Origin: Candidatus Daviesbacteria bacterium
Lineage (GTDB): Bacteria > Patescibacteriota > Microgenomatia > Daviesbacterales > UBA10151
Length of the DNA: 64,000 bases
Assembly: GCA_016176335.1 (NCBI GenBank)
Contig: JACOXI010000004.1
Coordinates: 18,303-82,302, forward strand
Direction: 5' to 3'
Part shown: in pieces, positions 1 through 64,000 of the stretch
How positions within the stretch are numbered: position 1 is the first letter of the stretch
How the letters are laid out: every line of letters starts with the position of its first letter
Position numbers and translations under genes: made by a program
The notes under the pieces: generated by a model
The model's database searches: none
The model's input: the letters and a program-made list of their open reading frames with translations, nothing else
Told to the model about the DNA's origin: nothing

Positions 1-4
1 GCAG

Positions 5-445
5 GTGGAGCACGGATTAAAGTTTCTAATAGTTGATTATTTGCAGCTTATTCATGGAAGAAATCTGGAAAACAGGGTGCAGGAAGTTTCAGAGATTTCC
101 CAAAACTTAAAAAATTTGGCCAGGGAATTAAAGATTCCGGTTCTGGCTATATCACAACTTAACCGTTCGGTTGAGGCGCGGGGTACCAAAAGGCCTCAAC
201 TGGCAGATCTTCGTGAATCCGGTGCAATTGAACAGGATGCTGATGTGGTGATGTTTATTTACAGAGAAGATCCGGACAAAGGGGAAAACGTTACTTTAGA
301 TATTCAAAAACACAGAAATGGACCAACAGGAGAGATAGAGTTATTCTTTCGGGCGGAGCGGACCAAGTTTTACGGTGCGGAGAAGGCCAGAATTAAATCT
401 ACTGAAAAAGTCGAGTCAAAGGAAGCTCCTGTCGCAGCTGCCTAG
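5..445 (+). CDS. dnaB: Replicative DNA helicase DnaB, C-terminal fragment (5' end outside window)
   Basis: Translation carries the DnaB C-terminal RecA-like motifs: [39 protein letters not shown]. The ORF runs off the left edge. Confidence 0.8.
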
Positions 446-990
446 AGGATAATTAAAGTAGCAATCAGTAAATAGACTAATAAACTGATCAAGTTTTGTA
501 AGATTGTGGTAAATGGACCTGCACCTAAAGCTGGGTCTTCATGTTCTTTAAAAAGCACTTCTGGCACAATTAGAGCAATCATTGGAGCTATAATCCCATT
601 AATAAACATAGCTATGGCAACTGTTAGGGCAACATTAGTAGATCCTAACCAAAATTTGGCAAACAGCCCAAGTAAGCTGCCAAAAATTATTCCAAAAGAT
701 ATCCCAACCATCAGTTCTTTAATAAAATACTGAAAAAAATTATCTCTGAACTTTGCTAAATTTCTGACATAGATATTTTCTGTTTGAGTGCCTATAGCAT
801 CAGACATATAAACAATCACAGGCAAGAAAAACGCCAAAGAGATATTTTGAGATAAAATACTTTCAAATTTGGAAACTAAAATTGTGACAATTATTCCACC
901 TAAAAGTCCCACAATAAGCCAGGGAAATCTTTCCTTAATTAAGAGACTTACTCTTTCTTTAGCATCATCTGTGATGTGGTAATTAGCCAT
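442..990 (-). CDS. MgtE-family divalent cation transporter, membrane domain only (no CBS/N-domain)
   Basis: 182 aa with 4-5 TM helices. MgtE TM-domain motifs: [18 protein letters not shown] and [22 protein letters not shown]. Confidence 0.6.
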
Positions 991-1239
991 TAATTTGAGT
1001 ATATCATTTATAAGAGATAGAGTTGTTTAATTTGATATTTGGTGCCGGGGGAGGGAGTTCCTTCGACAGATTCGATGAACTTACTGCAAGCAAGCTCAGG
1101 ATAAACTTCTCCTCCCTCTGATCATAAACCTTTGGTGTTAAAAATACCTATTCTGGCTCAGGAGATAGCAAAAAGCTTGTGGGGTACAAAGCCTTCATTG
1201 AACATAACTAAATTTTAAACTTCAAAGAATTTTTAGATC

Positions 1240-1268
1240 TTGACATGAAAGTATATACTGGATACTAT
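1240..1268 (+). promoter_or_regulatory. Candidate sigma70-like promoter for the ArsR gene: TTGACA-17nt-TACTAT, start codon 6 nt downstream (leaderless)
   Basis: TTGACA at 1240-1245 and TACTAT at 1263-1268. ATG at 1275 with no Shine-Dalgarno sequence. Confidence 0.4.
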
Positions 1269-1274
1269 TAATAT

Positions 1275-1643
1275 ATGCTCAATCGTTCATATATTAAAGG
1301 TCATAAAGTACACCCCCATTATTTAACAGATTCTAAAATTTTATCACTTCAAAAGAGCATTAACTTTTCACTGGAAGAAGAAAAATTAGTTAGAGTTATC
1401 CGTCATTTATCAGACACTACAAAATTAAAGATTTATTTACTATTACATAAAGTTGAGGAAATATCAGTAACTGATTTAACTCAAGTTTTGGGACTTTCCC
1501 AATCAGCTGTTTCCCATGCCTTATCTGATTTAAAAAATTTAGGACTTGTGGAAAGTTATCGCTGCGGGCAATTAATCTGTTACTCGCTTAAGTTAGGTAC
1601 GAGAAAACGTAAATTGTTAAGCTTTCTTGAAAGGTTTAAGTAA
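1275..1643 (+). CDS. ArsR/SmtB-family metalloregulatory transcription factor
   Basis: Classic ArsR helix-turn-helix: ISVTDLTQVLGLSQSAVSHALSDLKNLGLV. About 120 aa. Confidence 0.8.
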   Translation: MLNRSYIKGHKVHPHYLTDSKILSLQKSINFSLEEEKLVRVIRHLSDTTKLKIYLLLHKVEEISVTDLTQVLGLSQSAVSHALSDLKNLGLVESYRCGQLICYSLKLGTRKRKLLSFLERFK

Positions 1644-1645
1644 TC

Positions 1646-2086
1646 ATGAAACCATTTAATGTATTCATTGCTATATCCCTGATTATAATTGCATTAGGTG
1701 TTTTCTTCTTTAGGAACGGATTCAACAAACCACAAAATATAGTCTCAAACACCGATTCTCCAGTTTTGATGGACAGGCTAAATTATATAGATTATTCGGA
1801 GCAGAATTTAGAGTCAGCTAAAAGAAACGGAAGACCAGTTTTGTTTTTTGCTGCCACTGTTTGGTGTCAAACCTGCCAGGCTTTGGAAAAAGAGATAAAA
1901 GAGAAGGGTAATCTCCTACCATCTGATGTAACAATACTTAAGGTTGATTATGATCATGATAGAGAAATGAATAGAAAATGGGGTGTAACTTCTCAGCATA
2001 CATTGATTGTTTTAGATCAAAATGGCAATGAAGTAAAAAGATGGATCGGCGGCAATCTTGATGCTTTAATTCAAAATTTAAACTGA
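1646..2086 (+). CDS. Membrane-anchored thioredoxin-fold protein (TlpA/ResA-like thiol:disulfide oxidoreductase)
   Basis: N-terminal TM helix followed by a thioredoxin-like WCQTC active-site motif. The start sits 3 nt after the ArsR stop. Confidence 0.7.
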   Translation: MKPFNVFIAISLIIIALGVFFFRNGFNKPQNIVSNTDSPVLMDRLNYIDYSEQNLESAKRNGRPVLFFAATVWCQTCQALEKEIKEKGNLLPSDVTILKVDYDHDREMNRKWGVTSQHTLIVLDQNGNEVKRWIGGNLDALIQNLN

Positions 2087-2096
2087 AGCAAGCTTC

Positions 2097-3776
2097 GTGC
2101 TTCGCAATAAAATTATGTTTCTGCTCATACCAATAGCTTTTATATCAGGAATATTAACAGTATTTTCACCTTGTGTTCTGCCGATACTCCCCGCTGTTTT
2201 GGCAAGCGGCATTGATGGAAATACCAGAAGGATCAAGGGGGTTATCTTAGGGCTTGTGATAAGTTTTACCGTTGCCTCTTTGCTTTTGGCAACAGTAGTT
2301 CGGGTTTTAGGTATTCCTGCAGATATTGTCAGAGCTTTAGCAGTAGTACTTTTAATTTTATTCGGAGTAAGCCTGGTATTTCCTATTATTTGGGAAAGGA
2401 TTCAGATCTGGATTGAAAGATACTGGCACTTTCAGCCAACTCAAAATCAAGGTAGTGGTTTCTGGGGAGGATTTTTAACAGGCACAAGCTTAGGAATTGT
2501 CTGGACACCCTGTATTGGTCCGGTTGTAGCAGCTATGGCAACACTGGCTGCAGTAAGCTCATTTTCTCTAACAATGGTATTAATTATTTTTGCCTACGCA
2601 ATCGGGACAGGAATACCACTGTACTTTATTGCAAGGGGTGGAAGTGCAGCTTCCCAGAAATTAACTTTTTTTAAAACCCAGAATCAGAAAATAAGACAAG
2701 TTTTTGGAATTATTATTCTAGCAACAGCATTATCTATTTGGACAGGCGCAGATAGAGTGTTGCAGGCTTGGACACTAACTAATTTACCAGAATCTTGGAC
2801 ACAACTTGCAACTACTTTTGAAAGTAAAGTTAAAGTGGATACGCAACTTAGTGAGTTAAAAGGAGGCGAACAGCAAATACAGAAGGCAACCCCTGGAGAA
2901 ACTGTGGTGAAAAAAGTATCCTTGCAAAACGATTTCAAGGGAGCAAAAATCAAGAAAGAAGATCTTTTACAAGGCTGTTTTGGGCAGGATTGCATTCCCT
3001 CAATTGATAATCCTAGATTTGAATCTATGAATGATGCTACCTGGTTAAGAGATGAAGACATTGTCTTTGCAATTGATTACAAAGGTGTGCAAAGAGCATA
3101 CCCTCAAAGAATTCTCAATTGGCACGAGATTGTCAATGATACTATCGCTAGTGATCCTGTAGCAGTTACTTTTTGCCCGCTTTGCGGGTCAGCTTTAGCT
3201 TTTGAGAGAAAGGTTGATGGGATAATTACAGAACTGGGTGTGTCTGGAAAGCTTCATAATAGTGATTTAGTTATGTATGATCGGTACGAGGGTAATTTAT
3301 GGCAACAAATTACAGGCGAGGGAATTGTCGGGCCTGCCGCAAGAAGAAATGAAGTTTTAAAACAAATTCCCATAATTACTACACCATGGGGGAAGTGGAA
3401 AAAGGAGCACCCCAATACTCAAGTGCTTTCAAGAAATACCGGCCATAGCAGAAATTACGATCAATACCCATATGGAACTTATGAACAGGATGATCAACTA
3501 TTTTTTGGTGTCAAAGGACTAGATAAAAGTCTTCAGATAAAAACAGTAGTGTATGGAATAGACGTTGATGGTAGGTCAAAGGCTTATCCGGAGAGTGCTT
3601 TTGAAACAAAAAAAGTTATAGAAGATAAGATCGGAGATACACCAATTAGATTAGAGAGAAAAGATTCTGGAGAGATCAAGGCAATAAATATACAAACAAA
3701 TGAAGAAATAATACCTATTAGGCTCTTCTGGTTTGCCTGGGTGGCATTTCACCAGGATACAGAAATTTATCCATGA
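2097..3776 (+). CDS. CcdA/DsbD-type thiol-disulfide transmembrane electron transporter fused to a C-terminal DUF3179 domain
   Basis: The N-terminal half has the CcdA signature Cys motifs in TM helices: SPCVLPILP and WTPCIGPV. The C-terminal ~300 aa has DUF3179 hallmarks: IPSIDNPRF, AYPQRIL, VTFCPLCGSA, LWQQITGE and FWFAWVAFHQDTEIY. Confidence 0.75.
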   Translation: MLRNKIMFLLIPIAFISGILTVFSPCVLPILPAVLASGIDGNTRRIKGVILGLVISFTVASLLLATVVRVLGIPADIVRALAVVLLILFGVSLVFPIIWERIQIWIERYWHFQPTQNQGSGFWGGFLTGTSLGIVWTPCIGPVVAAMATLAAVSSFSLTMVLIIFAYAIGTGIPLYFIARGGSAASQKLTFFKTQNQKIRQVFGIIILATALSIWTGADRVLQAWTLTNLPESWTQLATTFESKVKVDTQLSELKGGEQQIQKATPGETVVKKVSLQNDFKGAKIKKEDLLQGCFGQDCIPSIDNPRFESMNDATWLRDEDIVFAIDYKGVQRAYPQRILNWHEIVNDTIASDPVAVTFCPLCGSALAFERKVDGIITELGVSGKLHNSDLVMYDRYEGNLWQQITGEGIVGPAARRNEVLKQIPIITTPWGKWKKEHPNTQVLSRNTGHSRNYDQYPYGTYEQDDQLFFGVKGLDKSLQIKTVVYGIDVDGRSKAYPESAFETKKVIEDKIGDTPIRLERKDSGEIKAINIQTNEEIIPIRLFWFAWVAFHQDTEIYP

Positions 3777-4291
3777 ACAGAAAACTGATGGTTCTAAAAC
3801 AGTTGGATCTTTTTAAGGCGCTAACTGAAGATATGCTCAAATATATCAGTGAGCGTTTTGCTGAAAGAGAGTATGGCAAGAGACAGGTTATATTTGAGCC
3901 TGAAGATCGAGATAAGGTTTTTTTGTTAAAAAGCGGCAAAGTAGAGATTTATCAACTTACACCTGATGGTAAAAAAATTATTATTGATGTTTTGAGTTCT
4001 GGTGATGTTTTTGGAGATTTGGGTGTAAAAGAAGAAAATGAGCATTTTGTTGAAGCTACAACCAATTCTTTTGTTTGCGTGATGAACAAAGATGAATTTT
4101 TTGATATGGTTAGTAAAGTTCCCCAGGTTGCTAATATATTAGTTAAGGAGCTTTTCTCCAAGGTAATTGAGTCTGAAAAACAAATAGCTGCACTGGCTTC
4201 AGATAATCTTTTGGTTAAAGTAAAAAATTTACTGTTAAGACTTGCCAAAAAACATGGGGAGGTAAAGGACGACAGAGTGGTAATTACCTAA
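3773..4291 (+). CDS. Crp/Fnr-family cNMP-binding domain protein, truncated (lacks the HTH; probable pseudogene, see findings)
   Basis: The cNMP-binding beta-roll and dimerisation helix are present: GDVFGDLG ... LLLRLAKKHGEVKDDRVVIT. The ORF stops where the DNA-binding HTH should begin. Confidence 0.6.
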   Translation: MNRKLMVLKQLDLFKALTEDMLKYISERFAEREYGKRQVIFEPEDRDKVFLLKSGKVEIYQLTPDGKKIIIDVLSSGDVFGDLGVKEENEHFVEATTNSFVCVMNKDEFFDMVSKVPQVANILVKELFSKVIESEKQIAALASDNLLVKVKNLLLRLAKKHGEVKDDRVVIT

Positions 4292-4403
4292 TAAACTTGA
4301 GGAAAATAGAATAATTGAAAGAGATGGAAAAATAATCTCCTTTGACCCTCAAAAACTAGCCGAACTTTAATAAGCTATTTACACTTTTCGCATGTCCCAT
4401 TAA

Positions 4404-5513
4404 TTAATTAAAAACTCTTTGACTTTTTTCTGTTGATAGCCCTTCGTTATCTTTAGCCCCCACAACAACTATCGCATCAGGGCACTCCCCGGGAGTGTCA
4501 TAGCGCCATTCAACCTGCGAACCATCCACAGGTCCCACAAAATATCCGCAATTTATTTTCCAGACAAATGTCAGTTTTCCACCTTCAGGATCTGAAGCTG
4601 TAACTTTGAGCAAATATCGGTGGGGCGTCTCCTCGTAAGAACCATGAAGTTGTGTATTATCAATCCTTTCTACGATTGGAGGTCGGCCTGTACTTTGAGT
4701 CTTTTTGGCCTCGTCAGGCGTTTTCTGTGTTTTACCTTCAGTCGTTATTGTCCGGTCCATTTCCTCAAGTTTCTCATCTCCCGTAAGACCGTAAGCAATA
4801 CTGTAGTCTGCTGTGATTTGTTGTTTGACAATATTGGCAAACAATTTACTGACTGCATTTTTGTCAATAAGAGCAATTTGTGACCAGTTTACTGTAGTTG
4901 GAGGTATATCAAGTTGCGAAGTGCTCTTATCCTCACAATCCCAAAAAGAAATGCTGAATTTGGCAACAAATTCATATTCAATCCGCCTGTTGCTGTTTTT
5001 TGGATCTACCATAAACCCTTGTAAATCGACTTGTAAATCGAGCCTGTCAAGATTGATCCTGACAGAAGAATCTTTATCTGTTGGATAATCACAGTCCTGT
5101 GGTCCATATACCCAGCCGTCACCCGTAAAAAGCGTTTGTTTTTTGATTCCCAAGAACTCTCCAACAGTATTGACGGCTCTTTTAACCAGTCTGCCAAATG
5201 AAACCAACACGTTGGAGGGAGGTCTTTGTTCATCTAAGTAGTACTCATCAATGCGTCCGTGAACTTCACGATCAACTCGCCAGTTGCGCTTATCTTTGGC
5301 AGCCATCATGATTTCCCATTGCATGGTCTTCATTGCTTCTACCACTGCTTTTGGCCAGTTTTTGATATTTTCGGGTTTTCCATCATAAACATTTGAAGCA
5401 ATTTCAGGACTGTCTATACCAAACATCTCATATGCTGAAACATCACGAACATGGGAGAAAAAGAATAAGAGTAATATCAGGATGATAAATAACTTTGGAG
5501 CGGATTTCATCAT
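4404..5513 (-). CDS. Secreted hypothetical protein (signal peptide)
   Basis: Hydrophobic N-terminal signal sequence with an AYE cleavage-like site. No recognisable catalytic motif. Confidence 0.55.
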   Translation of the reverse strand: MMKSAPKLFIILILLLFFFSHVRDVSAYEMFGIDSPEIASNVYDGKPENIKNWPKAVVEAMKTMQWEIMMAAKDKRNWRVDREVHGRIDEYYLDEQRPPSNVLVSFGRLVKRAVNTVGEFLGIKKQTLFTGDGWVYGPQDCDYPTDKDSSVRINLDRLDLQVDLQGFMVDPKNSNRRIEYEFVAKFSISFWDCEDKSTSQLDIPPTTVNWSQIALIDKNAVSKLFANIVKQQITADYSIAYGLTGDEKLEEMDRTITTEGKTQKTPDEAKKTQSTGRPPIVERIDNTQLHGSYEETPHRYLLKVTASDPEGGKLTFVWKINCGYFVGPVDGSQVEWRYDTPGECPDAIVVVGAKDNEGLSTEKSQRVFN

Positions 5514-5517
5514 TGTT

Positions 5518-5919
5518 TTAATTAAACTTTACTTGTTGTAAAATGGCTGTCTGTTCGCCTGGATTTTGACTTACGGAGATTGTTATGGTGATTTCTTGCT
5601 TTGTTGACTTAAAAATAAGGCCTTTTTGATCTATCACCTGCCAACCATTCTCTTTGGCATTTTTCAAGAGGAAATCAAAAACCTCTTGAGGAGAATCATT
5701 TGAGGCAAAAGCAACCGCAAAATCAGATGGCGGTTTGGTTGCCATTCTAAAAATTGTAGATTCGGGATAAACCGGGAAATCCGGAACGGCGGTAGAGGAT
5801 GTATCAGAGGAAATAAGATCCAAACTGTCCTGATTTTTTACCATCACAAAAACACCTATCAGCACCACTATAGAAAGCAGCAATACAATCCGGATGTTTA
5901 ATAATTTTATTAACAACAT
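5518..5919 (-). CDS. Membrane-anchored hypothetical protein, co-oriented with and 4 nt upstream of the secreted protein
   Basis: N-terminal TM helix. Forms a tight two-gene unit with 4404..5513. Confidence 0.45.
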   Translation of the reverse strand: MLLIKLLNIRIVLLLSIVVLIGVFVMVKNQDSLDLISSDTSSTAVPDFPVYPESTIFRMATKPPSDFAVAFASNDSPQEVFDFLLKNAKENGWQVIDQKGLIFKSTKQEITITISVSQNPGEQTAILQQVKFN

Positions 5920-6078
5920 TGTTTAGCCCCTTAGATATCTTTTTGCTTGAAAAATGAATTTATCATTTTTTCTTTCTAGTACCAGTGTAGCAGAGAAATA
6001 AAAGTAAGGTCAAGGGGACCACAATTTTTGTCACTCAAATGACAGAATAGCTCAATTGAATGGTCTATTATTAAACGC

Positions 6079-6423
6079 GTGAGAGGTATTGCCACTTGCC
6101 AGGATTGTCCAATTAATATAACCATTTACCGCTTTACCGGCAGCCAGGGCTTTTTTAGTATACCCAAAAAGTGGTGTGAAGAGTGCGACCTGCTGGTGGA
6201 GTTGGTTAAAAAAACCGTCTCAAGTTTGAGATTGGAAAATAAAACAAAATTGACCATCAAGCCTTGGTTTCCCTGGTTTTGGCAGCCACTTTTAACAAAT
6301 TTAGCTTGGCATGCTCCAATTTTAACCATTAATGGAAGATTAATCAGTCAGGGGATTGTACCGGATAAGCATATCTTTACTAAAGCCCTTTTAGAAAATG
6401 TCGTTCAAACAACGGAAATATAG
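6079..6423 (+). CDS. Hypothetical protein with two CxxC motifs (possible thioredoxin-fold/metal-binding)
   Basis: CQDC and CEEC motifs. GTG start and no clear RBS, so this is a weak call. Confidence 0.35.
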   Translation: MRGIATCQDCPINITIYRFTGSQGFFSIPKKWCEECDLLVELVKKTVSSLRLENKTKLTIKPWFPWFWQPLLTNLAWHAPILTINGRLISQGIVPDKHIFTKALLENVVQTTEI

Positions 6424-6631
6424 ACAGATTAAATGTATATTTTAAACATGAACATCAAAAAAATTTTAAGCAATACAATTTTGAAAGACTTATACCTGCT
6501 TTTGACAGCGCCTATAGATAGTCCTGTTAAAAAATCTATCAACGGCAAAAAGGCTGAAGATAAATCCGAAGATCGTTTCATAAGATATATTTTAGATAAT
6601 CTGGTTGTGGGAAAAATGAAAGGAGGTAGAT

Positions 6632-6790
6632 ATGTCGCACGGACCACATCATAACTGTTTAATGTGTAGTATGGCAAAAACTGTGGGGATGATGGAGAAA
6701 CACCCAAAAGACTGTGATTGTGAAGCTCATCCCAAAAACAGGGATGAACAAAAAAGCGAAAGCAAGATCTCCGCCAGTTTAGGAATGTAG
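6632..6790 (+). CDS. Small Cys/His-rich protein, 52 aa (not in the ORF track); putative metal-binding
   Basis: AGGAGG at 6621-6626 lies 5 nt before the ATG. Product: MSHGPHHNCLMCSMAKTVGMMEKHPKDCDCEAHPKNRDEQKSESKISASLGM. Confidence 0.45.
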   Translation: MSHGPHHNCLMCSMAKTVGMMEKHPKDCDCEAHPKNRDEQKSESKISASLGM

Positions 6791-6966
6791 ATTTTGCTTA
6801 AATCAGGTTTGGGGGTAGGATATCAGTCCTAAATTTATAGACTGATTGCCGAGATTAAAAGGTCAAGCACCCAAAATTTGGTCATTGCCCGACATTCCCG
6901 GCCCTACCCTGAAACTTTGTAGTTAAAACGACAGATTTTAAAAAGAGAAAAGGATAAATTGAGACT

Positions 6967-7305
6967 ATGAAAAATAACATTCTGCATCTAACAGATCAAA
7001 ATTTTAAAGAGGAAGTTTTGAATTCAAATTTGCCGGTGATGGTAGATTACTGGGCTTCGTGGTGTTTCCCATGCAGGATAGTGGGCCCTATTATTGAAGA
7101 GTTGGCAGATGAGTTCAGTAGTAAACTAAGGGTGGGCAAATTAAATGTAGATGAAAATCCCCAAACAGCAGCCAGTTTTGGCATTATGAGTATCCCCACC
7201 ATCATAATATTTAAAGACGGTAAGCAAGTTAAGGTGATGGTCGGCGCTCAAAGTAAAGACTACTTCAAACAGCAAATTAATCAAATATTGGAGGGAAAAA
7301 TATGA
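6967..7305 (+). CDS. trxA: Thioredoxin
   Basis: WCFPC active site in the VDYWASWCFPCR context. 112 aa thioredoxin fold. Confidence 0.85.
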   Translation: MKNNILHLTDQNFKEEVLNSNLPVMVDYWASWCFPCRIVGPIIEELADEFSSKLRVGKLNVDENPQTAASFGIMSIPTIIIFKDGKQVKVMVGAQSKDYFKQQINQILEGKI

Positions 7306-7664
7306 GAAAAATTTTAATAGTACTTTTGGCAGATAAATGGAGTCATGAAAATATGGGGAGAGCATCTCACGCACTCTTGTATGCAAAGCAGTCAAAAGAG
7401 TCTGGACTGAAAGTTAAATTGATATTTGATGGTGGAGGTACTGAATGGGCGGTAGAGATGACAAAAGAGTCAAGCCATTTCTATAAACTGTATAAGGAAT
7501 TAATTGAGGCAGGGGTTGTTTTTAGCGTATGTGAATCTTGCGCCAAAGCATTTAAGGTAGAGCAAGATTTAAAAGCCGTGAAAGACCCTTTTGATGAGGA
7601 GGATCAGGGTCATCCCGATATTGGTAAGCATCTTGCATCAGGCTGGGATGTCATAATGCTTTAG
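7302..7664 (+). CDS. DsrE/DsrF(YchN)-like sulfur-relay/peroxiredoxin-like family protein
   Basis: 120 aa. MRKILIVLL...HALLYA pattern typical of the DsrE fold. Start overlaps the trxA stop. Confidence 0.55.
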   Translation: MRKILIVLLADKWSHENMGRASHALLYAKQSKESGLKVKLIFDGGGTEWAVEMTKESSHFYKLYKELIEAGVVFSVCESCAKAFKVEQDLKAVKDPFDEEDQGHPDIGKHLASGWDVIML

Positions 7665-7674
7665 TTGCTAAATT

Positions 7675-7980
7675 ATGAAAACAAAACTAATTGAACTTTG
7701 GAAAAATGATTGTGAGCATTGTGAGGCTACAAAGCCTATTCTTGAAGAGCTTGAAAAAGATGGATACCAATTTGAAAGATTTAATATAGAAACTCCGGAG
7801 GGTGAGAAAATTTGGAGAAACTACTCAAAAGAAATAGACGAGAATAATAAAAAAATGGGTTATGAATTAGGCTACATTTATACTCCTACGATAATTAATC
7901 CAGAAATCAGGAGATTAATAGCATTTCAAGATCGGGCACCGAAAAAAGAAGAAATAATAAGTCTTGCAGGTTTAGAGTAA
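7675..7980 (+). CDS. Glutaredoxin/thioredoxin-like small CxxC protein
   Basis: CEHC motif near the N-terminus (LWKNDCEHCEATKPILEEL), typical of glutaredoxin-like proteins. Confidence 0.55.
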   Translation: MKTKLIELWKNDCEHCEATKPILEELEKDGYQFERFNIETPEGEKIWRNYSKEIDENNKKMGYELGYIYTPTIINPEIRRLIAFQDRAPKKEEIISLAGLE

Positions 7981-8014
7981 AAACACTACATTATGAAAGG
8001 AGGTGTATAAAAAT

Positions 8015-8209
8015 ATGAATGATCAAAATCAAAACACTTGCATGGCATGTTCTTGCCCATGTGACATGCACAAAGAACACAGTCACTCAACCGAAAAAGC
8101 AGGTACGCAGAAGGAACATTCAATGACTTGCTCAAAATGCGGGCTTAAAGCAAAAGATCCTGGGGAAATGGAAGAGCATGGAAAAGCTCACCAGGGAGGA
8201 CAAATGTGA
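8015..8209 (+). CDS. Small Cys/His-rich protein, 64 aa; putative metal-binding
   Basis: GGAGG at 7999-8003 and ATG at 8015. Product contains CMACSCPCDMHKEHSHS and CSKCGLKAKDPGEMEEHGKAH. The GTG at 8003 in the ORF track is probably not the real start. Confidence 0.5.
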   Translation: MNDQNQNTCMACSCPCDMHKEHSHSTEKAGTQKEHSMTCSKCGLKAKDPGEMEEHGKAHQGGQM

Positions 8210-9561
8210 GGAAAAAATTTGATGTTTTAGTTGTTGGTTCAGGAGCCGGTCTTGAGGTGGCATCTTTTGCTGCCGAGCGCGGTCTGTCTGTTGCAATAGT
8301 TGAGGAAGGTCCGCTGGGTGGGACTTGTTTAAACAGAGGTTGTATTCCTTCAAAAATGTTAATCCATTCATCGGATGTTTTGGAGACTATTAAAAGCAGT
8401 GAGAAATTTGGCATTAAAAGCAAAATAGAGGGAATTGATTTTGCCTCTATTGTCAAAAGGGTGTCAGAAGTTGTTGACAGCGATTCTGTTGGTATAGAGA
8501 AAAGTATCAGAGAAAATGGCAACCCTACCCTTTATAAGATGAGGGGCAAATTTATTGGACCTAAGCTAATGCAGGTAGGTGATGAACAAATAGAAGGAGA
8601 GAAAGTTTTTATTGTGGGAGGAACCAGGCCTTCAATTCCTCCTCTTCCCGGTCTCGAAATTACACCATATCTTGATAGCACCAAGGCTTTAAGGCTGGAA
8701 AAACAGCCTGAGCATATGGTTATTATAGGGGGTGGTTATATTGCGGCAGAACTGGCTCATTTTTATGGAGCCTTGGGAACTCAAATTACTATCTTAGTCC
8801 GGGGGAAGAGAATGCTCGACAAGGAGGATGAAGAAATAGCAGACTGGTTTACTAAAGAATTTTCTAAAAAATATCAGATCTTATTTAATGCTGAAGCGGA
8901 GGCAGTTTCATACCAGGATGGCAAATTTACCATTAAATTAAAGGGTGATGGGAACAACAAAATTTATGCAGATCAACTGCTGGTGGCAGCCGGCAGAGTT
9001 CCCAACACTGATATATTGGAGGTATCCGCAACAGGAGTTGAGATGGATGATAAAGGATTTATCAAAGTTAATGAGTATTTAGAAACTAATGTAGAAGGAG
9101 TATGGGCTTTTGGAGACATTTTAGGCATTTTACCTTTTAGGCATACTGCCAATGACCAGGTGGGCTTTTCCATCAGTAATGCTTTTACAGATAAAAAAGT
9201 AGCATTTGATCCTTTTGCCATTGGCCATGCGGTTTTCTCTTCACCACAGGTTGGTGGAGTTGGTAAAACAGAGCAAGAGCTAAAAAAGATGGGCATTAAA
9301 TATAAAGTTGGAAGAGAGGAGCTTAAAAATACTGCTATGGGAGGAGCTTTGCAGGAAAATGGTTTGGCCAAAGTTATCACAGATGAAACAGGCAAGAAAA
9401 TCTTAGGTGTCCATATTATTGGTCCGCAAGCTTCAATATTAATTCATGAAGCCATAGTGGCTATGAAAGGAAATGGCACAGTAGATGCCATTACCCAATC
9501 GGTTTATATTCATCCTGCTTTACCTGAATGGTTACAAAGAGCATTTTTTGATATTGCATAA
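8206..9561 (+). CDS. Class I pyridine nucleotide-disulfide oxidoreductase (dihydrolipoamide dehydrogenase / glutathione-reductase-like)
   Basis: Redox-active disulfide motif GGTCLNRGCIPSK. FAD (GSGAGL) and NAD (GGGYIAAE) Rossmann motifs. No C-terminal Cys pair, so it is not MerA. Confidence 0.85.
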   Translation: MRKKFDVLVVGSGAGLEVASFAAERGLSVAIVEEGPLGGTCLNRGCIPSKMLIHSSDVLETIKSSEKFGIKSKIEGIDFASIVKRVSEVVDSDSVGIEKSIRENGNPTLYKMRGKFIGPKLMQVGDEQIEGEKVFIVGGTRPSIPPLPGLEITPYLDSTKALRLEKQPEHMVIIGGGYIAAELAHFYGALGTQITILVRGKRMLDKEDEEIADWFTKEFSKKYQILFNAEAEAVSYQDGKFTIKLKGDGNNKIYADQLLVAAGRVPNTDILEVSATGVEMDDKGFIKVNEYLETNVEGVWAFGDILGILPFRHTANDQVGFSISNAFTDKKVAFDPFAIGHAVFSSPQVGGVGKTEQELKKMGIKYKVGREELKNTAMGGALQENGLAKVITDETGKKILGVHIIGPQASILIHEAIVAMKGNGTVDAITQSVYIHPALPEWLQRAFFDIA

Positions 9562-9562
9562 T

Positions 9563-10090
9563 ATGTATAACCAAAAGAAACTTTTAGAATTTAGAAAACA
9601 AAAAGATAAGGCTTGGAAAAATGATGCAGAGTCTCCTTTAACGCAGGAGCAAAGACAAGAGTTTAAAGGCTTGAATTATTTTCCGCCTAATCCCAGTTTA
9701 AATTTTGAATTGGAGCTTGATAAAAATATACCGGATGTTGGTAAAAAGGTGGCTATTAAAACAACTAGTGGAGATGAGCAAATTTATCTAAGAGCTGGCA
9801 AGGTTAAATTTAGCGTTGAAGGTACTGATGTGGAGGCTATTGTTTTTGAAGATCCTGATCAAGAACAGTTTCGATATTATCTACTTTTTAGAGACCTAAC
9901 AACTGGAAAAGAAACTTATGAAAACGGCAGAATGTTACAAATTCCTCAAAAAGGAAATCAATTAATAATTGATTTTAATTACACCTATAATCCATATAGT
10001 TCATACAATGATCAATGGGATTGTCCAATAACCCTGGAAGAAAATATTTTGCCTGTAGCAATCAAGGCAGGTGAGAAGAAATTTCACTAA
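9563..10090 (+). CDS. DUF1684 family protein
   Basis: C-terminal YNPYSSYNDQWDCPITLEEN matches the DUF1684 signature. Start chosen at the ATG just after the upstream stop; the ORF track begins at 9485, inside the upstream gene. Confidence 0.6.
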   Translation: MYNQKKLLEFRKQKDKAWKNDAESPLTQEQRQEFKGLNYFPPNPSLNFELELDKNIPDVGKKVAIKTTSGDEQIYLRAGKVKFSVEGTDVEAIVFEDPDQEQFRYYLLFRDLTTGKETYENGRMLQIPQKGNQLIIDFNYTYNPYSSYNDQWDCPITLEENILPVAIKAGEKKFH

Positions 10091-10092
10091 TT

Positions 10093-10617
10093 ATGCCAAA
10101 TAAAATTATTGACTTATACAACCATACTTTTGGGCATCATCATAAGAGTTTTGATTATAATCAAATCACTGATGAGGTTTTTATAGGCACAAATATGTGC
10201 TGCCAATTCGGTTTTAATAGAGAATTACTCACAAAAAAAGTCAGAGCAGATATTAGCCTGGAAGAAGTTAGAGTAGATGCACCAATGGGGGTGGATTACT
10301 TTTTATGGCTGCCAACTAAAGATCACCAAGCCCCCACTTTTGATAAATTAACCCTTGGAGTACAAACACTGGATTTTCTAAAGGATAAGAAAATAAAAGT
10401 CTATATTCATTGTAAGAATGGGCACGGCAGAGCCCCAACACTCCTCGCAGCCTATTTTATCTACGCCAGTAGAGAAAGGAGCTCGTCTCGTTTCATTTCT
10501 CAAGGGATGGAAGTGGAAGAGGCAATAGAAAAGATAAGATCCAAAAGGCCGGAGATTCATATTAGGGATGTACAAATTGAAGCATTAAATAAATTTAAGC
10601 AAAAGATTGGAAGGTAG
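10093..10617 (+). CDS. Dual-specificity / protein-tyrosine phosphatase family protein
   Basis: Cys-X5-Arg P-loop: VYIHCKNGHGRAPT. Confidence 0.7.
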   Translation: MPNKIIDLYNHTFGHHHKSFDYNQITDEVFIGTNMCCQFGFNRELLTKKVRADISLEEVRVDAPMGVDYFLWLPTKDHQAPTFDKLTLGVQTLDFLKDKKIKVYIHCKNGHGRAPTLLAAYFIYASRERSSSRFISQGMEVEEAIEKIRSKRPEIHIRDVQIEALNKFKQKIGR

Positions 10618-10674
10618 AAAGAATAGTAGATGGAGTTACTATTGTCTTAAATAATGGCTCAATTGTCAGATATG

Positions 10675-10757
10675 TGGCCAGGGAGAGAGTCGAACTCTCA
10701 TGAGGTTGCCCTCAATAGTTTTTGAGACTATCCTGTCTGCCATTCCAGCACCTGGCC
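10675..10757 (-). tRNA. tRNA-Leu (anticodon CAA)
   Basis: Minus-strand read: acceptor GGCCAGG/CCTGGCC, D-loop GGAATGGCAGAC, anticodon stem ATAGT/ACTAT with loop CTCAAAA (anticodon CAA), long variable arm GAGG..CCTC, T-arm GAGAG-TTCGACT-CTCTC, discriminator A. CCA is not encoded. Confidence 0.9.
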
Positions 10758-10849
10758 ATTACTTCGCGTCTTCCTGGGTGAACTTAAGTTGTATATTTCC
10801 ACCCCGGCGCAAATTGAATTATACCAGTTTTTAAGATAAACTCACCTTA

Positions 10850-13390
10850 ATGAAAAATACCCACAGACTGCCGGTACATGTTAAACCAGAGCGTTACAAG
10901 ATCATGCTCAAACCTGATTTGGAAAACTTTATCTTTGAAGGAGAAGAAACAATTTATCTAAATCTGGAAAAACCAAGCAAAGAAATTATTTTGCATTCAG
11001 CTGATCTGGAAATAGAATCTGTGGAGTGGATTCACCGGGGTGAAGAAATCTGGGCTGGGAAAATCTCATATGACAAAAAAAGAGAGACTGCCACATTTAC
11101 TTTCCCAAAATCTCTGGAAAAAGGAAAGGGTGAGTTAAAATTTAAGTTTAAAGGGATTTTGAATGATAAGATGCGGGGTTTTTACAGAAGTAAGTTTGAA
11201 GTTGATGGAGTGGTCAAACACCTGGCTACCACCCAATTTGAATCAACTGATGCCAGGAGAGCTTTTCCCTGTTTTGATGAGCCTTCCCAAAAAGCTATTT
11301 TTGATGTGACCTTGATGATCCCGTCGCATATGGTGGCCATTTCCAACACCATTGAATCAAATGTCTGGGAGCATGAAACAGGGGTAAGGGTGGTGGAATT
11401 TGAACCGACCCCAAAAATGTCCACTTACCTTTTAGCCTTTATTGTGGGGGAGTTTGAATATATAGAAGGGAAAAGGGGAAAGGGTGAAGTGGTAAGGGTT
11501 TTCACTACACCAGGGAAGAAGGATCAAGCCAAATTTGCCCTTGATGTGGCCATTAAATGTATGGATTTTTATGAAGATTATTTTGATATTCCATATCCCC
11601 TTCCGGTTTTGGACTTAATAGCCATTCCGGATTTTACTGCAGGAGCAATGGAAAATTGGGGAGCAGTCACTTACAGGGAATCGACTCTTCTTTTTGATCC
11701 TAAAAAGTCATCAGTAGGGAATAAGCAATGGATAGCATTAGTAATTGCCCACGAGTTGGCTCATCAGTGGTTTGGCAATCTGGTGACTATGGAGTGGTGG
11801 ACCCATCTTTGGCTAAATGAAGGATTTGCCTCATTTATTGAATATCTGGCAATTGATCATATTTTTCCTGATTGGGATATCTGGACTCAATTTGTAGCAA
11901 TTGAGACGGAAGAAGCCTTACGCTTAGATTCTTTAAAGAATACTCACCCGATTGAGGTGGAAGTAGGTCATCCGGCGGAGATCAGTGAGATTTTTGATAA
12001 GGTTTCTTATTCCAAGGGAGCATCAATCCTAAGAATGCTTTGGCAATATTTAGGGCCAAAATTTTTCCAAAAAGGACTGCAGTATTATTTAAAGAAACAT
12101 GCCTATGGTAATGCTCAAACAGAAGATTTATGGAATGCTTTAGGGGAAGTTTCAGGTAAGCCGGCTGGGAAGATCATGGCCAATTGGACATCGAAGCCCG
12201 GACATCCACTGATTACAGTTTCAGAACATAATGATAAATTAAAACTTACCCAATCCAGATTTTTCTCCAGTACAATTTCTAAAAGAGAAACTAAAGATGA
12301 TACAGTTTGGAGTATCCCCCTAAAATATCAAAACTCAAATGTCAAATCTCAAAACTACATGTTAAATGTCAAAACTATGAATATTCCTAAACCAAAAGAT
12401 ATGGAATGGATTAAGTTGAACGACGGGGAAGTGAGTTTTGTCAGGGTTGATTATCCGCAAGAATACTTGCAAAAACTGGAGTCAGCTATTAGAACCGGAC
12501 AATTATCTGCTCCAGACAGATTAGGACTCATCAGGGATACTTTTGATTTAGCGCAAAACGGGGCAAGTCCAACCACCTTGGCGCTGGAATTGGCCCTAAG
12601 CTATAAAAATGAAGAAGACTATACTGTCTGGAGTGAACTGACAGGAAAATTGGCTCAACTGGATTCGCTTTTATACTTTGAGAATTTTTATGAGGACTTT
12701 AAAAGATACGGAAGGGAAATTTATGGCGGAGTGGCAAATAGAATGGGATGGGAAAAGAGAAAGGGAGAAAAGTATACAGATGCGCTTTTAAGAGGGATGG
12801 TTTTACTAAGAATTGGGGCATTTGGTGATGAGGGAACCATCAAGCATGCACTGGGGCTGTTTAAAAGCAGTAGCAAGATCGCCCCGGACCTTCGTGGAGT
12901 AGTTTACAACTTGGTGGCAGAAAACGGGGGAGAGACAGAATTTAAGACCTTACTTAAAATGTACAAAGATGAAGATAACCAGCAGGAAAAAGACAGGATA
13001 GGAAGGGCTTTGGGACAACCTAAGATTAAATCTCTCCTGCAAAAGACTTTAAACTTTTCAATTTCCAAAGATGTCAGGTTTCAAAATACTTTGGGGATGA
13101 TTGCTGCAGTTTGGGGAAATGCTGAAGGCAGATATCTGGCCTGGGAGTTTGTCAAAAGTAACTGGAAGTTACTGAAAGAAAGATATGCCGGAGGGCATTA
13201 TTTTACCAGAGTTTTTGGCTCTGCAGGGGAGTTTACTAAAATTTCCGATGCCAAAGATATAGAGTCCTTTGCAAGGAACAATCCCACCCCTGAAGCTAAA
13301 AGAACCATAGCCCAGGCTTTAGAACAAATTTATTCCAATGTGGAATGGTTAAAAAGAGATAAAGAGAAGATTAAGAGCTTCTTAAGTTAA
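10850..13390 (+). CDS. pepN: Aminopeptidase N (M1 family zinc metallopeptidase)
   Basis: GAMEN motif and HELAHQWFGNLVTMEWW...E zinc-binding motif. 846 aa. Confidence 0.9.
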   Translation: MKNTHRLPVHVKPERYKIMLKPDLENFIFEGEETIYLNLEKPSKEIILHSADLEIESVEWIHRGEEIWAGKISYDKKRETATFTFPKSLEKGKGELKFKFKGILNDKMRGFYRSKFEVDGVVKHLATTQFESTDARRAFPCFDEPSQKAIFDVTLMIPSHMVAISNTIESNVWEHETGVRVVEFEPTPKMSTYLLAFIVGEFEYIEGKRGKGEVVRVFTTPGKKDQAKFALDVAIKCMDFYEDYFDIPYPLPVLDLIAIPDFTAGAMENWGAVTYRESTLLFDPKKSSVGNKQWIALVIAHELAHQWFGNLVTMEWWTHLWLNEGFASFIEYLAIDHIFPDWDIWTQFVAIETEEALRLDSLKNTHPIEVEVGHPAEISEIFDKVSYSKGASILRMLWQYLGPKFFQKGLQYYLKKHAYGNAQTEDLWNALGEVSGKPAGKIMANWTSKPGHPLITVSEHNDKLKLTQSRFFSSTISKRETKDDTVWSIPLKYQNSNVKSQNYMLNVKTMNIPKPKDMEWIKLNDGEVSFVRVDYPQEYLQKLESAIRTGQLSAPDRLGLIRDTFDLAQNGASPTTLALELALSYKNEEDYTVWSELTGKLAQLDSLLYFENFYEDFKRYGREIYGGVANRMGWEKRKGEKYTDALLRGMVLLRIGAFGDEGTIKHALGLFKSSSKIAPDLRGVVYNLVAENGGETEFKTLLKMYKDEDNQQEKDRIGRALGQPKIKSLLQKTLNFSISKDVRFQNTLGMIAAVWGNAEGRYLAWEFVKSNWKLLKERYAGGHYFTRVFGSAGEFTKISDAKDIESFARNNPTPEAKRTIAQALEQIYSNVEWLKRDKEKIKSFLS

Positions 13391-14370
13391 GAAACTTCAT
13401 AATATACACCTTTGGTGGTGCCTCTTTTTTTAATTAAACCAGCATCAGATAGTTTTTTCAGATCATATCTTAAGGTTCTTTCATTGACTGATAAAAATCT
13501 CCGTCTTAAAGTATCAAAATTAACCATTCTATGTTCTTTTATAATATTTAAAATTTCAGCCCGGCGGGGAAGTAATATATCCTCAACTTTTAACTCATCT
13601 TTTTTTAGAAACTGCTCTTTAACCTCCTTGGCAGTTTCTGCAATTGCTTCTAAAATAAATTCCACATAATCTGTGACATCTTTTTCTGATGATTCCAACA
13701 CTGTGTAATACTCACTCCTGTGATTATCCAAGTATTCCTCCAAAGGCAAAATACCTTTCATGCCGTAGCCTTCTTTTTGTAAAACAGCTTGTAGCAATAA
13801 TCTACCCACTCTGCCGTTTCCATCTAAAAATGGGTGTATTTTTTCAAAGGATAAATGCACCAGTGCAGCTTTTATTGGTGCAAATTGTTCTTTTTTAGAA
13901 TTTGCAAATTTTATTAATATTTTGATAAGGGGCAGTATTTGAGAAGGTCTGGGGGGAAGATAAATGGCAATTCCGGCAGAATTAAAAATAGCTCCAACCT
14001 CTGTTCTAAATTTTCCCACATCCTGTTTTGAGGCTAAGTCTGCCATCACCACTTTGTGAAGCCTTAATATATCCTGCAATTTCAAATCTTTTGATCTTCT
14101 CACATAAACCCAATTTAAAGCTTTCAAGATGTTGAAAACTTCTTTAAGTTTTTGAGACTTTGAAGATGTTTTAGGTAACTCATCCAATCTTAGGGTATTT
14201 CCCTCAATCCGTGCAGAAAAAAGTGAGGATTTAAGGGTGGATTTTCTTCTGATGTTGGTTTCCAGCTCTTTAGGTATTTCAATTGAGTTTATAACTTCTT
14301 TTGAGGCCTCAATAGAGGAAAGTAATTGAGATATTTTATTGGTGAGAATATACTTTGGTGGAATTAGCAT
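13387..14370 (-). CDS. Fic/DOC family protein (class II, with inhibitory S/TxxxE(G/N) motif and C-terminal winged helix)
   Basis: Fic motif HPFLDGNGRVGR. Inhibitory-helix motif SARIEGN. C-terminal wHTH-like RTLRYDLKKLSDAGLIKK. Start taken at the internal ATG at 14370; the longer ORF to 14529 runs through an upstream tandem repeat. Confidence 0.8.
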   Translation of the reverse strand: MLIPPKYILTNKISQLLSSIEASKEVINSIEIPKELETNIRRKSTLKSSLFSARIEGNTLRLDELPKTSSKSQKLKEVFNILKALNWVYVRRSKDLKLQDILRLHKVVMADLASKQDVGKFRTEVGAIFNSAGIAIYLPPRPSQILPLIKILIKFANSKKEQFAPIKAALVHLSFEKIHPFLDGNGRVGRLLLQAVLQKEGYGMKGILPLEEYLDNHRSEYYTVLESSEKDVTDYVEFILEAIAETAKEVKEQFLKKDELKVEDILLPRRAEILNIIKEHRMVNFDTLRRRFLSVNERTLRYDLKKLSDAGLIKKRGTTKGVYYEVS

Positions 14371-14375
14371 AGTTT

Positions 14376-14427
14376 TCCTAATATTTCCAGATATTACCAG
14401 ATATTTCCTAATATTTCCAGATACAAA
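14376..14427. repeat. Tandem direct repeat (~2 copies of ~25 nt, ccagatatttcctaatatttccagat) in the Fic upstream region
   Basis: The sequence atatttccagatattaccagatatttcctaatatttccagata is visible directly. Confidence 0.6.
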
Positions 14428-14566
14428 TGTGGAATGGTTAAAAGGGATAAGGAAGGGATTAAGAAATTTTTGAAGCAGTTGGAACTTTAGATACAAAGTT
14501 GAAAGCAAAATCAAACCTCCTTGGCACAAAACAAAGGATGTATGATAAAATTCATAGAATAAATAT

Positions 14567-15130
14567 ATGGCCTTAAATGTTAATGAACTCCGAAACGGGA
14601 CGTTTTTTAAAGAAGGTTCAACAATATTCCAGGTTTTGCTTTATGAGCATGTTAAAACCGGCAGGGGTTCCGGAAATATCAAACTTAAAGTCAGAAATGT
14701 TCGCTCCGGTGCTGTTTTAGAAAAATCCTTTATTACCGGTGCCAGAGTTGATGAGGCTGATGTAGAAAAGAAAAAAGCCCAATTTTTATACAAAGATGGT
14801 GATAGTTTTAATTTCATGGATCCTCAAACTTTTGAGCAGTTTTCACTTTCGTCATCTGTTTTGGGTGAGCAAGCAAAATATCTGGTAGATGGGTTAGAGA
14901 TAACTTTGGTTGTGGGTGAGGGGGAGGCGCTTGGTTTGGAATTACCTATGAGTTTGGTGTACGAAGTTGCAGAAACAGGTCCGGGGGAGCGGGGCAATAC
15001 TGTTTCCAATGTTTATAAAGAAGCTATTTTAGACAATGGATTGGTAGTTAAGGTACCGATGTTTTTGAAAGCAGGAGAAAAAGTGAAGGTAGATACTAGA
15101 ACTGGAACTTACATAGAACGCGTTAAATGA
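14567..15130 (+). CDS. efp: Elongation factor P
   Basis: 187 aa. KDGDSFNFMDPQTFEQF and the KOW/OB domain organisation typical of EF-P. Confidence 0.9.
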   Translation: MALNVNELRNGTFFKEGSTIFQVLLYEHVKTGRGSGNIKLKVRNVRSGAVLEKSFITGARVDEADVEKKKAQFLYKDGDSFNFMDPQTFEQFSLSSSVLGEQAKYLVDGLEITLVVGEGEALGLELPMSLVYEVAETGPGERGNTVSNVYKEAILDNGLVVKVPMFLKAGEKVKVDTRTGTYIERVK

Positions 15131-15240
15131 TCTCAAATCTTAGATCTCAAAACTCAAATCTACATCTTAAAACTCAAAACTTTAAAGATTTAAGATTTGA
15201 GTTGTAGTTTTGACATTTGAGTTTTGACATTTGAGATACT
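15131..15240. repeat. Modular intergenic hairpin repeat (CAAAT/ATTTG heptamer-based family), copy 1
   Basis: Left arm tctcaaatcttagatctcaaaactcaaatctacatcttaaaactcaaaac and a near-inverted right arm. The 36-nt unit aaagttttgagttttaagatgtagatttgagttttg recurs inverted at 18705-18742. Confidence 0.7.
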
Positions 15241-15252
15241 ATAGTAAAGATT

Positions 15253-16140
15253 ATGGCAAAAAAGATTACTAAAGCACTAATACCTGCAGCCGGGTTTGGA
15301 ACTCGTTTCCTTCCTCAAACCAAAGCCATGCCTAAAGAGATGTTACCTATTGTGGACAAACCCGTGATCCAGTACGTGGTGGAAGAAGTGGTGGCATCAG
15401 GCATAGAAAACATTATTTTGGTGACAGGCGGAACAAAGCGGGCAATAGAGGATCATTTTGATGCGCCCAATGAAGATTTGGTGCAGAATTTAACAAACGG
15501 CAAAAAAACAGCTCTGTTGGAACAAATAAAACATATCTCTCAAATGGCCAACTTTATTTATGTCCGCCAAAAAGGACCATATGGAAATGGCACTCCTGTT
15601 TTGGCAGGAGAAGCTGTGATTGAGGATGAGCCTTTTGCAGTTCTTTGGGGAGATGAATTTATCTTATCAAACCCGCCGAGGTTACAACAAATGATCAAGG
15701 TTTTCGAAAAATATGGAGGAATGGTGATATCCGGTGTCAAAATAGAAAAGAAAGAAGACTTAAAAAGATATGGAATTGCCGATTTAGAGCCGGTTTCAGG
15801 CAATGTTTATAAAATCAAAAAAATCGTGGAAAAGCCGGATCCTGATCTTGCGCCCTCTGATATAGCAACCCACGGGGCATACATCCTTCCCCCGGAAATC
15901 TTCCCCGCATTAAAAAAGCAAACTGTTGGTCAGGGAGGGGAGATTTGGCTTGTTGATGCGATCAATACGCTCAAAGATGAGGGGATGCCTTTGTATGCAG
16001 TGGTTGTAGAAAATGGGAGATATTATGATACCGGAAATAAGTTGGAATATATGAAAACCGCAGTGGAGTTAGCCTTAAAGCACCCGGAAGTAGGGGAGGA
16101 TTTGAAAAAGTATCTTGCGGAATTAGTGGAAAAATCTTGA
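15253..16140 (+). CDS. galU: UTP--glucose-1-phosphate uridylyltransferase
   Basis: N-terminal ALIPAAGFGTRFLPQTKAMPKEMLPIVDKPVIQYVVEE. Confidence 0.9.
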   Translation: MAKKITKALIPAAGFGTRFLPQTKAMPKEMLPIVDKPVIQYVVEEVVASGIENIILVTGGTKRAIEDHFDAPNEDLVQNLTNGKKTALLEQIKHISQMANFIYVRQKGPYGNGTPVLAGEAVIEDEPFAVLWGDEFILSNPPRLQQMIKVFEKYGGMVISGVKIEKKEDLKRYGIADLEPVSGNVYKIKKIVEKPDPDLAPSDIATHGAYILPPEIFPALKKQTVGQGGEIWLVDAINTLKDEGMPLYAVVVENGRYYDTGNKLEYMKTAVELALKHPEVGEDLKKYLAELVEKS

Positions 16141-16611
16141 AGCCAAAACCACCCCTCCGACGGTTGCGACTTGAGTAAGAATTCCCCAGGGCAGTTTTAT
16201 TTTTCCGTTCATGCCGCGTTGTACATTATAAAATGTCGAAAAAGGTGCAAACTTCCACCCCAAAAGCCAATAAGGAGCTTGGAGAAAATCCCAAATCAAA
16301 GATAAGAATACTGCTATGGTAAGGTATAAATTGTCTACTAATCGACCGAATAAAAAGTAGGTCACAACCAAACCAAATGACAAATCCGCGGCGGTTTGAG
16401 CAAAAAGCAAAATTTTGCTTTTCTTTTTCCATCCCCAACCAAAATCCCAGTGCGGAATTAAGTCCAAAATAGGGTGGGATAAAGCTGCCAAAGGTATTCC
16501 TATAGAAGGATCGGGAACTGCAGCAGCTATTGCGCCTCCAACTATGGCATGTGCGGTGGCGGTCATCCAGTTAGTATAACAGCTTTTGTCAATAAATTCG
16601 ACGCTGCTCAT
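16123..16611 (-). CDS. Integral membrane protein, possibly YdjM/DUF457-like metal-dependent membrane hydrolase
   Basis: Four predicted TM segments with conserved His residues (TATAHAIVGG, SHPILDLIPHWD). Family assignment is tentative. Confidence 0.4.
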   Translation of the reverse strand: MSSVEFIDKSCYTNWMTATAHAIVGGAIAAAVPDPSIGIPLAALSHPILDLIPHWDFGWGWKKKSKILLFAQTAADLSFGLVVTYFLFGRLVDNLYLTIAVFLSLIWDFLQAPYWLLGWKFAPFSTFYNVQRGMNGKIKLPWGILTQVATVGGVVLASRFFH

Positions 16612-16679
16612 TATTGACCCTGAGCGTAGTCGAATGGGTCAATTTGATTCAAATAAGCAGGTATGATACTCTTTTGGGT

Positions 16680-17594
16680 ATGTTTCCGGTGCTTTTTTCC
16701 ATAGGTAAATTTAGCGTCTCTTCGTTCGGGGTATTTTTAGCGTTGGGGTTTTTGTTAAGTATTTTTTTGATTTGGAGATTATCCCGTGCTTGGGATTTTT
16801 CGGAGGAAAAGATTTTGGATCTGACTCTGCTGACATTTTTGGGTGGGTTAATCGGGGCAAGAATTTACTTTGTTTTGGAACATTGGGGTCTTTTTGTGGC
16901 CTCGCCCGTCAAGATCCTGCTTTTTTACAAATTTCCCGGATTTTCTTTTTGGGGAGGGGTATTAGGAGGTTGGTTAACACTTTTTTATCTCTGCAAAAAG
17001 TTCAAGTTGGATTTTTGGCAGATTGCCGATATTGTTTCTGTTGGTTTTTTAGGAGGATTTATACTGGGGAATATTGGATGTTTTTTAGGAGGTTGCGGAA
17101 TCGGTATACCTTATAAATTATTTTTTGCCGTATCAGCGGTTGGGACTATTGGAACACGTTTCCCGACACAAGCCTTGGAGGCAATACTTTTGACTTTTGT
17201 CTTGCTTAAAATCTGGTCTTTGGCAACTCACTTTCATTTAAAGGGAATGATTGTGGCGCTCACTCTAATTCTTTTAAGCGTAATAAAACTTTTGATGGAG
17301 CCTTTGAGAGCAAATCACGGTCAAAACTACTTCTTTCTGACGAACCTACTTATTTTGGGCTTGGTAATTTTTTATAAAGCAACAGGAAGAAATGTTTTTT
17401 TGGACCTTAAAAATATGGGACTATTTTTAATTGGCATAATATATAGGAGGGAAGTGAGGAAACTGTTGCTTTTGATGATAAAAAAAAGCTGGTATAATCA
17501 GACAACGGCAATTGCCTGGAAATTGAGAAATTTTAAAAAAATTGCAAGGAGGTTAAATGTCAGATTTTCCCACAAAAACAATAAAATCGATTAA
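16680..17594 (+). CDS. lgt: Prolipoprotein diacylglyceryl transferase
   Basis: Lgt signatures GGLIGARIYFVLEHW and FPTQALEAIL. Start taken at the internal ATG at 16680; the ORF track begins at 16614. Confidence 0.75.
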   Translation: MFPVLFSIGKFSVSSFGVFLALGFLLSIFLIWRLSRAWDFSEEKILDLTLLTFLGGLIGARIYFVLEHWGLFVASPVKILLFYKFPGFSFWGGVLGGWLTLFYLCKKFKLDFWQIADIVSVGFLGGFILGNIGCFLGGCGIGIPYKLFFAVSAVGTIGTRFPTQALEAILLTFVLLKIWSLATHFHLKGMIVALTLILLSVIKLLMEPLRANHGQNYFFLTNLLILGLVIFYKATGRNVFLDLKNMGLFLIGIIYRREVRKLLLLMIKKSWYNQTTAIAWKLRNFKKIARRLNVRFSHKNNKID

Positions 17595-17910
17595 AAGGCT
17601 TCTGCTAAGGCAGCAAAGAGAGGTTGAAGAAAACTTAAAAGAGATCGAGGAAGATGATCCTGCCAAATCCCCAGCATTGGCAGAATCCTCGGAACCTGGT
17701 ACTGATTCTTATATTGCGGAGACTCACACCAAGACCATGGTCTTGGGAGAGCAGCTAAAAAATGCCAGCAAGAATATCAAAAATGCCTTGGTTAAGATCA
17801 GAAGAGGCGCTTATGGTAAATGCGAAAAATGCGGCAAAAAAATTGAGCTTTTAAGACTCCTGGTTATGCCAACAGCAAAATACTGTGTCTCTTGTTCCAA
17901 AAAGACTTAA
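17557..17910 (+). CDS. DksA/TraR-family C4-type zinc-finger protein
   Basis: C-terminal CEKCGKKI...CVSC four-Cys zinc finger preceded by a coiled-coil region. Confidence 0.7.
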   Translation: MSDFPTKTIKSIKRLLLRQQREVEENLKEIEEDDPAKSPALAESSEPGTDSYIAETHTKTMVLGEQLKNASKNIKNALVKIRRGAYGKCEKCGKKIELLRLLVMPTAKYCVSCSKKT

Positions 17911-18700
17911 ACCCCCAATGAATCTTAGGAAAGTATATGAAGATGAAGATTTACTGGTTATTGACAAACCACCTGGTTTGGTAGTTGAACCCACCAAAAC
18001 AGCTAAAGCCCCAACTCTTGCCGAAATTTTGCAAAAGAGTCATGGAATTGATTTGGAAAGGGGAGGATTAATTCATAGGTTGGATAAAGATACTTCGGGA
18101 GTTTTGCTGGTTGCCAAAACCCAAAAGGCTTTGGCCAACTTACAAGCACAATTTAAGCAAAGAAAAACTAAAAAAGAATATTTGGCGCTGGTACATGGGT
18201 TTGTGGACAAAGAGGGGCAAGTGGAAGGGAACATTGGCAGGAATCCTATTAAAAGAGAGAAGTTTACAGTATTGGCAGATGAAGGCAAGGAGGCAGTTAC
18301 GGAGTATGAACCGGTAGGAAATTTTCAATTTTCAATTTTCAATTTTCAATCAATTTTCAATGATTTAAATGAGATTCAAATGAGGAAACTGGAAAGAATG
18401 AAATATAACCAATTTACTCTGCTGTCCTGTCGTCCTCTTACTGGACGGACACACCAAATTAGGGTACATTTAAAGTATATAAATCATCCGATTGTTTCGG
18501 ACCAAATTTATGCGGGCAGGAAAATGTACAGGTTAGATAAAAGATGGTGTCCAAGGCAATTTTTGCATGCTAAAAAGATTGGATTTTATCATCCTCGGAG
18601 CGGGAAGTGGATGGAGTTGGAGAGTGAGTTACCCTATGATTTAGAAAATGCATTGGGTAATCTCAAATCTCAAATGTCAAATGTCAAAACTATAACTTAA
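17885..18700 (+). CDS. RluA-family pseudouridine synthase (RluD-like) carrying an in-frame heptamer-repeat insertion
   Basis: Catalytic motif HRLDKDTSGVLLVAKT and GRTHQIRVHL. An NFQFSIFNFQSIF stretch is encoded by (ttttcaa)n at about 18320-18362. Confidence 0.85.
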   Translation: MSLVPKRLKPPMNLRKVYEDEDLLVIDKPPGLVVEPTKTAKAPTLAEILQKSHGIDLERGGLIHRLDKDTSGVLLVAKTQKALANLQAQFKQRKTKKEYLALVHGFVDKEGQVEGNIGRNPIKREKFTVLADEGKEAVTEYEPVGNFQFSIFNFQSIFNDLNEIQMRKLERMKYNQFTLLSCRPLTGRTHQIRVHLKYINHPIVSDQIYAGRKMYRLDKRWCPRQFLHAKKIGFYHPRSGKWMELESELPYDLENALGNLKSQMSNVKTIT

Positions 18701-18762
18701 ATCTTTAAAGTTTTGAGTTTTAAGATGTAGATTTGAGTTTTGCGATTTACGTTTTGAGTTAT
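18655..18762. repeat. Modular intergenic hairpin repeat, copy 2 (overlaps the last codons of the rluA-family gene)
   Basis: tctcaaatctcaaatgtcaaatgtcaaaac...aaagttttgagttttaagatgtagatttgagttttgcgatttacgttttgag. Shares units with 15131-15240 and 57335-57520. Confidence 0.7.
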
Positions 18763-20475
18763 ATGAATAATATTTTTATACAATTGGCAATAATTTTGGG
18801 TTTATCCTCGTTTTTGGGTTACGGTGTAGTTAAATTTAAATTGCCGCTTTTGATTGCTTACCTTATAGGAGGGCTGTTGATTGCTACCACCGCTATTTTC
18901 GATCCTCGGGCATCGGAGGTCTTGCATTTCTTGCCTGAAATAGGGATTGCTTTCGTGCTTTTTTTAGTTGGAATGGAGCTTGACCTTCGGGAGATCAAAA
19001 GTTTGGGAAAACCGATACTTTTGGCAGGAACCTTACAGATTATTATCACCACCATTACAGGGTCTACTGTTGCAAAACTGTTAGGTTTTGGATCTTTGGA
19101 ATCATGGTATTTGGGAGTGGGACTGGCCTTCTCCTCAACTATCCTGGTTATTAAACTGCTGATTGATAAAAAAGATGTGGGGGCGCTATATGGAAAACTG
19201 GCTGTAGGGATATTACTTTTGGAGGACCTTTTAGCGGTATTACTGTTGGTGATGTTGACAGTTTCTACGTCCATTTTTGGTTTAGGTTTTCAACAAGCTT
19301 TCCCTTACTTGACCTTAGTTTTTAAGGCAGCACTTTTATTTGTCTTGGCGCTTTCTTTAAGCAGGTTTATCCTGCCCACTATATTTAAAGCGGTGGCCAA
19401 ACAGAATGAATTGCTGTTTATCACTGCTTTAGCTTGGTGTTTTATTTATATTTCATTTGCAATTTTCCTAGGTTTTTCTGTTGTGATTGGTGCTTTTTTG
19501 GCAGGAGTGGCTTTGGCAAACTCACCCTTCCATTATCAGATCCAAGGAAAGGTAAAACCTTTACGGGAGTTTTTTGTAGCCTTATTTTTTGTTTATTTAG
19601 GCACCCGGGTAGATTTTACGGAAATAGGCAAGATCTATCCCCTGATACTTATTTTTACAGGCTATACTTTAGTGGTAAAGCCTACCATCTTTTTACTGAT
19701 TTTGGGAAGTTTTGGATTCAGAAAGCATACCATGTTTCAGACAGCCTTAAGCCTGACTCATATCAGCGAGTTTTCTTTGATACTGCTGCTTGTCGGTTTT
19801 CAGTTTGGAGTGGTCAGTCAATCGGCGCTGACCGTGATAGCCTTATCAGCAGTACTTTCAATGATTATAGCGTCAGTTGTAATTACGCATTCCAACAGAC
19901 TGTACAGAAAGTTCAAGAACTTTTTGAGTTTTTTTGAAAGAAAAAACTACAAACACTTCTTAGAAACGAGTAGTCATGACCAAAAAAATCTCACGGGGCA
20001 TATCATAGTGATTGGTGCGCGAAAAGTAGGAGGGGAGATTGTTAAACTGCTAAAAAGAGAAAAAATCCCCCAAATAGTTTTAGACTTCAACCCTTATCAG
20101 GTAGAGGCATTGACAGAAGAGAAAATACCGGTACTTTATGGGGATATGGGAGATCCGGAGGTTTTGGACGGGTTAGATTTGCCAAATGCCAGACTAATAA
20201 TCTCAACATCTGCCAGTTTGGAGGACAACCTGCTTTTGCTGGAAGAGCTAAAATCAAGACATATTAACATACCGGCGATAATCAGGGCGGATACGGCTGA
20301 TGATGCAAAGGATTTATATAAAGCCGGGGCGGATTTTGTGATAATACCGGAGATTCTGGCAGGGGATTTCTTGGTAGAAAAACTCAAAGACCATCTAAAT
20401 AGCGGAGAATTCTTTAAGGATAGAGGGAAGGTTGAATTGGAAAGACTATCCAAAAAAACCCTGGCTTGGGAATGA
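18763..20475 (+). CDS. CPA2-family monovalent cation:proton antiporter with C-terminal TrkA-N/RCK domain (KefB-like)
   Basis: About 12 TM helices followed by a Rossmann-type RCK domain: IIVIGARKVGGEIVKLL. Start taken at the ATG at 18763, just after the repeat. Confidence 0.8.
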   Translation: MNNIFIQLAIILGLSSFLGYGVVKFKLPLLIAYLIGGLLIATTAIFDPRASEVLHFLPEIGIAFVLFLVGMELDLREIKSLGKPILLAGTLQIIITTITGSTVAKLLGFGSLESWYLGVGLAFSSTILVIKLLIDKKDVGALYGKLAVGILLLEDLLAVLLLVMLTVSTSIFGLGFQQAFPYLTLVFKAALLFVLALSLSRFILPTIFKAVAKQNELLFITALAWCFIYISFAIFLGFSVVIGAFLAGVALANSPFHYQIQGKVKPLREFFVALFFVYLGTRVDFTEIGKIYPLILIFTGYTLVVKPTIFLLILGSFGFRKHTMFQTALSLTHISEFSLILLLVGFQFGVVSQSALTVIALSAVLSMIIASVVITHSNRLYRKFKNFLSFFERKNYKHFLETSSHDQKNLTGHIIVIGARKVGGEIVKLLKREKIPQIVLDFNPYQVEALTEEKIPVLYGDMGDPEVLDGLDLPNARLIISTSASLEDNLLLLEELKSRHINIPAIIRADTADDAKDLYKAGADFVIIPEILAGDFLVEKLKDHLNSGEFFKDRGKVELERLSKKTLAWE

Positions 20476-20492
20476 AGTATGAATTGGTGGGG

Positions 20493-20521
20493 TTGACAAT
20501 TTTGTAACCATTGTATATACT
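20493..20521 (+). promoter_or_regulatory. Candidate promoter of the toxin-antitoxin operon: TTGACA-17nt-TATACT, start codon 9 nt downstream
   Basis: TTGACA at 20493-20498 and TATACT at 20516-20521. ATG at 20531 with no Shine-Dalgarno sequence. Confidence 0.4.
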
Positions 20522-20530
20522 TCAGTTACT

Positions 20531-20809
20531 ATGACTACCGTGATTCATATCAAAGCTGATCGTGAAGTTAAAAAAAATGCCCAAAAAGCGGCTAAAGATT
20601 TGGGGTTGTCCTTATCTGATGTCATCAATGCTGCTCTCCGAAATTTCATCAGGACAAGGGAGGTTGTCTTCTCTGATATTCCACAAATGACTCCGGAATT
20701 GGAAAAACTTCTTGATAAGGTGGAGGATGATATAAAAAAGGGCAGGAACCTTTCCCCCAGTTTCAAAAATACGGATGAGGCCATTGATTATCTCAAAAAA
20801 CAATGGTAA
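20531..20809 (+). CDS. Type II antitoxin, RelB/DinJ family
   Basis: N-terminal ribbon-helix-helix-like IKADREVKKNAQKAAKDLGLSLSDVINAALRNFI. Its stop overlaps the start of the downstream toxin. Confidence 0.75.
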   Translation: MTTVIHIKADREVKKNAQKAAKDLGLSLSDVINAALRNFIRTREVVFSDIPQMTPELEKLLDKVEDDIKKGRNLSPSFKNTDEAIDYLKKQW

Positions 20810-21060
20810 TTAACTATCATAAGGATTTTATTAAAGACTCCAAAAGACTAACTGTTCCACAAAAAGAAAAATTAATACAAAGATTAAAACTATTCGGCCA
20901 GGAGGAATTTAATCCTATCTTAAATAATCACTCACTAAAAGGAAAATATTTAGGATATAGAAGCATTAATATAGCTGGTGATGTACGGGCTCTTTACAAG
21001 AAAAATCGTACAGAAGTAATCTTCGTGGCACTAGATTCCCACAGCAACTTATATGGTTAA
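20803..21060 (+). CDS. Type II toxin, RelE/YafQ-family mRNA interferase
   Basis: 85 aa. ...LKGKYLGYRSINIAGDVRALYKKNRTEVIFVALDSHSNLY matches the RelE/ParE-fold consensus. Start overlaps the antitoxin by 7 nt. Confidence 0.75.
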   Translation: MVINYHKDFIKDSKRLTVPQKEKLIQRLKLFGQEEFNPILNNHSLKGKYLGYRSINIAGDVRALYKKNRTEVIFVALDSHSNLYG

Positions 21061-21303
21061 TCAAATTGTGTTTGTTACACCTGTCTAAATTTTACCAGAA
21101 GTTATCTGACTCACTTATACAAGGCGAGTGAAATTCTCTATCACTCTTTGGCAACTTACCACAACGTATTCTTTGTCATAGATCTTATGAAAAAGATTAG
21201 GAATGCAATAGGAAATGGGTTATTCCAGCAACTCAAAAATGAGTATATGGGTACATAAATTATATTTAAAAACCTATATAACTACATACCCATATATCAA
21301 ATT

Positions 21304-21543
21304 TTACATAGCCGGTGCGCCACCTATCGGATTTTGTCCACCTTGTTGTTCACTGCCGCCTCCTGTCCCTGTCTCTGGAGCAGGTTCTGGAGCTGGTGAA
21401 GGTTGCGGTGCAGGTTGGTCAGTTGGAGCATAAGGTGCAGGTTGGTCTACCGGTGCCGCAGGTGCGGGTTGATCTCCTGTTGGCATACCTCCACCCATCC
21501 CACCTGGTTGATTACCACCTTGATTTGGATCATTTGGATTCAT
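21304..21543 (-). CDS. Pro/Gly/Gln-rich low-complexity hypothetical protein
   Basis: Strong RBS GGAGGGAGGTG about 8 nt upstream of the second ATG. Product MNPNDPNQGGNQPGG...PAPQPSPAPEPAP. Both strands are open here because of compositional bias, so strand choice rests on the RBS. Confidence 0.35.
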   Translation of the reverse strand: MNPNDPNQGGNQPGGMGGGMPTGDQPAPAAPVDQPAPYAPTDQPAPQPSPAPEPAPETGTGGGSEQQGGQNPIGGAPAM

Positions 21544-21607
21544 TAAAATATCACCTCCCTCCATTTAAGAGTTTACCCCCTAAACTATTGCATGGTCAAG
21601 AGTCTAT

Positions 21608-22639
21608 ATGTACACTTATGGTATGCCCTCCTTGAAGTCTGCCCGAAGAGGTGGTTGGAAAACCGTTCAAAACAAAAATAAATTAAAGAAGAAAACAAAG
21701 CTTGCTTTAGCTGTTTTAGGATTAATACTGCTGGTGATATTTGTTGGAAACTTGGTGAAATTTACTCAACCCCTTTTCGCGAAGAGTTATATTTGGGACG
21801 GTGAATTTAATCTTAATTTGGTAGTTAAGAAAAATTCCTCTGTTTCCGTTATTTCATACAACCCCAAGGAAAAAAGAATAATCCTCCTTAAAATTCCGGA
21901 AACAGTAGTTGTTGAAGTACCAAGGGAATTTGGTGAGTGGCAATTACGTTCCGTATATGATTTAGGCGAGACTAGTAAAAAGGGGGAAGGGATAGATCTT
22001 TTAAAACAAACAATCGTCACCTTCTTGGGGATTCCGATAGACGGTTTTTTGGATGCCGGAGACGTAAATGAAGTTGTTGATGCCGATTCCACACTTGAGT
22101 TTTTGCGAGAGAATTTCATTTTTTCTTTAACTTCATTTTCCAAAGTAAAAACCGATTTGACTTTATGGGAGCTGATCAGACTGAAAATGGGTATTGCCTC
22201 AACCAGATTTGACAAAGTGGAAAAATTAGATCTGACAAAAGTTTTAGATAAAGGGAACCTGGCGGACGGGACACAAGTTTTCTTCGCTGATCCTGTAAAG
22301 TTGGACAGCATGCTAAGCGGTTTTGCAGATCCCGCTATCAAAGCGGAACACAAAACCATTGCAGTTTTCAATGCAACCGAAAGATTAGCTCTTGCCCAAA
22401 AAGCATCCAGGATTATTACCAATATGGGAGGCAATGTCATTATCACTTCCAATGCCCCCACAAAAGCAGATAAAAGCCTGGTATTGGGAGAAAAATCACT
22501 GACTTTAAAAAGGATCAATCAGGTATTCAATCTAACTTGTAAGTCGAAAAGTCAAGAGTGTGATAAAATTGAGCAAGAAGGCGAGAATATTTTATCATCT
22601 CGCGCCCAAATTAATGTGATCTTGGGTATGGATTTTTAA
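21608..22639 (+). CDS. LytR-CpsA-Psr (LCP) family protein with LytR_C domain
   Basis: N-terminal TM anchor. LCP core (SVISYNPKEKRIILLKIPETVVVEVP, LLKQTIVTFLGIPIDGFLD) and a C-terminal LytR_C-like VFNATERLALAQKASRIITNMGGNVIITSNAP. Confidence 0.7.
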   Translation: MYTYGMPSLKSARRGGWKTVQNKNKLKKKTKLALAVLGLILLVIFVGNLVKFTQPLFAKSYIWDGEFNLNLVVKKNSSVSVISYNPKEKRIILLKIPETVVVEVPREFGEWQLRSVYDLGETSKKGEGIDLLKQTIVTFLGIPIDGFLDAGDVNEVVDADSTLEFLRENFIFSLTSFSKVKTDLTLWELIRLKMGIASTRFDKVEKLDLTKVLDKGNLADGTQVFFADPVKLDSMLSGFADPAIKAEHKTIAVFNATERLALAQKASRIITNMGGNVIITSNAPTKADKSLVLGEKSLTLKRINQVFNLTCKSKSQECDKIEQEGENILSSRAQINVILGMDF

Positions 22640-22644
22640 ACGCA

Positions 22645-23352
22645 ATGATTTTTTGGGTGCTACTTTTTATTTTGGTTGTTTTGATCTCCTTTGTCTTGGC
22701 CATGCAGTCAATGCGAAACTTTCGTGAGGTTCCGCAAGCTCAAGAAAAAGACTACGGGCTTTTCCTCATCAGAAAAACCATAAATATTACCGCTGATTTT
22801 TTGGATCAACTTCACACCCAGATACTTAAAGAAGGATTGATAGTAAGTTTTGAAAGATTATTTAAAGGTAGTGAGTCCACTCTTGTGTTGTTTGCCCCCA
22901 GAAAGATAACCCAAAATTATTTAACCTCCCTGGATTTAATTGAAATTGAGGATTATACAGATGTTCCTAAGGAGGATATTTTAGGATTTGAGATGGGAAC
23001 TAAAAGTTCCGATTATAAAAACAACAGAAATCTGCAAAACTTTTTCGGAAATTTCCCCAAACTGGCAGTTGATGAGACTGTTTGGTGGCAACTTATTATT
23101 ATGGCAAAAAAGGAAAGATTTTTTGAGGTTTTGCCAAGAATGATAGTCAGAGGTCGGGATTTGATAAGGGCTGCGGAAATTGAAAAAAAATTACATCATT
23201 TGGCAGGGGGCTTTTTAATAAAGATTCCCAAACCATACTCCACAGGCCAAATACTGCAGTTTTATAAGCAGAGAAGCCTTGGTAAAGATATGCACAATCC
23301 GACTTTTACATCAAACGAGGTCTTAAATCTAATTAGACTGCCTCTTCTATGA
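22645..23352 (+). CDS. Membrane-anchored hypothetical protein
   Basis: N-terminal TM helix. No recognisable motif. Confidence 0.45.
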   Translation: MIFWVLLFILVVLISFVLAMQSMRNFREVPQAQEKDYGLFLIRKTINITADFLDQLHTQILKEGLIVSFERLFKGSESTLVLFAPRKITQNYLTSLDLIEIEDYTDVPKEDILGFEMGTKSSDYKNNRNLQNFFGNFPKLAVDETVWWQLIIMAKKERFFEVLPRMIVRGRDLIRAAEIEKKLHHLAGGFLIKIPKPYSTGQILQFYKQRSLGKDMHNPTFTSNEVLNLIRLPLL

Positions 23353-24073
23353 CTTCTTCATCACTTGCCGAATCCACGCTATCTCCCGGGTCATCGACCG
23401 CAGTGATCAGGTCTGTTGTGACAACCACATCCAAGTTCCCCAAAAAGGAAGCTTGATTTTTAAATCGTTTACTTCTGAATGTTTCCCTAATCAACACAGC
23501 CAAGCCGTTCACCTTTATAGACTTAATAAAAAGTTCATATTTATTACCGCCCTTTATGAGCCTTAAAAGGTGGTATGAAACATCATCCGGCAGAACCCCA
23601 AGGTATTTCCCTTCAAAATCAGTGATGGTAATCTTTCTGTTTTTAATCACTATTTCCACCTTCATGCCGCAAAAAGTTTGGGACAGTTTCTGCGGCTCCG
23701 CCACTTTAAGCAGGCTGACAACCTTGGTTTTACCCGGCTCTTGCAAAAATAGGGAGGGAGAAAGTTTCACAGAGCCGTTTCGGTTGAGATTTTGGTTGTT
23801 TGATTTGAAGGATTTAATGATTTTTAGATTTTTAATGGCAATCGGGTTATATGGGTCGTATTTTAACACTTCGCTGTAGAATTTTTTGGCCAAATTAAAT
23901 TTGCCAAGCTCCATATTGACTCTGGCAAGCCGGGCAAGAGCATCAACATTTTGTGGTTCCACTTTTAGGATTTTTTTGTTTAATTTTAGGGCGTCTTGCC
24001 AGCTGGAATTTAACGCTGCTTCAATTGCCAGTTGAGATAAGTTTAAAGAATTAGGGGAGCTTTTCGCGTCCAT
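23333..24073 (-). CDS. TPR-repeat protein with uncharacterised C-terminal domain
   Basis: Three tetratricopeptide-like repeats at the N-terminus: ALKLNKKILKVEPQNVDALARLARVNMELGKFNLAKKFYSEVLKYDPYN. Confidence 0.55.
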   Translation of the reverse strand: MDAKSSPNSLNLSQLAIEAALNSSWQDALKLNKKILKVEPQNVDALARLARVNMELGKFNLAKKFYSEVLKYDPYNPIAIKNLKIIKSFKSNNQNLNRNGSVKLSPSLFLQEPGKTKVVSLLKVAEPQKLSQTFCGMKVEIVIKNRKITITDFEGKYLGVLPDDVSYHLLRLIKGGNKYELFIKSIKVNGLAVLIRETFRSKRFKNQASFLGNLDVVVTTDLITAVDDPGDSVDSASDEEVIEEAV

Positions 24074-24189
24074 CTAAGGATGGGAGTATAGATATAAGCC
24101 GCGGTATTGTCAACATTTTGGGTTTTATTAGTTTACTCTGTTATTGAAAAATTATACTCTATACGCTATTCTCTATCATACGTTAAATT

Positions 24190-24960
24190 ATGAGTGGACA
24201 TTCTAAATGGTCAACCATTAAAAGACAAAAAGGGGCTGCAGATATAAAAAGAGGGCTTAACTTTACTAAAGTGGCTAATGCCATTACCATCGCAGTTAAA
24301 GTGGGTGGTTCTCCTGATGCGGAGTCTAACCCAAGACTGAAGGCTGCCATGGAAGCAGCTAAAGCTGTTAATATGCCTAAGGAAAATGTGCAAAGGGCCA
24401 TTGATAGGGGTTTGGGCAGATTACCTGGCCAGGTTTTAGAAGAGGTCTTTTTTGAGGGTTTTGGACCTTATAAAGTGGCATTTTTGGTGGAAGGGGTCAC
24501 TGATAACAAGTTAAGGACCTTACAAGAAGTTAAAAGTCTGTTTGAACATTCAGGGGGAAACCTGGCAGGGCAGGGAGCTGTTTCTTATATGTTTGATAAA
24601 ATGGGGGAGATTAAAGTAAGGGGACAGCGGGCCCCCGAAGGGGAGGGTGACAGGGAACAGGAAATGTTACAGTTAATAGATTTAGGGGCAGAAGATGTTG
24701 AAGAGTTTATTGAGGGTGGAATACAAGGATATTTAGTATATACAAAAAGCCCAGAACTTAATACTATGGGTAACAAAATTACTCAAGCAGGGTATGGAGT
24801 GGAGAGCCAGGAGTTAATATATAAACCAACTGTTTTGGTGGAGATTAATAATAAAGAGCAAGCGCAAAAAGTGCTGGAATTTACAGGGAAGTTGGAAGAA
24901 TTGGATGATGTGCAAAAAGTATACGCAAATTTTGATATTGATGAACAGTTGATCGGATGA
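24190..24960 (+). CDS. yebC: YebC/PmpR-family DNA-binding transcriptional regulator
   Basis: N-terminal MSGHSKWSTIKRQKGAADIKRG is the YebC family signature. Confidence 0.9.
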   Translation: MSGHSKWSTIKRQKGAADIKRGLNFTKVANAITIAVKVGGSPDAESNPRLKAAMEAAKAVNMPKENVQRAIDRGLGRLPGQVLEEVFFEGFGPYKVAFLVEGVTDNKLRTLQEVKSLFEHSGGNLAGQGAVSYMFDKMGEIKVRGQRAPEGEGDREQEMLQLIDLGAEDVEEFIEGGIQGYLVYTKSPELNTMGNKITQAGYGVESQELIYKPTVLVEINNKEQAQKVLEFTGKLEELDDVQKVYANFDIDEQLIG

Positions 24961-24999
24961 TTGGATGATTAGATAATTGGTTAATCACAAAAATAAGCA

Positions 25000-25386
25000 A
25001 TGGCCCAAAGCTTTAATGAATTGAGGATCTGGCAAATAAGCGAACAGTTAGTGGTAAAGATTTATAAAATGACAGATATATTTCCTAAAGACGAAGTTTA
25101 TAACATAGTTTCTCAACTCCGGCGTGCTGCCGTATCAATACCCACTAATATAGCTGAAGCTCATGGTCGATATCATGATGCAGAAACTATTCACTTCTTA
25201 TATAATGCACGAGGTTCAGCCGAAGAGGTGAGAAGTTTGTTGATGACTTCATTGGATCTTGGTTATATTACTAATGATATTTTTCAACAAACGAATGAGG
25301 AATATCTCAACTTGATTAGGAGTATTAATAGTTTTGTTAGAGCTATAAGAAAAACTAATCAACCAATTAACCAATTATCTGATTAA
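25000..25386 (+). CDS. Four-helix-bundle protein (TIGR02436-like, 23S rRNA intervening-sequence protein family)
   Basis: WQISEQLVVKIYKMTDIFPKDEVYNIVSQLRRAAVSIPTNIAEAHGR is the hallmark of this family. Confidence 0.8.
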   Translation: MAQSFNELRIWQISEQLVVKIYKMTDIFPKDEVYNIVSQLRRAAVSIPTNIAEAHGRYHDAETIHFLYNARGSAEEVRSLLMTSLDLGYITNDIFQQTNEEYLNLIRSINSFVRAIRKTNQPINQLSD

Positions 25387-25388
25387 CT

Positions 25389-25922
25389 ATGATAATTTTA
25401 GGTATTGATCCTGGTACAGCTACAACAGGTTATGGAGTTATAAAAATACCTGATGATATTTTAGGTAGGGAATTCAAGTATGGTATTGAGCTGATTACTT
25501 ATGGCAATATACACACTCCAAAAGAAAGATTGATGCAGGATCGGTTGCAGATGATTCACTCGGAGCTGACTAAAATAATAAAACAATATAAACCGGATCA
25601 AATGATTTCCGAGATGCTTTTTTTTGGGGCAAATACCCGGACTGCCATTATGGTGGGCCAAGCTAGGGGAGTGATCATGCTTACAGCAGCTCAATTCAAG
25701 ATTCCTTTTCAAGATTACACTGGTCCCCAGATAAAACTGATGGTGGCAGGATCTGGCAGGGCGGATAAGAATCAGGTTCACGACGGGGTCAGAAAATTTT
25801 TAGGCACACCTGGAAGAAGAAGAAACAAACTTAAGGTAAACTGGAAGGGTGGCCACTTGGATGATGCCACAGATGCTTTGGCCATTGCCATTTGCCATGT
25901 ATTAAAATTGGCAGCAAAATGA
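25389..25922 (+). CDS. ruvC: Crossover junction endodeoxyribonuclease RuvC
   Basis: MIILGIDPGTATTGYGV N-terminus with catalytic Asp, plus the conserved HDGV/DALAIAICH region. Confidence 0.9.
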   Translation: MIILGIDPGTATTGYGVIKIPDDILGREFKYGIELITYGNIHTPKERLMQDRLQMIHSELTKIIKQYKPDQMISEMLFFGANTRTAIMVGQARGVIMLTAAQFKIPFQDYTGPQIKLMVAGSGRADKNQVHDGVRKFLGTPGRRRNKLKVNWKGGHLDDATDALAIAICHVLKLAAK

Positions 25923-26689
25923 CAAAGAGACAAAAAATAATCATTACCGCAATCCTATTAACTGCGGGACTACTGTCTACACAGCTGGTAGACTTTAATT
26001 TAAGATTTAGATTTATTGCAGGACTGGGAATTTTAGCCTGCATTCTCTCTCTTTGGGCCCTGCGAGAGGGTTTGAATACAACCAAGGCAGTGATTTTGAT
26101 GATATTGCCCACTCTTTATACGTTGGCTGTTGCATCTTTTTATTTTTTATTACCTGTTAGGTGGTTAACAAGGCTGCCTGTGGCATTTGCCTTTGGATTA
26201 ACATTTTACCTTTGCCTGCTTTCACAAAACGTATTCAATGTAGCTGCCATAAGAACAATTCCTTTGTACAGGGCAGCCTCAACAGCCGCATTTTTATTCA
26301 CTCTTCTTTCAGCTTTTTTTATATTTAATGTGGTACATGCTTTTAATCTGCTATTTTTGTGGAATGGATTGATGGTTGGTTTGATCAGCTTTCCTTTAAT
26401 TTTGCAGATTCTTTGGTCAATTTCAATGGAGGATAAAGTTCCCACCGAAACTTACATCCAAAGTTTTATTTTGAGTCTGATAATGGGGGAGTTGGCTTTG
26501 GCTTTTTCCTTTTGGCCCATCCCCACAACCATTTGGTCATTGGCGCTCTCATCAAGTATGTATGTGCTTTTGGGGCTAACCTCGCAATTTTTAAAAGGCA
26601 AGGTTAATAAAAGGGTAGTGTGGGAGTATATCGGGATTGGAGTTTTGGTACTTTTGGTCAGTTTATTTTTGACCTCTTGGACAGGATAA
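25919..26689 (+). CDS. Polytopic membrane hypothetical protein
   Basis: About 7 TM helices. ATGA start/stop overlap with ruvC. Confidence 0.5.
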   Translation: MTKRQKIIITAILLTAGLLSTQLVDFNLRFRFIAGLGILACILSLWALREGLNTTKAVILMILPTLYTLAVASFYFLLPVRWLTRLPVAFAFGLTFYLCLLSQNVFNVAAIRTIPLYRAASTAAFLFTLLSAFFIFNVVHAFNLLFLWNGLMVGLISFPLILQILWSISMEDKVPTETYIQSFILSLIMGELALAFSFWPIPTTIWSLALSSSMYVLLGLTSQFLKGKVNKRVVWEYIGIGVLVLLVSLFLTSWTG

Positions 26690-26697
26690 TTTAAAAA

Positions 26698-26725
26698 TTT
26701 CTAATTTCTAATTTCTAATTTCTAA
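26698..26725. repeat. Heptamer microsatellite (tttctaa)x4
   Basis: Direct tandem tttctaatttctaatttctaatttctaa, visible in the sequence. Confidence 0.8.
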
Positions 26726-27571
26726 ACTAAGAGGGGGAGTAGAGGGGTATATAGAATTATATAAACGTGAAAAATTTAGCGGAAATTCGTGAAAACTAGG
26801 GTTGATACAGTATGATGTAGTTAACAGGTATGAATGTGGAAAACTATAGGTCTCGTGGTGCTCGCTTCGCTTACTCCTTTGCGAGCCTGCGAGTGTTACG
26901 CTACTATTACGTTTGAGTGGTACAATAGCGCTTCTCTCCTTGATAACCTTTATATTTTATCAGCACTAGATTGATATAGTTGCTAATTAAACCCGAAGGA
27001 GTCGGAGAAGAGTGTGTCTTGGACGTACCTGTAACTAAAGCAATAGAAGTGCAAGAATACAGATTGGTGTTTTGTCTTTATGGTTTTAAATTCTTTATCC
27101 TCTTTTAAGCAAAACCTCCTGCTACCCAATTTTGATGTCGGACAATATAAGAAAACAACAAAATCGGAGAAGTGGTCAGATTCTCAAATTCCTTATTAAA
27201 TAAGAGATTTGGTGAGGAAGTTTAAGAATTTTTTCAGGTGCCCAAAAACGGTAATTCCCGTCCAAAATTTTATTATTTTAGAAATTTAAATTTTAAAATA
27301 TATCAATATTTAGTTTGGGCTTTCCTGACAACATAATCTGGATGATGGTAGGGTGGCACCCTCCCCCAATAAGCCGTTTTTGGGCCATTACAGGGCTTGG
27401 TGCCTAAACGTGCCCAGAGCGTAATGAAGAATAGCAGTCATTGTGTTAATGGGCTCACTCCATAATGTTTTGCGGGCCCCGATAGCGTCTAGAAGCTTAT
27501 TTGGTCACTTAGATATATTATATTGCTGGCCTCAAATTACTACTTGACAACACTTATGTAGGCTTGATATT

Positions 27572-28579
27572 ATGAGTATAATCAACCTAACACTCATTAT
27601 GTCAAGTTCCACCACTCCGCCAAAAAAGAAAATATCTCTTCCCTTGTTTGATGATTTTTTGCTGCATTTACAAACGAACAACTACTCTACCGAGACAATT
27701 TACAATTACGAAAGGGATCTTCTTACATTCACCTATTTTCTTGACAAAGAAATACAAAAAGACTTTGATGCAATCACCAAGTCCGACATTGAGCATTACA
27801 AAGGTTATCTTTTATCTACCGATCGTAAAACTGCAATTTCGAAGGAGGGTGCCTTAACTAAGTTACAAAGTGGATCCATGAATAGATTACTGTCATCTCT
27901 TAGGAGCTACTTGAAGTTTCTTATTTTTCAGGATTATAAGATTCCCATCCAGCCGGAGTTTATTAGAATGGTGAGAAAAGAAAAAAAACATTATAAAGTT
28001 GCAGAACTTGAAGAGTTAACTTCTTTAATTGAGTCACCATCTGTTTTAGAAAAAGATCCTATTGTGGCATCCCGAAATCGGGCTATGCTCGAAGTGCTTT
28101 TTGCAACAGGCATGAGAATTTCTGAACTTCTTTCCTTAAATAGAAGAGATATTGATCAAACCGGAAGGATTTTTATTATGGGTAAAGGTAAGAAGGAGCG
28201 TTTTGTTTATCTGACGGAGCGGGCCAAGTCTTTGATTGATGTTTATCTTAGATTAAGGAAGGATAATCTGCCTGCCCTATTTGTCCCTCAAAAAGGTAAA
28301 AGAATAGGTAAAAAAGATTGCCGTATTTCTCCTAACTATTTGCAATCCAAAATTAAAAGTTACCGTGAGAAATTAGGAATAATTGTGCCTACCAGCGCTC
28401 ACTCGCTGCGCCATGGTTTTGCTACTTATTTGGCAGAAGAAGGTGCCTCCCCTGCCGCGATACAGATTCTTCTTGGTCACGAATCTTTAAATACTACCAC
28501 TCGATATGTCAATGTTTCAGATAGATTTGCAGAAGAAGCTCATCGGAAATTTCATCCTCTTTCAGAAAAGCCTTCATAA
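27572..28579 (+). CDS. Tyrosine site-specific recombinase, XerC/XerD/integrase family
   Basis: N-terminal SAM-like domain (YSTETIYNYERDLLTFTYFL). C-terminal catalytic motifs HSLRHGFATYLAEEG and LLGHESLNTTTRYVNV (R..HxxR..Y). Confidence 0.85.
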   Translation: MSIINLTLIMSSSTTPPKKKISLPLFDDFLLHLQTNNYSTETIYNYERDLLTFTYFLDKEIQKDFDAITKSDIEHYKGYLLSTDRKTAISKEGALTKLQSGSMNRLLSSLRSYLKFLIFQDYKIPIQPEFIRMVRKEKKHYKVAELEELTSLIESPSVLEKDPIVASRNRAMLEVLFATGMRISELLSLNRRDIDQTGRIFIMGKGKKERFVYLTERAKSLIDVYLRLRKDNLPALFVPQKGKRIGKKDCRISPNYLQSKIKSYREKLGIIVPTSAHSLRHGFATYLAEEGASPAAIQILLGHESLNTTTRYVNVSDRFAEEAHRKFHPLSEKPS

Positions 28580-28666
28580 CTTGCTTCAAGTTACAAGAAG
28601 CAAGATGTAATCTTGCGATTATAATTAGCTTGACTTTGTAACTTAAATTGTTCTAGTGTAATTATA

Positions 28667-28939
28667 ATGGATTATTCCGCAGAAAAATTATTTTCCAAGA
28701 AAAATATCATTACCTTTCTTTTGTTGGCAATTATTGCTGCTGCTGTTCCTTTGGGTTTAAAGCTGGTGCAAACCCAACAGATATTAAGATCCCGGGCAGT
28801 TGCCCCGGGAAACGAGGTAACTTTTCCCGAACTTACCAGACAAGACGCGGAGGGAAATCCTCTAACCAATACCCAGCAAATTCAAATTAGGCTGGAATCA
28901 CCGTTTGGCCCGCCGGCAAGTACAACACAAACACAATGA
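28667..28939 (+). CDS. Small membrane-anchored protein resembling the N-terminal module of the downstream giant protein
   Basis: TM helix followed by LKLVQTQQILRSRAVAPG, paralogous to VRLVQQQTQLKSKAVDTCG at the start of 28936..32391. Stop overlaps that gene's start. Confidence 0.4.
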   Translation: MDYSAEKLFSKKNIITFLLLAIIAAAVPLGLKLVQTQQILRSRAVAPGNEVTFPELTRQDAEGNPLTNTQQIQIRLESPFGPPASTTQTQ

Positions 28940-31900
28940 ATTTCTTTGCTCTAAAAAATATAATCGGTTTTTTAATAGTTATAACTTTGATCTCCGGTGT
29001 TGCTATTGGTGTAAGGCTGGTACAGCAGCAAACTCAACTTAAATCCAAAGCAGTTGATACTTGCGGAGATAATCCTGTACCTCCACCTGAAGGTGGTTAT
29101 ACTTGGAAAGCGGATTGTAGTTCGGTATGTAATAGTAATACTGACTGTCCCATAGGAGCTAATAATCAAGAGGGGTGGTGTTATGGATTTGAAGGTGGAG
29201 CAAAGTGTCTTAAATTAGTATCAACTGGAAATGTAGGAACAGGTGCAGCACCTGTGGCAGGGCAAGCCTGCAGTGCTGCTGATGGTTGTGGTGAAAGAAA
29301 TGGCCTCTATTGTCGAGGTTTTGATGGAGGATCTTACACATGGATTTCTGAAACAGATGCTAAGAACTTTTGCTCTAGTCAGCAACGTCTGACTGCCGAG
29401 TGTGAGGGCGTCACCAAAGCTTGGTGTTGGGATACTACTGGTACAGGGGCAGCAGCATGGCATCCCACCCCTCCCGAGGAAGGCAGGCAATGTGACAAGC
29501 GGATCAGTTGCGGCCGTGCAATATGGTTACCCGACCAAGGCAAGAAACTATATTGCCGAAGTTTTAATAACCAGAACGACTTTAGATGGATTGATGAAAA
29601 CACAGCTTTGCAGCGCTGTGCCAGCAAACAGTACCAAACCACCCAATGTACCCCAGACGGCAGGAGCAGTCCGGAGACTACTGCCTGGTGTTGGAATGAT
29701 GGTTTGTGGCGTACCACTACCCCTCCTGCGGGTGGTCCAGATACCCCTGCCTGTACTGTGGATCTTAAAGCTAACGGATCTGATGGACCGGTGACTGTGG
29801 ATAATAATGCCACCGTAACTTTATCCTGGACCTCTCAAAATGCTGACAGAGTTAATGCCACCGGGGCCTGGTCGGGATCAAAAAGTACTTCTGGTTCAGA
29901 AACCACTGATCCATTGTCTGGTCCCAGTAGTTCGACCTTTTCCCTAACTTGTTTTAAGAATAACTCTACCCAAACTTCGGTTGATTCTGTTCAAGTTAAT
30001 GTGAGAGGTCCCGGGGGTGCTGCACCATCTGCCCAAGATTTCTCTATTTCTGCTTCCGCCCCGAACCCGGCAAGTATTACAGCAGGAGCTTCTGCCAGCT
30101 CCACCTCCACCGTCACTATTACCTCACTTAACAGCTTCAACAGCGCTGTGGTTTTATCAGCCGTCTCTCCCCGTACAGATATCACTGCTAGCGTTAATCC
30201 TACCTCCGTTACCCCTGCAGCTAATGGCACAGCAGCCACCAGTACTCTAACCATCACCACCGCTGCTGCTACCCCTGTCGGTAGTTACACCATCAACGTT
30301 ACCGGTACCAGCGGAGCTCTCACCCACCCCGTCGCAGTCCCCCTAACAGTAGTTTCTACTGCTTCTGCTCCTACTGCAGGCAGCAGATGTGACTATGACA
30401 TATTAGATATAAACGGCAGGAGCGTAAAGACTACTGGCCCTATTTATGAAAATGATAGATACACCTTCAGAATTACCATGACCAATACCGGCAGAGCAGG
30501 ACAGAGTGGAGATTGGACCAAATCTAACCAATGGTTGCAGGCACTTGAGAACACCGAATCTGCGTGGAGAATTGCCCAACGCTTTCAATTACCCAAAGAT
30601 CAGGTATCAAAAGATACAAGTGTTGTTTTTAATATAGATGCGACTGCTGGTCCGATTTCGACCCAAGATAAAAACTTTGAGGATAGGCCAACTTCCTTTT
30701 CCATGGCAGAAACCGGCACAGGCCCTTTTGGGGCAACTTGTCCTACGGAAGTAAGAGTCTTAAGAAAGCCGGCAGGTTTGGTATCTACCAAATGTTATGT
30801 CATATCGGAGAATCGAAGTGAAGTAGATAGTGTCTTAAGTTGTGATGATCCTTTGGCAAAACCATATACTAACAATCCCACAATTAGAAACTACACTTTT
30901 AGAGATCAGACTCCCGGAAAAAAGTTCATCTTTGTTAAGTTTTTCGATGTCAATAACCGCCCCAGCAATATGATTACAAAAACCGTTACTTACTCCCCCA
31001 ATCCGGCCATATCAAACGTTCTCTGTGCTTATGGTGGTTCCGGTCTGACCACCGTTTATAATATAACAGGTAATGGTTTCGGCTTGAGGAATGTCAATAA
31101 CAGGCTAAAAGTGGGTGATCAAAATGCCACAATACTGTCATGGGGGTCTGCAGAAATTACTGCCCAAGTTGATCAAAGAGTTGAAGGGGACACTGCTTTG
31201 CAGGTTGCTTTGGAAGATGGAAGAAAGGCTGACGGTTCTTGTGCTGTTGGGATAACCACAGCCACCTTGTCCGTTAAAAATCAATGCTTGAGTGGACAAT
31301 TTGATACGGATAATGTTGATGTGAAACTCTTTAGCAACGGGCCTGAACCGTTTGTCAGACAAACAATCAAAACAGATAAAGAAGGAAAAGCCCAAGGGTT
31401 TATTCCAAAACTTGAGAAAAACAAAAATTACACTATGATTGTTAAAGCTCCCGGTACTCTGGCAAAAGGAGTGGTATTTCGGACAACCTCGGGAACAAGT
31501 GTGATTGGGCCGATTGTTCTGCCTTGTGGAAATATTGCCCCTCTTCCTGTTCCTGATAACGTAATAAATTCATTTGATGTCAGTGCTCTTTTTTCCCAGT
31601 GGAGCTTGGTAAAAGATGTTTCAAAGCCGGCTGATTTGAATAGGGACGGCAGGGTCAACAGTGTTGATTATGCTTTTATGAAGCTTAATTTTAACCAGCA
31701 GGATGACGTATTTACCCTACCGGTTGTTGCGTCTCCTACTCCATCACCATCACCAAGTCCTTCACCTTCAGTTGTTCCTTCTTCCTTTTCCAGCGCCGAT
31801 GTATTTCGTGATTATATTCTGAATGCCTATGGTTTTACCGCAACTGCGGCGGATTTTATAAAGCGTAATTCTACTATTACAGTGAATGACTTAAGCGATT

Positions 31901-32391
31901 CCTGTAGCGGTGGTGGAGGTTTTTGGATTCCGGCCACTAGAAATGTTCAATTGAATTGTGCCCAACACGAAGGGACAGTACATGAACTTTCTCATGTTTG
32001 GTGGCATACATTCAGGTTACAAAATCCAGAGATGGTTAAAGGACTAGCACGGGATGTGGTAAGGCTTGCAGATGGTGATGGATCATCAATTGCTGTGGCA
32101 TTTGCCCGTACCTATGTATACGGAGATGGAGGAAGTTTTAAGGGAATGTATTGTAATAATGGTTGTGTTGCTGATGTCCATAATCTTCAAGATAGTGATT
32201 TCGATCTAACAGAGGCAGCCAGTAATGCTAAAATTAATGATTGGGAAATTTATGCTGGTTTGTCCTCTTGGACTGTGGGGAGGTTTAAAACTGGTTCAAG
32301 AGCGTTACCATCTTACTTTTGGAAGTATTTCGAACCACAATTTACAGGAACAATCCAGATAACACCATACTATGACGGAGGACATGCTTGA
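28936..32391 (+). CDS. Giant surface protein: N-terminal signal anchor, Cys-rich repeats, Ig-like (CARDB/PKD-like) domains, dockerin-like module, Pro/Ser linker, C-terminal HExxH zincin-like domain
   Basis: Three Cys-rich repeats (YCRGF...WI.E..A...C...Q..T..C........AWCW). Ig-like repeats (TVTLSWTSQNADRVNATGAWSG; TINVTGTSGALTHPVAVPLTVV). Dockerin-type Ca-loop repeats NSFDVSALFSQW and DLNRDGRVNSVDYAFMKLNF. SPTPSPSPSPSPS linker. TVHELSHVWWH metalloprotease motif. GC content is visibly higher than the surrounding sequence. Confidence 0.8.
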   Translation: MNFFALKNIIGFLIVITLISGVAIGVRLVQQQTQLKSKAVDTCGDNPVPPPEGGYTWKADCSSVCNSNTDCPIGANNQEGWCYGFEGGAKCLKLVSTGNVGTGAAPVAGQACSAADGCGERNGLYCRGFDGGSYTWISETDAKNFCSSQQRLTAECEGVTKAWCWDTTGTGAAAWHPTPPEEGRQCDKRISCGRAIWLPDQGKKLYCRSFNNQNDFRWIDENTALQRCASKQYQTTQCTPDGRSSPETTAWCWNDGLWRTTTPPAGGPDTPACTVDLKANGSDGPVTVDNNATVTLSWTSQNADRVNATGAWSGSKSTSGSETTDPLSGPSSSTFSLTCFKNNSTQTSVDSVQVNVRGPGGAAPSAQDFSISASAPNPASITAGASASSTSTVTITSLNSFNSAVVLSAVSPRTDITASVNPTSVTPAANGTAATSTLTITTAAATPVGSYTINVTGTSGALTHPVAVPLTVVSTASAPTAGSRCDYDILDINGRSVKTTGPIYENDRYTFRITMTNTGRAGQSGDWTKSNQWLQALENTESAWRIAQRFQLPKDQVSKDTSVVFNIDATAGPISTQDKNFEDRPTSFSMAETGTGPFGATCPTEVRVLRKPAGLVSTKCYVISENRSEVDSVLSCDDPLAKPYTNNPTIRNYTFRDQTPGKKFIFVKFFDVNNRPSNMITKTVTYSPNPAISNVLCAYGGSGLTTVYNITGNGFGLRNVNNRLKVGDQNATILSWGSAEITAQVDQRVEGDTALQVALEDGRKADGSCAVGITTATLSVKNQCLSGQFDTDNVDVKLFSNGPEPFVRQTIKTDKEGKAQGFIPKLEKNKNYTMIVKAPGTLAKGVVFRTTSGTSVIGPIVLPCGNIAPLPVPDNVINSFDVSALFSQWSLVKDVSKPADLNRDGRVNSVDYAFMKLNFNQQDDVFTLPVVASPTPSPSPSPSPSVVPSSFSSADVFRDYILNAYGFTATAADFIKRNSTITVNDLSDSCSGGGGFWIPATRNVQLNCAQHEGTVHELSHVWWHTFRLQNPEMVKGLARDVVRLADGDGSSIAVAFARTYVYGDGGSFKGMYCNNGCVADVHNLQDSDFDLTEAASNAKINDWEIYAGLSSWTVGRFKTGSRALPSYFWKYFEPQFTGTIQITPYYDGGHA

Positions 32392-32423
32392 CGGTAACAA
32401 CCGATAGGCGGTAAGCTAAAATT

Positions 32424-33008
32424 ATGGATAATCAAAATAAATGGCTAGGGTTAATCAATAAAAAAAACATCCTGATACTTTTGGGAGCGGTTATTGTGGT
32501 GGAAGTTTTGTGGGCCGGTTGGACTCTTTATCAAACAAACAGGCAGATCGTTCAAACGGTTCCCCCTGTTGCCACCAAACCTCAACCTACCCAAATTGAG
32601 CTTCGAACAGATAAAACAAGCGTTAAAGTGGGAGAAAAGTTTACAGTTTCTATAAATATGTTATCCGACAAATCAACTGACGGGGCTGATTTGATCATAA
32701 ATTATGACCCGAAACTTCTGTTGGCTGAACCGCTTACCTTGGGTACACTTTACAATGAATATCCCAAAAATACAATTGACGCTCGGGCTGGTAAGATTAC
32801 TGTTTCCGGTATTTCAACCGCAACGGACGGGATCAAGCCAAACGGGTTATTCGGTTCGATGGTATTTACGGCCAAAGGTCAAGGCCAGTCCTCTATATCT
32901 TTGGAATTTACACCGGGATCAACAGTTGACACCAATATTATAGAACAAGGAACAGGCAAAGATATACTGGAGAAAGTCAAGAATGTGGAGGTAACAATTA
33001 GTCCATGA
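32424..33008 (+). CDS. Cohesin-domain protein with N-terminal membrane anchor
   Basis: N-terminal TM helix. Cohesin-like beta-sandwich motifs: VGEKFTVSINM, LIINYDPKLL, AGKITVSGIS, GLFGSMVFTAKGQG. Confidence 0.65.
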   Translation: MDNQNKWLGLINKKNILILLGAVIVVEVLWAGWTLYQTNRQIVQTVPPVATKPQPTQIELRTDKTSVKVGEKFTVSINMLSDKSTDGADLIINYDPKLLLAEPLTLGTLYNEYPKNTIDARAGKITVSGISTATDGIKPNGLFGSMVFTAKGQGQSSISLEFTPGSTVDTNIIEQGTGKDILEKVKNVEVTISP

Positions 33009-33802
33009 GAATTCAAAATGTTTTTCAAACTGCCTTCGGCAGAACAAAATTCAAAATTCAAAATTACAATTCAAAATTTAAAATTTTTAAAACTTTTTAC
33101 TTTTTACTTGCATTTTTGACTTTTAATTTTTACCTTTTAACTTTTCCCACCCCTGCGCTTGCCCAAGCCGCCACCCTGTCCCTTTCTCCCTCCTCGGGCA
33201 CATTTAACAGGAGCTGTACCATTACTTTGGATATCAGATTGGATACAGCGGGAGCTCAAACAGACGGTACAGATGCGATCTTAACTTATGACTCATCAAG
33301 ACTTACTGCTACCTCAATTACAAGCGGAAATATCTATCCTGATTATCCCGGAAATAATATTGATGATACGAACGGGAAGATTACTGTTTCAGGTTTAGCC
33401 TCTGTTTCTTCTGCTTTTTCCGGGCAAGGAAGTGTTGCTACGGTCAAATTTACGATTAAAGATAACGCTCCAACAGGTGCAACTCAAGTCAAGTTTGATT
33501 TTGACCCGTCCGATAAAAGTAAAACTACAGATTCCAATGTAGTACAAAGAGGTACTGCTTCGGATATATTAAGTTCGGTGGTGAATGGAAATTATAATGT
33601 TGGAACAGGCACATGCGCCGCCGCACCCGCAACAGCCGTAAAAGGAGGACAAGGAGCTGTTTCCACACCATCAGGTAAAACTCTCGATCAGTTAGTAGAC
33701 AAAACAGGAAAAGGACCAGGCACACCCGAGCTCACCTTTACCCTGACAATTGTGGGATCGGTTTTGGTAGTGTTGGGAATTTTAGGATTGGCACTACTCT
33801 AA
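33005..33802 (+). CDS. Cohesin-domain protein with signal peptide and C-terminal membrane anchor (paralog of 32424..33008)
   Basis: ILTYDSSRLTATSITSGNIYPDY, NGKITVSGLAS and GSVATVKFTIKDNAPTGATQVKF match the cohesin consensus. C-terminal TM LTIVGSVLVVLGILGLALL. The N-terminal ~30 codons are built from the repeat family (ctgccttcggcagaacaaa + attcaaa units). Confidence 0.65.
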   Translation: MRIQNVFQTAFGRTKFKIQNYNSKFKIFKTFYFLLAFLTFNFYLLTFPTPALAQAATLSLSPSSGTFNRSCTITLDIRLDTAGAQTDGTDAILTYDSSRLTATSITSGNIYPDYPGNNIDDTNGKITVSGLASVSSAFSGQGSVATVKFTIKDNAPTGATQVKFDFDPSDKSKTTDSNVVQRGTASDILSSVVNGNYNVGTGTCAAAPATAVKGGQGAVSTPSGKTLDQLVDKTGKGPGTPELTFTLTIVGSVLVVLGILGLALL

Positions 33803-33930
33803 TCTCAAATCTTAGATCTCCCGTCAAAGACGAGGCTCGCTCGCCTCGTGGCGAAGCAATGGGCCTCTGGCGGCAAATCGCAAATCTGCAACTTATGACA
33901 TTTGAGTTTTGAGATAATAATGTCGTACAA
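33803..33930. repeat. Modular intergenic hairpin repeat, copy 3, with embedded GC-rich palindromic insert
   Basis: tctcaaatcttagatctc ... [cgaggctcgctcgcctcgtggcgaagc ...] ... acatttgagttttgagata. The termini match copy 1. Confidence 0.65.
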
Positions 33931-33935
33931 TATTA

Positions 33936-34826
33936 TTGATGCAACTGTCCAATCTAATTACTGACTTCCTGGAATATTTAGAACTTGAGCGAAACGCCTC
34001 CCAACTGACAATTAAAAACTATGACTATTACCTGAAAAGATTTTTGGAATTTGCCCGCTCGCCATCGCTACGCTCAGGCGTTAGCGGGCGAGCCGGAAAT
34101 ATTAGCCCCAGAGAAATCAATCTGGACTTGGTCGGGAAATACAGGCTATACCTGTCCCGAAAGCCGCTAAAACGCATCACCCAAAACTTTTTTCTGATTG
34201 CCCTGCGGGCATTTTTGAGATACTTGGCGCAAATTGATATCACCACCCTACCTCCCCAAAAAGTGGAGCTTTGGGAAACAGACGCGCGACCGATAAATTT
34301 TTTGGACCAAACTCACTTGAGATTTCTGCTTAAGGCTCCTGATATAACTAAAAAGGATGGTATGCGCGACCGTGCTATTTTGGAGATGCTTTTTTCAACC
34401 GGTCTGCTTGTATCGGAATTGGCATCCTTAAATTGCGACACAATTAATTTAGGAAGTTGGGAATTTCGGATCATTGGAAAAGGAGGGAAAGAGCGGGTGG
34501 TTTTCATTTCCGATTCCGCTCATGGATGGTTGAGAAAATACCTAATGGTCAGAAAAGATACTTTTAAGCCCTTATTTATCAGGTTTCAAGGAAAAGTTGA
34601 CCCTGCAAACGGCGGTGAATCAATGAGATTGACTACTCGCTCTATTGAGAGAATCGTAGAAAAATATGCTAGCCGGCTGGGTTTGCCTATCAAGGTTACT
34701 CCCCACACATTAAGGCACTCATTTGCAATGGATTTGCTGACCTCCGGCGAGGATATAAGATCTGTTCAAGAAATGTTAGGTCACTCCTCTATCTCCACCA
34801 CGCAAATTTATACACGTCACAAATAA
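33936..34826 (+). CDS. Tyrosine site-specific recombinase XerD/XerC-like, with a GC-rich in-frame insertion
   Basis: Catalytic motifs HTLRHSFAMDLLTSGEDIRSVQEMLGHSSISTTQIYTRH. Insertion RSPSLRSGVSGRAGN is encoded by gcccgctcgccatcgctacgctcaggcgttagcgggcgagcc. Confidence 0.85.
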   Translation: MMQLSNLITDFLEYLELERNASQLTIKNYDYYLKRFLEFARSPSLRSGVSGRAGNISPREINLDLVGKYRLYLSRKPLKRITQNFFLIALRAFLRYLAQIDITTLPPQKVELWETDARPINFLDQTHLRFLLKAPDITKKDGMRDRAILEMLFSTGLLVSELASLNCDTINLGSWEFRIIGKGGKERVVFISDSAHGWLRKYLMVRKDTFKPLFIRFQGKVDPANGGESMRLTTRSIERIVEKYASRLGLPIKVTPHTLRHSFAMDLLTSGEDIRSVQEMLGHSSISTTQIYTRHK

Positions 34827-34860
34827 ATCTTACTTTTCCTCATCTGCTACAATATATTTT

Positions 34861-35412
34861 ATGGATCAAAAAACAAAAAACATTCTGATTAAAACCGCCC
34901 TGTTTATAGTAAGCATCAGTTTTGGCTGGTATCTGGTAAAAAGCGGCATCTTACTTAACTTAATTGCAACAGTTATTCCTTATAAATTTATAGCAGAGTT
35001 TATCGCCGGTGTTCTTTATACTTCTTTTCTAACCTCGCCTATATCCTTGGCCATGCTTTTGGTTATTGCTCAAGAGTCAAACCCCATCATGATTGCTCTA
35101 ATTGGCGGATTGGGGGCCGCTTGTGGAGATCTTTTGATTATAAAATTATTCAGAGACAATAAAAGCGATGTTTTGAGTGTCACAAGACAGCTGCAACTTC
35201 ACAAAATAGACACAATCCTTAAGAAATTTCATCTGGAATTCCTCATTCCCCTAATTGGGGCAGCAATTATTGCTTCTCCTTTCCCTGATGAGATTGGACT
35301 GCTGATGCTTGGGGTGTCAAAATTAACATATGTAAGAATTGCCAAAATAAGTTTTGTCTTAAATTCAGCTGGAATCCTGCTTATTGTGACGCCTATTAAT
35401 TTACTCTCATGA
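34861..35412 (+). CDS. Small polytopic membrane protein, hypothetical
   Basis: 4-5 TM helices. Start of the P-type ATPase overlaps its stop (ATGA). Confidence 0.45.
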   Translation: MDQKTKNILIKTALFIVSISFGWYLVKSGILLNLIATVIPYKFIAEFIAGVLYTSFLTSPISLAMLLVIAQESNPIMIALIGGLGAACGDLLIIKLFRDNKSDVLSVTRQLQLHKIDTILKKFHLEFLIPLIGAAIIASPFPDEIGLLMLGVSKLTYVRIAKISFVLNSAGILLIVTPINLLS

Positions 35413-37727
35413 AAGGATTAACCACCAAGCAAGCCAAAGAGGCACTTTTGCTGTACGGCCCCAATGTACTGCCCAAAAAAGGCGGCTATCCTGCCTTAAA
35501 AATATTTTTAAATCAGTTTAAAAATCCTTTCTCTTATGTTTTGCTTGCTGCTGTAGGATTTGCTTTTATTATTGGCGATAGAATTGACGCTGCTCTTATT
35601 GCCTCAATACTGGTATTAAACACTGCTTTGGGTTTTTGGCAGGAATTTAAAGCTTCCCGTGAGCTTGAAGCTTTAAAAAGCCTGGAAGTGTTATATTGCA
35701 AAGTTTTAAGGGACGGATCTGTAGTTGAGATTCCCTCATCTTCGTTGGTCCCCAAAGATATAGTCATTTTGGAAGCAGGAGATAAGGTTCCCGCAGACGG
35801 GAAAGCAATTGAAACATACTCTTTGCAAATTAATGAAGCAATCTTAAGCGGTGAATCTTTGCCGGTTGTGAAGGGTATCAAAGAGGGAGAAAATGCCCTT
35901 TTTCTAGGAACAACGGTGGCAGCGGGCAGAGGTAAATTTGAAGTTTTGAAAACAGGGTCTAACAGCCGTTTTGGTGGTATTGCCCGGTCTTTGACCGAGC
36001 TGGAAGACGAGAAAACTCCTTTGGAGATATCTTTGTCAAAACTTATCAAAAAAGTGGCAATTATTGTTTTATTGGTATCTGCCTTGATATTTTTCACCAG
36101 GTTCCTGCAAGGATTTGAGCCAAAAGAGGCATTCTTAACCAGTATTGCTTTGATGGTTGCTGCAGTTCCTGAAGGCTTGCCTGCTGTGGTGACCATAGTT
36201 TTGGCACTGGGAGTGCGTAAGATGTATGGCAAACATGCCCTAGTGCGCAAAATGATTGCGGTGGAATCCTTGGGAGGAGCAACCGTTATTTTGACAGACA
36301 AAACAGGTACTTTAACAAAAAACCAGATGCGGGTGCAAAATGTCAGAAGTGTTAAAGGAAAAGAAGTTAATTTATTCAAGTGCGCTGTACTTTGCAACAG
36401 CGCCAACTTGGTTTTAAAAGAAGATGGTTCTTCAGCTGAAGAATTTGACATACTGGGTGACACAACAGAGGGTGCACTGCTTCTTTGGGCAAAAGATCAG
36501 GGTAAAGATATTGATCTTTTAAGATCTGAAGGAAAACTTGTTGAGGAAATCCCCTTTTCTTTGCAAGCGAGAAAAATGACTGTTGTTTGGGAACATCATG
36601 GCAAAAAGACAACCTATACCAAAGGCGCACCCGAGGTGATCTTAAAAGAAGTTAAATTGAGCGAGAAAGATTTGGAATTTTGGGATCAGGAATATCAGAA
36701 AATGGCCTCCAAAGGTTTGAGGGTTTTAGCATTCTCTGAAGATCGCGAGTTTTTAGGATTGGTGGGCATTGCCGATCAAATAAGAGATGAAGCCAAAGAG
36801 GCCATCAGGATTGCCAAAGGTGCAGGAATTAAGATTGCCATGGTCACAGGAGATAATGAGCTGACAGCAAAAACTGTGGCAGAAGAGCTTGGACTTTTAG
36901 GCAAGGGAGATGAGGTTTTGACAGGAGGCCAGCTTGCTTTGTTAACTGATGATGAGTTAAAGAATAGACTTGCTAAAGTTTCAGTTTATGCCAGGATCAC
37001 CCCCCAGGACAAATTAAGACTGGTGAAAGTTTTCCAAAGCATGGGAGAAGTGGTGGCAGTGACTGGTGACGGAGTAAATGATTCTTTGGCACTAAAATCG
37101 GCCCAAATTGGAGTTTCTATGGGGAAAGTAGGCTCGGATGTGGCCAAGGAAGCATCTGATATAGTTTTGCTGGACGATAATTTTGCCACCCTTATTGTAG
37201 CTATTGAACAGGGAAGGTCAATTTATGCAAATATTTTAAAAGTTATTAAATTTTTGCTGACCGGAAATTTTTCCGAGATTTTACTTATTGGGGTGGCTTC
37301 TTTTTTGGCACTTCCTTCTCCCCTTTTGCCGGTACAAATTCTTTGGATTAATTTTGTCACCGACGGCTTGCCTGCCCTGGCCTTGGGATTTGATACTCCC
37401 TCATCTCACATTATGAAAATTTCTCCGCAAAAGGAGAACAATATCTTAAATCGTTCGATGGTTAGCTATATCTTAACAGGAGGTTTGACAATTGCCGCCA
37501 TCTGTCTTGTGACCTTTTATTTTGTATATCAAAATCTTGGCTTGCCTGAAGCTCGGGCTTGGGTTTTTTCAACCATGGTTGTTTTACAGATGGCGTTGCC
37601 ATTTATAATCAGAAGGCACCATTCAATTACTTCCAATAAAAAACTGTTAGGAGCTGTTATTTTGATGTTGGTGCTGCAAGCTTTAATTGTGACTGTGCCG
37701 CAGTTGGGAAGGATGTTTGGAATTTAA
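35409..37727 (+). CDS. Cation-transporting P-type ATPase (type II, Ca2+/Mg2+-like)
   Basis: Phosphorylation motif DKTGTLT, PEGLP in TM4, hinge VTGDGVNDSLAL, 10 TM organisation. Confidence 0.9.
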   Translation: MKGLTTKQAKEALLLYGPNVLPKKGGYPALKIFLNQFKNPFSYVLLAAVGFAFIIGDRIDAALIASILVLNTALGFWQEFKASRELEALKSLEVLYCKVLRDGSVVEIPSSSLVPKDIVILEAGDKVPADGKAIETYSLQINEAILSGESLPVVKGIKEGENALFLGTTVAAGRGKFEVLKTGSNSRFGGIARSLTELEDEKTPLEISLSKLIKKVAIIVLLVSALIFFTRFLQGFEPKEAFLTSIALMVAAVPEGLPAVVTIVLALGVRKMYGKHALVRKMIAVESLGGATVILTDKTGTLTKNQMRVQNVRSVKGKEVNLFKCAVLCNSANLVLKEDGSSAEEFDILGDTTEGALLLWAKDQGKDIDLLRSEGKLVEEIPFSLQARKMTVVWEHHGKKTTYTKGAPEVILKEVKLSEKDLEFWDQEYQKMASKGLRVLAFSEDREFLGLVGIADQIRDEAKEAIRIAKGAGIKIAMVTGDNELTAKTVAEELGLLGKGDEVLTGGQLALLTDDELKNRLAKVSVYARITPQDKLRLVKVFQSMGEVVAVTGDGVNDSLALKSAQIGVSMGKVGSDVAKEASDIVLLDDNFATLIVAIEQGRSIYANILKVIKFLLTGNFSEILLIGVASFLALPSPLLPVQILWINFVTDGLPALALGFDTPSSHIMKISPQKENNILNRSMVSYILTGGLTIAAICLVTFYFVYQNLGLPEARAWVFSTMVVLQMALPFIIRRHHSITSNKKLLGAVILMLVLQALIVTVPQLGRMFGI

Positions 37728-37743
37728 ATAGGAAGCAAATAAA

Positions 37744-37956
37744 CTACACTGTTGGTTTACCTGCCAGGCCATAAATAAAAAGATCGTTTACCAGCCCGAT
37801 TGCCTGGTAAGGCCAGCTTAAAATAACACTGTAGAATCCGGGCGAGAGAAAAGATAGAAATGGCCATCTGTAATAAATTGCAAAAATTATGGCAAAAATG
37901 AAGCCTATGGTGAAATAGCCAATTGCTATATTTGAAATCAGTTTACCTTTACCCAT
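37744..37956 (+). CDS. Small hydrophobic hypothetical protein (70 aa)
   Basis: Two predicted TM helices. No other support. Confidence 0.25.
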
Positions 37957-37959
37957 AAA

Positions 37960-40533
37960 TTAATCGCCATTTTTAGCATCAGCTGTTTTTTCTTTAGATG
38001 AAACAGTTGTTGCCGCCGCCACTTTTTCCCCTGCTCTTACCCTCATTAAAATCACTCCTTGGGTTTGTCTCTGCAGGGTTGGAACTTCTTTAAGGCTCAT
38101 TTTAATCAGCTGACCTTTGGTTGAGGTTAAAACCAACGTATCTTTGGATTTGTCCACAATCTGGGCTGTCACTATCTGACCTGTTTTAGCAGTAATTTGT
38201 GCCGCTTTCACTCCTTGCCCTCCCCTTCCCTGCCTTGACCAGCCTGTTGTTTTAGTTTTCTTTCCTAAACCATTTTCCATCACTACCAAAAGCTCTCCCT
38301 CGATCTTCCCTAATGTATTTAAAGATACCACCTCATCATCTTTTCCAAGCCTTATGCCTCTAACTCCAGATGTATCTCTATGAGTGGGTTTAACCCCTTT
38401 TTCCCAAAACCTGATAGACTTACCTTTTTTGGAAACAATGATGACATCATCATTCCCTGTTGTTGGGGCAACCCAACCCAAAATATCACCCGGGTCAAGC
38501 TTGATTGCAACCAAGCCACTTTTTCTGATATTGGCATATTCATCTAAAGAAGTTTTTTTAACAGTGCCGCGCCCGGTACACATAAAGAAGTATTTGGCGC
38601 TTTCACGGTTTCCTCGGGTGGTCAACACAGCAGTAACTTTCTCCTCTTGTTCAACATTAATCAGATTTACAATGGCTTGACCTTTGGCCGCCCTTTGAGT
38701 TTCAGGAATTTCCCAAACTTTAATTTGGAAAACCCTACCTTTATCTGTAAAAAATAATAAACTGTCATGGGTCTGGGTATAGAAGATATGGGACACTGCA
38801 TCTGTTTCTTTGGTGGAGATCCCCATCACTCCTTTTCCACCCCGCTGTTGTGTCCTAAAAGAGTGAGGAGCTTGTCTTTTGATATATCCCCCCTCGGTGA
38901 TGGTGACAATAGTGATCTCATTTGGTACCAAATCTTCCTCGTTAAACTCACCAATTTTTTGTTTATAAACCCTTGTTCTTCTGTCATCGGCATACTTTTC
39001 TTTAATTCTGACAAGTTCCTCTTTGATCACTTTCAGGATTTTTTCAGGGTGGAGAAGCAAGTCCTCAAGGTAGGCAATCAGTTCTTTAACCATCTTTAGT
39101 TCATCTTCAATCTTTTGCCGCTCCAGCGCAGCCAGACGCCGCAGTTGCATGTCTAAAATAGCAACAGACTGGATCTCCGTAAGCTTAAATTTAACCATCA
39201 AATTCTGCTTTGCAGAATCCGCATCCTTACTTTTTTTGATGGTTTCAATGACCTCGTCAATATGCAAAACAGCGATTTGTAATCCTTCCAAGATATGTTC
39301 CCTGGCGCGAGCTTCGCTCAACTCAAATTCAGACCTTCTTCGCACAATAGTTTGCCTGTGTCTTATAAACTCCTCCAAAATGTGTTTTAAGGTCAAAAGG
39401 TGCGGGACTCCGTCAACCAAAGCAACCAAATTAACATTAAATACAGATTGCATGGCTGTTGATTTATAGAGGTTGTTTAAGAGGGATTGGGGTTTGGCAT
39501 CCCTTTTTAGATCAAACACGATCCGAACCATTTGTTTTCTGTCTGATTCGTCCCGCAAATCCCCAATCCCCTCCAGTTTTTTGTCTTTTACCATGTCTGC
39601 AATTCTGGCAATTAATGTTGCTTTGTTAACTTGGTACGGAAGTTCCGAGACAATAATCTGCATTTTTCCTGCCGGCGTCTCATCAATTTCCGCTTTTGCT
39701 CTTATGACAATCCGCCCCTTCCCTGTGCCATAGGCTGCCAAAATTTCACTTTGATCATAAATTGAGCCTCCTGTTGGAAAGTCTGGGCCTTTGACAAATC
39801 GCACCAGGTCTTCAACAGTAGCAGCAGAAGAAAAGCTATCAGTCTTCAGTACCGCTTCGCCCGCCTTTGGCGAGGCTTCGCTCTCCGTCGTCAGATCTGA
39901 TGACTGATGACTGATGACTGATGACTCTTTTGCCGGGTGTTCTATCATATAAATTAGGGCATCGCACACCTCCCCCAAGTTATGCGGCGGGATTTGAGTT
40001 GCCATACCAACAGCAATACCGGAGGCGCCATTAAGCAGTAAATTAGGTATAACAGATGGGAGTACAACAGGTTCTTGTATAGTTCCTGAATAATTATCCA
40101 CAAAATCAACGGTATTTTTGCCAATATCCCGCAGTAATTCCCCGGAGATTGCTGCCAACCGTGCTTCCGTATACCTCATGGCTGCAGGTGAATCCCCATC
40201 AATAGATCCAAAATTTCCCTGTCCGTCAATCAACATATATCTCATGGAGAAATTTTGAGCCATCCTGACCATGGCCTCATAAACCGGAGCATCGCCGTGC
40301 GGGTGTAAATTCTTCAAAACCTCACCAACCACAGCTGCACTTTTTTGATATCTAGACGTGTGGTGTAATCCCTGCTCATGCATGGCAAAAACAATTCTTC
40401 TTTGCACGGGCTTTAAGCCGTCCCGCACATCAGGCAGGGCGCGGGACACAATAACAGACATGGCATAGTCAAGGTATGACCTTTTCATCTCTTCTATAAT
40501 TGGAGATGGTTGTATTTTGCCGATGTTTGCCAT
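37960..40533 (-). CDS. gyrA: DNA gyrase subunit A, with a ~30-aa in-frame insertion containing a (tgatgac)x4 tandem and a GC-rich palindromic segment
   Basis: N-terminal [10 protein letters not shown] and [11 protein letters not shown]-terminal beta-pinwheel repeats. Insertion [31 protein letters not shown] lies before GPDFPTGG, encoded at about 39840-39925. Confidence 0.9.
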
Positions 40534-40608
40534 TGTTGAGGATCAAAAAAGAGCTTAACGCTCTGGTTTGATTATATCGCTTTTAGGAATGCAGAGCAAG
40601 AAGAATAT

Positions 40609-40637
40609 TTGCTATTTAGTCCTATAGGCTATATAAT
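40609..40637 (+). promoter_or_regulatory. Candidate promoter TTGCTA-17nt-TATAAT, with ATG 7 nt downstream (leaderless)
   Basis: TTGCTA at 40609-40614, exact 17-nt spacer, TATAAT at 40632-40637. ATG at 40644. Confidence 0.45.
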
Positions 40638-40643
40638 GCTGAC

Positions 40644-41405
40644 ATGAATGAACTTGATAGACAAGCTTTGGATGAATTTCGGCACGAGCATGAGGATGTG
40701 CGACCGAATCCTGGACAGGGCAGAAGATTATTAAGGGCCACATTAAAAACCAAAGAAGCAATGCTCCGAAGTATTAAGTCAGGTGATGTCGAATTAAAAG
40801 GAGAATTGCTTGATTGTCGAGCCTGGCTATTTGCAACATATCAAAAGGTGCCCTCTCTTCCTCATCTTTGTGCTGCATATTCAATAGATTTGATTGAATT
40901 AGTTGTGACGAGAGGATACCTTGAACCTCTTTTAGAAAAAATAAAAAGGATGCCATATCTGTCCACTAAGGAGGACATCGTAGAAGCAGTTAGTTGGTGT
41001 GACATTATGCAGGGTGGAACGCTTACATTAGGTCATATTTATGCTGCGGAAAGAGAAATTGAGGGTGTAAGTGAACAGGCAATTGCTGCAACAGCCACTT
41101 TGGTGACGCAGAACGAAGGTGACGCAGCTCAATTATATCTTAAGTTACAGCCAGGTTTAAAAGCTCTCTCTACCGAGGCAGCCCAGTTGTTGTTAGGTGA
41201 CAAAGGACGAACAGGTCTTCCATTATTGGAGGCGCAAGTACAAAAATTAGAAAGAGTCAAATTAGGAAAAGGAGAGATTCCTCTACCCTTACCTTATCAC
41301 CCATTTCAAATAGTTAGTATGCTTTTAGCAGGAGCAGAAATGGCTAGAGACTCTTATCAGGTTCTTTACCCTATTGCAGAACAACTACCTCCATACAGAC
41401 CTTAA
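40644..41405 (+). CDS. Hypothetical soluble protein, compositionally distinct (higher GC)
   Basis: 253-aa ORF with no TM segments and no recognisable motif. Visibly higher GC than its neighbours. Confidence 0.5.
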   Translation: MNELDRQALDEFRHEHEDVRPNPGQGRRLLRATLKTKEAMLRSIKSGDVELKGELLDCRAWLFATYQKVPSLPHLCAAYSIDLIELVVTRGYLEPLLEKIKRMPYLSTKEDIVEAVSWCDIMQGGTLTLGHIYAAEREIEGVSEQAIAATATLVTQNEGDAAQLYLKLQPGLKALSTEAAQLLLGDKGRTGLPLLEAQVQKLERVKLGKGEIPLPLPYHPFQIVSMLLAGAEMARDSYQVLYPIAEQLPPYRP

Positions 41406-42058
41406 CTTTTTCCTGATATTTTTTTCCAGACTCTGAATGGATATTTTTTAGGCCAATTACGCCAGGCCTGTTTGTCTCTGTAAAGAGGAAATTCACTCTT
41501 TTTGACCCAATGAAGTTTATCAGGATCACGAATATGGTCAACAAAAACTTTGCCGTTTAGATGGTCAATTTCGTGCTGGAAAATTCTGGCTATATAACCT
41601 TTGTGTGTCTCGTTTACCAATCTTCCATCAGTCCCATAAGCATGGATTTTGATTGATGTTGGGCGGGAGACAATGCCGCAAACCCTGCCCATCGAATAAC
41701 ATCCTTCATACCACTCCCCTTTTTGTTTTGCAGTCCATGTGATTTCTGGATTGATGTAGATATGTAAATCTCCAACTTTTCCTCGCCCGCAACGCCTCGC
41801 AAGCTCGTCTTGCGTGGCGGGCAGGCCTTTTCCATCAGCCTTTACATCCACCAAAATTATTCTTTTGGAAATGCCGATTTGCGGTGCAGCCAAACCCACC
41901 ATGATAGGTTTGGTTGGATCCTTCTGCTCCCCATAGGCTACGTTTAGCATGGTTTGGATAATATTTTGAATTGTTTTAGAATTGATTTCAGATCTGGGGA
42001 TTTCTTTGGCAATTTTTGAAAGAACCGGATCATTTGGCTTAAGAAATGGATTTCTCAT
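41402..42058 (-). CDS. def: Peptide deformylase with a ~20-aa GC-rich in-frame insertion
   Basis: PDF motifs GLAAPQIG, EGCYS, HEIDHLNG. Insertion GLPATQDELARRCGRGKVGDL is encoded by cctcgcccgcaacgcctcgcaagctcgtcttgcgtggcgggcagg at about 41790-41835. Confidence 0.8.
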   Translation of the reverse strand: MRNPFLKPNDPVLSKIAKEIPRSEINSKTIQNIIQTMLNVAYGEQKDPTKPIMVGLAAPQIGISKRIILVDVKADGKGLPATQDELARRCGRGKVGDLHIYINPEITWTAKQKGEWYEGCYSMGRVCGIVSRPTSIKIHAYGTDGRLVNETHKGYIARIFQHEIDHLNGKVFVDHIRDPDKLHWVKKSEFPLYRDKQAWRNWPKKYPFRVWKKISGKS

Positions 42059-42061
42059 TTT

Positions 42062-43243
42062 GTGTATTCAGAGTATAATACCAGCATGGTCAAATTAAAA
42101 ATCGGGTTATTTTTTGGAGGAAGATCTACAGAACATGAAATTTCGGTTTTAACCGCACTCCAAACTTATGAGAATCTGGACTTGTCTAAATGCGAAGTAA
42201 TTCCTGTGTATGTAAGTAAGGCAGGAGATTTTTACACAAATCCGAAATTTTTGGAATTAAAAAATTTTCAAGATGTGGAATCTCTCCTGCTTGCCTCTAC
42301 CAAAGTAGTCTTTGTTAAAGGGGGGTTAAAAACTGCGGGCTTTTTCGGAAAAACTATCCCTTTGGATGTGGCATTATTGGCGTTTCATGGGTCTTTTGGG
42401 GAGGATGGTTGTGTCCAAGGTTTACTGGAAATGTATCAGATACCCTACACAGGCTTTAATGTTTTAGCTTCTGCTGTGGCTATGGATAAAGTTTTGTCCA
42501 AAGCTTTATTTAAGGAACTGGGATTGCCTGTTGGTGAATATGTGGAAGTTAAAAGAGCAGACTGGCTTTCTGATTCAAAAAGTGCTTTAAAAAAGATTCA
42601 AAATAAGTTGGAGTATCCCCTATTTATAAAACCTGCCACAATTGGTTCGTCCATCGGGGTAAGCAAAGCCAAAGATGAAGACTCCTTCAGCTTTGCTTTG
42701 GAGGTGGCTTTTACATATTCTGAAAAAGTTGTGGTGGAAGAAGCTTTTGAAGGAAAAATTGAGGTAAACTGTTCCGCTTTGGGTTATGAGGATGTTAAAG
42801 CATCTGTTTGTGAGATGCCGGTTGCATCAGAGGAAATTTTATCTTTTGCTGATAAATATCAAAGGGGCGGAGGTAAGGGTAGCAAAGGTGCTGGTATGGC
42901 TGCTCTTTCCAGAATTATTCCTGCTCCAATCAGCCAGAGGCTGACTTTGCAGATACAGGAAGCAACAATTAAAGTTTTTAAAGCTTTGGATGGTTGTGGG
43001 GTGGCAAGAATTGATTATTTTGTGGATAAGAAAAATGAGAAGTTTTGGATTAATGAGATTAACTCCCCGCCCGGTTCTTTTGCTTTTTATCTTTGGGAAA
43101 AATCAGGGATTAAGTTTTCTAAACTTTTGGATATGTTAATAGAATATGCCTTAAAGCGCGCAGGCAACCAAAGCAAAACCCAATACATATTTGAAAGCGG
43201 TCTGCTTTCCCAAATGGCCCAAAAAGGCGGAGTAAAAAGTTAA
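42062..43243 (+). CDS. ddl: D-alanine--D-alanine ligase
   Basis: ATP-grasp organisation: HGSFGEDG, KPATIGSSIGVSKA, EINSPPGS. Carries a Gly/Lys-rich insertion QRGGGKGSKGAG. Confidence 0.85.
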   Translation: MYSEYNTSMVKLKIGLFFGGRSTEHEISVLTALQTYENLDLSKCEVIPVYVSKAGDFYTNPKFLELKNFQDVESLLLASTKVVFVKGGLKTAGFFGKTIPLDVALLAFHGSFGEDGCVQGLLEMYQIPYTGFNVLASAVAMDKVLSKALFKELGLPVGEYVEVKRADWLSDSKSALKKIQNKLEYPLFIKPATIGSSIGVSKAKDEDSFSFALEVAFTYSEKVVVEEAFEGKIEVNCSALGYEDVKASVCEMPVASEEILSFADKYQRGGGKGSKGAGMAALSRIIPAPISQRLTLQIQEATIKVFKALDGCGVARIDYFVDKKNEKFWINEINSPPGSFAFYLWEKSGIKFSKLLDMLIEYALKRAGNQSKTQYIFESGLLSQMAQKGGVKS

Positions 43244-43274
43244 TATTTTAATAACATATTGACAATACAAATTT

Positions 43275-44204
43275 ATGGATTACTATCAAAGTAATATGCC
43301 TGATGGTAGTAGTCAAAATTCCTCTCAAGATCATACCTTAGTTGAGGTAATAAATGAGGTCAATAGCGATCCCATTATAAGACAGCGATTAATGAGGCGT
43401 TTAGTGGAAAAAACTGGTAGACATGTAATAAGCTATGTGTCTTCTAATGCTCCCCTTCCCCAAGCTTTTATTAACGATTGGGATGCAGAAATAATTGAAA
43501 ACATTCTAAAAAGTTACGGAAGTAAATTTGAGAAAATAGATTTAATTTTACACAGTGGTGGAGGTTTCGCTGAGTCTGCGGAAAGAATCGTTAATAGCAT
43601 GTATAGCTACTGTAAGGATTTTCGGGTCATTATTCCTACTCAAGCAAAAAGTGCAGCCACTATAGTTGCTATGGGATCAAGCAAAATACTAATGAGCGAT
43701 ACTTCTGAGATCGGTTCTATTGATCCGCAACTACCTAATGGTATTGCTGCCCAGTCCGTAATAAAAGCATATGAAGAATTAATGCAAACAATAGAAGAAA
43801 AACAGCAGGATGGCAAACCATATGAAGCAGAATTAGTACTGATTAATAAAATTGATCCAGTATTGTTAAGAGAATGTCGTAAATATATGGATTTAGCCCA
43901 AGATATAGCATCTAAATTATTGAATAAGAAAATGCGATCAAAAAGAAATCCTATAAATGTTGATGAAATAGGGATGAATTTTTTAGATGATAGTAGAACC
44001 TTCTCCCATGGAAGATTAATTGGCTGGGAGGCAGCAAAAGATCTAGGTCTTAAGATTAAATATATTGATAAAAATGATGAGATTTGGAAGCTCGTCTGGG
44101 AAATTTATATAAGATCTAAAATAGCAATAGAAAGAAGTATGTTAGCAAAAATTATCGAAGATCAAAATAATTCATTGAATCCTGGACAATTGCCTGTAAG
44201 ATAG
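43275..44204 (+). CDS. SDH-type (serine dehydrogenase proteinase, PF01972-like) ClpP/S49-fold peptidase
   Basis: LILHSGGGFAESAERI ... AKSAATIVAMGSSKILM matches the ClpP-fold SDH protease signature. AT-rich gene. Confidence 0.55.
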   Translation: MDYYQSNMPDGSSQNSSQDHTLVEVINEVNSDPIIRQRLMRRLVEKTGRHVISYVSSNAPLPQAFINDWDAEIIENILKSYGSKFEKIDLILHSGGGFAESAERIVNSMYSYCKDFRVIIPTQAKSAATIVAMGSSKILMSDTSEIGSIDPQLPNGIAAQSVIKAYEELMQTIEEKQQDGKPYEAELVLINKIDPVLLRECRKYMDLAQDIASKLLNKKMRSKRNPINVDEIGMNFLDDSRTFSHGRLIGWEAAKDLGLKIKYIDKNDEIWKLVWEIYIRSKIAIERSMLAKIIEDQNNSLNPGQLPVR

Positions 44205-44414
44205 AGGTAGGCTAACTTTAGTTGATCCTTTAGTTGGTGATGATTCTGGAAAAGTAAAACTCGAATCAATAATATTTTTATTGTTAAATTTATTAATTTT
44301 TTCAATTTTATCTAATAGATCAATGACTCTTTTGTAAGGGATGCCAGCAGCCTGTTTTATAGTATTTTTATCTTTCATATTGATAACCATATCCATATTA
44401 CAATAAAAAGTCAA
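44172..44414 (-). CDS. Small hypothetical protein (possible HTH)
   Basis: 80-aa ORF convergent with the SDH peptidase. NTIKQAAGIPYKRVIDLL is weakly HTH-like. Start uncertain. Confidence 0.2.
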   Translation of the reverse strand: MTFYCNMDMVINMKDKNTIKQAAGIPYKRVIDLLDKIEKINKFNNKNIIDSSFTFPESSPTKGSTKVSLPLSYRQLSRIQ

Positions 44415-44484
44415 GAATTCATAGTTAGCAAGTTGGCATAAAATACAAATACTTTAATGAAAAATTAATTATAAAGATGTAAGT

Positions 44485-45897
44485 TTAAAAATATTGGTCT
44501 GGGAGGTCATTTTCAAGGAGAATAACTGCTCTCGCAGTTGCGAGGGTGGACAGAAGTTTGATTCCATTTTGTGTTGAAGATACTAAATGAATTTTGGTTT
44601 TTGGAAAATCGGATAAGCCTTTTAGTAAATCTTCTTTGGCGTTTTCTCCGACGATGATAAACTCATCTACTACTTTGGCAGTATCTTTGGCAAATTCTTG
44701 ATTTTCTTTGGAGCTTTCTTGCCCTAACTCCACTAACCCCGGGGTAATAATAATTCTTTGTGTTGCCGGATATTCTGATAACAATTTTAGAGAGGCTCTT
44801 GAGGCCTCGGGGTTGGTGTTATAGGTATTATCAATTATCGTCATACTGCCCTGTTTTTTAATCTCTAATCTATGTGGAGTCGGAAGCATGAGTTTTGCTC
44901 TGTCCTTAATTTCAGAAAGTGTAAGTCCTAATTGTAACGCGGCCACTGACGCGGCCAGCAAATTTTGTACATGATGTTCGCCTGTTAATGGAATTTTAAT
45001 GTCCGCTTTTCCTTTGGGAGTGTGTATGGTAAATTCTGTCCCATCAGTTCCTGTTTTAATGTCAGTTGCATAAAATGGATCATTATTACTTCCATAAAAT
45101 ATAACTTTGGCAGATAAACTGGAAGCATTATTTTTTATCTGTTCATAGGTACTGTTTAAAATAGCTGTTCCATTCTTTTCTAAAGCTTGTGGCAGTTCAA
45201 ATTTAGCATGGGCTATATTTTCCAAAGTGCCAAATGCTTGCAGATGCTGGGGAGCAACAGCTGTGATAATTCCTATTTGCGGTTTTACTAAATTGGCAAT
45301 TTTTGCAATTTCTCCTCTTTTATAAGCCCCTATTTCACAAATAAAAATATCTGTTTTTTCTTTAACCAAATCCATGACAGTTTGGGCAATACCTATCGGG
45401 GTATTAAAACTTTTTGGGGTTTTAACAACATAATATTTTTTAAAAAGAAGTGTATATAAAATATCTTTGGTGGAAGTTTTACCGAAAGAACCTGTGATTG
45501 CCACAACTTTTAAATTAGGCAATTTAGCTAATGTTTCTTTTGCTTGAGAAAGAATTTTCCCTTTTAGATAACTTTCCAAAGGTGTATATAAAAAGTTTGA
45601 GATCACTAAAAATACAGGAGAAAAGATAAGCAGAAAAAGAAAGATCAAATAAAGAGATATCAAGTTTGGAGATATACTGGCGGTAATATATATGCTCACC
45701 ATGATAATCAAAACAGTTGAGGTGATAAAAAGAGCCAAAGCTTTCTTAGTCCATTCCAGTTGGTGTTTTTTTTGTAAGTTCCTTCTGGTTGGATTTTTGA
45801 GAAACCATCTTAAATAATCTTGGGAATTATATTCAAAAACTTGGTAAATATATAAATGATCAAATAACGGAAAAATTTTAGATAATAATTTTTTCAT
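44485..45897 (-). CDS. murF: UDP-N-acetylmuramoyl-tripeptide--D-alanyl-D-alanine ligase with an N-terminal transmembrane extension
   Basis: Mur ligase P-loop ITGSFGKTSTKD and the MurF-type DNTYNTNPEAS motif. The first ~110 aa contain 2-3 TM helices in place of the usual MurF N-domain. Confidence 0.75.
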   Translation of the reverse strand: MKKLLSKIFPLFDHLYIYQVFEYNSQDYLRWFLKNPTRRNLQKKHQLEWTKKALALFITSTVLIIMVSIYITASISPNLISLYLIFLFLLIFSPVFLVISNFLYTPLESYLKGKILSQAKETLAKLPNLKVVAITGSFGKTSTKDILYTLLFKKYYVVKTPKSFNTPIGIAQTVMDLVKEKTDIFICEIGAYKRGEIAKIANLVKPQIGIITAVAPQHLQAFGTLENIAHAKFELPQALEKNGTAILNSTYEQIKNNASSLSAKVIFYGSNNDPFYATDIKTGTDGTEFTIHTPKGKADIKIPLTGEHHVQNLLAASVAALQLGLTLSEIKDRAKLMLPTPHRLEIKKQGSMTIIDNTYNTNPEASRASLKLLSEYPATQRIIITPGLVELGQESSKENQEFAKDTAKVVDEFIIVGENAKEDLLKGLSDFPKTKIHLVSSTQNGIKLLSTLATARAVILLENDLPDQYF

Positions 45898-45962
45898 AAG
45901 GTAACCCTTCGACTGGTTCGACTACTTCGACTTCGCTCACCACAAGTCCGCTCAGGGTGAAA

Positions 45963-46709
45963 TTATTCCAGGAATAATTTCACATAATTTGCAAACCTTT
46001 CCGGGTCGTGGACATGTAAAAAATGACCCTGTTCTTCCATAATGATAAGCTTGGAATTTGGCAAAAGCCGATACATCCTTTTGCCATACTTTAAAGGAAC
46101 TGCTCTGTCAGCATCCCCCCAAATAAGTAAAGTTTCATTGCCTACTTTTTTCAAATTATCAGTTAAATCCTCCTTGAGAGTTTTAAGCAGTGTATCTTTC
46201 ATAACTCCCGCATTTTCGTAATCAGACTCAATTTTTTTGTAAAACTTTTTTCTGATGATTGTTTTTATATTAAAAATATCTGGTATTAGATAATGGACAA
46301 TTTTTGCCAACGGGTAAGCGATGGTATTAGCAAAAGAATGATCTCTTTTTAGTCCGGCAGAACCTACCAGAATTAATTTATCCATTAAATTTGGATAAAG
46401 GTTGGCAAATCTGATGGAAATTTTACCACCAAAAGAATGGCCCAGGAGAGTTGGTTTGGAAATCTTTTTTTTCCTAATAAAGTCTGCGATGATTTGTGCA
46501 TAATCTTTTGTATTAAAAGCTTTTTTAGGAATATCTGATCTTCCAAAACCTGGTAAATCCAAAATCCACAAAGTCAGATTATCTTTTAGCAAATCCACAG
46601 ACGGCCAAAATGTTGAAGAGTCCAATCCCCAACCATGCAAAAGGATTAAATTTTTTCCTGTGCCAACCTTTTGAAAATATATTCTCTGATTATTAATTGT
46701 TATGTACAT
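45963..46709 (-). CDS. Alpha/beta-hydrolase fold protein
   Basis: Nucleophile elbow GHSFGG. HGWG oxyanion region near the N-terminus. Confidence 0.8.
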   Translation of the reverse strand: MYITINNQRIYFQKVGTGKNLILLHGWGLDSSTFWPSVDLLKDNLTLWILDLPGFGRSDIPKKAFNTKDYAQIIADFIRKKKISKPTLLGHSFGGKISIRFANLYPNLMDKLILVGSAGLKRDHSFANTIAYPLAKIVHYLIPDIFNIKTIIRKKFYKKIESDYENAGVMKDTLLKTLKEDLTDNLKKVGNETLLIWGDADRAVPLKYGKRMYRLLPNSKLIIMEEQGHFLHVHDPERFANYVKLFLE

Positions 46710-46802
46710 AGCCTACTATTGTATCTTTTTTGGTCACAACTCTCCAGTTTCTAAAGATATGCAATATATTGTGGATTGATTTATATGTTTGTCTGATTTA
46801 TT

Positions 46803-47339
46803 GTGGTAATTATGCAGATTGGTTTATTGTCCATGATTATTGTTGTATTTGGAGTATTATCCCGACTCATTCCCCATGCTCCAAACTTCGTTCCAATCGG
46901 GGCGTTGATGCTTTTTGGAGGAGCATATTTGCCGAAAAAACTTTTATGGTTACCTCTCTTGGCATTGTTTATTTCAGATTATTTCATCGGTTTTTATGGA
47001 ACAGATATGGTTTATGTTTACGGTAGTTTTGCTTTGGTAGGGTTAATCGGACTTTGGTTGAGAACTCACAAAACACCACATTTTGTTTTAGGTGGAGCAT
47101 TCTTTTCTTCGGTTTTGTTCTTTATAATTACCAACTTTGGAGTTTGGGCGCCACCCAATAATTGGTACCCACACAACTTAAGTGGTCTACTGCAAAGTTA
47201 CATTATGGCGATCCCCTTTTTCAGAAACTCACTTATAGGTGATTTAGGTTATACAATTTTGCTTTTCGGTGGTTATGAGCTAACTCAAAGACTTGCCAGG
47301 AAATATCTTCCTGCAAAATTATTTAATTTAGCATTTTAG
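46803..47339 (+). CDS. Polytopic membrane hypothetical protein
   Basis: 5 TM helices. No motif recognised. Confidence 0.45.
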   Translation: MVIMQIGLLSMIIVVFGVLSRLIPHAPNFVPIGALMLFGGAYLPKKLLWLPLLALFISDYFIGFYGTDMVYVYGSFALVGLIGLWLRTHKTPHFVLGGAFFSSVLFFIITNFGVWAPPNNWYPHNLSGLLQSYIMAIPFFRNSLIGDLGYTILLFGGYELTQRLARKYLPAKLFNLAF

Positions 47340-48448
47340 TTTTTAGGTTCATAGAAGTTCTTAATTAATTTACTAGTATAATCTACTTCATCAATTATCA
47401 TTTCGGGATAAAGAGGTAATGATAAAATTTCCTTCACAAACTTTCTGGCATTTGGCAAAGATAGATTACCGTATTCAGGTTTCAAAAACGGCTGGTCAGG
47501 GATAATTTTAGGAAAGTGGATGAATGTTTGTACCCCACTTCTTTTTAAATATCCCATCAACTTATCCCTCTTTTTTGCTCTAATGACAAATAAATGGAAA
47601 TTAGCATTATTAAGATTATCCGCTTTAACAATTTTGAGAGATGGAATATTGGAAAGATGACTTATATACCTTATAGCCAGTCTCCTCCTTTGGTTGTTTT
47701 GGGAATCCAGCGATTTTAACTTAATATAAAGTAGAGCAGCTTGAATTTCGTCTAATCTGCTGTTTAGAGCAAACCTGACATGATGGTATTTTTTGTTCTG
47801 ACCATAATCTCTAATTTCCCTGCAAACATCAGCATTTTTTTTATTGTTTGTTACAATTGCCCCCCCATCCCCTAAAGCCCCCAAATTTTTGGTAGGATAA
47901 AAAGAAAAACAACCCAGGTCACCAAATGTCCCTAATTTTTTTCCTGTAAAAGATGATCCATGGGCTTGGGCAGCATCTTCCACTAAATAAAGATTATATT
48001 GTTTACAGATAGCTTGAATTTTTTCCAAATTAACAGAGTTTCCGTAAAGGTGAACTGGTAAAATTGCTTTGGTTGCTTTGGTAATTGCTTTTTCAATCAA
48101 ACCTTCGTTTATTAGTCCATCGTCTTTCGTATCCACAAAAACAGGTATTGCTCCAACTGCCAAAATTGCTAAAGTTGTGGCCACAGCAGAAATAGGAGTA
48201 GTAATTACCTCATCATCTTTGCCTATTCCCAAACTCATTAAAGAAATTTGAATTGCCTCTAGCCCATTTCCCACACCAATGCAATACTTAGCCCCTAAAT
48301 ATTTGGCAAATTTTTCCTCAAACTCTAATACGTTTTTAGAAAGTATGTAATTTCCAGAGTCCAATACTTTTAAAAAAGCATTTTGTAGCTCTTTGGTAAC
48401 TTTTGTGGCAGGTACGAGATTATTAAACTTAACTTGCCTTTTTCCCAT
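47336..48448 (-). CDS. DegT/DnrJ/EryC1/StrS-family PLP-dependent sugar aminotransferase
   Basis: Family motifs throughout, including CIGVGNGLEAIQISL, SFYPTKNLGALGDGGAIVTN and the PLP-Lys region. Confidence 0.85.
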   Translation of the reverse strand: MGKRQVKFNNLVPATKVTKELQNAFLKVLDSGNYILSKNVLEFEEKFAKYLGAKYCIGVGNGLEAIQISLMSLGIGKDDEVITTPISAVATTLAILAVGAIPVFVDTKDDGLINEGLIEKAITKATKAILPVHLYGNSVNLEKIQAICKQYNLYLVEDAAQAHGSSFTGKKLGTFGDLGCFSFYPTKNLGALGDGGAIVTNNKKNADVCREIRDYGQNKKYHHVRFALNSRLDEIQAALLYIKLKSLDSQNNQRRRLAIRYISHLSNIPSLKIVKADNLNNANFHLFVIRAKKRDKLMGYLKRSGVQTFIHFPKIIPDQPFLKPEYGNLSLPNARKFVKEILSLPLYPEMIIDEVDYTSKLIKNFYEPKN

Positions 48449-48851
48449 TGGCTATTTTTAAAAACTTTTGATAGTCTCTGATATAATCCTTAGGGTCAAA
48501 AACAGCAGATGAAAGTACCAACAAAATAGTATCTTTTTTGAATCCATGCATCTCGTGCCATATTAACCTATCAATTAAAAGCCCCTCATTTGGTTTATTT
48601 AATATTATCTTTTCTTTTCTTTTACCATTATCTAAAACCATCTCTAAATTGCCCTGAATACAAAAAAGAACCTGTCTGTTTTTATAATGCGCATGGAATC
48701 CTCTTGGGTATTTTGTCACTGCTTTTGTGATGTAATAAACTCTTTTGATAGAAAAAGGTATGTGATCTTTTGTTTGTGCAAAATAGAGACAACAATCATC
48801 AAAAATTTCCGGAATCTTAATTATCTTGATTAAATTAGTTTTCCCTCGCAT
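48429..48851 (-). CDS. WxcM/FdtA-like cupin (dTDP-4-keto-6-deoxyhexose 3,4-isomerase family)
   Basis: Cupin motifs HAHYKNRQVLFCIQG and LIWHEMHGF. Overlaps and shares orientation with the aminotransferase and the GT2 gene. Confidence 0.7.
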   Translation of the reverse strand: MRGKTNLIKIIKIPEIFDDCCLYFAQTKDHIPFSIKRVYYITKAVTKYPRGFHAHYKNRQVLFCIQGNLEMVLDNGKRKEKIILNKPNEGLLIDRLIWHEMHGFKKDTILLVLSSAVFDPKDYIRDYQKFLKIANGKKAS

Positions 48852-49626
48852 GAGAGGGATTATATATGTAGGGAGGTAAAAGTTGCAATCTTAATCTTTT
48901 AAATACCCTGAGTAATTTATATATTAGCATTAGTTCAAGCCACAGCATAAGAAGTTCTGATAAGGTAATTAAAATTCTGTTGATTCTAAAAAACTGAGAA
49001 ACTCCAAACCTTCTTTCCAAATGATGAACGGATACTTGCCTAAATTTGGCTCCTGTTCTTTGAGCTTTTTTCACCAGTTCAATACAAATTGCCCCACTTG
49101 AACATTTAAGATTTAGTTTTTTGATAACTCGTTTTCTAATTAATCTAAAATCACAATCAATATCCAATATTGGAACCCAAAAAAGCCACCTTGTAAAAAA
49201 ACTATATAAATTACCGATAACTATTCTATAAGTAGGATCATGTCTGGACATTTTCATTCCATTTATAAAATCAACATCCTTGCTCATTAAAGATAAAAGA
49301 ATTGATAGTTCTGATACATCATATTGTCCGTCCCCATCTGTATAAAAGATAAGCTCATTTTTTGCAGCTTTAAACCCACTTCGTAATGCTCCTCCATATC
49401 CAAGATTTTGTTGATGAAAAATTAGTTTAAGGTAGGAGTATTTTTTAGCGAGATTGTTAAGATAAATTCTTGAGCCATCTGTAGAACCATCATCTACAAC
49501 TATTACCTCGTATTTTTTAGTAAACTTCCTGACAGTTTCAGAGGCATCTGTTATAAGTTTCCCAATGGATTGCCTGTCATTGTAACAGGGAAAAAAGATA
49601 GATACACTGTTTCTTTTTGATATCAT
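48835..49626 (-). CDS. Family 2 glycosyltransferase (polyprenyl-phosphate sugar transferase, ArnC/DPM1-like)
   Basis: FFPCYNDRQSIGKLI, VIVVDDGSTDGS (DxD), and a C-terminal TM tail. Confidence 0.85.
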   Translation of the reverse strand: MISKRNSVSIFFPCYNDRQSIGKLITDASETVRKFTKKYEVIVVDDGSTDGSRIYLNNLAKKYSYLKLIFHQQNLGYGGALRSGFKAAKNELIFYTDGDGQYDVSELSILLSLMSKDVDFINGMKMSRHDPTYRIVIGNLYSFFTRWLFWVPILDIDCDFRLIRKRVIKKLNLKCSSGAICIELVKKAQRTGAKFRQVSVHHLERRFGVSQFFRINRILITLSELLMLWLELMLIYKLLRVFKRLRLQLLPPYIYNPSHAREN

Positions 49627-49650
49627 CCCAATAATGTATACTCTTATCTT

Positions 49651-51246
49651 ATGGCATTTTCAAGAATACTTCCTCTAACCGCTATTTTTTTAATATTTTT
49701 TACCCTCTTTGTCTTTTTGTCCATTAGAACTATGACATCTGTCCCTTTTTATGATTTTGATGAAGCACATAGAGCAGAAAATGCCAAACGGATGAAAGAA
49801 TACAAAAGTTTCTTTGTTCCTTTGACTGGTTCTTCCTATGATAGAGTTGAGCATTTAAAGATTCCTTTTAGGGAAAATGGAGATTTTTATCTTTATTACC
49901 ATTTGGAAAGACCTCCTCTAATCTATATTCTGATGTTTATATCCACCACCATTTTTGGTGATGTTGAATGGGCTTATCGTTTACCCTCATTTCTATTTGG
50001 AATCTTAACTATAGCTTGCTTGATATTTTTTATCAAAAAAGAGACAGGTAATATATTCGCAATCTCAATAGGACTTTTATCTTTAATTACTTCAGCTGAC
50101 CTTTGGTTATCCTCACAATATGCCCAGATGGATACGGGCATAACTTTTTTCTTAACAGCTAGTTTGTTGACTCTTATATATTTTGTTCAGAGCCGGAAAA
50201 CTTTTTTAATATTTTTATCTGGCATATTTTTTGGTTTTGCATTACTTAGTAAATTACAGCCTGCTGTGATTTTTATCTTTCCCCTGATCGGCTTGTTAAT
50301 TTTAAGAAAGATTCATATTGCTGATTTATTTAAATTTGGATTGGGGTTTTTAATAATTTTTCTACCCTGGATGATTCATCTAATTGTAAAATTTGGCATA
50401 ACAGATGCAATTCGAATTATGCCGGGCTTTGCTCTAACTTCTGCATCAATTATAAACATCCATCAAAAAGCTCCCATTTTTTGGTATATGCGTTGGTGGT
50501 GGGATAGTTTCCGACCCGGGTGGACGATATTTTTGGGACTCTTGATTTTTGATATTGTATCGAAAAATTTAAATTGGAAAAAGATAACCCTATTATTCTA
50601 TATATTTGGAGGTTTACTTTCATTTTCAATCGCCATTAATAAGATCTGGTGGTATGTATTACCTCTGATACCGGCTATTTGTTATTATATTTTTCTTTCT
50701 GTTAATGATTATATTCAAAATGAAAAAAAGGCACTTGATAATCTATCTTTTACAATTGTGGTAGCATCCTTACCAATATTTTTGAGGTCTTCAAATTTAA
50801 TCAGTATGATCTATGGGATTTCAATTACCACTATTGTTTTTCTTATCTTAAAAAATAAATTATCAATTAAAATAAACCCCAGAATAAAAAAACAAACTAT
50901 TTTTTACATTGTTGTAGCTTTCAGTCTGCTGCTATTCTCTTTACAATTTCCTAAAATCACCCCTTATCACAGAAATGTCAAGGAAGTGGCTCTGTATTAC
51001 AAAAATTTGTCTTATCCCAAGTGTTTATGGCTTGGAGATATGCCAGGTGAGGCAGTGTTATTTTACTCAAATGCAGGAGAGGTACCACCGCTTAATCAAA
51101 CCAATCAAACAACACAAATTTTCTCAAACTGTAAAGATAACTTCCTGATAACTCCTGAAAGGTATAATGGTAACAAACCAATCATAAGTAGAGGAAGTAT
51201 CAGACTTTATCAATTAACAAAAGATTCTAAATGGTTATCTGAATAA
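49651..51246 (+). CDS. ArnT/PMT-like (GT-C, family 39/83) integral membrane glycosyltransferase
   Basis: About 11-13 TM helices. The first extracytoplasmic loop has the conserved DFDEAHRAE-type acidic motif of PMT/ArnT-like GT-C enzymes. It sits next to the polyprenyl-P sugar synthesis genes. Confidence 0.65.
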   Translation: MAFSRILPLTAIFLIFFTLFVFLSIRTMTSVPFYDFDEAHRAENAKRMKEYKSFFVPLTGSSYDRVEHLKIPFRENGDFYLYYHLERPPLIYILMFISTTIFGDVEWAYRLPSFLFGILTIACLIFFIKKETGNIFAISIGLLSLITSADLWLSSQYAQMDTGITFFLTASLLTLIYFVQSRKTFLIFLSGIFFGFALLSKLQPAVIFIFPLIGLLILRKIHIADLFKFGLGFLIIFLPWMIHLIVKFGITDAIRIMPGFALTSASIINIHQKAPIFWYMRWWWDSFRPGWTIFLGLLIFDIVSKNLNWKKITLLFYIFGGLLSFSIAINKIWWYVLPLIPAICYYIFLSVNDYIQNEKKALDNLSFTIVVASLPIFLRSSNLISMIYGISITTIVFLILKNKLSIKINPRIKKQTIFYIVVAFSLLLFSLQFPKITPYHRNVKEVALYYKNLSYPKCLWLGDMPGEAVLFYSNAGEVPPLNQTNQTTQIFSNCKDNFLITPERYNGNKPIISRGSIRLYQLTKDSKWLSE

Positions 51247-52566
51247 TTTTTCAACTGCTGTATTAAATTTTCTTCCCCTATCAAATTCGTTCTGAAATAA
51301 ATTAAAAGAAGTGGCTGCAGGAGAGAAGAGAATAATATCACCGGATTTTACTTCTACTTTTACATCTTCAAGCAGCTTTTCCAGATCATTATATGGACCA
51401 TATATTTTGAGATTGCTTCTCCGCCTGCTGGCGGATCGCAATGACGAAAGGATAGAATCAGTGGAGTCACCTTCTAAGAAAAATACTTTTTTAACATTTT
51501 CATCTACAACCTTTGAAAACTCTTTATAATCCATCCCTTTGTTCATCCCGCCGCAGATTAAAATACAATTTGGAAAAGTTTTTATAGCTTGAATAGCTGC
51601 ATCAGGAACTGTGGCTGTAGTATCGTTATAAATCTTAATTCCATTCCATTCTTTTATTAACTCCATTCTGAATAGTACTCCTTTAAATTTGGAGATGGTA
51701 TCCAGAATCTGTTCCTTTGGGATATCAAATGTTTTACCCAAAGCTAACGTAGCTGCTATATTAGATTTATTATGTTTACCCATAAGGACCGGCTTAAAAT
51801 CTTCTGGCAAATCAGACACAGAATAAAAAATAATTTGCCCCTGAAACCCTTTTAAAAATTCAGGATTATTTAAAGAGGGATCGGCTTTATTTATAAAGAT
51901 AAAATCATCAGGAGTTTGATAAAGGCCAATTATTTTTTTTGAATAAATATACTCATCCATTGATTTGTAATAATTTAAATGATCAGGATATATATTTGTT
52001 ATGATTGCCCACCTGGGGGAAACTTTATGTTGGTCAAATGCCTCAAGCTGAAAAGATGATATTTCCAATACAACCAGAGTTTTTTCGTCAACTTGATCAA
52101 TTGTATCCAAAACACTTTTGCCGATATTGCCTGCCAAAACCGTATTTTTACCTCTAGCTTTCAAAACCTCATAAATTAGCGAAGCTGTTGTGGATTTTCC
52201 TTTTGTTCCTGTAACTCCAATAATTTGTTCTGGTTTAACATAATCTAGAAAAATTCCCATATCCTGCTCAACTCTTTTACCCAATTTTCTGGCATATTCA
52301 ATAAAAGAATTTCCAGGTTTTACTGCCGGGTTTCTAATAATTGTATCTGCCCAGTCAAAATCCTTGTGTTTATGTCCACCTAAAGTATAGGTGATTTCCG
52401 GATAATTTTTAAGCTGATCAAGAGATGATTGTAAAATTTCTTCTTTCCTTAAATCAGTAACTTTAACTTGCGCACCTTGTTTGGCAAAAAATTGGGCGGA
52501 TCCTACTCCTCCCTGGTTTAAGCCCAGCCCAAAAATAAGAACCTTAATATTTTTAAATTTATTCAT
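51235..52566 (-). CDS. murD: UDP-N-acetylmuramoylalanine--D-glutamate ligase
   Basis: N-terminal Rossmann-like VLIFGLGLNQGG. Mur ligase P-loop GVTGTKGKSTTASL. Confidence 0.85.
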   Translation of the reverse strand: MNKFKNIKVLIFGLGLNQGGVGSAQFFAKQGAQVKVTDLRKEEILQSSLDQLKNYPEITYTLGGHKHKDFDWADTIIRNPAVKPGNSFIEYARKLGKRVEQDMGIFLDYVKPEQIIGVTGTKGKSTTASLIYEVLKARGKNTVLAGNIGKSVLDTIDQVDEKTLVVLEISSFQLEAFDQHKVSPRWAIITNIYPDHLNYYKSMDEYIYSKKIIGLYQTPDDFIFINKADPSLNNPEFLKGFQGQIIFYSVSDLPEDFKPVLMGKHNKSNIAATLALGKTFDIPKEQILDTISKFKGVLFRMELIKEWNGIKIYNDTTATVPDAAIQAIKTFPNCILICGGMNKGMDYKEFSKVVDENVKKVFFLEGDSTDSILSSLRSASRRRSNLKIYGPYNDLEKLLEDVKVEVKSGDIILFSPAATSFNLFQNEFDRGRKFNTAVEKLFR

Positions 52567-53182
52567 TTGGATTTTTAATACCTTGTAATTCTTTAATAAA
52601 AAAATCTACCCCGTCTGATTCCAACTTAATATATGCTGAATTAGATACTGCGCCTACAAAATAAGTTTCTTCGGATAAGTGATTAAGCAACACCATCATC
52701 ATTCCTCCGTGGCTGACAATTAACACTGTCTTGCCTAAATATCGAGCAGCAACTTCCCTAAGAAAAGTAATAAATCTGCTGATTGCTTCTTCATCGGTTT
52801 CATATCCCCCGTAAGGTCTGTAACCAACTCTTTCTTTTTTGCTTAAATTTTCCCATATACGATGGAACTCTTGCATCATATGATATGGTGTACCATCTAA
52901 TTTGCCGTAGCGTCTCTCCCGCAATAAATGAGTTGTTTCTATGGCCAGCTTCCGCTCCACTGCAATAATTTCAGCAGTTTTTTTGGCTCGAACTAAATCG
53001 GAAGAGAAGATAGCATTAAACTTAACATCTTTCAAATCTTTGTTTAAAGCCTTTGCCTGTTGGATCCCTTTATTATTTAAAGGAATATTTGATTCTCCTT
53101 GAGTTTTACCTTCGGCATTCCAATCTGTTTCTCCGTGCCTAACTATATACAAAATACAATAATTTTGCTCCTTTTTTGCCAT
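52559..53182 (-). CDS. Histidine phosphatase family protein (phosphoglycerate-mutase-like)
   Basis: Catalytic LYIVRHGETDWN motif. Start placed at the ATG at 53182, which has a TATAAT immediately upstream on the minus strand; the longer ORF runs to 53215. Confidence 0.7.
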   Translation of the reverse strand: MAKKEQNYCILYIVRHGETDWNAEGKTQGESNIPLNNKGIQQAKALNKDLKDVKFNAIFSSDLVRAKKTAEIIAVERKLAIETTHLLRERRYGKLDGTPYHMMQEFHRIWENLSKKERVGYRPYGGYETDEEAISRFITFLREVAARYLGKTVLIVSHGGMMMVLLNHLSEETYFVGAVSNSAYIKLESDGVDFFIKELQGIKNPNE

Positions 53183-53991
53183 GAATGGTATTATACAATT
53201 CTCGATGAATAACAATCCAATCGGAGTATTTGATTCTGGAATCGGTGGGTTAACTGTTGCCAGAGAAATTGTGAAACAGTTGCCTCACGAGAGCATCATC
53301 TACTTAGGTGATACTGCCAGAGTTCCTTATGGTACAAGATCAAAAGAGATTGTCATAAAGTTTGCTTTAGAGCTTGCCAACTTTCTCTTAAGGCGGAAAG
53401 TGAAATCTCTAGTAGTCGCCTGTAATACCATCTCCGCAGTGGCTTTGGATAAAATAAAAAATATTTCCCCTGTCCCAATTTTGGATGTAATCGCTCCTGC
53501 TGTTAAAAAGGGAGTAAGAGCAACAAAGAATAAAAGGATTGGAGTAATTGGGACTTCAGGTACAATTCAAAGTGGAGCTTATGCACTCCAGATTAAAAAG
53601 ATCGATCCTAGGATTAAGGTTTTTTCTGTAAGTTGTCCCCTATTTGTACCTTTAGCAGAAGAAGGGTTACACAAACATCAAGCCACAAGATTAATTGCAA
53701 AGGATTATTTGGATGAATTGGTTCGCTTAAAGATAGATACTTTAATTTTGGGTTGTACACACTATCCTTTGCTCTATGACACGATTACAGAGATCTTAGG
53801 ACCTAAGGTTACATTGATTGATTCAGCTCAACCAACAATCGAATCATTAAAAAAAGTTTTAGAAGAAAAAGGCTTAATATCAGAAAATAACAACCCAACT
53901 TATGAATTTTATGTGACAGATGCTCCAGGAAGAGTTTATCAGGTAACAAGAAGGTTTTTTGGTAGTAAGCTTAAGGGAAAAATTAAAAAGG

Positions 53992-54008
<17 letters not shown>
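53181..54008 (+). CDS. murI: Glutamate racemase
   Basis: PIGVFDSGIGGLTV and the second catalytic region LILGCTHYPLL. An alternative start at 53205 would avoid the divergent 2-nt overlap. Confidence 0.8.
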
Positions 54009-57317
<3,309 letters not shown>

Positions 57318-57334
57318 TTAAGTATAGTTTACTA

Positions 57335-57520
57335 CAAAATAATCTCAAATGTTAGATCTTAAATGTCAATCCTTCGATTACACTCAGGATGATACTGAGC
57401 GAAGTCGAAGTATCAAAACTACAACTTTTAACTGCCTTCGGCAGAACAAATCTAAAATCTACTAAAAAGTTTTAAGATTTACGATATAGATTTGCGTTTT
57501 GCGATTTGAGTTTTGAGTTA
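57335..57520. repeat. Modular intergenic hairpin repeat, copy 4 (composite)
   Basis: aatctcaaatgttagatcttaaatgtcaat...ctgagcgaagtcgaagtatc...ctgccttcggcagaacaaa...gatttgcgttttgcgatttgagttttgag. Shares sub-modules with 15131, 18655, 33803, 33018-33090 and 45900-45950. Confidence 0.65.
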
Positions 57521-58159
57521 TCTTGCCTTTGGCATTTTTAGCATTAAATATTCCAAAATTGCCCTAATGTTGACATTTTGTGCGGCCCATTTTTCAGCTT
57601 CTATAAGTTCTTTTAAAAAGTTTAATTCTTCACCTTTCAGGTGGGATCGTAGATTTTGGTGGAAGTACTGGATTAGAAAATGTAGAAACTCCTCCCTGTT
57701 TTTTAATTTCTCAATATATTCAAATCTCTCTTCCATGCTTGCAGCCAGCAGCTTTTCTACTTTCTCCATGTTATCTACGTCCGGTGTGTCAGGTTGGTCC
57801 TGGAGGTTGATTATTTGACAACGAGATACCACAGTTGGTAAAAGCTTGGCATCTGAATCTGCCCCTAAAATAAATAGAGCATCCTTTGGTAATTCCTCAA
57901 TGGTTTTCAAAAGGGCGTTTTGGGCCTCAATTGTTAAATTTGTAGCGTCTGCCAAAACAACCGATCTTCCTTTCGATTGATATGGTTTTAGAGAAAAGTG
58001 TCCCTTGATGGCTCTTGCTTGTTCTATCCCTAGTTTGGAGCTTTCCTGAAAATACAAAAGATCAGGATGGGGGTTTTTAAATCCTTCTTCCCCCAAAATT
58101 TCCTTTATAAACTTCTGCCGTTCACTTGAGTTGGAAGATATCAAAAGCCTGGCAATCAC
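57518..58159 (-). CDS. holB: DNA polymerase III subunit delta' (clamp-loader AAA+ like)
   Basis: Degenerate Walker-like region, TVVSRCQ sensor motif, and the size typical of delta'. Confidence 0.65.
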   Translation of the reverse strand: MIARLLISSNSSERQKFIKEILGEEGFKNPHPDLLYFQESSKLGIEQARAIKGHFSLKPYQSKGRSVVLADATNLTIEAQNALLKTIEELPKDALFILGADSDAKLLPTVVSRCQIINLQDQPDTPDVDNMEKVEKLLAASMEERFEYIEKLKNREEFLHFLIQYFHQNLRSHLKGEELNFLKELIEAEKWAAQNVNIRAILEYLMLKMPKAR

Positions 58160-58188
58160 AAGTTACCAGTTTACACGATTGACACAAT

Positions 58189-59961
58189 TTGATCAATCTG
58201 AACATAATAGGTATATACCCCTACCGTAGACGGTTCGGGCTACTGCTTATGGCAACACAACCTGCTCAAAAAAACAGCACAATAGAAGATATCCTTTTTC
58301 AAAAAGGTTTGATTACTGCGGATCAATTATCGGCAGTAAAGCTTGAAAGCATCAATTCCGGTCAGAGCGCTGATCAAATCTTAATTCAACACAATCTTTT
58401 GCCGGTTGACAAAGTTACTGAAGCCAAGGCGCAACTTTTGAACGTACCCTTCATAAAATTGGAGGGAAAAGCTATCTCCTCCGATGTCCTCAACCTAATT
58501 CCTGAACCGGCTGCTCGTCGTTATACTATAATCCCTTTTGAAAAAAACGGTGATGAGTTGTATGTGGCAATGGCAGATCCTTTGGATATTCAGATCAGCC
58601 AATTTATTGAAAAAAGAAGCGGTAAAAGAGTCAAACCGTTTTTGGCCATTCCCGGAGATATTTTAAAGGCCATTGGTGACCAATATTCCCAAAATCTGAC
58701 TTCGGAGGTAACCTCTGCCTTAAAAGAGGTTCAATCGGTCAAACCGGAGGAGCAGTTGGAAAGTGGACCGGAGGTTATAAGAGAAGCACCGGTTTCCAAT
58801 ATAGTCAGCCAACTCATGGAGTATGCCATCAAAACAAGAGCTTCGGATATTCATATAGAACCGCAGGAAGATCGGACCAGGGTTAGGTATAGGATTGACG
58901 GGATTCTGCATGAAAAGGTGCTGCTTCCCAAAGGAGTGCATGACGCTGTTGTATCCAGGATTAAGATTTTATCAAACTTAAAAATTGACGAAAGAAGACT
59001 ACCCCAGGATGGGAGATTTACCTTTGTTTATGGTGAAAATGAGGTTGATCTTCGTATATCCACGATCCCGACTGTTTTTGGAGAAAAGATTGTGATGCGG
59101 CTTCTACCTAAATCCACCGGTGCTCCCAGTCTTTTGGAATTAGGCTTAAGAGGGATCTCGCTAAAGAATTTGGAGTCGCAGCTTTTAAGAACACACGGTA
59201 TTATTTTAGTGTGCGGGCCCACAGGATCCGGAAAAACAACCACCCTTTATTCGGTTTTGACCAAAATCTCCACAACAAAAGTTAATGTGGTGACAATCGA
59301 AGATCCTGTTGAATATCAGATTACTGGAGTTAACCAAGTTCAGGTAAACCCTCAAGCCGGGCTTACCTTTGCCTCGGCCCTGCGCTCCTTTTTGCGACAG
59401 GATCCAAATATAATCATGGTGGGTGAGGTAAGGGATGCGGAAACTGCAGATTTGGCAATTCAGGCGGCTTTAACAGGTCATCAGGTCTTCTCAACAGTTC
59501 ACACAAACTCTGCATCAGGTGCTCCCCCAAGGCTTTTGGATATGGGAGTTGAACCGTTTCTTTTAGCTTCCTCTTTAAACGCGGTTGTAGGACAGCGGGT
59601 TGTCAGGAAGATTTGTCCAAAATGTAAAGTGGAGTTTGCGGCAACATCTGAAGTATTGGAAGGTATTAAATCGGTTTTGGGTAATGTGATGCCCCAGTCA
59701 GCAAAAATGGGAGTCAAGCTATATAAAGGACAGGGGTGTGACTTCTGCGCCCGCACAGGATATTTGGGCAGAGTTGGAATTTTTGAAGTTCTAATAACAA
59801 ATGAATCTATCTCAAAACTGATACTGGAGCATGCATCTTCTGGCTCCATAGAAGGAAAGGCGAAAGAAAACGGGATGATAACTATGAAACAGGATGGTTT
59901 TTTGAAAGTTCTAGAGGGAATTACTACCTTGGAGGAGGTATTAAGAGTAGCGCAAGACTAG
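58189..59961 (+). CDS. pilB: Type IV pilus assembly ATPase PilB / GspE family
   Basis: N-terminal GSPII_E_N-like domain. Walker A GPTGSGKTTT, Asp box, Walker B, His box. Tetracysteine CPKC...CDFC. True start may be the ATG at 58249. Confidence 0.85.
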   Translation: MINLNIIGIYPYRRRFGLLLMATQPAQKNSTIEDILFQKGLITADQLSAVKLESINSGQSADQILIQHNLLPVDKVTEAKAQLLNVPFIKLEGKAISSDVLNLIPEPAARRYTIIPFEKNGDELYVAMADPLDIQISQFIEKRSGKRVKPFLAIPGDILKAIGDQYSQNLTSEVTSALKEVQSVKPEEQLESGPEVIREAPVSNIVSQLMEYAIKTRASDIHIEPQEDRTRVRYRIDGILHEKVLLPKGVHDAVVSRIKILSNLKIDERRLPQDGRFTFVYGENEVDLRISTIPTVFGEKIVMRLLPKSTGAPSLLELGLRGISLKNLESQLLRTHGIILVCGPTGSGKTTTLYSVLTKISTTKVNVVTIEDPVEYQITGVNQVQVNPQAGLTFASALRSFLRQDPNIIMVGEVRDAETADLAIQAALTGHQVFSTVHTNSASGAPPRLLDMGVEPFLLASSLNAVVGQRVVRKICPKCKVEFAATSEVLEGIKSVLGNVMPQSAKMGVKLYKGQGCDFCARTGYLGRVGIFEVLITNESISKLILEHASSGSIEGKAKENGMITMKQDGFLKVLEGITTLEEVLRVAQD

Positions 59962-60035
59962 GGGTAAGGGTAAACCGTAAAGGGTAAAGAAAAAAAATAC
60001 TTTCCCCTTAACGTTTCACGCTTTACCCTAACATT

Positions 60036-61088
60036 ATGAATATTCAGCAGCTTTTAGAATTGACCATGGCAAGAAACGCATCAGATCTGCACCTTTCAGT
60101 AGGGTACCCCCCCATTCTTCGGATTCATGGTGATTTGATTCCTGTTCCCGGCGAATCAATTTTAACCCCTGAACAAGTAGAAACTATGATCTTTTCTCTT
60201 TTAACAACAGATCAAAGAAATATCTTTAATCAGTCATTCGAGTTTGATTTCTCATTTGAATTTGAGGGTAAAGCTAGGTTTAGAGTTAATATTTATAAGC
60301 AGAAAGGGTATAATGCTGCTGCTTTAAGACTAATTCCTTTTAAGATTCCCCCCTTAGAGCAATTGGGTTTACCCACCGTTGTTGAGCAACTGGCTGGTTT
60401 GAAACAGGGTTTTATTTTAGTGACAGGGCCAACAGGACATGGAAAATCCACCACTTTGGCATCTTTCATAAGCAAAATAAACTTTGAAAGAGCTGTGCAT
60501 GTAATAACTATAGAGGACCCGATAGAGTATGTGTATCCGAAGGCTAAGGCTTTAATTGAACAAAGGGAGATGTACAAAGATACAAGATCCTGGGGCAATG
60601 CGCTACGTTCTGCTTTAAGGGAGGACCCGGATGTAGTTTTAATTGGAGAAATGCGGGATTTGGAAACAATTGCCTCTGCCATGACTATTGCCGAAACAGG
60701 CCATTTGGTTTTTGCCACACTTCATACCAATTCCGCCGCTCAATCCATTGACAGGATCGTTGATGTTTTTCCGGAAATTCAACAGCCACAAGTCAGACTG
60801 CAACTGGCAGCTACTCTTGAGGCCATTCTTTCTTTGAGATTGGTTCCCACCATTGAACCGGGCAGGACTTTGGCAGCGGAGATTCTGATTGCATCCTCTG
60901 GAGTAAGAAATATTATCAGGGAGGGAAAATCTCACTTGATTGATAATCTTATTGAAACTTCAGCAGAAATGGGGATGCAGATTCTAGAGCGGTCTCTTGC
61001 GGATTTGGTAAAGAAGGGAAAAATCTCCCCTGATGTGGCCTTACGTTTTGCCCAAAGACCGGAACTTTTAAATAAGTTACTTAGGTAA
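60036..61088 (+). CDS. pilT: Twitching-motility (pilus retraction) ATPase PilT
   Basis: 350 aa. Walker A GPTGHGKSTT. PilT-specific AIRNLIREGK-like motif IIREGKSHLI. Confidence 0.85.
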   Translation: MNIQQLLELTMARNASDLHLSVGYPPILRIHGDLIPVPGESILTPEQVETMIFSLLTTDQRNIFNQSFEFDFSFEFEGKARFRVNIYKQKGYNAAALRLIPFKIPPLEQLGLPTVVEQLAGLKQGFILVTGPTGHGKSTTLASFISKINFERAVHVITIEDPIEYVYPKAKALIEQREMYKDTRSWGNALRSALREDPDVVLIGEMRDLETIASAMTIAETGHLVFATLHTNSAAQSIDRIVDVFPEIQQPQVRLQLAATLEAILSLRLVPTIEPGRTLAAEILIASSGVRNIIREGKSHLIDNLIETSAEMGMQILERSLADLVKKGKISPDVALRFAQRPELLNKLLR

Positions 61089-61109
61089 CTTAAGCTGCTT
61101 AACTCAAAT

Positions 61110-62312
61110 ATGGCTGAATTCATTTATAAAGCAAGGGATATGCAGGGAGCAGACCACACTGGGGATATCAAAACTCCCGATATCCGTTCTGCAGCAACGC
61201 TCTTGAGAAAAAAAGGGTTGATAGTTATCTCAATAAAATCTAAAGGTGTCCCTTCCGTAAAATTTTTGGATAAATTTTTAAACAGAGTTAGTTTCACGGA
61301 GCTTGTTATTATCACCAGACAACTGGCCACAATGATTTCTTCGGGTTTGGTTTTATCAGAAGCCGTAGATATATTAGAGGAACAACAAACCAATAAAACT
61401 CTGAAAAAGGCCCTGGAAGAGATATCCCAAGATATAAAAGGAGGTTTAACGCTTGCCCAAGCTCTAGGTAAGTATCCTGATATCTTTCCAAAACTTTATA
61501 TAAATTTGGTTAAAAGCGGTGAGGCTTCCGGAAAGTTGGATCAGGTGCTTTTGCAAATGGCTGACGGGTTGGAAAAAGAAAGGGAGTTTAAAGCAAAAAT
61601 AAAGGGGGCAATGATTTATCCGGCAGTGGTTTTAGGAATGATGCTGGTTGTTATCACAATAATGATGGTTTTTGTGATCCCGAAGCTGGTGGCTTTGTAT
61701 GAGCAATCTACCATAGAATTACCTCTCCCCACCAAGATTTTGATTTTCACCTCCAATGCATTTATTAATTTTTGGTGGCTTGGCCTTATATTAATTATTA
61801 CAGCTTCTATAGCGCTAAACAGGTGGAATAAAACAGCGGAAGGCAATTTTTTCTTGGGTAAATTTATACTTCGGCTGCCAATTGTCGGGAAAATAGTTAC
61901 CAACGTTACTTTAACCAACTTTAATAGAACATTCGGCCTTTTAACTTCCGCAGGTATCCCCCTTTTGGAATCAATAGGTATTGTGTCGGATTTGACTGAT
62001 AATCCCATCTTTAAAAAAACCTTGAAAGATGCTTACGCGGGAGTAGAAAAGGGACTACCTTTTTCTTCTCTTCTGACCGTGAGTGTTTTCCCTCAAATTG
62101 TCGGGCAGATGATAAGAGTTGGAGAAGAAACAGGGAAAGTGGATGAAATATTCTTAAAGCTTGGGGATTATTTCGAATCGGAGTCAGATCACCTGATTAA
62201 AAACTTGACTGTTGCCATAGAACCGCTTGTGCTTATAATTTTGGGGGTAGGAGTGGCGTTTTTGGTGATATCAATAATCTTACCCATTTATAAGCTCACA
62301 ACTTCGTTTTGA
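61110..62312 (+). CDS. pilC: Type IV pilus inner-membrane platform protein PilC (GspF family)
   Basis: Two GspF repeats each followed by TM helices: LATMISSGLVLSEAVDIL and LLTSAGIPLLESIGIV. Confidence 0.85.
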   Translation: MAEFIYKARDMQGADHTGDIKTPDIRSAATLLRKKGLIVISIKSKGVPSVKFLDKFLNRVSFTELVIITRQLATMISSGLVLSEAVDILEEQQTNKTLKKALEEISQDIKGGLTLAQALGKYPDIFPKLYINLVKSGEASGKLDQVLLQMADGLEKEREFKAKIKGAMIYPAVVLGMMLVVITIMMVFVIPKLVALYEQSTIELPLPTKILIFTSNAFINFWWLGLILIITASIALNRWNKTAEGNFFLGKFILRLPIVGKIVTNVTLTNFNRTFGLLTSAGIPLLESIGIVSDLTDNPIFKKTLKDAYAGVEKGLPFSSLLTVSVFPQIVGQMIRVGEETGKVDEIFLKLGDYFESESDHLIKNLTVAIEPLVLIILGVGVAFLVISIILPIYKLTTSF

Positions 62313-62445
62313 GCTTGCGAGAACGTCGCTACTATTGAAATCGTTGCTTCAATAGTGACTTTGTTCTCTAAAGTTGACCACCTCTTTTTAATTTTGCTTT
62401 TTCGCCTCTTGACGAAACATAATTGTTTGTGAATACAATGGAAGG

Positions 62446-63018
62446 GTGAAACGTTTGAAAGAATCTGCTCATGTTCGATATTTGGGTTTTACCCTTGTTG
62501 AACTGTTGGTTGTTATTGCAATTGTGGCAATTTTGGCAGCGGTGGTGGTTCTCATTATTAATCCATTAGAGCTGACCCGTAGAGGTCGGGATGCGGCCAG
62601 GTTAACTGATTTGGCCAACTTGCAAAGTGCCATAAATATAGCAGTTCAAGAGTCCACTGGTGCGGGTGCAGTGGCAGTACTCTGCAGCGGTTCCGGCACA
62701 TACCCCTGTAACGGATCAAGTAACATAGGCACAAGAGTATCAGATGGGACTGGTTGGGTGAAAGTAAACTTAAGTTCTCAAAAGAGTGTATCACTACCAA
62801 CTTTGCCAGTTGATCCAGTCAATAATGCTACCTATCACTATGCTTATTGTGCCAATAATGATGCATGGGAAATTGATGCGGTTTTGGAATCGGATCAGCA
62901 AAAAGGCAGGATGGAATCAGATGGTGGTAATGAAAATGCCACTGATACAGGAGGTCGTTATGAGGTAGGTTCTAATCTGACCTTAATTGCTGCATCAGGT
63001 GGGAGTTGTACTTATTAA
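62446..63018 (+). CDS. Type IV pilin (prepilin with class III signal peptide)
   Basis: Leader MKRLKESAHVRYLG followed by FTLVELLVVIAIVAILAAVV, the G|FTLxE cleavage/methylation motif. Confidence 0.75.
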   Translation: MKRLKESAHVRYLGFTLVELLVVIAIVAILAAVVVLIINPLELTRRGRDAARLTDLANLQSAINIAVQESTGAGAVAVLCSGSGTYPCNGSSNIGTRVSDGTGWVKVNLSSQKSVSLPTLPVDPVNNATYHYAYCANNDAWEIDAVLESDQQKGRMESDGGNENATDTGGRYEVGSNLTLIAASGGSCTY

Positions 63019-63941
63019 TGTGGTGGGGATCAGCAGGTTTTGTCATTGGTACAATTTTAGGGAGTTTTGTTAAGGTGCTGGCTGATCGGAGTTTAAACAA
63101 CAGGTCTTTTTGGGGAAGGTCATACTGCCCTAAGTGCAAACATCAATTGCACTGGTACGATCTTATTCCTATTGTTTCATATATTAACCTTACAGGTAGG
63201 TGTCGTTATTGTAATAAAAAGATAGGTTCAGAATATATCCTGGTTGAAGTGGTAATGGGTGTTTTGGTGGGTTTTCTCTTTTGGCAAAGCTCATCAAATT
63301 TTCAATTTTCAATTCTTAATTTTCAATCAATACTTAATTTTCAATTTTCAATTTTTTTGCTGGAACTGGTTCTTAAAACTTTTTTTGTCGTCATACTTTT
63401 GGCGCTTTTTATTACGGATTTTAAAAAAATGCTTATTCCCGATAGGATTATCATTCCGTCCATAGTTTTAGGAATAATAGCCAACCTACTGCTTGTTTTT
63501 TTAAAAACAGGTTATCTTTATTTTTACCTTTCCCAAAATATAATTGGCAAGTTTCTTCTCCCCCCGCACAGTGACTATTTCAGGAGGCATGCTCTGATGA
63601 TTGCGGAGCCTTTTTTGTATTCTGTAGTTTTGGCCATGGCAATTGGCGGATTTTTTTTAAGTTTGATCATTATTACCAAAGGTAGAGGAATGGGAGGCGG
63701 AGATGTAAAATTAGGTATATTTTTAGGGTTGATGTTAGGTTTCCCCCAGGCTGTTTTGGCAATGGTTTTGGCGTTTATTATCGGTGCTGTCTTTTCCATA
63801 TTCTTAATACTTTTAAAGAAAAAAAGATGGGGTCAGATAATAGCTTTTGGCCCTTTTTTGGTTTTGGGAAGTTTCATTACTCTTTTTTGGGGCAATCAGA
63901 TTTTAGAGTGGTATCTGCATATACTACTGCCTGCTACTTGA
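63006..63941 (+). CDS. pilD: Prepilin peptidase PilD (A24 family), carrying an in-frame heptamer-repeat insertion
   Basis: N-terminal zinc ribbon CPKCKHQL...CRYCNKKI and catalytic Asp regions. NFQFSILNFQSILNFQFSIF is encoded by (ttttcaa)-type repeats at about 63295-63355. Confidence 0.8.
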   Translation: MYLLMWWGSAGFVIGTILGSFVKVLADRSLNNRSFWGRSYCPKCKHQLHWYDLIPIVSYINLTGRCRYCNKKIGSEYILVEVVMGVLVGFLFWQSSSNFQFSILNFQSILNFQFSIFLLELVLKTFFVVILLALFITDFKKMLIPDRIIIPSIVLGIIANLLLVFLKTGYLYFYLSQNIIGKFLLPPHSDYFRRHALMIAEPFLYSVVLAMAIGGFFLSLIIITKGRGMGGGDVKLGIFLGLMLGFPQAVLAMVLAFIIGAVFSIFLILLKKKRWGQIIAFGPFLVLGSFITLFWGNQILEWYLHILLPAT

Positions 63942-64000
63942 CAAAGAATTAATGTTATGTAAATGTTAAAGTAACATTATTTAATTTATGTTATGAACAA

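Follow-up and report, generated by a model that had tools for sequence, protein, structure and literature searches.

Gene order and conservation of the locus

Does a 7-kb segment in which cohesin and dockerin genes lie between two tyrosine recombinase genes represent a mobile cassette, or does it belong to the resident chromosome of its lineage? The segment was found in the uncultivated Candidatus Daviesbacteria (CPR/Patescibacteria), within a window of 64 kb, by which we mean the whole stretch of DNA that was inspected. Our answer is that the cohesin-dockerin protein-docking operon is real, and that throughout the lineage it occupies a conserved place in the chromosome and is not a mobile cassette. 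ORF calling recovered all six ORFs of the preliminary description, all of them on the plus strand, and every motif quoted there was found in the sequence:

27572-28579, plus strand: Rec1, Xer-like tyrosine recombinase, 335 aa
28667-28939, plus strand: small leader-bearing membrane or secreted protein, 90 aa
28936-32391, plus strand: dockerin-bearing multidomain surface protein, 1151 aa (NCBI HYS96_02830, annotated as hypothetical)
32424-33008, plus strand: Coh1, 194 aa, cohesin domain at aa 60-171 (nt 32601-32936)
33005-33802, plus strand: Coh2, 265 aa, cohesin domain at aa 72-176 (nt 33218-33532)
33936-34826, plus strand: Rec2, Xer-like tyrosine recombinase, 296 aa

The four genes between 28667 and 33802 are tightly packed, their junctions being either overlaps or a spacing of 33 nt. 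The stop codon of the 90-aa ORF overlaps the start of the large gene, and Coh1 and Coh2 overlap by 4 nt and are translationally coupled. The best promoter-like site is located at 27544-27573, directly upstream of Rec1. The gene order YebC-RuvC-DUF5656-(Rec1)-variable cargo-TIG/dockerin-Coh1-Coh2-Rec2-ATPase is kept in about 40 Daviesbacteria loci, in which all genes of the locus are co-oriented and no inversion was seen. This syntenic block extends to species with a DUF5656 protein of merely 46% identity, and the order dockerin gene-Coh1-Coh2 is kept in at least 23 species. We consider it likely, as one joint reading, that the four genes form a surface-display operon of the Daviesbacteria chromosome which functions by cohesin-dockerin docking, carries a HExxH tail and is vertically inherited.

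One dockerin and two membrane-anchored cohesins

A dockerin consists of two tandem segments of about 22 residues, in each of which an EF-hand-like Ca2+ loop (DxNxDGxxNxxD) precedes a helix, and the cohesin module is a nine-stranded beta-sandwich of about 140 aa. By the Pfam definition of the former (PF00404), the large protein does hold a dockerin module:

31519-31698, plus strand: dockerin module, aa 862-921 (Pfam PF00404, 24.1-26.8 bits versus a gathering threshold of 22.9)

The score is just above threshold (Dockerin_1, E=4e-5 to 6e-6); PDB dockerins were matched, too (5k39_B, 2mte and 1daq). The two segments, NSFDVSALFSQW at aa 878 and DLNRDGRVNSVDYAFMKLNF at aa 900, had been read as a double Ca-binding repeat, which is correct for the canonical loop 2 (DLNRDGRVNSVD) and has to be qualified for loop 1, which is degenerate (GNIAPLPVPDNVINSFD). 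An alignment of 28 dockerin orthologues shows that the duplicated Ca-loop signatures are kept; in L009, L010 and L015 the module is fully canonical, loop 1 included, and Pfam recognises it in 20 out of 27 orthologues. No second dockerin occurs in the 64-kb window.

The two genes downstream encode a pair of cohesins as defined by Pfam PF00963 (E=4e-9 and 1e-11), in agreement with the first assignment. Coh1 reaches 37 bits and has PDB cohesin matches down to E=1e-6; the motifs AILTYDSSRL and VATVKFTIK are found in Coh2 and GKITVSG in both. Hydropathy also supports the proposed arrangement of one N-terminal and one C-terminal anchor, with a predicted transmembrane (TM) segment at aa 7-36 of Coh1 and at aa 241-265 of Coh2 (nt 33725-33799), the latter preceded by a flexible stalk. 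Coh2 has in addition an N-terminal signal-like segment at aa 27-45; its structure model, based on a two-sequence alignment, is of modest confidence (pLDDT 62).

The term non-cellulosomal turned out to be appropriate. A CAZyme or CBM domain occurs in none of the 27 orthologous dockerin proteins and not in the large protein of the window. Instead of a multi-cohesin CBM scaffoldin there is a single cohesin per anchor and one dockerin protein, to which a cohesin has been added in only 2 of 27 orthologues.

Architecture of the large protein

Besides the dockerin and the C-terminal domain treated below, the following parts of the large protein were delimited:

28936-29055, plus strand: N-terminal signal-anchor leader with RLVQQQTQLKSKA, aa 1-40 (hydropathy, TM at aa 1-31)
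29056-29745, plus strand: Cys-rich cargo, aa 41-270, 18 Cys (motifs; orphan sequence)
29746-30375, plus strand: Ig-like repeat region, aa 271-480 (homology to a widespread repeat of about 105 aa)
31039-31218, plus strand: IPT/TIG domain, aa 702-761 (Pfam PF01833, 25-28 bits versus a cutoff of 20.9)
31714-31767, plus strand: Pro-Ser linker, aa 933-945, between dockerin and C-terminal domain (sequence)

Within the 64-kb window the leader motif is restricted to the large protein and the 90-aa ORF, and in relatives the variable region has many ORFs that carry it. The small ORF had been thought to duplicate the N-terminal module of the large gene. What the two have in common is the signal-anchor leader of 39 aa (44% identity) and not a larger module. 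The 90-aa protein has a predicted TM segment at aa 8-36 (hydropathy), and homologues exist at the same position in many relatives (L001, 90%; L013, 53%).

Cys-rich modules are present as described, not in the form of three equal repeats. One module of the WCYGF type (aa 41-95) is followed by two copies of a LYCR.F...AWCW module, with LYCRGF at aa 124, LYCRSF at aa 205 and AWCW at aa 162 and 250. This region has no Pfam match and, at E<=0.01, no homologue among 5.8 billion proteins. The large protein is identical to P0001, and its 70%-identical relative P0002 has only the first Cys-rich module in common with it. The Ig-like repeat of about 105 aa occurs in hundreds of large surface proteins, with only a marginal Pfam I-set match here; an NCBIfam 'invert_tail' match in the same region was dropped (18 bits versus a cutoff of 37). 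The TIG domain (E=2e-5 to 2e-6, Pfam) is present in 11 of 27 orthologues, and in most orthologues P/S/T-rich tails follow the dockerin. Pfam scans, the 27 orthologues and the homologue search revealed no recognisable enzymatic or binding domain in the cargo. The designation as an adhesin therefore derives from the architecture, which suggests that the large protein may act as a binding, adhesin-like surface protein.

A zincin-like domain at the C-terminus

31768-32388, plus strand: C-terminal HExxH domain, aa 945-1151 (undescribed zincin-like family)

The C-terminal zincin motif of the preliminary description, TVHELSHVWWH at aa 1014, belongs to a domain family that is conserved, has an invariant HExxH and is predicted to adopt a zincin-like fold. 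The residues H1016, E1017 and H1020, which make up the motif, do not vary among the 14 close members, and HExxH is present in 75 of the 77 full-length domains of the family. In the confidently predicted structure the motif is part of helix 67-85, with a three-stranded sheet immediately before it. A guess from conservation makes E1104, in the invariant DWEIYAG on helix 158-169, the candidate third zinc ligand, and the invariant Y1060 is the candidate catalytic Tyr. The family comprises 178 cluster representatives, mostly from Microgenomates-type CPR bacteria; as a tail on a dockerin protein it is a recurrent add-on, found in four of them. The domain has no Pfam match even at E<=10 and none in NCBIfam, the family profile matched none of the PDB sequences, and Foldseek against the PDB returned nothing significant. 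Among named relatives, 'hypothetical protein' entries of Candidatus Blackburnbacteria come closest.

The domain might be a zincin-derived binding module without catalysis, like the PA-binding N-terminal domains of the anthrax lethal and edema factors, which would leave the protein with the role of an adhesin or structural component only. We regard this as rather unlikely. The non-catalytic ATLF domains (LF-N, EF-N) have lost the HExxH, whereas here it is maintained to the extent given above, and further invariant polar residues (Y1060, D1102, E1104) are positioned as expected of a gluzincin. Judged by this conservation and by the predicted model, the HExxH tail probably adds a surface Zn-metallopeptidase activity.

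Flanking recombinases and variable cargo

That both flanking genes encode tyrosine recombinases was borne out by Pfam (Phage_integrase, E<1e-31 for both). Like XerC and XerD, Rec1 and Rec2 combine a SAM-like N-domain with a Phage_integrase catalytic domain (Rec1, 112 bits plus SAM_1; Rec2, 124 bits), and XerC and XerD are their best NCBIfam matches. However, with 190 and 181 bits for Rec1 and 207 and 196 bits for Rec2 both stay far below the respective cutoffs of 335 and 330 and hence fail at the equivalog level. A dif-like site was not recognised.

The catalytic motifs of Rec1 are all intact (TGMRISEL, GKGKKER, HSLRHGFA and LGHESLNTTTRY). Unlike XerC and XerD, Rec1 is dispensable and allelically variable: it occurs sporadically, in about 22 of 39 relatives, is absent from at least 14 loci covering the site, and falls into three allele clusters, with pairwise identities uncorrelated to the species proxy DUF5656 (r=0.00). 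Variable accessory ORFs lie beside it in relatives. Rec2 comes after Coh2 in all relatives with a contig that extends to this point, is single-copy (pairwise identity 0.78 +/- 0.05) and resembles in this housekeeping-like behaviour the Xer proteins. In the window it differs from these by the loss of the catalytic Arg-I, which is replaced by Leu (codon CTT at 34407-34409, motif TGLLVSEL). The Arg is kept in 15 of 18 orthologues (TGLRVSEL), and Rec2 is degenerate in L024, L028 and L033. From its sequence, the Rec2 of the window may be catalytically impaired. Rec1 is an independently variable insertion and Rec2 a conserved Xer-like neighbour; the latter is a syntenic core gene, and a syntenic position in relatives is what the preliminary description had named as an argument against mobility.

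Relatives have hypervariable cargo upstream of the dockerin. Between DUF5656 and the TIG-dockerin part, 2 to 8 kb with 0-5 different ORFs are found, which are often Cys-rich and leader-bearing. In a relative with a 91%-identical flanking protein, internal and C-terminal modules of the large protein are swapped, and tail modules beyond the dockerin also vary. The segment as a whole is neither present or absent nor inverted among the roughly 40 loci; only the cargo part and Rec1 vary. The locus had been called recombinationally variable, and the hypervariable segment as well as Rec1 alleles that do not follow species relationships make this possible. No tie to the recombinases emerged.

Such a tie would exist if Rec1 and/or Rec2 swapped cargo genes upstream of a fixed docking platform, in the manner of an integron- or shufflon-like hotspot for which the conserved upstream non-coding block could provide the recombination site. 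The variation in length and ORF content, the swapped and varying modules, the presence or absence of Rec1 with its three alleles and accessory ORFs, and the position of this deeply conserved block immediately upstream of Rec1 and the cargo start are what one would expect in this case. However, a search of the region 26600-35000 for direct and inverted repeats yielded only short AT-rich chance matches, none of which brackets the segment or any gene, and inversions are missing from the loci compared. Many species vary their cargo without Rec1. Rec2, for its part, shows the evolution of a housekeeping neighbour; some lineages have a degenerate copy, and the one here carries the Leu substitution. 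The integron integrase model TIGR02249 gave 79 and 94 bits versus a cutoff of 265. Homologous recombination of the ordinary kind, together with diversifying selection, explains the cargo pattern equally well, and we hold recombinase-driven exchange to be unlikely; the flanking recombinases are not demonstrably involved in cargo change. Quite improbable, too, is the wider reading of a lineage-wide 'plug-and-display' system, in which a fixed Coh1/Coh2 platform would receive interchangeable dockerin cargo, i.e. orphan Cys-rich binders and, in some lineages, new surface zinc peptidases, exchanged by tyrosine recombinases at the upstream block, and in which this cargo would set attachment.

An ORF-free gap of 880 bp lies upstream (26690-27571). 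As a structured RNA it does not appear realistic: Rfam gave nothing at gathering or at E<=1, RNAalifold merely 5 weak pairs on 37 sequences, and local tests were weak on both strands, with ambiguous MFE z-scores of -3.1 (plus strand) and -6.3 (minus strand). A conspicuous helix, GCCCAAAAACGG/CCGTTTTTGGGC, showed no conservation. A small ORF is excluded by stop codons in all six frames. DnaA-box-like and iteron-like repeats occur in the gap, but an oriC was rejected, as there is one near-consensus box and no enrichment (22 DnaA boxes in the window versus 20.4 expected). A dispersed or mobile element was rejected as well, all true metagenomic copies being in the same syntenic context.

Which cohesin receives the dockerin?

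The divergence of the dockerin, measured on an alignment of about 60 aa, correlates with that of Coh1 (Mantel r=0.67, p=2e-4). The partial correlation is 0.65 given a housekeeping neighbour and 0.59 given Coh2, compared with -0.04 for dockerin and Coh2 given Coh1. In L012 and L020 the dockerin gene and Coh1 are both absent, and Coh2-Rec2 is still there. Co-variation with Coh1 and not with Coh2, together with this joint loss, makes Coh1 the likely cognate partner, and the Coh1-dockerin interface appears, from sequence comparison, to co-evolve. Part of this mirror-tree signal could stem from co-transfer of adjacent genes and not from interface co-adaptation.

Alternatively, the cohesins might bind dockerins encoded elsewhere or another ligand, with the dockerin of the large protein being a Ca-binding structural element. 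The retention of Coh2 without a local dockerin gene in L012 and L020 and the degenerate loop 1 would fit this, and the search for other dockerins covered 64 kb of the genome. We consider it distinctly unlikely that the partners do not pair, because the adjacency of dockerin and cohesin genes is kept lineage-wide, the dockerin gene is lost jointly with Coh1, and it co-varies specifically with it.

Not a mobile cassette

The preliminary description had further suggested a mobile cassette bracketed by the recombinases. This is at odds with the position of the block at the same chromosomal site beside YebC-RuvC-DUF5656 in about 40 loci, and the bracketing repeats suspected at 27450-27575 and 33803-33935 were not found. 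The large gene is indeed GC-richer (0.449 versus 0.387 for the window), but this is no sign of foreign origin. The excess resides in codon positions 1 and 2 (0.48 and 0.52); GC3 is 0.347 and no higher than in the neighbours, therefore the excess reflects amino-acid composition, and foreign origin as judged by GC is ruled out. Horizontal acquisition of the 7-kb segment as an island with integrases at its flanks and a surface-protein module inside is highly improbable and already contradicted by synteny. In its favour are the two co-oriented flanking recombinases, the GC content and the incongruent Rec1 phylogeny; against it are one block at one site, missing att-like repeats, a GC3 equal to that of the neighbours and a Rec2 that is syntenic everywhere.

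A model for surface display

For a vertically inherited surface-display operon we infer the following topology, binding and catalysis. All four products of 28667-33802 would be exported via their N-terminal hydrophobic leaders. Coh1 would be kept in the membrane by its N-terminal helix with the cohesin outside, and Coh2 would be held by its C-terminal helix on a flexible stalk. The dockerin near the C-terminus of the 1151-aa protein would plug into a membrane cohesin, most likely Coh1, in a Ca2+-dependent manner by analogy to cellulosomes, so that the cell surface would display the Ig/TIG stalk together with the orphan Cys-rich modules. Here and in a few relatives, a Pro-Ser linker and the putative zincin-like domain come after the dockerin. 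If its own N-terminal helix is not cleaved, the large protein would already be membrane-bound, and the dockerin would then serve, e.g., complex formation. The locus is inherited vertically, and its cargo is replaced or reshuffled fast between species, as one would expect when diversifying selection acts on a surface protein.

Comparison with known systems

Single-cohesin surface anchors which bind type I dockerins are known from Clostridium thermocellum (OlpA/OlpC; PDB 3ul4, 4dh2). In contrast to these, predicted TM helices, at the N-terminus of Coh1 and the C-terminus of Coh2, take the place of SLH domains as anchors; scaffoldin, CBM and glycoside hydrolase are all missing; the cohesin genes lie directly downstream of a single dockerin gene in one operon; and the system belongs to a CPR bacterium, whose genome is small. 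Cohesin- and dockerin-like modules outside cellulosomes and dockerin-bearing peptidases are known as well, according to a passage in PMC6487960, which cites Peer et al. 2009 on such modules. Examples are the cohesin of Archaeoglobus fulgidus (2xdh) and those of the Clostridium perfringens toxin complexes (2vo8, 2w1n, 2o4e). The present locus differs from them by a lineage-wide syntenic operon, in which two paralogous cohesins with membrane anchors accompany a dockerin protein that is hypervariable, and we did not find a lineage-wide cohesin-dockerin operon of such layout described in the searchable literature.

To M34/ATLF-like zincins (anthrax lethal factor, PPEP-1, PPEP-2, PPEP-3) the HExxH domain has no detectable sequence similarity, and the Foldseek comparison is not significant. 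It has about 40 extra residues between the candidate Tyr and Glu, and it either follows a dockerin in the same protein or is joined to a TM anchor with a P/T linker.

Another known case is SEML1_0315, a dockerin-domain envelope protein which is essential in the cultivated epibiotic Saccharibacterium Southlakia epibionticum and for which the authors propose a role in host adhesion or degradation (PMC10633639). Both are dockerin-domain surface proteins of Patescibacteria, here compared by description only; SEML1_0315 belongs to a different CPR class, and the passage concerned reports no cohesin partner.

Biological meaning

A large part of bacterial diversity belongs to the CPR/Patescibacteria, which are thought to live attached to other cells. 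Apart from a few Saccharibacteria in culture, hardly anything is known, to our knowledge, of the machinery by which they attach. Neither the recombinases at the flanks nor the GC excess signals a mobile element; the locus encodes a docking module of two membrane cohesins and one dockerin protein, kept across a whole CPR class. The unannotated HExxH proteins are candidates for a new family of surface metallopeptidases. Being small, the ectodomains are suited to recombinant binding and protease assays, for which cultivation is not needed. The large protein may serve an episymbiotic life style, and the locus is a concrete, testable candidate for the attachment machinery of CPR bacteria.

Gene layout and domain composition

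All six reading frames proposed in the preliminary description were recovered at exactly the coordinates claimed, all on the plus strand, and every peptide motif quoted there was found in the sequence. Membrane segments (TM) in the following list are from hydropathy.

27572-28579, plus strand: Rec1, Xer-like tyrosine recombinase; Pfam Phage_integrase and SAM-like N-domains
28667-28939, plus strand: small90, a 90-aa ORF; N-terminal TM
28936-32391, plus strand: large protein, 1151 aa; N-terminal TM; Pfam TIG 25-28 bits (gathering 20.9); Pfam Dockerin_1 24.1 bits, 26.8 as sub-sequence scan (gathering 22.9)
32424-33008, plus strand: Coh1; N-terminal TM; Pfam Cohesin 37.2 bits
33005-33802, plus strand: Coh2, paralogous to Coh1; N-terminal signal-like segment and C-terminal TM; Pfam Cohesin 45.4 bits (gathering score 24.1)
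33936-34826, plus strand: Rec2, Xer-like tyrosine recombinase; Pfam Phage_integrase and SAM-like N-domains

The large protein is identical to HYS96_02830, a hypothetical protein of a Candidatus Daviesbacteria MAG, and the window is accordingly a piece of a CPR/Patescibacteria chromosome. In sequence searches against the PDB, its residues 829-924 retrieved dockerins and Coh1 retrieved cohesins (best E=1e-6). The 64-kb window contains this one dockerin, the two cohesins and the two tyrosine recombinases. From small90 to Coh2 the genes are joined by 4-nt overlaps or a 33-nt gap, and promoter-like sites were noted before Rec1 and before Rec2; therefore, the genes in 28667-33802 probably form a single operon.

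A lineage-specific leader, in which L-V-Q-x-Q-x-x-L-[KR]-S-[KR]-A comes after a hydrophobic helix, tags the proteins encoded at this locus in different species. Within the window it is found only in small90 (28667-28790) and the large protein (28936-29055), and it is also present on many ORFs of related loci. A role of this leader as a dedicated signal for export or processing is possible.

The dockerin across Daviesbacteria

A genome scan anchored on DUF5656, an upstream housekeeping gene that served as species proxy, yielded 39 loci from different Daviesbacteria species; a close relative contributed two further contigs. Alignment of 28 orthologues gave the dockerin consensus LPxGDIxP...GDGxINxxD...L.RQW...GDFNxDGRVNSIDWACM. 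Both calcium loops are fully canonical in some species (e.g. GDYNGDGSINSVD), most orthologues carry a 4-6-residue insertion in loop 1, and in the window and its nearest relative loop 1 has degenerated further, with loop 2 canonical. The Pfam Dockerin_1 model was passed by 20 out of 27 orthologues (best E=1.6e-8) and the TIG model by 11, an additional cohesin occurs in two, and the domain scan detected an enzyme or carbohydrate-binding domain in none of the 27. Judged by these scans, the dockerin is robustly identified, and a cellulosome can be rejected for this system. The cohesin-dockerin reading put forward previously is supported by the Pfam and PDB matches and by the alignment of the 28 orthologues.

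Coh1 as the likely partner of the dockerin

Pairwise identities of the dockerin module, Coh1, Coh2 and a housekeeping neighbour were compared for co-variation over 23 species. The dockerin correlates with Coh1 (Mantel r=0.67, p=2e-4), with a partial r of 0.65 given the housekeeping neighbour and of 0.59 given Coh2. The correlation between dockerin and Coh2 was gone once Coh1 was controlled for (-0.04). Physical linkage alone is unlikely to be the cause, since Coh2 is equally tightly linked. Furthermore, two loci (L012 and L020) lack the dockerin gene as well as Coh1 but retain Coh2 and Rec2. Because of this co-variation and joint absence, we infer that Coh1 is the cognate dockerin receptor. 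Coh2, which is more conserved and has a stalk ending in its C-terminal anchor, probably serves a different partner or role.

Variable cargo

The interval from DUF5656 to the TIG-dockerin part ranges from 2 to 8 kb and is occupied by different leader-bearing ORFs, which often are Cys-rich (16-44 Cys). For the Cys-rich region of the window, a homologue search found none detectable. In the closest relative, a flanking protein is 91% identical, the large protein is only 70% identical over the parts that are shared, and other sequence takes the place of Cys modules 2 and 3 and of the HExxH domain (aa 945-1151 of the large protein). The tail following the dockerin varies as well:

Sequence after the dockerin in 28 orthologues
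Short P/S/T tail: 20
4-Cys mini-domain of ~35 aa: 4
Other: 3
HExxH domain: 1 (window)

The 4-Cys mini-domain is conserved (C.QVIT.A.NP..GEC.(E/D)FPTPCD(V/I)P.GW..V..C) and follows the dockerin and a P/S linker, where the window protein has its HExxH domain. It was seen in L001, L008, L033 and L039 (e.g. L001:12430-12535), and no annotation was found for it. From these comparisons, the locus is best described as a conserved platform with fast-changing cargo.

A putative zincin-like family

The HExxH domain has no sequence match in Pfam, NCBIfam or PDB. Its 13 close homologues are 208-353 aa long, and a TM helix and a P/T linker occur in many of them; a profile search over 1.84 billion proteins extended the family to 178 cluster representatives. 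Those members that have a name are hypothetical proteins from Candidatus Blackburnbacteria, which also is a Microgenomates lineage. The close homologues share an invariant H-E-x-x-H, an invariant Tyr 40 residues further on and an invariant D-W-E motif; in the whole family, 75 of 77 full-length domains have HExxH. In the AlphaFold model (pLDDT 94, pTM 0.91), the HExxH helix comes after a three-stranded sheet. The zincin assignment made from the motif is moderately supported by a conserved family and a confident predicted fold; a Foldseek search with this model gave no significant match. We conclude that the domain represents a new zincin-like family, probably catalytic and nearest to M34.

The order dockerin-linker-HExxH repeats in four cluster representatives, P0001 (the large protein), P0135, P0136 and P0138, the last of which has a canonical dockerin and occupies this very locus in a different lineage. 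Therefore, the fusion is recurrent and presumably is selected.

Synteny and the recombinases

The gene order YebC - RuvC - DUF5656 - ~0.7-0.9 kb non-coding - (Rec1) - 0-5 variable ORFs - dockerin protein - Coh1 - Coh2 - Rec2 - 183-aa membrane protein - P-type ATPase is shared by species whose DUF5656 is from 91% down to 46% identical to that of the window, and was found again in independent metagenome contigs. All genes are co-oriented throughout the compared loci, and no inversion was seen among them. The flanking recombinases and the higher GC content of the large gene had suggested a mobile cassette. This interpretation is not supported: the segment occupies the same chromosomal place across the lineage, Rec2 is syntenic, following Coh2 in every contig long enough and evolving evenly (pairwise identity 0.78 +/- 0.05), and a search for bracketing repeats, direct or inverted, found none. 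Synteny of this kind is what the preliminary description had itself named as grounds for dropping mobility. The large gene is indeed GC-richer (0.449 versus 0.387), but only codon positions 1 and 2 carry the excess (GC3 0.347), which reflects a Thr/Ser/Ala/Gly-rich composition and not foreign origin.

Recombinase-driven exchange of cargo at the locus is possible but unlikely. Rec1 is present in ~22 of 39 relatives and falls into three allele clusters, which show no correlation with the species proxy in their distribution (r=0.00); the Rec1 of the window is 59% identical to that of the closest relative and 80-93% identical to those of more distant species. Variable accessory ORFs, none of them in the window, go with certain Rec1 alleles: a 166-aa ORF overlaps the start of one allele type (L001:8185-8685, L006:11643-12143), and ORFs of ~180-240 aa lie downstream of Rec1 in L009, L010, L014, L018, L029 and L036. 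This association hints that Rec1 could be part of a small, independently moving module. Rec2, although otherwise syntenic and Xer-like, has Leu (CTT) in the window at the first catalytic Arg (codon 158, 34407-34409; TGLLVSEL versus TGLRVSEL), a residue kept by 15 of 18 orthologues, and three other lineages (L024, L028, L033) have a truncated or split copy, which suggests relaxed constraint.

The conserved upstream gap and other neighbours

The gap between DUF5656 and Rec1 (26690-27571, 880 bp) has no ORF and no Rfam match, and its consensus structure is weak. It contains conserved blocks at 26765-26850, 27129-27177 and 27253-27406. The 155-nt 3' block could be traced in every one of the 40 Daviesbacteria loci, even where the neighbouring protein is only 46-48% identical, and the 86-nt 5' block in 36. 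A near-invariant motif reads AGCCGTTTTTGGGGCC..TT..AGGGCCTCGTGCC; the 5' block has two copies each of the direct repeats CGTGAAAA and TGATATAG and a DnaA-box-like TGTGGAAAA. Judged by the count of DnaA boxes, the gap is not a replication origin. The gap sequence is always in the same syntenic context, and Rec1 and the cargo genes always start just downstream of it. Possibly it is a regulatory region, a recombination target or an unrecognised RNA.

Between YebC and RuvC, the window has a 128-aa ORF (25000-25386), which may resemble the four-helix-bundle proteins frequent in 23S rRNA intervening sequences. The equivalent site of L001 is without it and has a PhdYeFM/ParE toxin-antitoxin pair upstream instead.

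Proposed function

We propose that small90, the large protein, Coh1 and Coh2 would all be exported, with the cohesins held in the membrane. The large protein would be captured through its dockerin in a Ca-dependent manner, with Coh1 as the likely captor, and Cys-rich and Ig-like modules, in this genome also a metallopeptidase, would be displayed at the surface. A related precedent among Patescibacteria is a dockerin-domain envelope protein described as essential in Southlakia epibionticum (PMC10633639); peptidases with a dockerin are likewise on record, as are non-cellulosomal cohesin-dockerin modules (PMC6487960). Our literature search found no description of a locus of this kind, whether from CPR bacteria or from Daviesbacteria. 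The locus is a variation on the known non-cellulosomal cohesin-dockerin theme and includes an undescribed HExxH family.

Follow-up and report, generated by a model that had tools for sequence, protein, structure and literature searches.

In-frame GC-rich hairpin repeats of several related families in housekeeping genes of Candidatus Daviesbacteria and other Microgenomates

GC-rich segments within gyrA, def, murC and a xerD-like gene

The window, by which we mean the whole 64-kb stretch of Candidatus Daviesbacteria DNA analysed here, has a GC content of 38.7% (0.387). Four of its genes (gyrA, def, murC and the gene of a xerD-like recombinase) each contain an in-frame segment of 39-108 nt with 51-73% GC, as the initial annotation had recognized. 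The bounds of these inserts were fixed by alignment to relatives, using a comparison set of 80 related loci (1.5 Mb in total, ∼20 kb per genome) and 240 homologous proteins. The open reading frame is unbroken across all four, and each adds 13-36 residues, a wider range than the 15-30 first proposed. The predicted peptides across insert junctions include ADGKGLPATQDELAR and CGRGKVGDLHIYINPEITWTAK. The earlier list of in-gene sites proved incomplete, lacking those in murD, near the start of murC and in an M1 aminopeptidase gene. The elements are as follows.

39826-39933, minus strand: gyrA insert, 108 nt, 36 aa; GC 0.51 overall and 0.63 in 39846-39897
39898-39925: left arm of the gyrA insert, (GTCATCA)x4, reading (TGATGAC)x4 on the opposite strand, the array reported initially
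39838-39849: right arm of the gyrA insert, CTGAAGACTGAT
39854-39881, minus strand: GC-rich nested core of the gyrA insert, GCGAAGC-CTCGCCAAAGGCGG-GCGAAGC, a small hairpin flanked by 7-nt direct repeats
41781-41825, minus strand: def insert, 45 nt, 15 aa, GC 0.73; palindrome CCTGCCCGCCACGCAAGACGAGCTTGCGAGGCGTTGCGGGCGAGG encoding LPATQDELARRCGRG
34056-34094, plus strand: insert in the xerD-like recombinase gene, 39 nt, 13 aa, GC 0.72; palindrome CGCTCGCCATCGCTACGCTCAGGCGTTAGCGGGCGAGCC encoding RSPSLRSGVSGRA
54748-54792, minus strand: murC site-2 insert, 45 nt, 15 aa, GC 0.60; derived from the CCTGAGCGAAGTCGAAGG unit with an internal duplication, and not palindromic
55073-55123, minus strand: murC site-1 double hairpin at the N-terminus, GCTTCCCACTTGACGAGTGGGAAG + GACCCCGATTTAATCGGGGT, encoding 15 residues; missed initially
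51411-51446, minus strand: in-frame murD unit, CGTCATTGCGA-TCCGCCAGCAGGCGGA-GAAGCAATC, peptide SSLRSASRRRSNL; missed initially
12320-12381, plus strand: AT-rich heptamer array in the M1 aminopeptidase gene, KYQNSNVKSQNYMLNVKT, families D3/D4, its extent set without homologues; missed initially
33800-33920, intergenic: inverted heptamer arms AATCTCA.../...TTTGAGA enclosing the GC-rich hairpin GAGGCTCGCTCGCCTCGTGGCGAAGC; z -2.5 to -2.9
57340-57520, intergenic: heptamer arrays and the hairpin CCTTCGATTACACTCAG-gatgata-CTGAGCGAAGTCGAAG; z -3.9 for 57360-57420
45897-45958, intergenic: run of CTTCGAC(T) units with CGCTCAGGG at the end; z +0.83, no hairpin
26850-26900, intergenic: GC-rich imperfect hairpin GCTCGCTTCGC...GCGAGCCTGCGAG; z -1.85, family uncertain

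Perfect stems of at least 7 bp do not discriminate these elements (12 observed in the 64-kb window versus 6.4 expected), and an energy scan was therefore used, in which the folding energy of every 50-nt window in the 64 kb was ranked against a composition-matched control. The three strongest hairpins are those of xerD (-17.2 kcal/mol), the N-terminal murC site (-17.0 kcal/mol) and def (-15.3 kcal/mol), whereas the control minimum is -11.8 kcal/mol. The DNA fold z-scores are -3.65 for the def insert, -4.01 for the xerD-like insert, -4.03 for the murD unit and -7.6 for the murC site-1 double hairpin. The gyrA insert is a long imperfect palindrome of 36 codons with a minimum free energy of -41.2 kcal/mol, compared to a mean of -22.3 in gyrA segments of equal length (z -3.15), and its full DNA fold has a z of -2.03; the hairpin signal requires the full 111 nt, a 76-nt part giving only -1.03. 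The palindromic character attributed to all of the inserts thus holds for def, xerD and gyrA, but not for murC site 2 (z +0.56) or the intergenic segment 45900-45950 (z +0.83). Similarly, the intergenic copies had all been called GC-rich, and that at 57385-57420 has merely 42% GC, though it does form a hairpin.

The words shared among the elements are more common at the eight sites listed initially than expected by chance. By length these sites are 0.6% of the window, yet they hold all three of its copies of GCGGGCGA (0.3 expected), six of seven copies of GCGAGC, three of four of CGCTCAGG and both of CTCGCCCGC; because the words were picked post hoc, the comparative data weigh more. Compared by eye, the def and xerD inserts have in common 17 nt at the left end, CTCGCCCGC[T]AACGCCT, as well as a GCCCGC...GCGGGC stem, and appear related to each other. 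The intergenic run at 45897-45958 is related to the murC site-2 family, and the element at 57340-57520 falls in the word family of that site; no significant further copies of the 26850-26900 hairpin were found in the sequences searched. Rfam at gathering thresholds gave zero matches in the window. The elements belong to several related families resembling REP and Neisseria NTS repeats, rather than to the single family envisaged initially.

Polymorphism and dispersal among relatives

At def, xerD and murC the presence or absence of units of 45, 39 and 24 nt is clean, with identical flanks. The def site lacks any insert in 103 of 120 homologues, and the 17 inserts seen in Def are all in frame; relative to canonical homologues Def has 11-20 residues more, in one loop. 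The xerD-like site is empty in ∼35 of 47 relatives and is occupied by a 24-nt CGTTCGACAGGCTCAGGRCAGG unit in loci L008, L026 and L035. Similarly, murC site 2 is empty in ∼21 of 32 relatives; in L034 it carries a simple CCTGTCCTGAGCGGAGTCGAAGG unit, while the copy in the window has a period-10 duplication at 54769-54788 detected by TRF. The murD unit is also polymorphic for presence among relatives. Filled and empty alleles of def and xerD differ by the palindrome alone, and the target-site pattern anticipated from aligning the inserts did not emerge, there being no target-site duplication or conserved target at these junctions; microhomology of 2-3 nt is present (AGG at def, GCC at xerD).

The middle of the def palindrome has the opposite orientation to that in L005 and L015, and L007 has a copy of the palindrome at another position in def that encodes the same peptide, LPATPRKLGLRGGRG. 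The unit is also present in L068 and L058, one Levybacteria locus has an intergenic copy, and a metagenome scan recovered it in at least 120 contigs; over 38-45 nt, the copies in the second def site, the Levybacteria spacer and the metagenome contigs are 90-97% identical. Its metagenomic hosts include genes for UvrD, AlaRS, MnmA, ribosomal protein L1, GatA, TatD and RseP-like proteins, and among the matches listed 76 of 120 copies lie inside open frames of at least 120 codons, being read in differing frames and orientations. Stop codons are absent from all six frames of the def unit and of the family consensus, as they are in 1.1% of random 45-nt windows. In the AlphaFold model of Def (mean pLDDT 89.8) values below 50 occur only at residues 78-82 and 88-90; the insert is the sole low-confidence stretch and sits between two strands. 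An assembly artefact was considered and rejected, as an identical insert-bearing Def protein is present in both the NCBI and Logan assemblies and the insert type recurs in several independent MAGs.

Other units are dispersed as well. The GCTTCCCAC-N7-GTGGGAA unit of murC site 1 is found in at least six different genes across the loci, as is the ASHLTSGN hairpin, and GTCATTGCGA units are frequent in both ORFs and spacers. The M1 aminopeptidase array is 78-82% identical to intergenic heptamer repeats.

The gyrA site behaves somewhat differently. GyrA of E. coli and M. tuberculosis has no counterpart of residues ∼203-238, the gap falling between E. coli residues ∼198 and 204, and among Daviesbacteria the site is empty in ∼34 of 113 homologues. 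The insert length is divisible by three in all 79 clean alleles. Filled sites are patchily scattered on the GyrA tree, a neighbor-joining tree so poorly resolved that counts of gain and loss are soft. In L008 and L016 the flanks are ∼95% identical and the inserts unalignable. The 21-nt core is missing from the otherwise homologous inserts of L006 and L047, is found in L008 and, in a longer form, in L007, and has a 28-nt intergenic copy of 93% identity in L043 (6315-6342). The same site is a variable loop of 8-58 aa in Levy- and Gottesmanbacteria proteins of 57-60% identity, and 27 of 38 loop variants are non-palindromic (z > -2), so that loops evolving in the ordinary way account for part of the variability. 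Rather than being a virgin site, this position in gyrA is a long-standing hypervariable loop of Microgenomates that has received hairpin DNA. Conserved lineage-specific loops with no nucleotide similarity, which the initial annotation had named as evidence against its own reading, are not what these alignments reveal; the sites are polymorphic and similarity is shared. We also note that some GyrA homologues, proteins of ∼1,300 aa, contain genuine inteins (PF14528/PF14890).

Small GIY-YIG genes and known repeat systems

Two of the families physically adjoin GIY-YIG genes in related genomes. In at least 14 contigs, 5-36 nt separate the def-type palindrome from GIY-YIG ORFs of 77-94 aa, and a second hairpin family, GTCATTGCGA...GAAGCAATC, represented in the window by the murD unit, flanks such genes as in the NTS/SRM-Ssn system. 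In L047 (on both sides), L055 and L017, GIY-YIG ORFs are flanked by GTCATTGCGA.. or GTCATYCTGAGCGA.. units, the murD-type unit adjoining them in L047 and L055. A regular expression found none of these ORFs; tblastn with consensus sequences found three, which Pfam confirmed (PF01541, E 1e-14 to 1e-18). The small GIY-YIG proteins have a weak NCBIfam match to an intron endonuclease model and are otherwise unplaced by NCBIfam. Neither the 64-kb window nor the 8 kb past its right end, where type IV pilus genes lie, contains a GIY-YIG gene, and the source genome may therefore lack a mobiliser.

The hairpin/GIY-YIG layout matches the SRM-ssn-SRM layout described by Chenal et al. 2025 (PMC11893778); the activities demonstrated for Ssn are cutting of ssDNA and limitation of transformation, not the spread of repeats. 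The published SRM pattern, HGTCWYN(0-2)YYVSBRHN(0-5)WNVSBRGN(0-2)RNCYNB, has no match in the window and is weakly enriched in the 1.5 Mb of loci (nine matches versus one to four in controls), and we therefore do not class the elements as SRMs. The murD unit has GTCAT, palindrome and AATC in NTS/SRM-like order, whereas the def, xerD and gyrA-core units do not, being GCCCGC...GCGGGC stems without GTCAT.

A literature search found no published account of hairpin repeats in coding genes of CPR or Patescibacteria, but several known systems are similar in part. The G+C-rich clusters of yeast mitochondrial DNA, which is very AT-rich, are GC-rich palindromes of optional occurrence, some of them in frame in var1, and the cyanobacterial STRRs are tandem heptanucleotide arrays, described as intergenic, that resemble the (GTCATCA)n, (GAGTCAA)n and (AATCTCA)n arrays here; the likeness is by description only, and the GC clusters are organellar and the STRRs cyanobacterial. 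REPs are by definition extragenic, and RAYTs are IS200/IS605-like Y1 (HUH) transposases. Like REP/BIME elements, the units here are short GC-rich imperfect palindromes that form clusters and nested mosaics and are without terminal inverted repeats or target duplication, and REPs too are thought to move as ssDNA hairpins. Many copies of 20-40-nt GC-rich imperfect palindromes, as characterize REPs, are found across the loci, each genome being represented by ∼20 kb, but the copies seen are mostly in ORFs and the adjoining gene encodes a nuclease of the GIY-YIG type instead of an HUH enzyme. MITEs have IS-derived terminal inverted repeats and target-site duplications and are usually longer than 100 bp. 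The units here have no terminal inverted repeats with target-site duplication, only 2-3 nt being repeated at junctions, although MITEs such as Correia, ERIC and Nezha are likewise small and non-autonomous and can lie within genes, at times as in-frame fusions (PMC10969869). DNA-uptake sequences were also considered and rejected; they are 10-12 nt, arise by substitution in existing sequence and create no indels.

The closest parallels are with Rickettsia palindromic elements (RPEs) and the Neisseria NTS repeats. As summarized in PMC10969869 from Ogata et al. 2000/2002, RPEs are ∼100-150 bp with one conserved peptide per family. To the extent of that summary, RPEs and the units here are alike in being palindromes that have entered the reading frames of unrelated housekeeping genes, in hosts whose genomes are small and AT-rich, with the extra peptide at fold-compatible positions, several families and copies in spacers. 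They part in length and in the family peptide: the units here are 24-45 nt (20-50 overall), thus REP-sized, with the 108-nt gyrA composite, and the same unit is read in more than one frame and in either orientation. The host here is a CPR bacterium, families stack at the same sites, and two of them lie beside GIY-YIG genes; this comparison is of descriptions, not of sequences. NTS has the form CGTCATTCCCGCG..CGGGAATC and is inside genes in 2% of cases in N. meningitidis (PMC11893778). The murD unit CGTCATTGCGA..GAAGCAATC is like NTS/SRM a 20-50-nt hairpin with a GTCAT 5' flank and an AATC 3' end; NTS, dRS3 and SRM repeats bracket ∼90-aa single-domain GIY-YIG genes, as in L047, L055 and L017, and in both cases there are many hairpin/nuclease pairs. 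Unlike NTS, copies here are common in essential genes and in the translated frame, the CPR units miss the degenerate SRM pattern, and the window has no nuclease gene. The def-type palindrome also differs in lacking the GTCAT flank and in pairing with another small GIY-YIG subtype.

Origin and significance of the inserts

We consider it likely that the inserts are GC-rich hairpin repeats of ∼20-50 nt, of the REP/NTS type, that have spread in Daviesbacteria and other Microgenomates, probably mobilised by an Ssn-like GIY-YIG nuclease. New copies would probably arise via single-stranded-DNA hairpin intermediates and, as the genome is gene-dense, mostly land in coding sequence. A copy would survive only if it is a multiple of three bases, has no stop codon and enters a dispensable surface loop. 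Stop codons are nearly absent from all six frames of a GC-rich palindrome, even where the genome is AT-rich, which would favour survival; surviving copies would be translated as additional loop residues. After insertion, the palindrome centre may flip, as seen at def, further hairpins may enter an existing one (the 21 nt between GCGAAGC repeats in gyrA), slippage may generate duplications such as the heptamer arrays and the murC period-10 duplication, and copies may be deleted or replaced. The likely mobiliser would be a small stand-alone GIY-YIG nuclease resembling Ssn, its gene lying elsewhere in the genome, and every hairpin family would be paired to a nuclease gene of its own. The mobility proposed in the initial annotation fits the polymorphism and the copies at non-homologous places; we infer movement, and its mechanism, from this distribution.

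An alternative is that the extra residues are no more than hypervariable loops specific to the lineage, which arose where they stand through point mutation and slippage and whose GC-rich stems merely look alike with nothing copied. The variable gyrA loop at 57-60% identity, the mostly non-palindromic gyrA variants, the heptamer arrays and murC duplication, which are typical slippage products, and the post hoc choice of words are all consistent with this. But near-identical units occur at non-homologous loci (the def unit in a second def site, a Levybacteria spacer, at least 120 contigs and unrelated genes; the gyrA core in L043), which refutes it unless the copies converged by one sequence-specific in-place process, and with the clean alleles and identical flanks at def, xerD and murC we regard it as quite improbable. 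Palindromes could instead be generated locally at hairpin-forming DNA: where a fork stalls, template switching or gene conversion would copy from other hairpins via short homology, with no dedicated nuclease or transposase and the GIY-YIG adjacency incidental. Differing families at the same sites could reflect either such local generation or hairpin-targeted nesting, and not free transposition; nested additions between short direct repeats (GCGAAGC), the 2-3 nt microhomology, the flipping of centres typical of palindrome recombination and a window without a nuclease gene also point this way. However, among the matches listed at least 14 of 120 contigs have a GIY-YIG ORF no more than 36 nt from the def-type palindrome, SRM-like units bracket GIY-YIG genes in three loci, this adjacency is far above the random-placement expectation, and the published, experimentally supported pairing of hairpin and nuclease (PMC11893778) fits; local generation is accordingly unlikely in our estimation.

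It is also conceivable that the functional protein lacks the inserts, owing to RNA excision, translational bypass or intein-like splicing. The byp elements of yeast mitochondria are an example of translational bypass, strong hairpins could in principle guide bypass or processing, and CPR bacteria have self-splicing rRNA insertions as well as the real inteins of some GyrA homologues. However, inserts of 13-36 aa are far below the ∼130 residues or more that an intein needs; they start with A, L, R or P, not the Cys, Ser or Thr of an intein N-junction, and none of their C-junctions is the His-Asn that precedes Cys, Ser or Thr at the end of an intein (..FSS/A, ..GRG/K, ..GRA/G and ..VER/Y, the slash marking the junction). 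Elements that are skipped need neither a conserved frame nor absence of stops, and both are found in 79 of 79 gyrA alleles and all Def variants; no Rfam family was matched. We agree with the initial judgement that such removal is unlikely and consider it very improbable; frame conservation favours plain translation, and the insert peptides are presumably made.

Taking these observations together with the REP/NTS-type reading, we tentatively raise a broader possibility, itself rather doubtful: that CPR Ssn-like GIY-YIG nucleases each mobilise a cognate ssDNA hairpin, and that these hairpins have colonised permissive loops in a large fraction of essential proteins (gyrase, deformylase, Mur ligases, UvrD, AlaRS, ribosomal protein L1 and others), giving genome-wide, fast-turnover translated inserts. 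The nuclease genes would also travel as cassettes landing before tRNA genes, each with a 5' tRNA fragment and the hairpin in the D-loop. If true, hairpin-nuclease pairs would drive a new class of protein-sequence diversification, and this would be the first evidence of Ssn-type systems spreading their own repeats.

Translated palindromic DNA in housekeeping genes has hitherto been treated as a peculiarity of Rickettsia. The CPR add another case, independent of the first and seemingly more pervasive, with much smaller units and several families, in which stop-free reading in six frames and permissive loops suggest a reason for survival in coding sequence. The adjacency of two families to nuclease genes makes the spread of REP/NTS-like hairpins testable. 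Such inserts make proteins look more divergent than they otherwise would, give rise to spurious low-complexity motifs (among them LPATPRKLGLRGGRG, VIASEAKQS and ASHLTSGN) in metagenomic proteins and can mislead alignments, phylogenies and structure predictions for CPR genomes, and they raise the question of what share of the extra sequence in these proteins is selfish DNA as opposed to adaptation.

The in-frame inserts and their hairpins

Within the candidate phyla radiation (CPR), Daviesbacteria fall in the Microgenomates group. The host genes considered here were identified by Pfam and PDB comparison.

33936-34826, plus strand, tyrosine recombinase of the XerC/D type (xerD-like)
37960-40533, minus strand, gyrA
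41402-42058, minus strand, def
51235-52566, minus strand, murD
53992-55281, minus strand, murC

The initial annotation described short GC-rich segments read in frame within gyrA, def, the xerD-like gene and murC, and this holds for all four genes: each segment is much GC-richer than its surroundings (the window has 38.7% GC), and the frame is uninterrupted across it. For GyrA and Def, the extra residues are also absent from canonical homologues, as had been claimed. Compared with solved structures, GyrA residues ∼203–238, placed between E. coli GyrA residues ∼198 and 204, have no counterpart in the E. coli or M. tuberculosis proteins, and Def has 11–20 additional residues in a single loop. In an AlphaFold model of Def (96 homologues; mean pLDDT 89.8) the insert, between strands 67–71 and 98–109, is the only low-confidence stretch. 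Two sites had been overlooked, an N-terminal double hairpin in murC (site 1; the murC insert originally listed is site 2) and a site in murD.

Words common to the inserts are concentrated in the eight sites first listed, which make up 0.6% of the window and contain all three copies of GCGGGCGA, six of the seven of GCGAGC, three of the four of CGCTCAGG and both of CTCGCCCGC. Every 50-nt window of the stretch was folded with DNA parameters against a composition-matched control; fifteen reach −12 kcal/mol or lower and none does so in the control, where the strongest fold is −11.8 kcal/mol. The three strongest hairpins are the xerD insert (−17.2), the murC N-terminal double hairpin (−17.0) and the def insert (−15.3 kcal/mol). 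The palindromic character ascribed to the inserts is seen in def (z = −3.65), xerD (−4.01) and gyrA (−2.03 for the full insert; −3.15 against gyrA segments of equal length) but not in murC site 2, which at z = +0.56 is not a palindrome.

Arrays with a 7-nt period are the dominant class of tandem repeat in the window (∼21 of 67 tandem-repeat rows).

15129-15235, 18659-18760, 26696-26725, 57491-57519, heptamer arrays
12323-12373, 18320-18361, 33045-33145, 63297-63355, heptamer arrays inside ORFs

They are often inverted, giving long AT-rich hairpins between genes (15125-15245, z −4.6), and they resemble the cyanobacterial STRR heptamers. The GC-richest region of the window (43–45% GC) contains a 1,151-codon ORF (28936-32391) with several islands of high GC and with hairpins of moderate strength (29226-29290, −12.1 kcal/mol).

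Filled and empty sites among relatives

We compared the surroundings of gyrA homologues at 80 loci, drawn from GTDB species representatives (∼48 Daviesbacteria, the rest Levy-, Gottesman-, Curtissbacteria and related groups; related loci and contigs carry L numbers) and the 120 closest homologues each of GyrA and Def. Homologue alignment, which the initial annotation had proposed, delimited the insert sites in GyrA, Def and MurC and revealed many empty relatives; filled and empty sites are scattered patchily over an approximate GyrA tree.

The gyrA site, flanked by MIEHP and (D/E)ATVEDL, is empty in ∼34 of 113 homologues. Occupied sites hold 3–56 hypervariable residues, with an insert length divisible by three in all 79 clean alleles. 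In nucleotide sequence, many inserts consist of inverted heptamer arrays (GTCATCA, GAGTCAA, CCATCAG, AAATCAG) and others of inverted pairs of GTCATTGCGAG..GAAGCAATC units. Eleven of the 38 Daviesbacteria inserts fold far more stably than gyrA controls (z < −2), the remainder having the appearance of ordinary loops. Because the loop varies even in relatives of 57–60% identity, we read the site as an old permissive loop that would repeatedly have received hairpin DNA. The outer heptamer palindrome is common to the window, L006, L007, L008 and L047; its GC-rich centre, which in the window is 21 nt between GCGAAGC direct repeats, is found among these five only in the window, L007 and L008, and L043 has a 28-nt intergenic copy. 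In the very close relatives L008 and L016 (10600-10720) the gyrA flanks are ∼95% identical and the inserts, of 120 and 117 nt, are unalignable, a contrast suggesting that inserts turn over very fast or that alleles are replaced.

Seven long (∼1,260–1,350 aa) Daviesbacteria/Microgenomates GyrA homologues (P0049, P0064, P0073, P0109, P0115, P0116 and P0119) contain intein and homing-endonuclease domains (PF14890, PF14528), and therefore real inteins occur in relatives' gyrA, elsewhere than at the hairpin site.

The bare Def loop, ADGKG-KVG, is found in 14 of 18 syntenic loci and 103 of the 120 closest homologues. The 45-nt def palindrome is present in the window, L005, L015 and two or three more homologues; others have different hairpins at the same position, encoding PLRRSESEAR, LPAGRQ or SHSSSG. 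The inner 26 nt are inverted in the window relative to L005 and L015 and the outer arms keep the same orientation; the centre of the palindrome has probably flipped, a second insertion the other way round being less likely. L007 def (8077-8114) carries the palindrome, 95% identical and encoding the identical peptide (CYSTG[LPATPRKLGLRGGRG]GVCG), at a second site adjoining the conserved EGCYS motif, and in L017 def (9584-9607) the usual loop holds an unrelated TTCCCAC..GTGGGAA hairpin. This one small enzyme has at least two permissive sites and has taken up at least four hairpin types.

The xerD-like gene is empty (FLEFA-GD) in ∼35 of 47 relatives; inserts are 39 nt in the window, a 24-nt CGTTCGACAGGCTCAGGRCAGG unit in L008 (absent from L016), L026 and L035, and 18 nt in L028. 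Beside its insertion (34140-34170, after ..YRLYLSR) the window has a small deletion of a 7-residue segment (WTDPKTK or similar) present in nearly all Daviesbacteria relatives. murC site 2 is empty in ∼21 of 32 relatives, L034 having a simple unit, CCTGTCCTGAGCGGAGTCGAAGG, and the window an internally duplicated version. murC site 1 and the murD site are likewise present or absent among relatives.

Dispersed units and GIY-YIG nucleases

The def unit recurs at 90% identity in a Levybacteria spacer (L068) and at 83% inside a 1,129-codon ORF (L058). A metagenome scan with GCCCGCAACRCC-N8-24-CGTGGCGGGC matched at least 120 contigs, mostly of 34–50% GC, some high-GC matches being due to chance. In 76 cases among the 120 contigs listed, the copy falls within an open frame of 120 codons or more; hosts among the matches listed, named by motif, include UvrD/PcrA, AlaRS, MnmA, ribosomal protein L1, GatA, TatD and an RseP-like protease. 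At least six different genes carry the GCTTCCCAC-N7-GTGGGAA hairpin (ASHLTSGN), and GTCATTGCGA units are found in many ORFs and spacers. Compared by eye, the def and xerD inserts have a common 17-nt left end and GCCCGC...GCGGGC stem, and CCGCTTCGCC is present both in the gyrA core and in the second Def-insert type, that of L003. The proposal of a family of mobile insertions is therefore sustained in that the same units lie at non-homologous loci, and amended in that such partial sharing indicates several related families.

In Neisseria, NTS repeats (CGTCATTCCCGCG..CGGGAATCYRG, containing dRS3) and related 20–50-nt SRM hairpins flank genes of small GIY-YIG nucleases, Ssn, which cleave the hairpin-bearing strand as ssDNA; NTS inside genes are rare, at 2% (Chenal et al. 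2025, PMC11893778). Relatives of the window have ∼90-aa GIY-YIG ORFs (Pfam E 1e-14 to 1e-18). These are adjoined by GTCATTGCGAG.. units (both sides in L047, upstream in L055) or flanked on both sides by GTCATYCTGAGCGA..GAAGRATC units (L017), and in at least 14 of the 120 metagenome contigs listed the def-type palindrome is 5–36 nt away from a 77–94-aa GIY-YIG ORF. The murD unit has the NTS/SRM build, GTCAT followed by a palindrome and AATC, whereas the def-type palindrome is without the GTCAT flank and its partner is a different GIY-YIG ORF. The published degenerate SRM pattern has no match within the window, so the elements are not classed as SRMs, and no GIY-YIG gene was found in the 64-kb window or 8 kb beyond it.

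The 77–94-aa ORF also lies 0–30 nt upstream of intact tRNA genes of various identities (Leu, Val, Ile, Asn, Lys, Arg, Pro and others).

L098, 7006-7414, GIY-YIG ORF and tRNA
L100, 392-793, the same arrangement
L111, 7611-8028, the same
L134, 1032-1410, the same
L171, 666-1055, the same
L087, L093, L110, L153 and L167, the same

Of five checked, three (L098, L134, L171) have an exact duplicate of the first 18–21 nt of the tRNA upstream of the ORF, and in L100 and L111 there are only diverged tRNA-like 5′ stretches. The def-type palindrome is located in the D-loop of the partial tRNA copy. The arrangement looks like a mobile nuclease cassette targeting tRNA genes.

A type IV pilus or competence-like cluster (window 58189-63941 and L201 1834-9578; T2SSE ATPase, PilC-like T2SSF, several N_methyl pseudopilins, PilM) is of interest here since the Ssn/NTS systems of Neisseria act on ssDNA entering the cell.

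Origin and tolerance of the inserts

NTS/SRM and REP elements are the closest structural relatives of these units, and the Rickettsia palindromic element (PMC10969869) is the closest functional analogue, although the present units, in a CPR bacterium, are far shorter, stack as several families at shared sites and have a link to a nuclease. Our literature search found no account of such in-frame hairpin repeats in CPR genomes, which does not prove their absence from the literature.

An assembly artefact was rejected, as the inserts recur in independent assemblies. That the inserts reflect pure loop evolution is improbable, being contradicted by near-identical units dispersed elsewhere; local generation of palindromes without a dedicated enzyme is slightly less improbable, though still unlikely. 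Excision of the inserts from RNA or protein is very improbable: the initial annotation had already doubted mini-intein-like processing, and the universally conserved frame, the small size of the inserts and their unsuitable junction residues all speak against it. No target duplication was found at the def and xerD-like junctions when filled and empty alleles were compared, a result consistent with movement of the hairpin type rather than of the MITE type. We infer from adjacency and analogy that GIY-YIG nucleases may be the mobilisers.

Neither the def unit nor its family consensus has a stop codon in any of the six frames, a property of just 1.1% of random 45-nt windows; among the other GC-rich units three to five frames are open (five for the gyrA core, murC site 2 and murD, three for xerD). 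Tolerance within genes would be explained by these open frames and by the low-confidence loop that the Def insert occupies. We propose that REP/NTS-like hairpins would be copied to new sites via ssDNA intermediates, most new copies falling within genes in so gene-dense a genome. Only in-frame, stop-free copies in dispensable loops would persist and be translated, and those retained may later flip, nest, duplicate by slippage or disappear.
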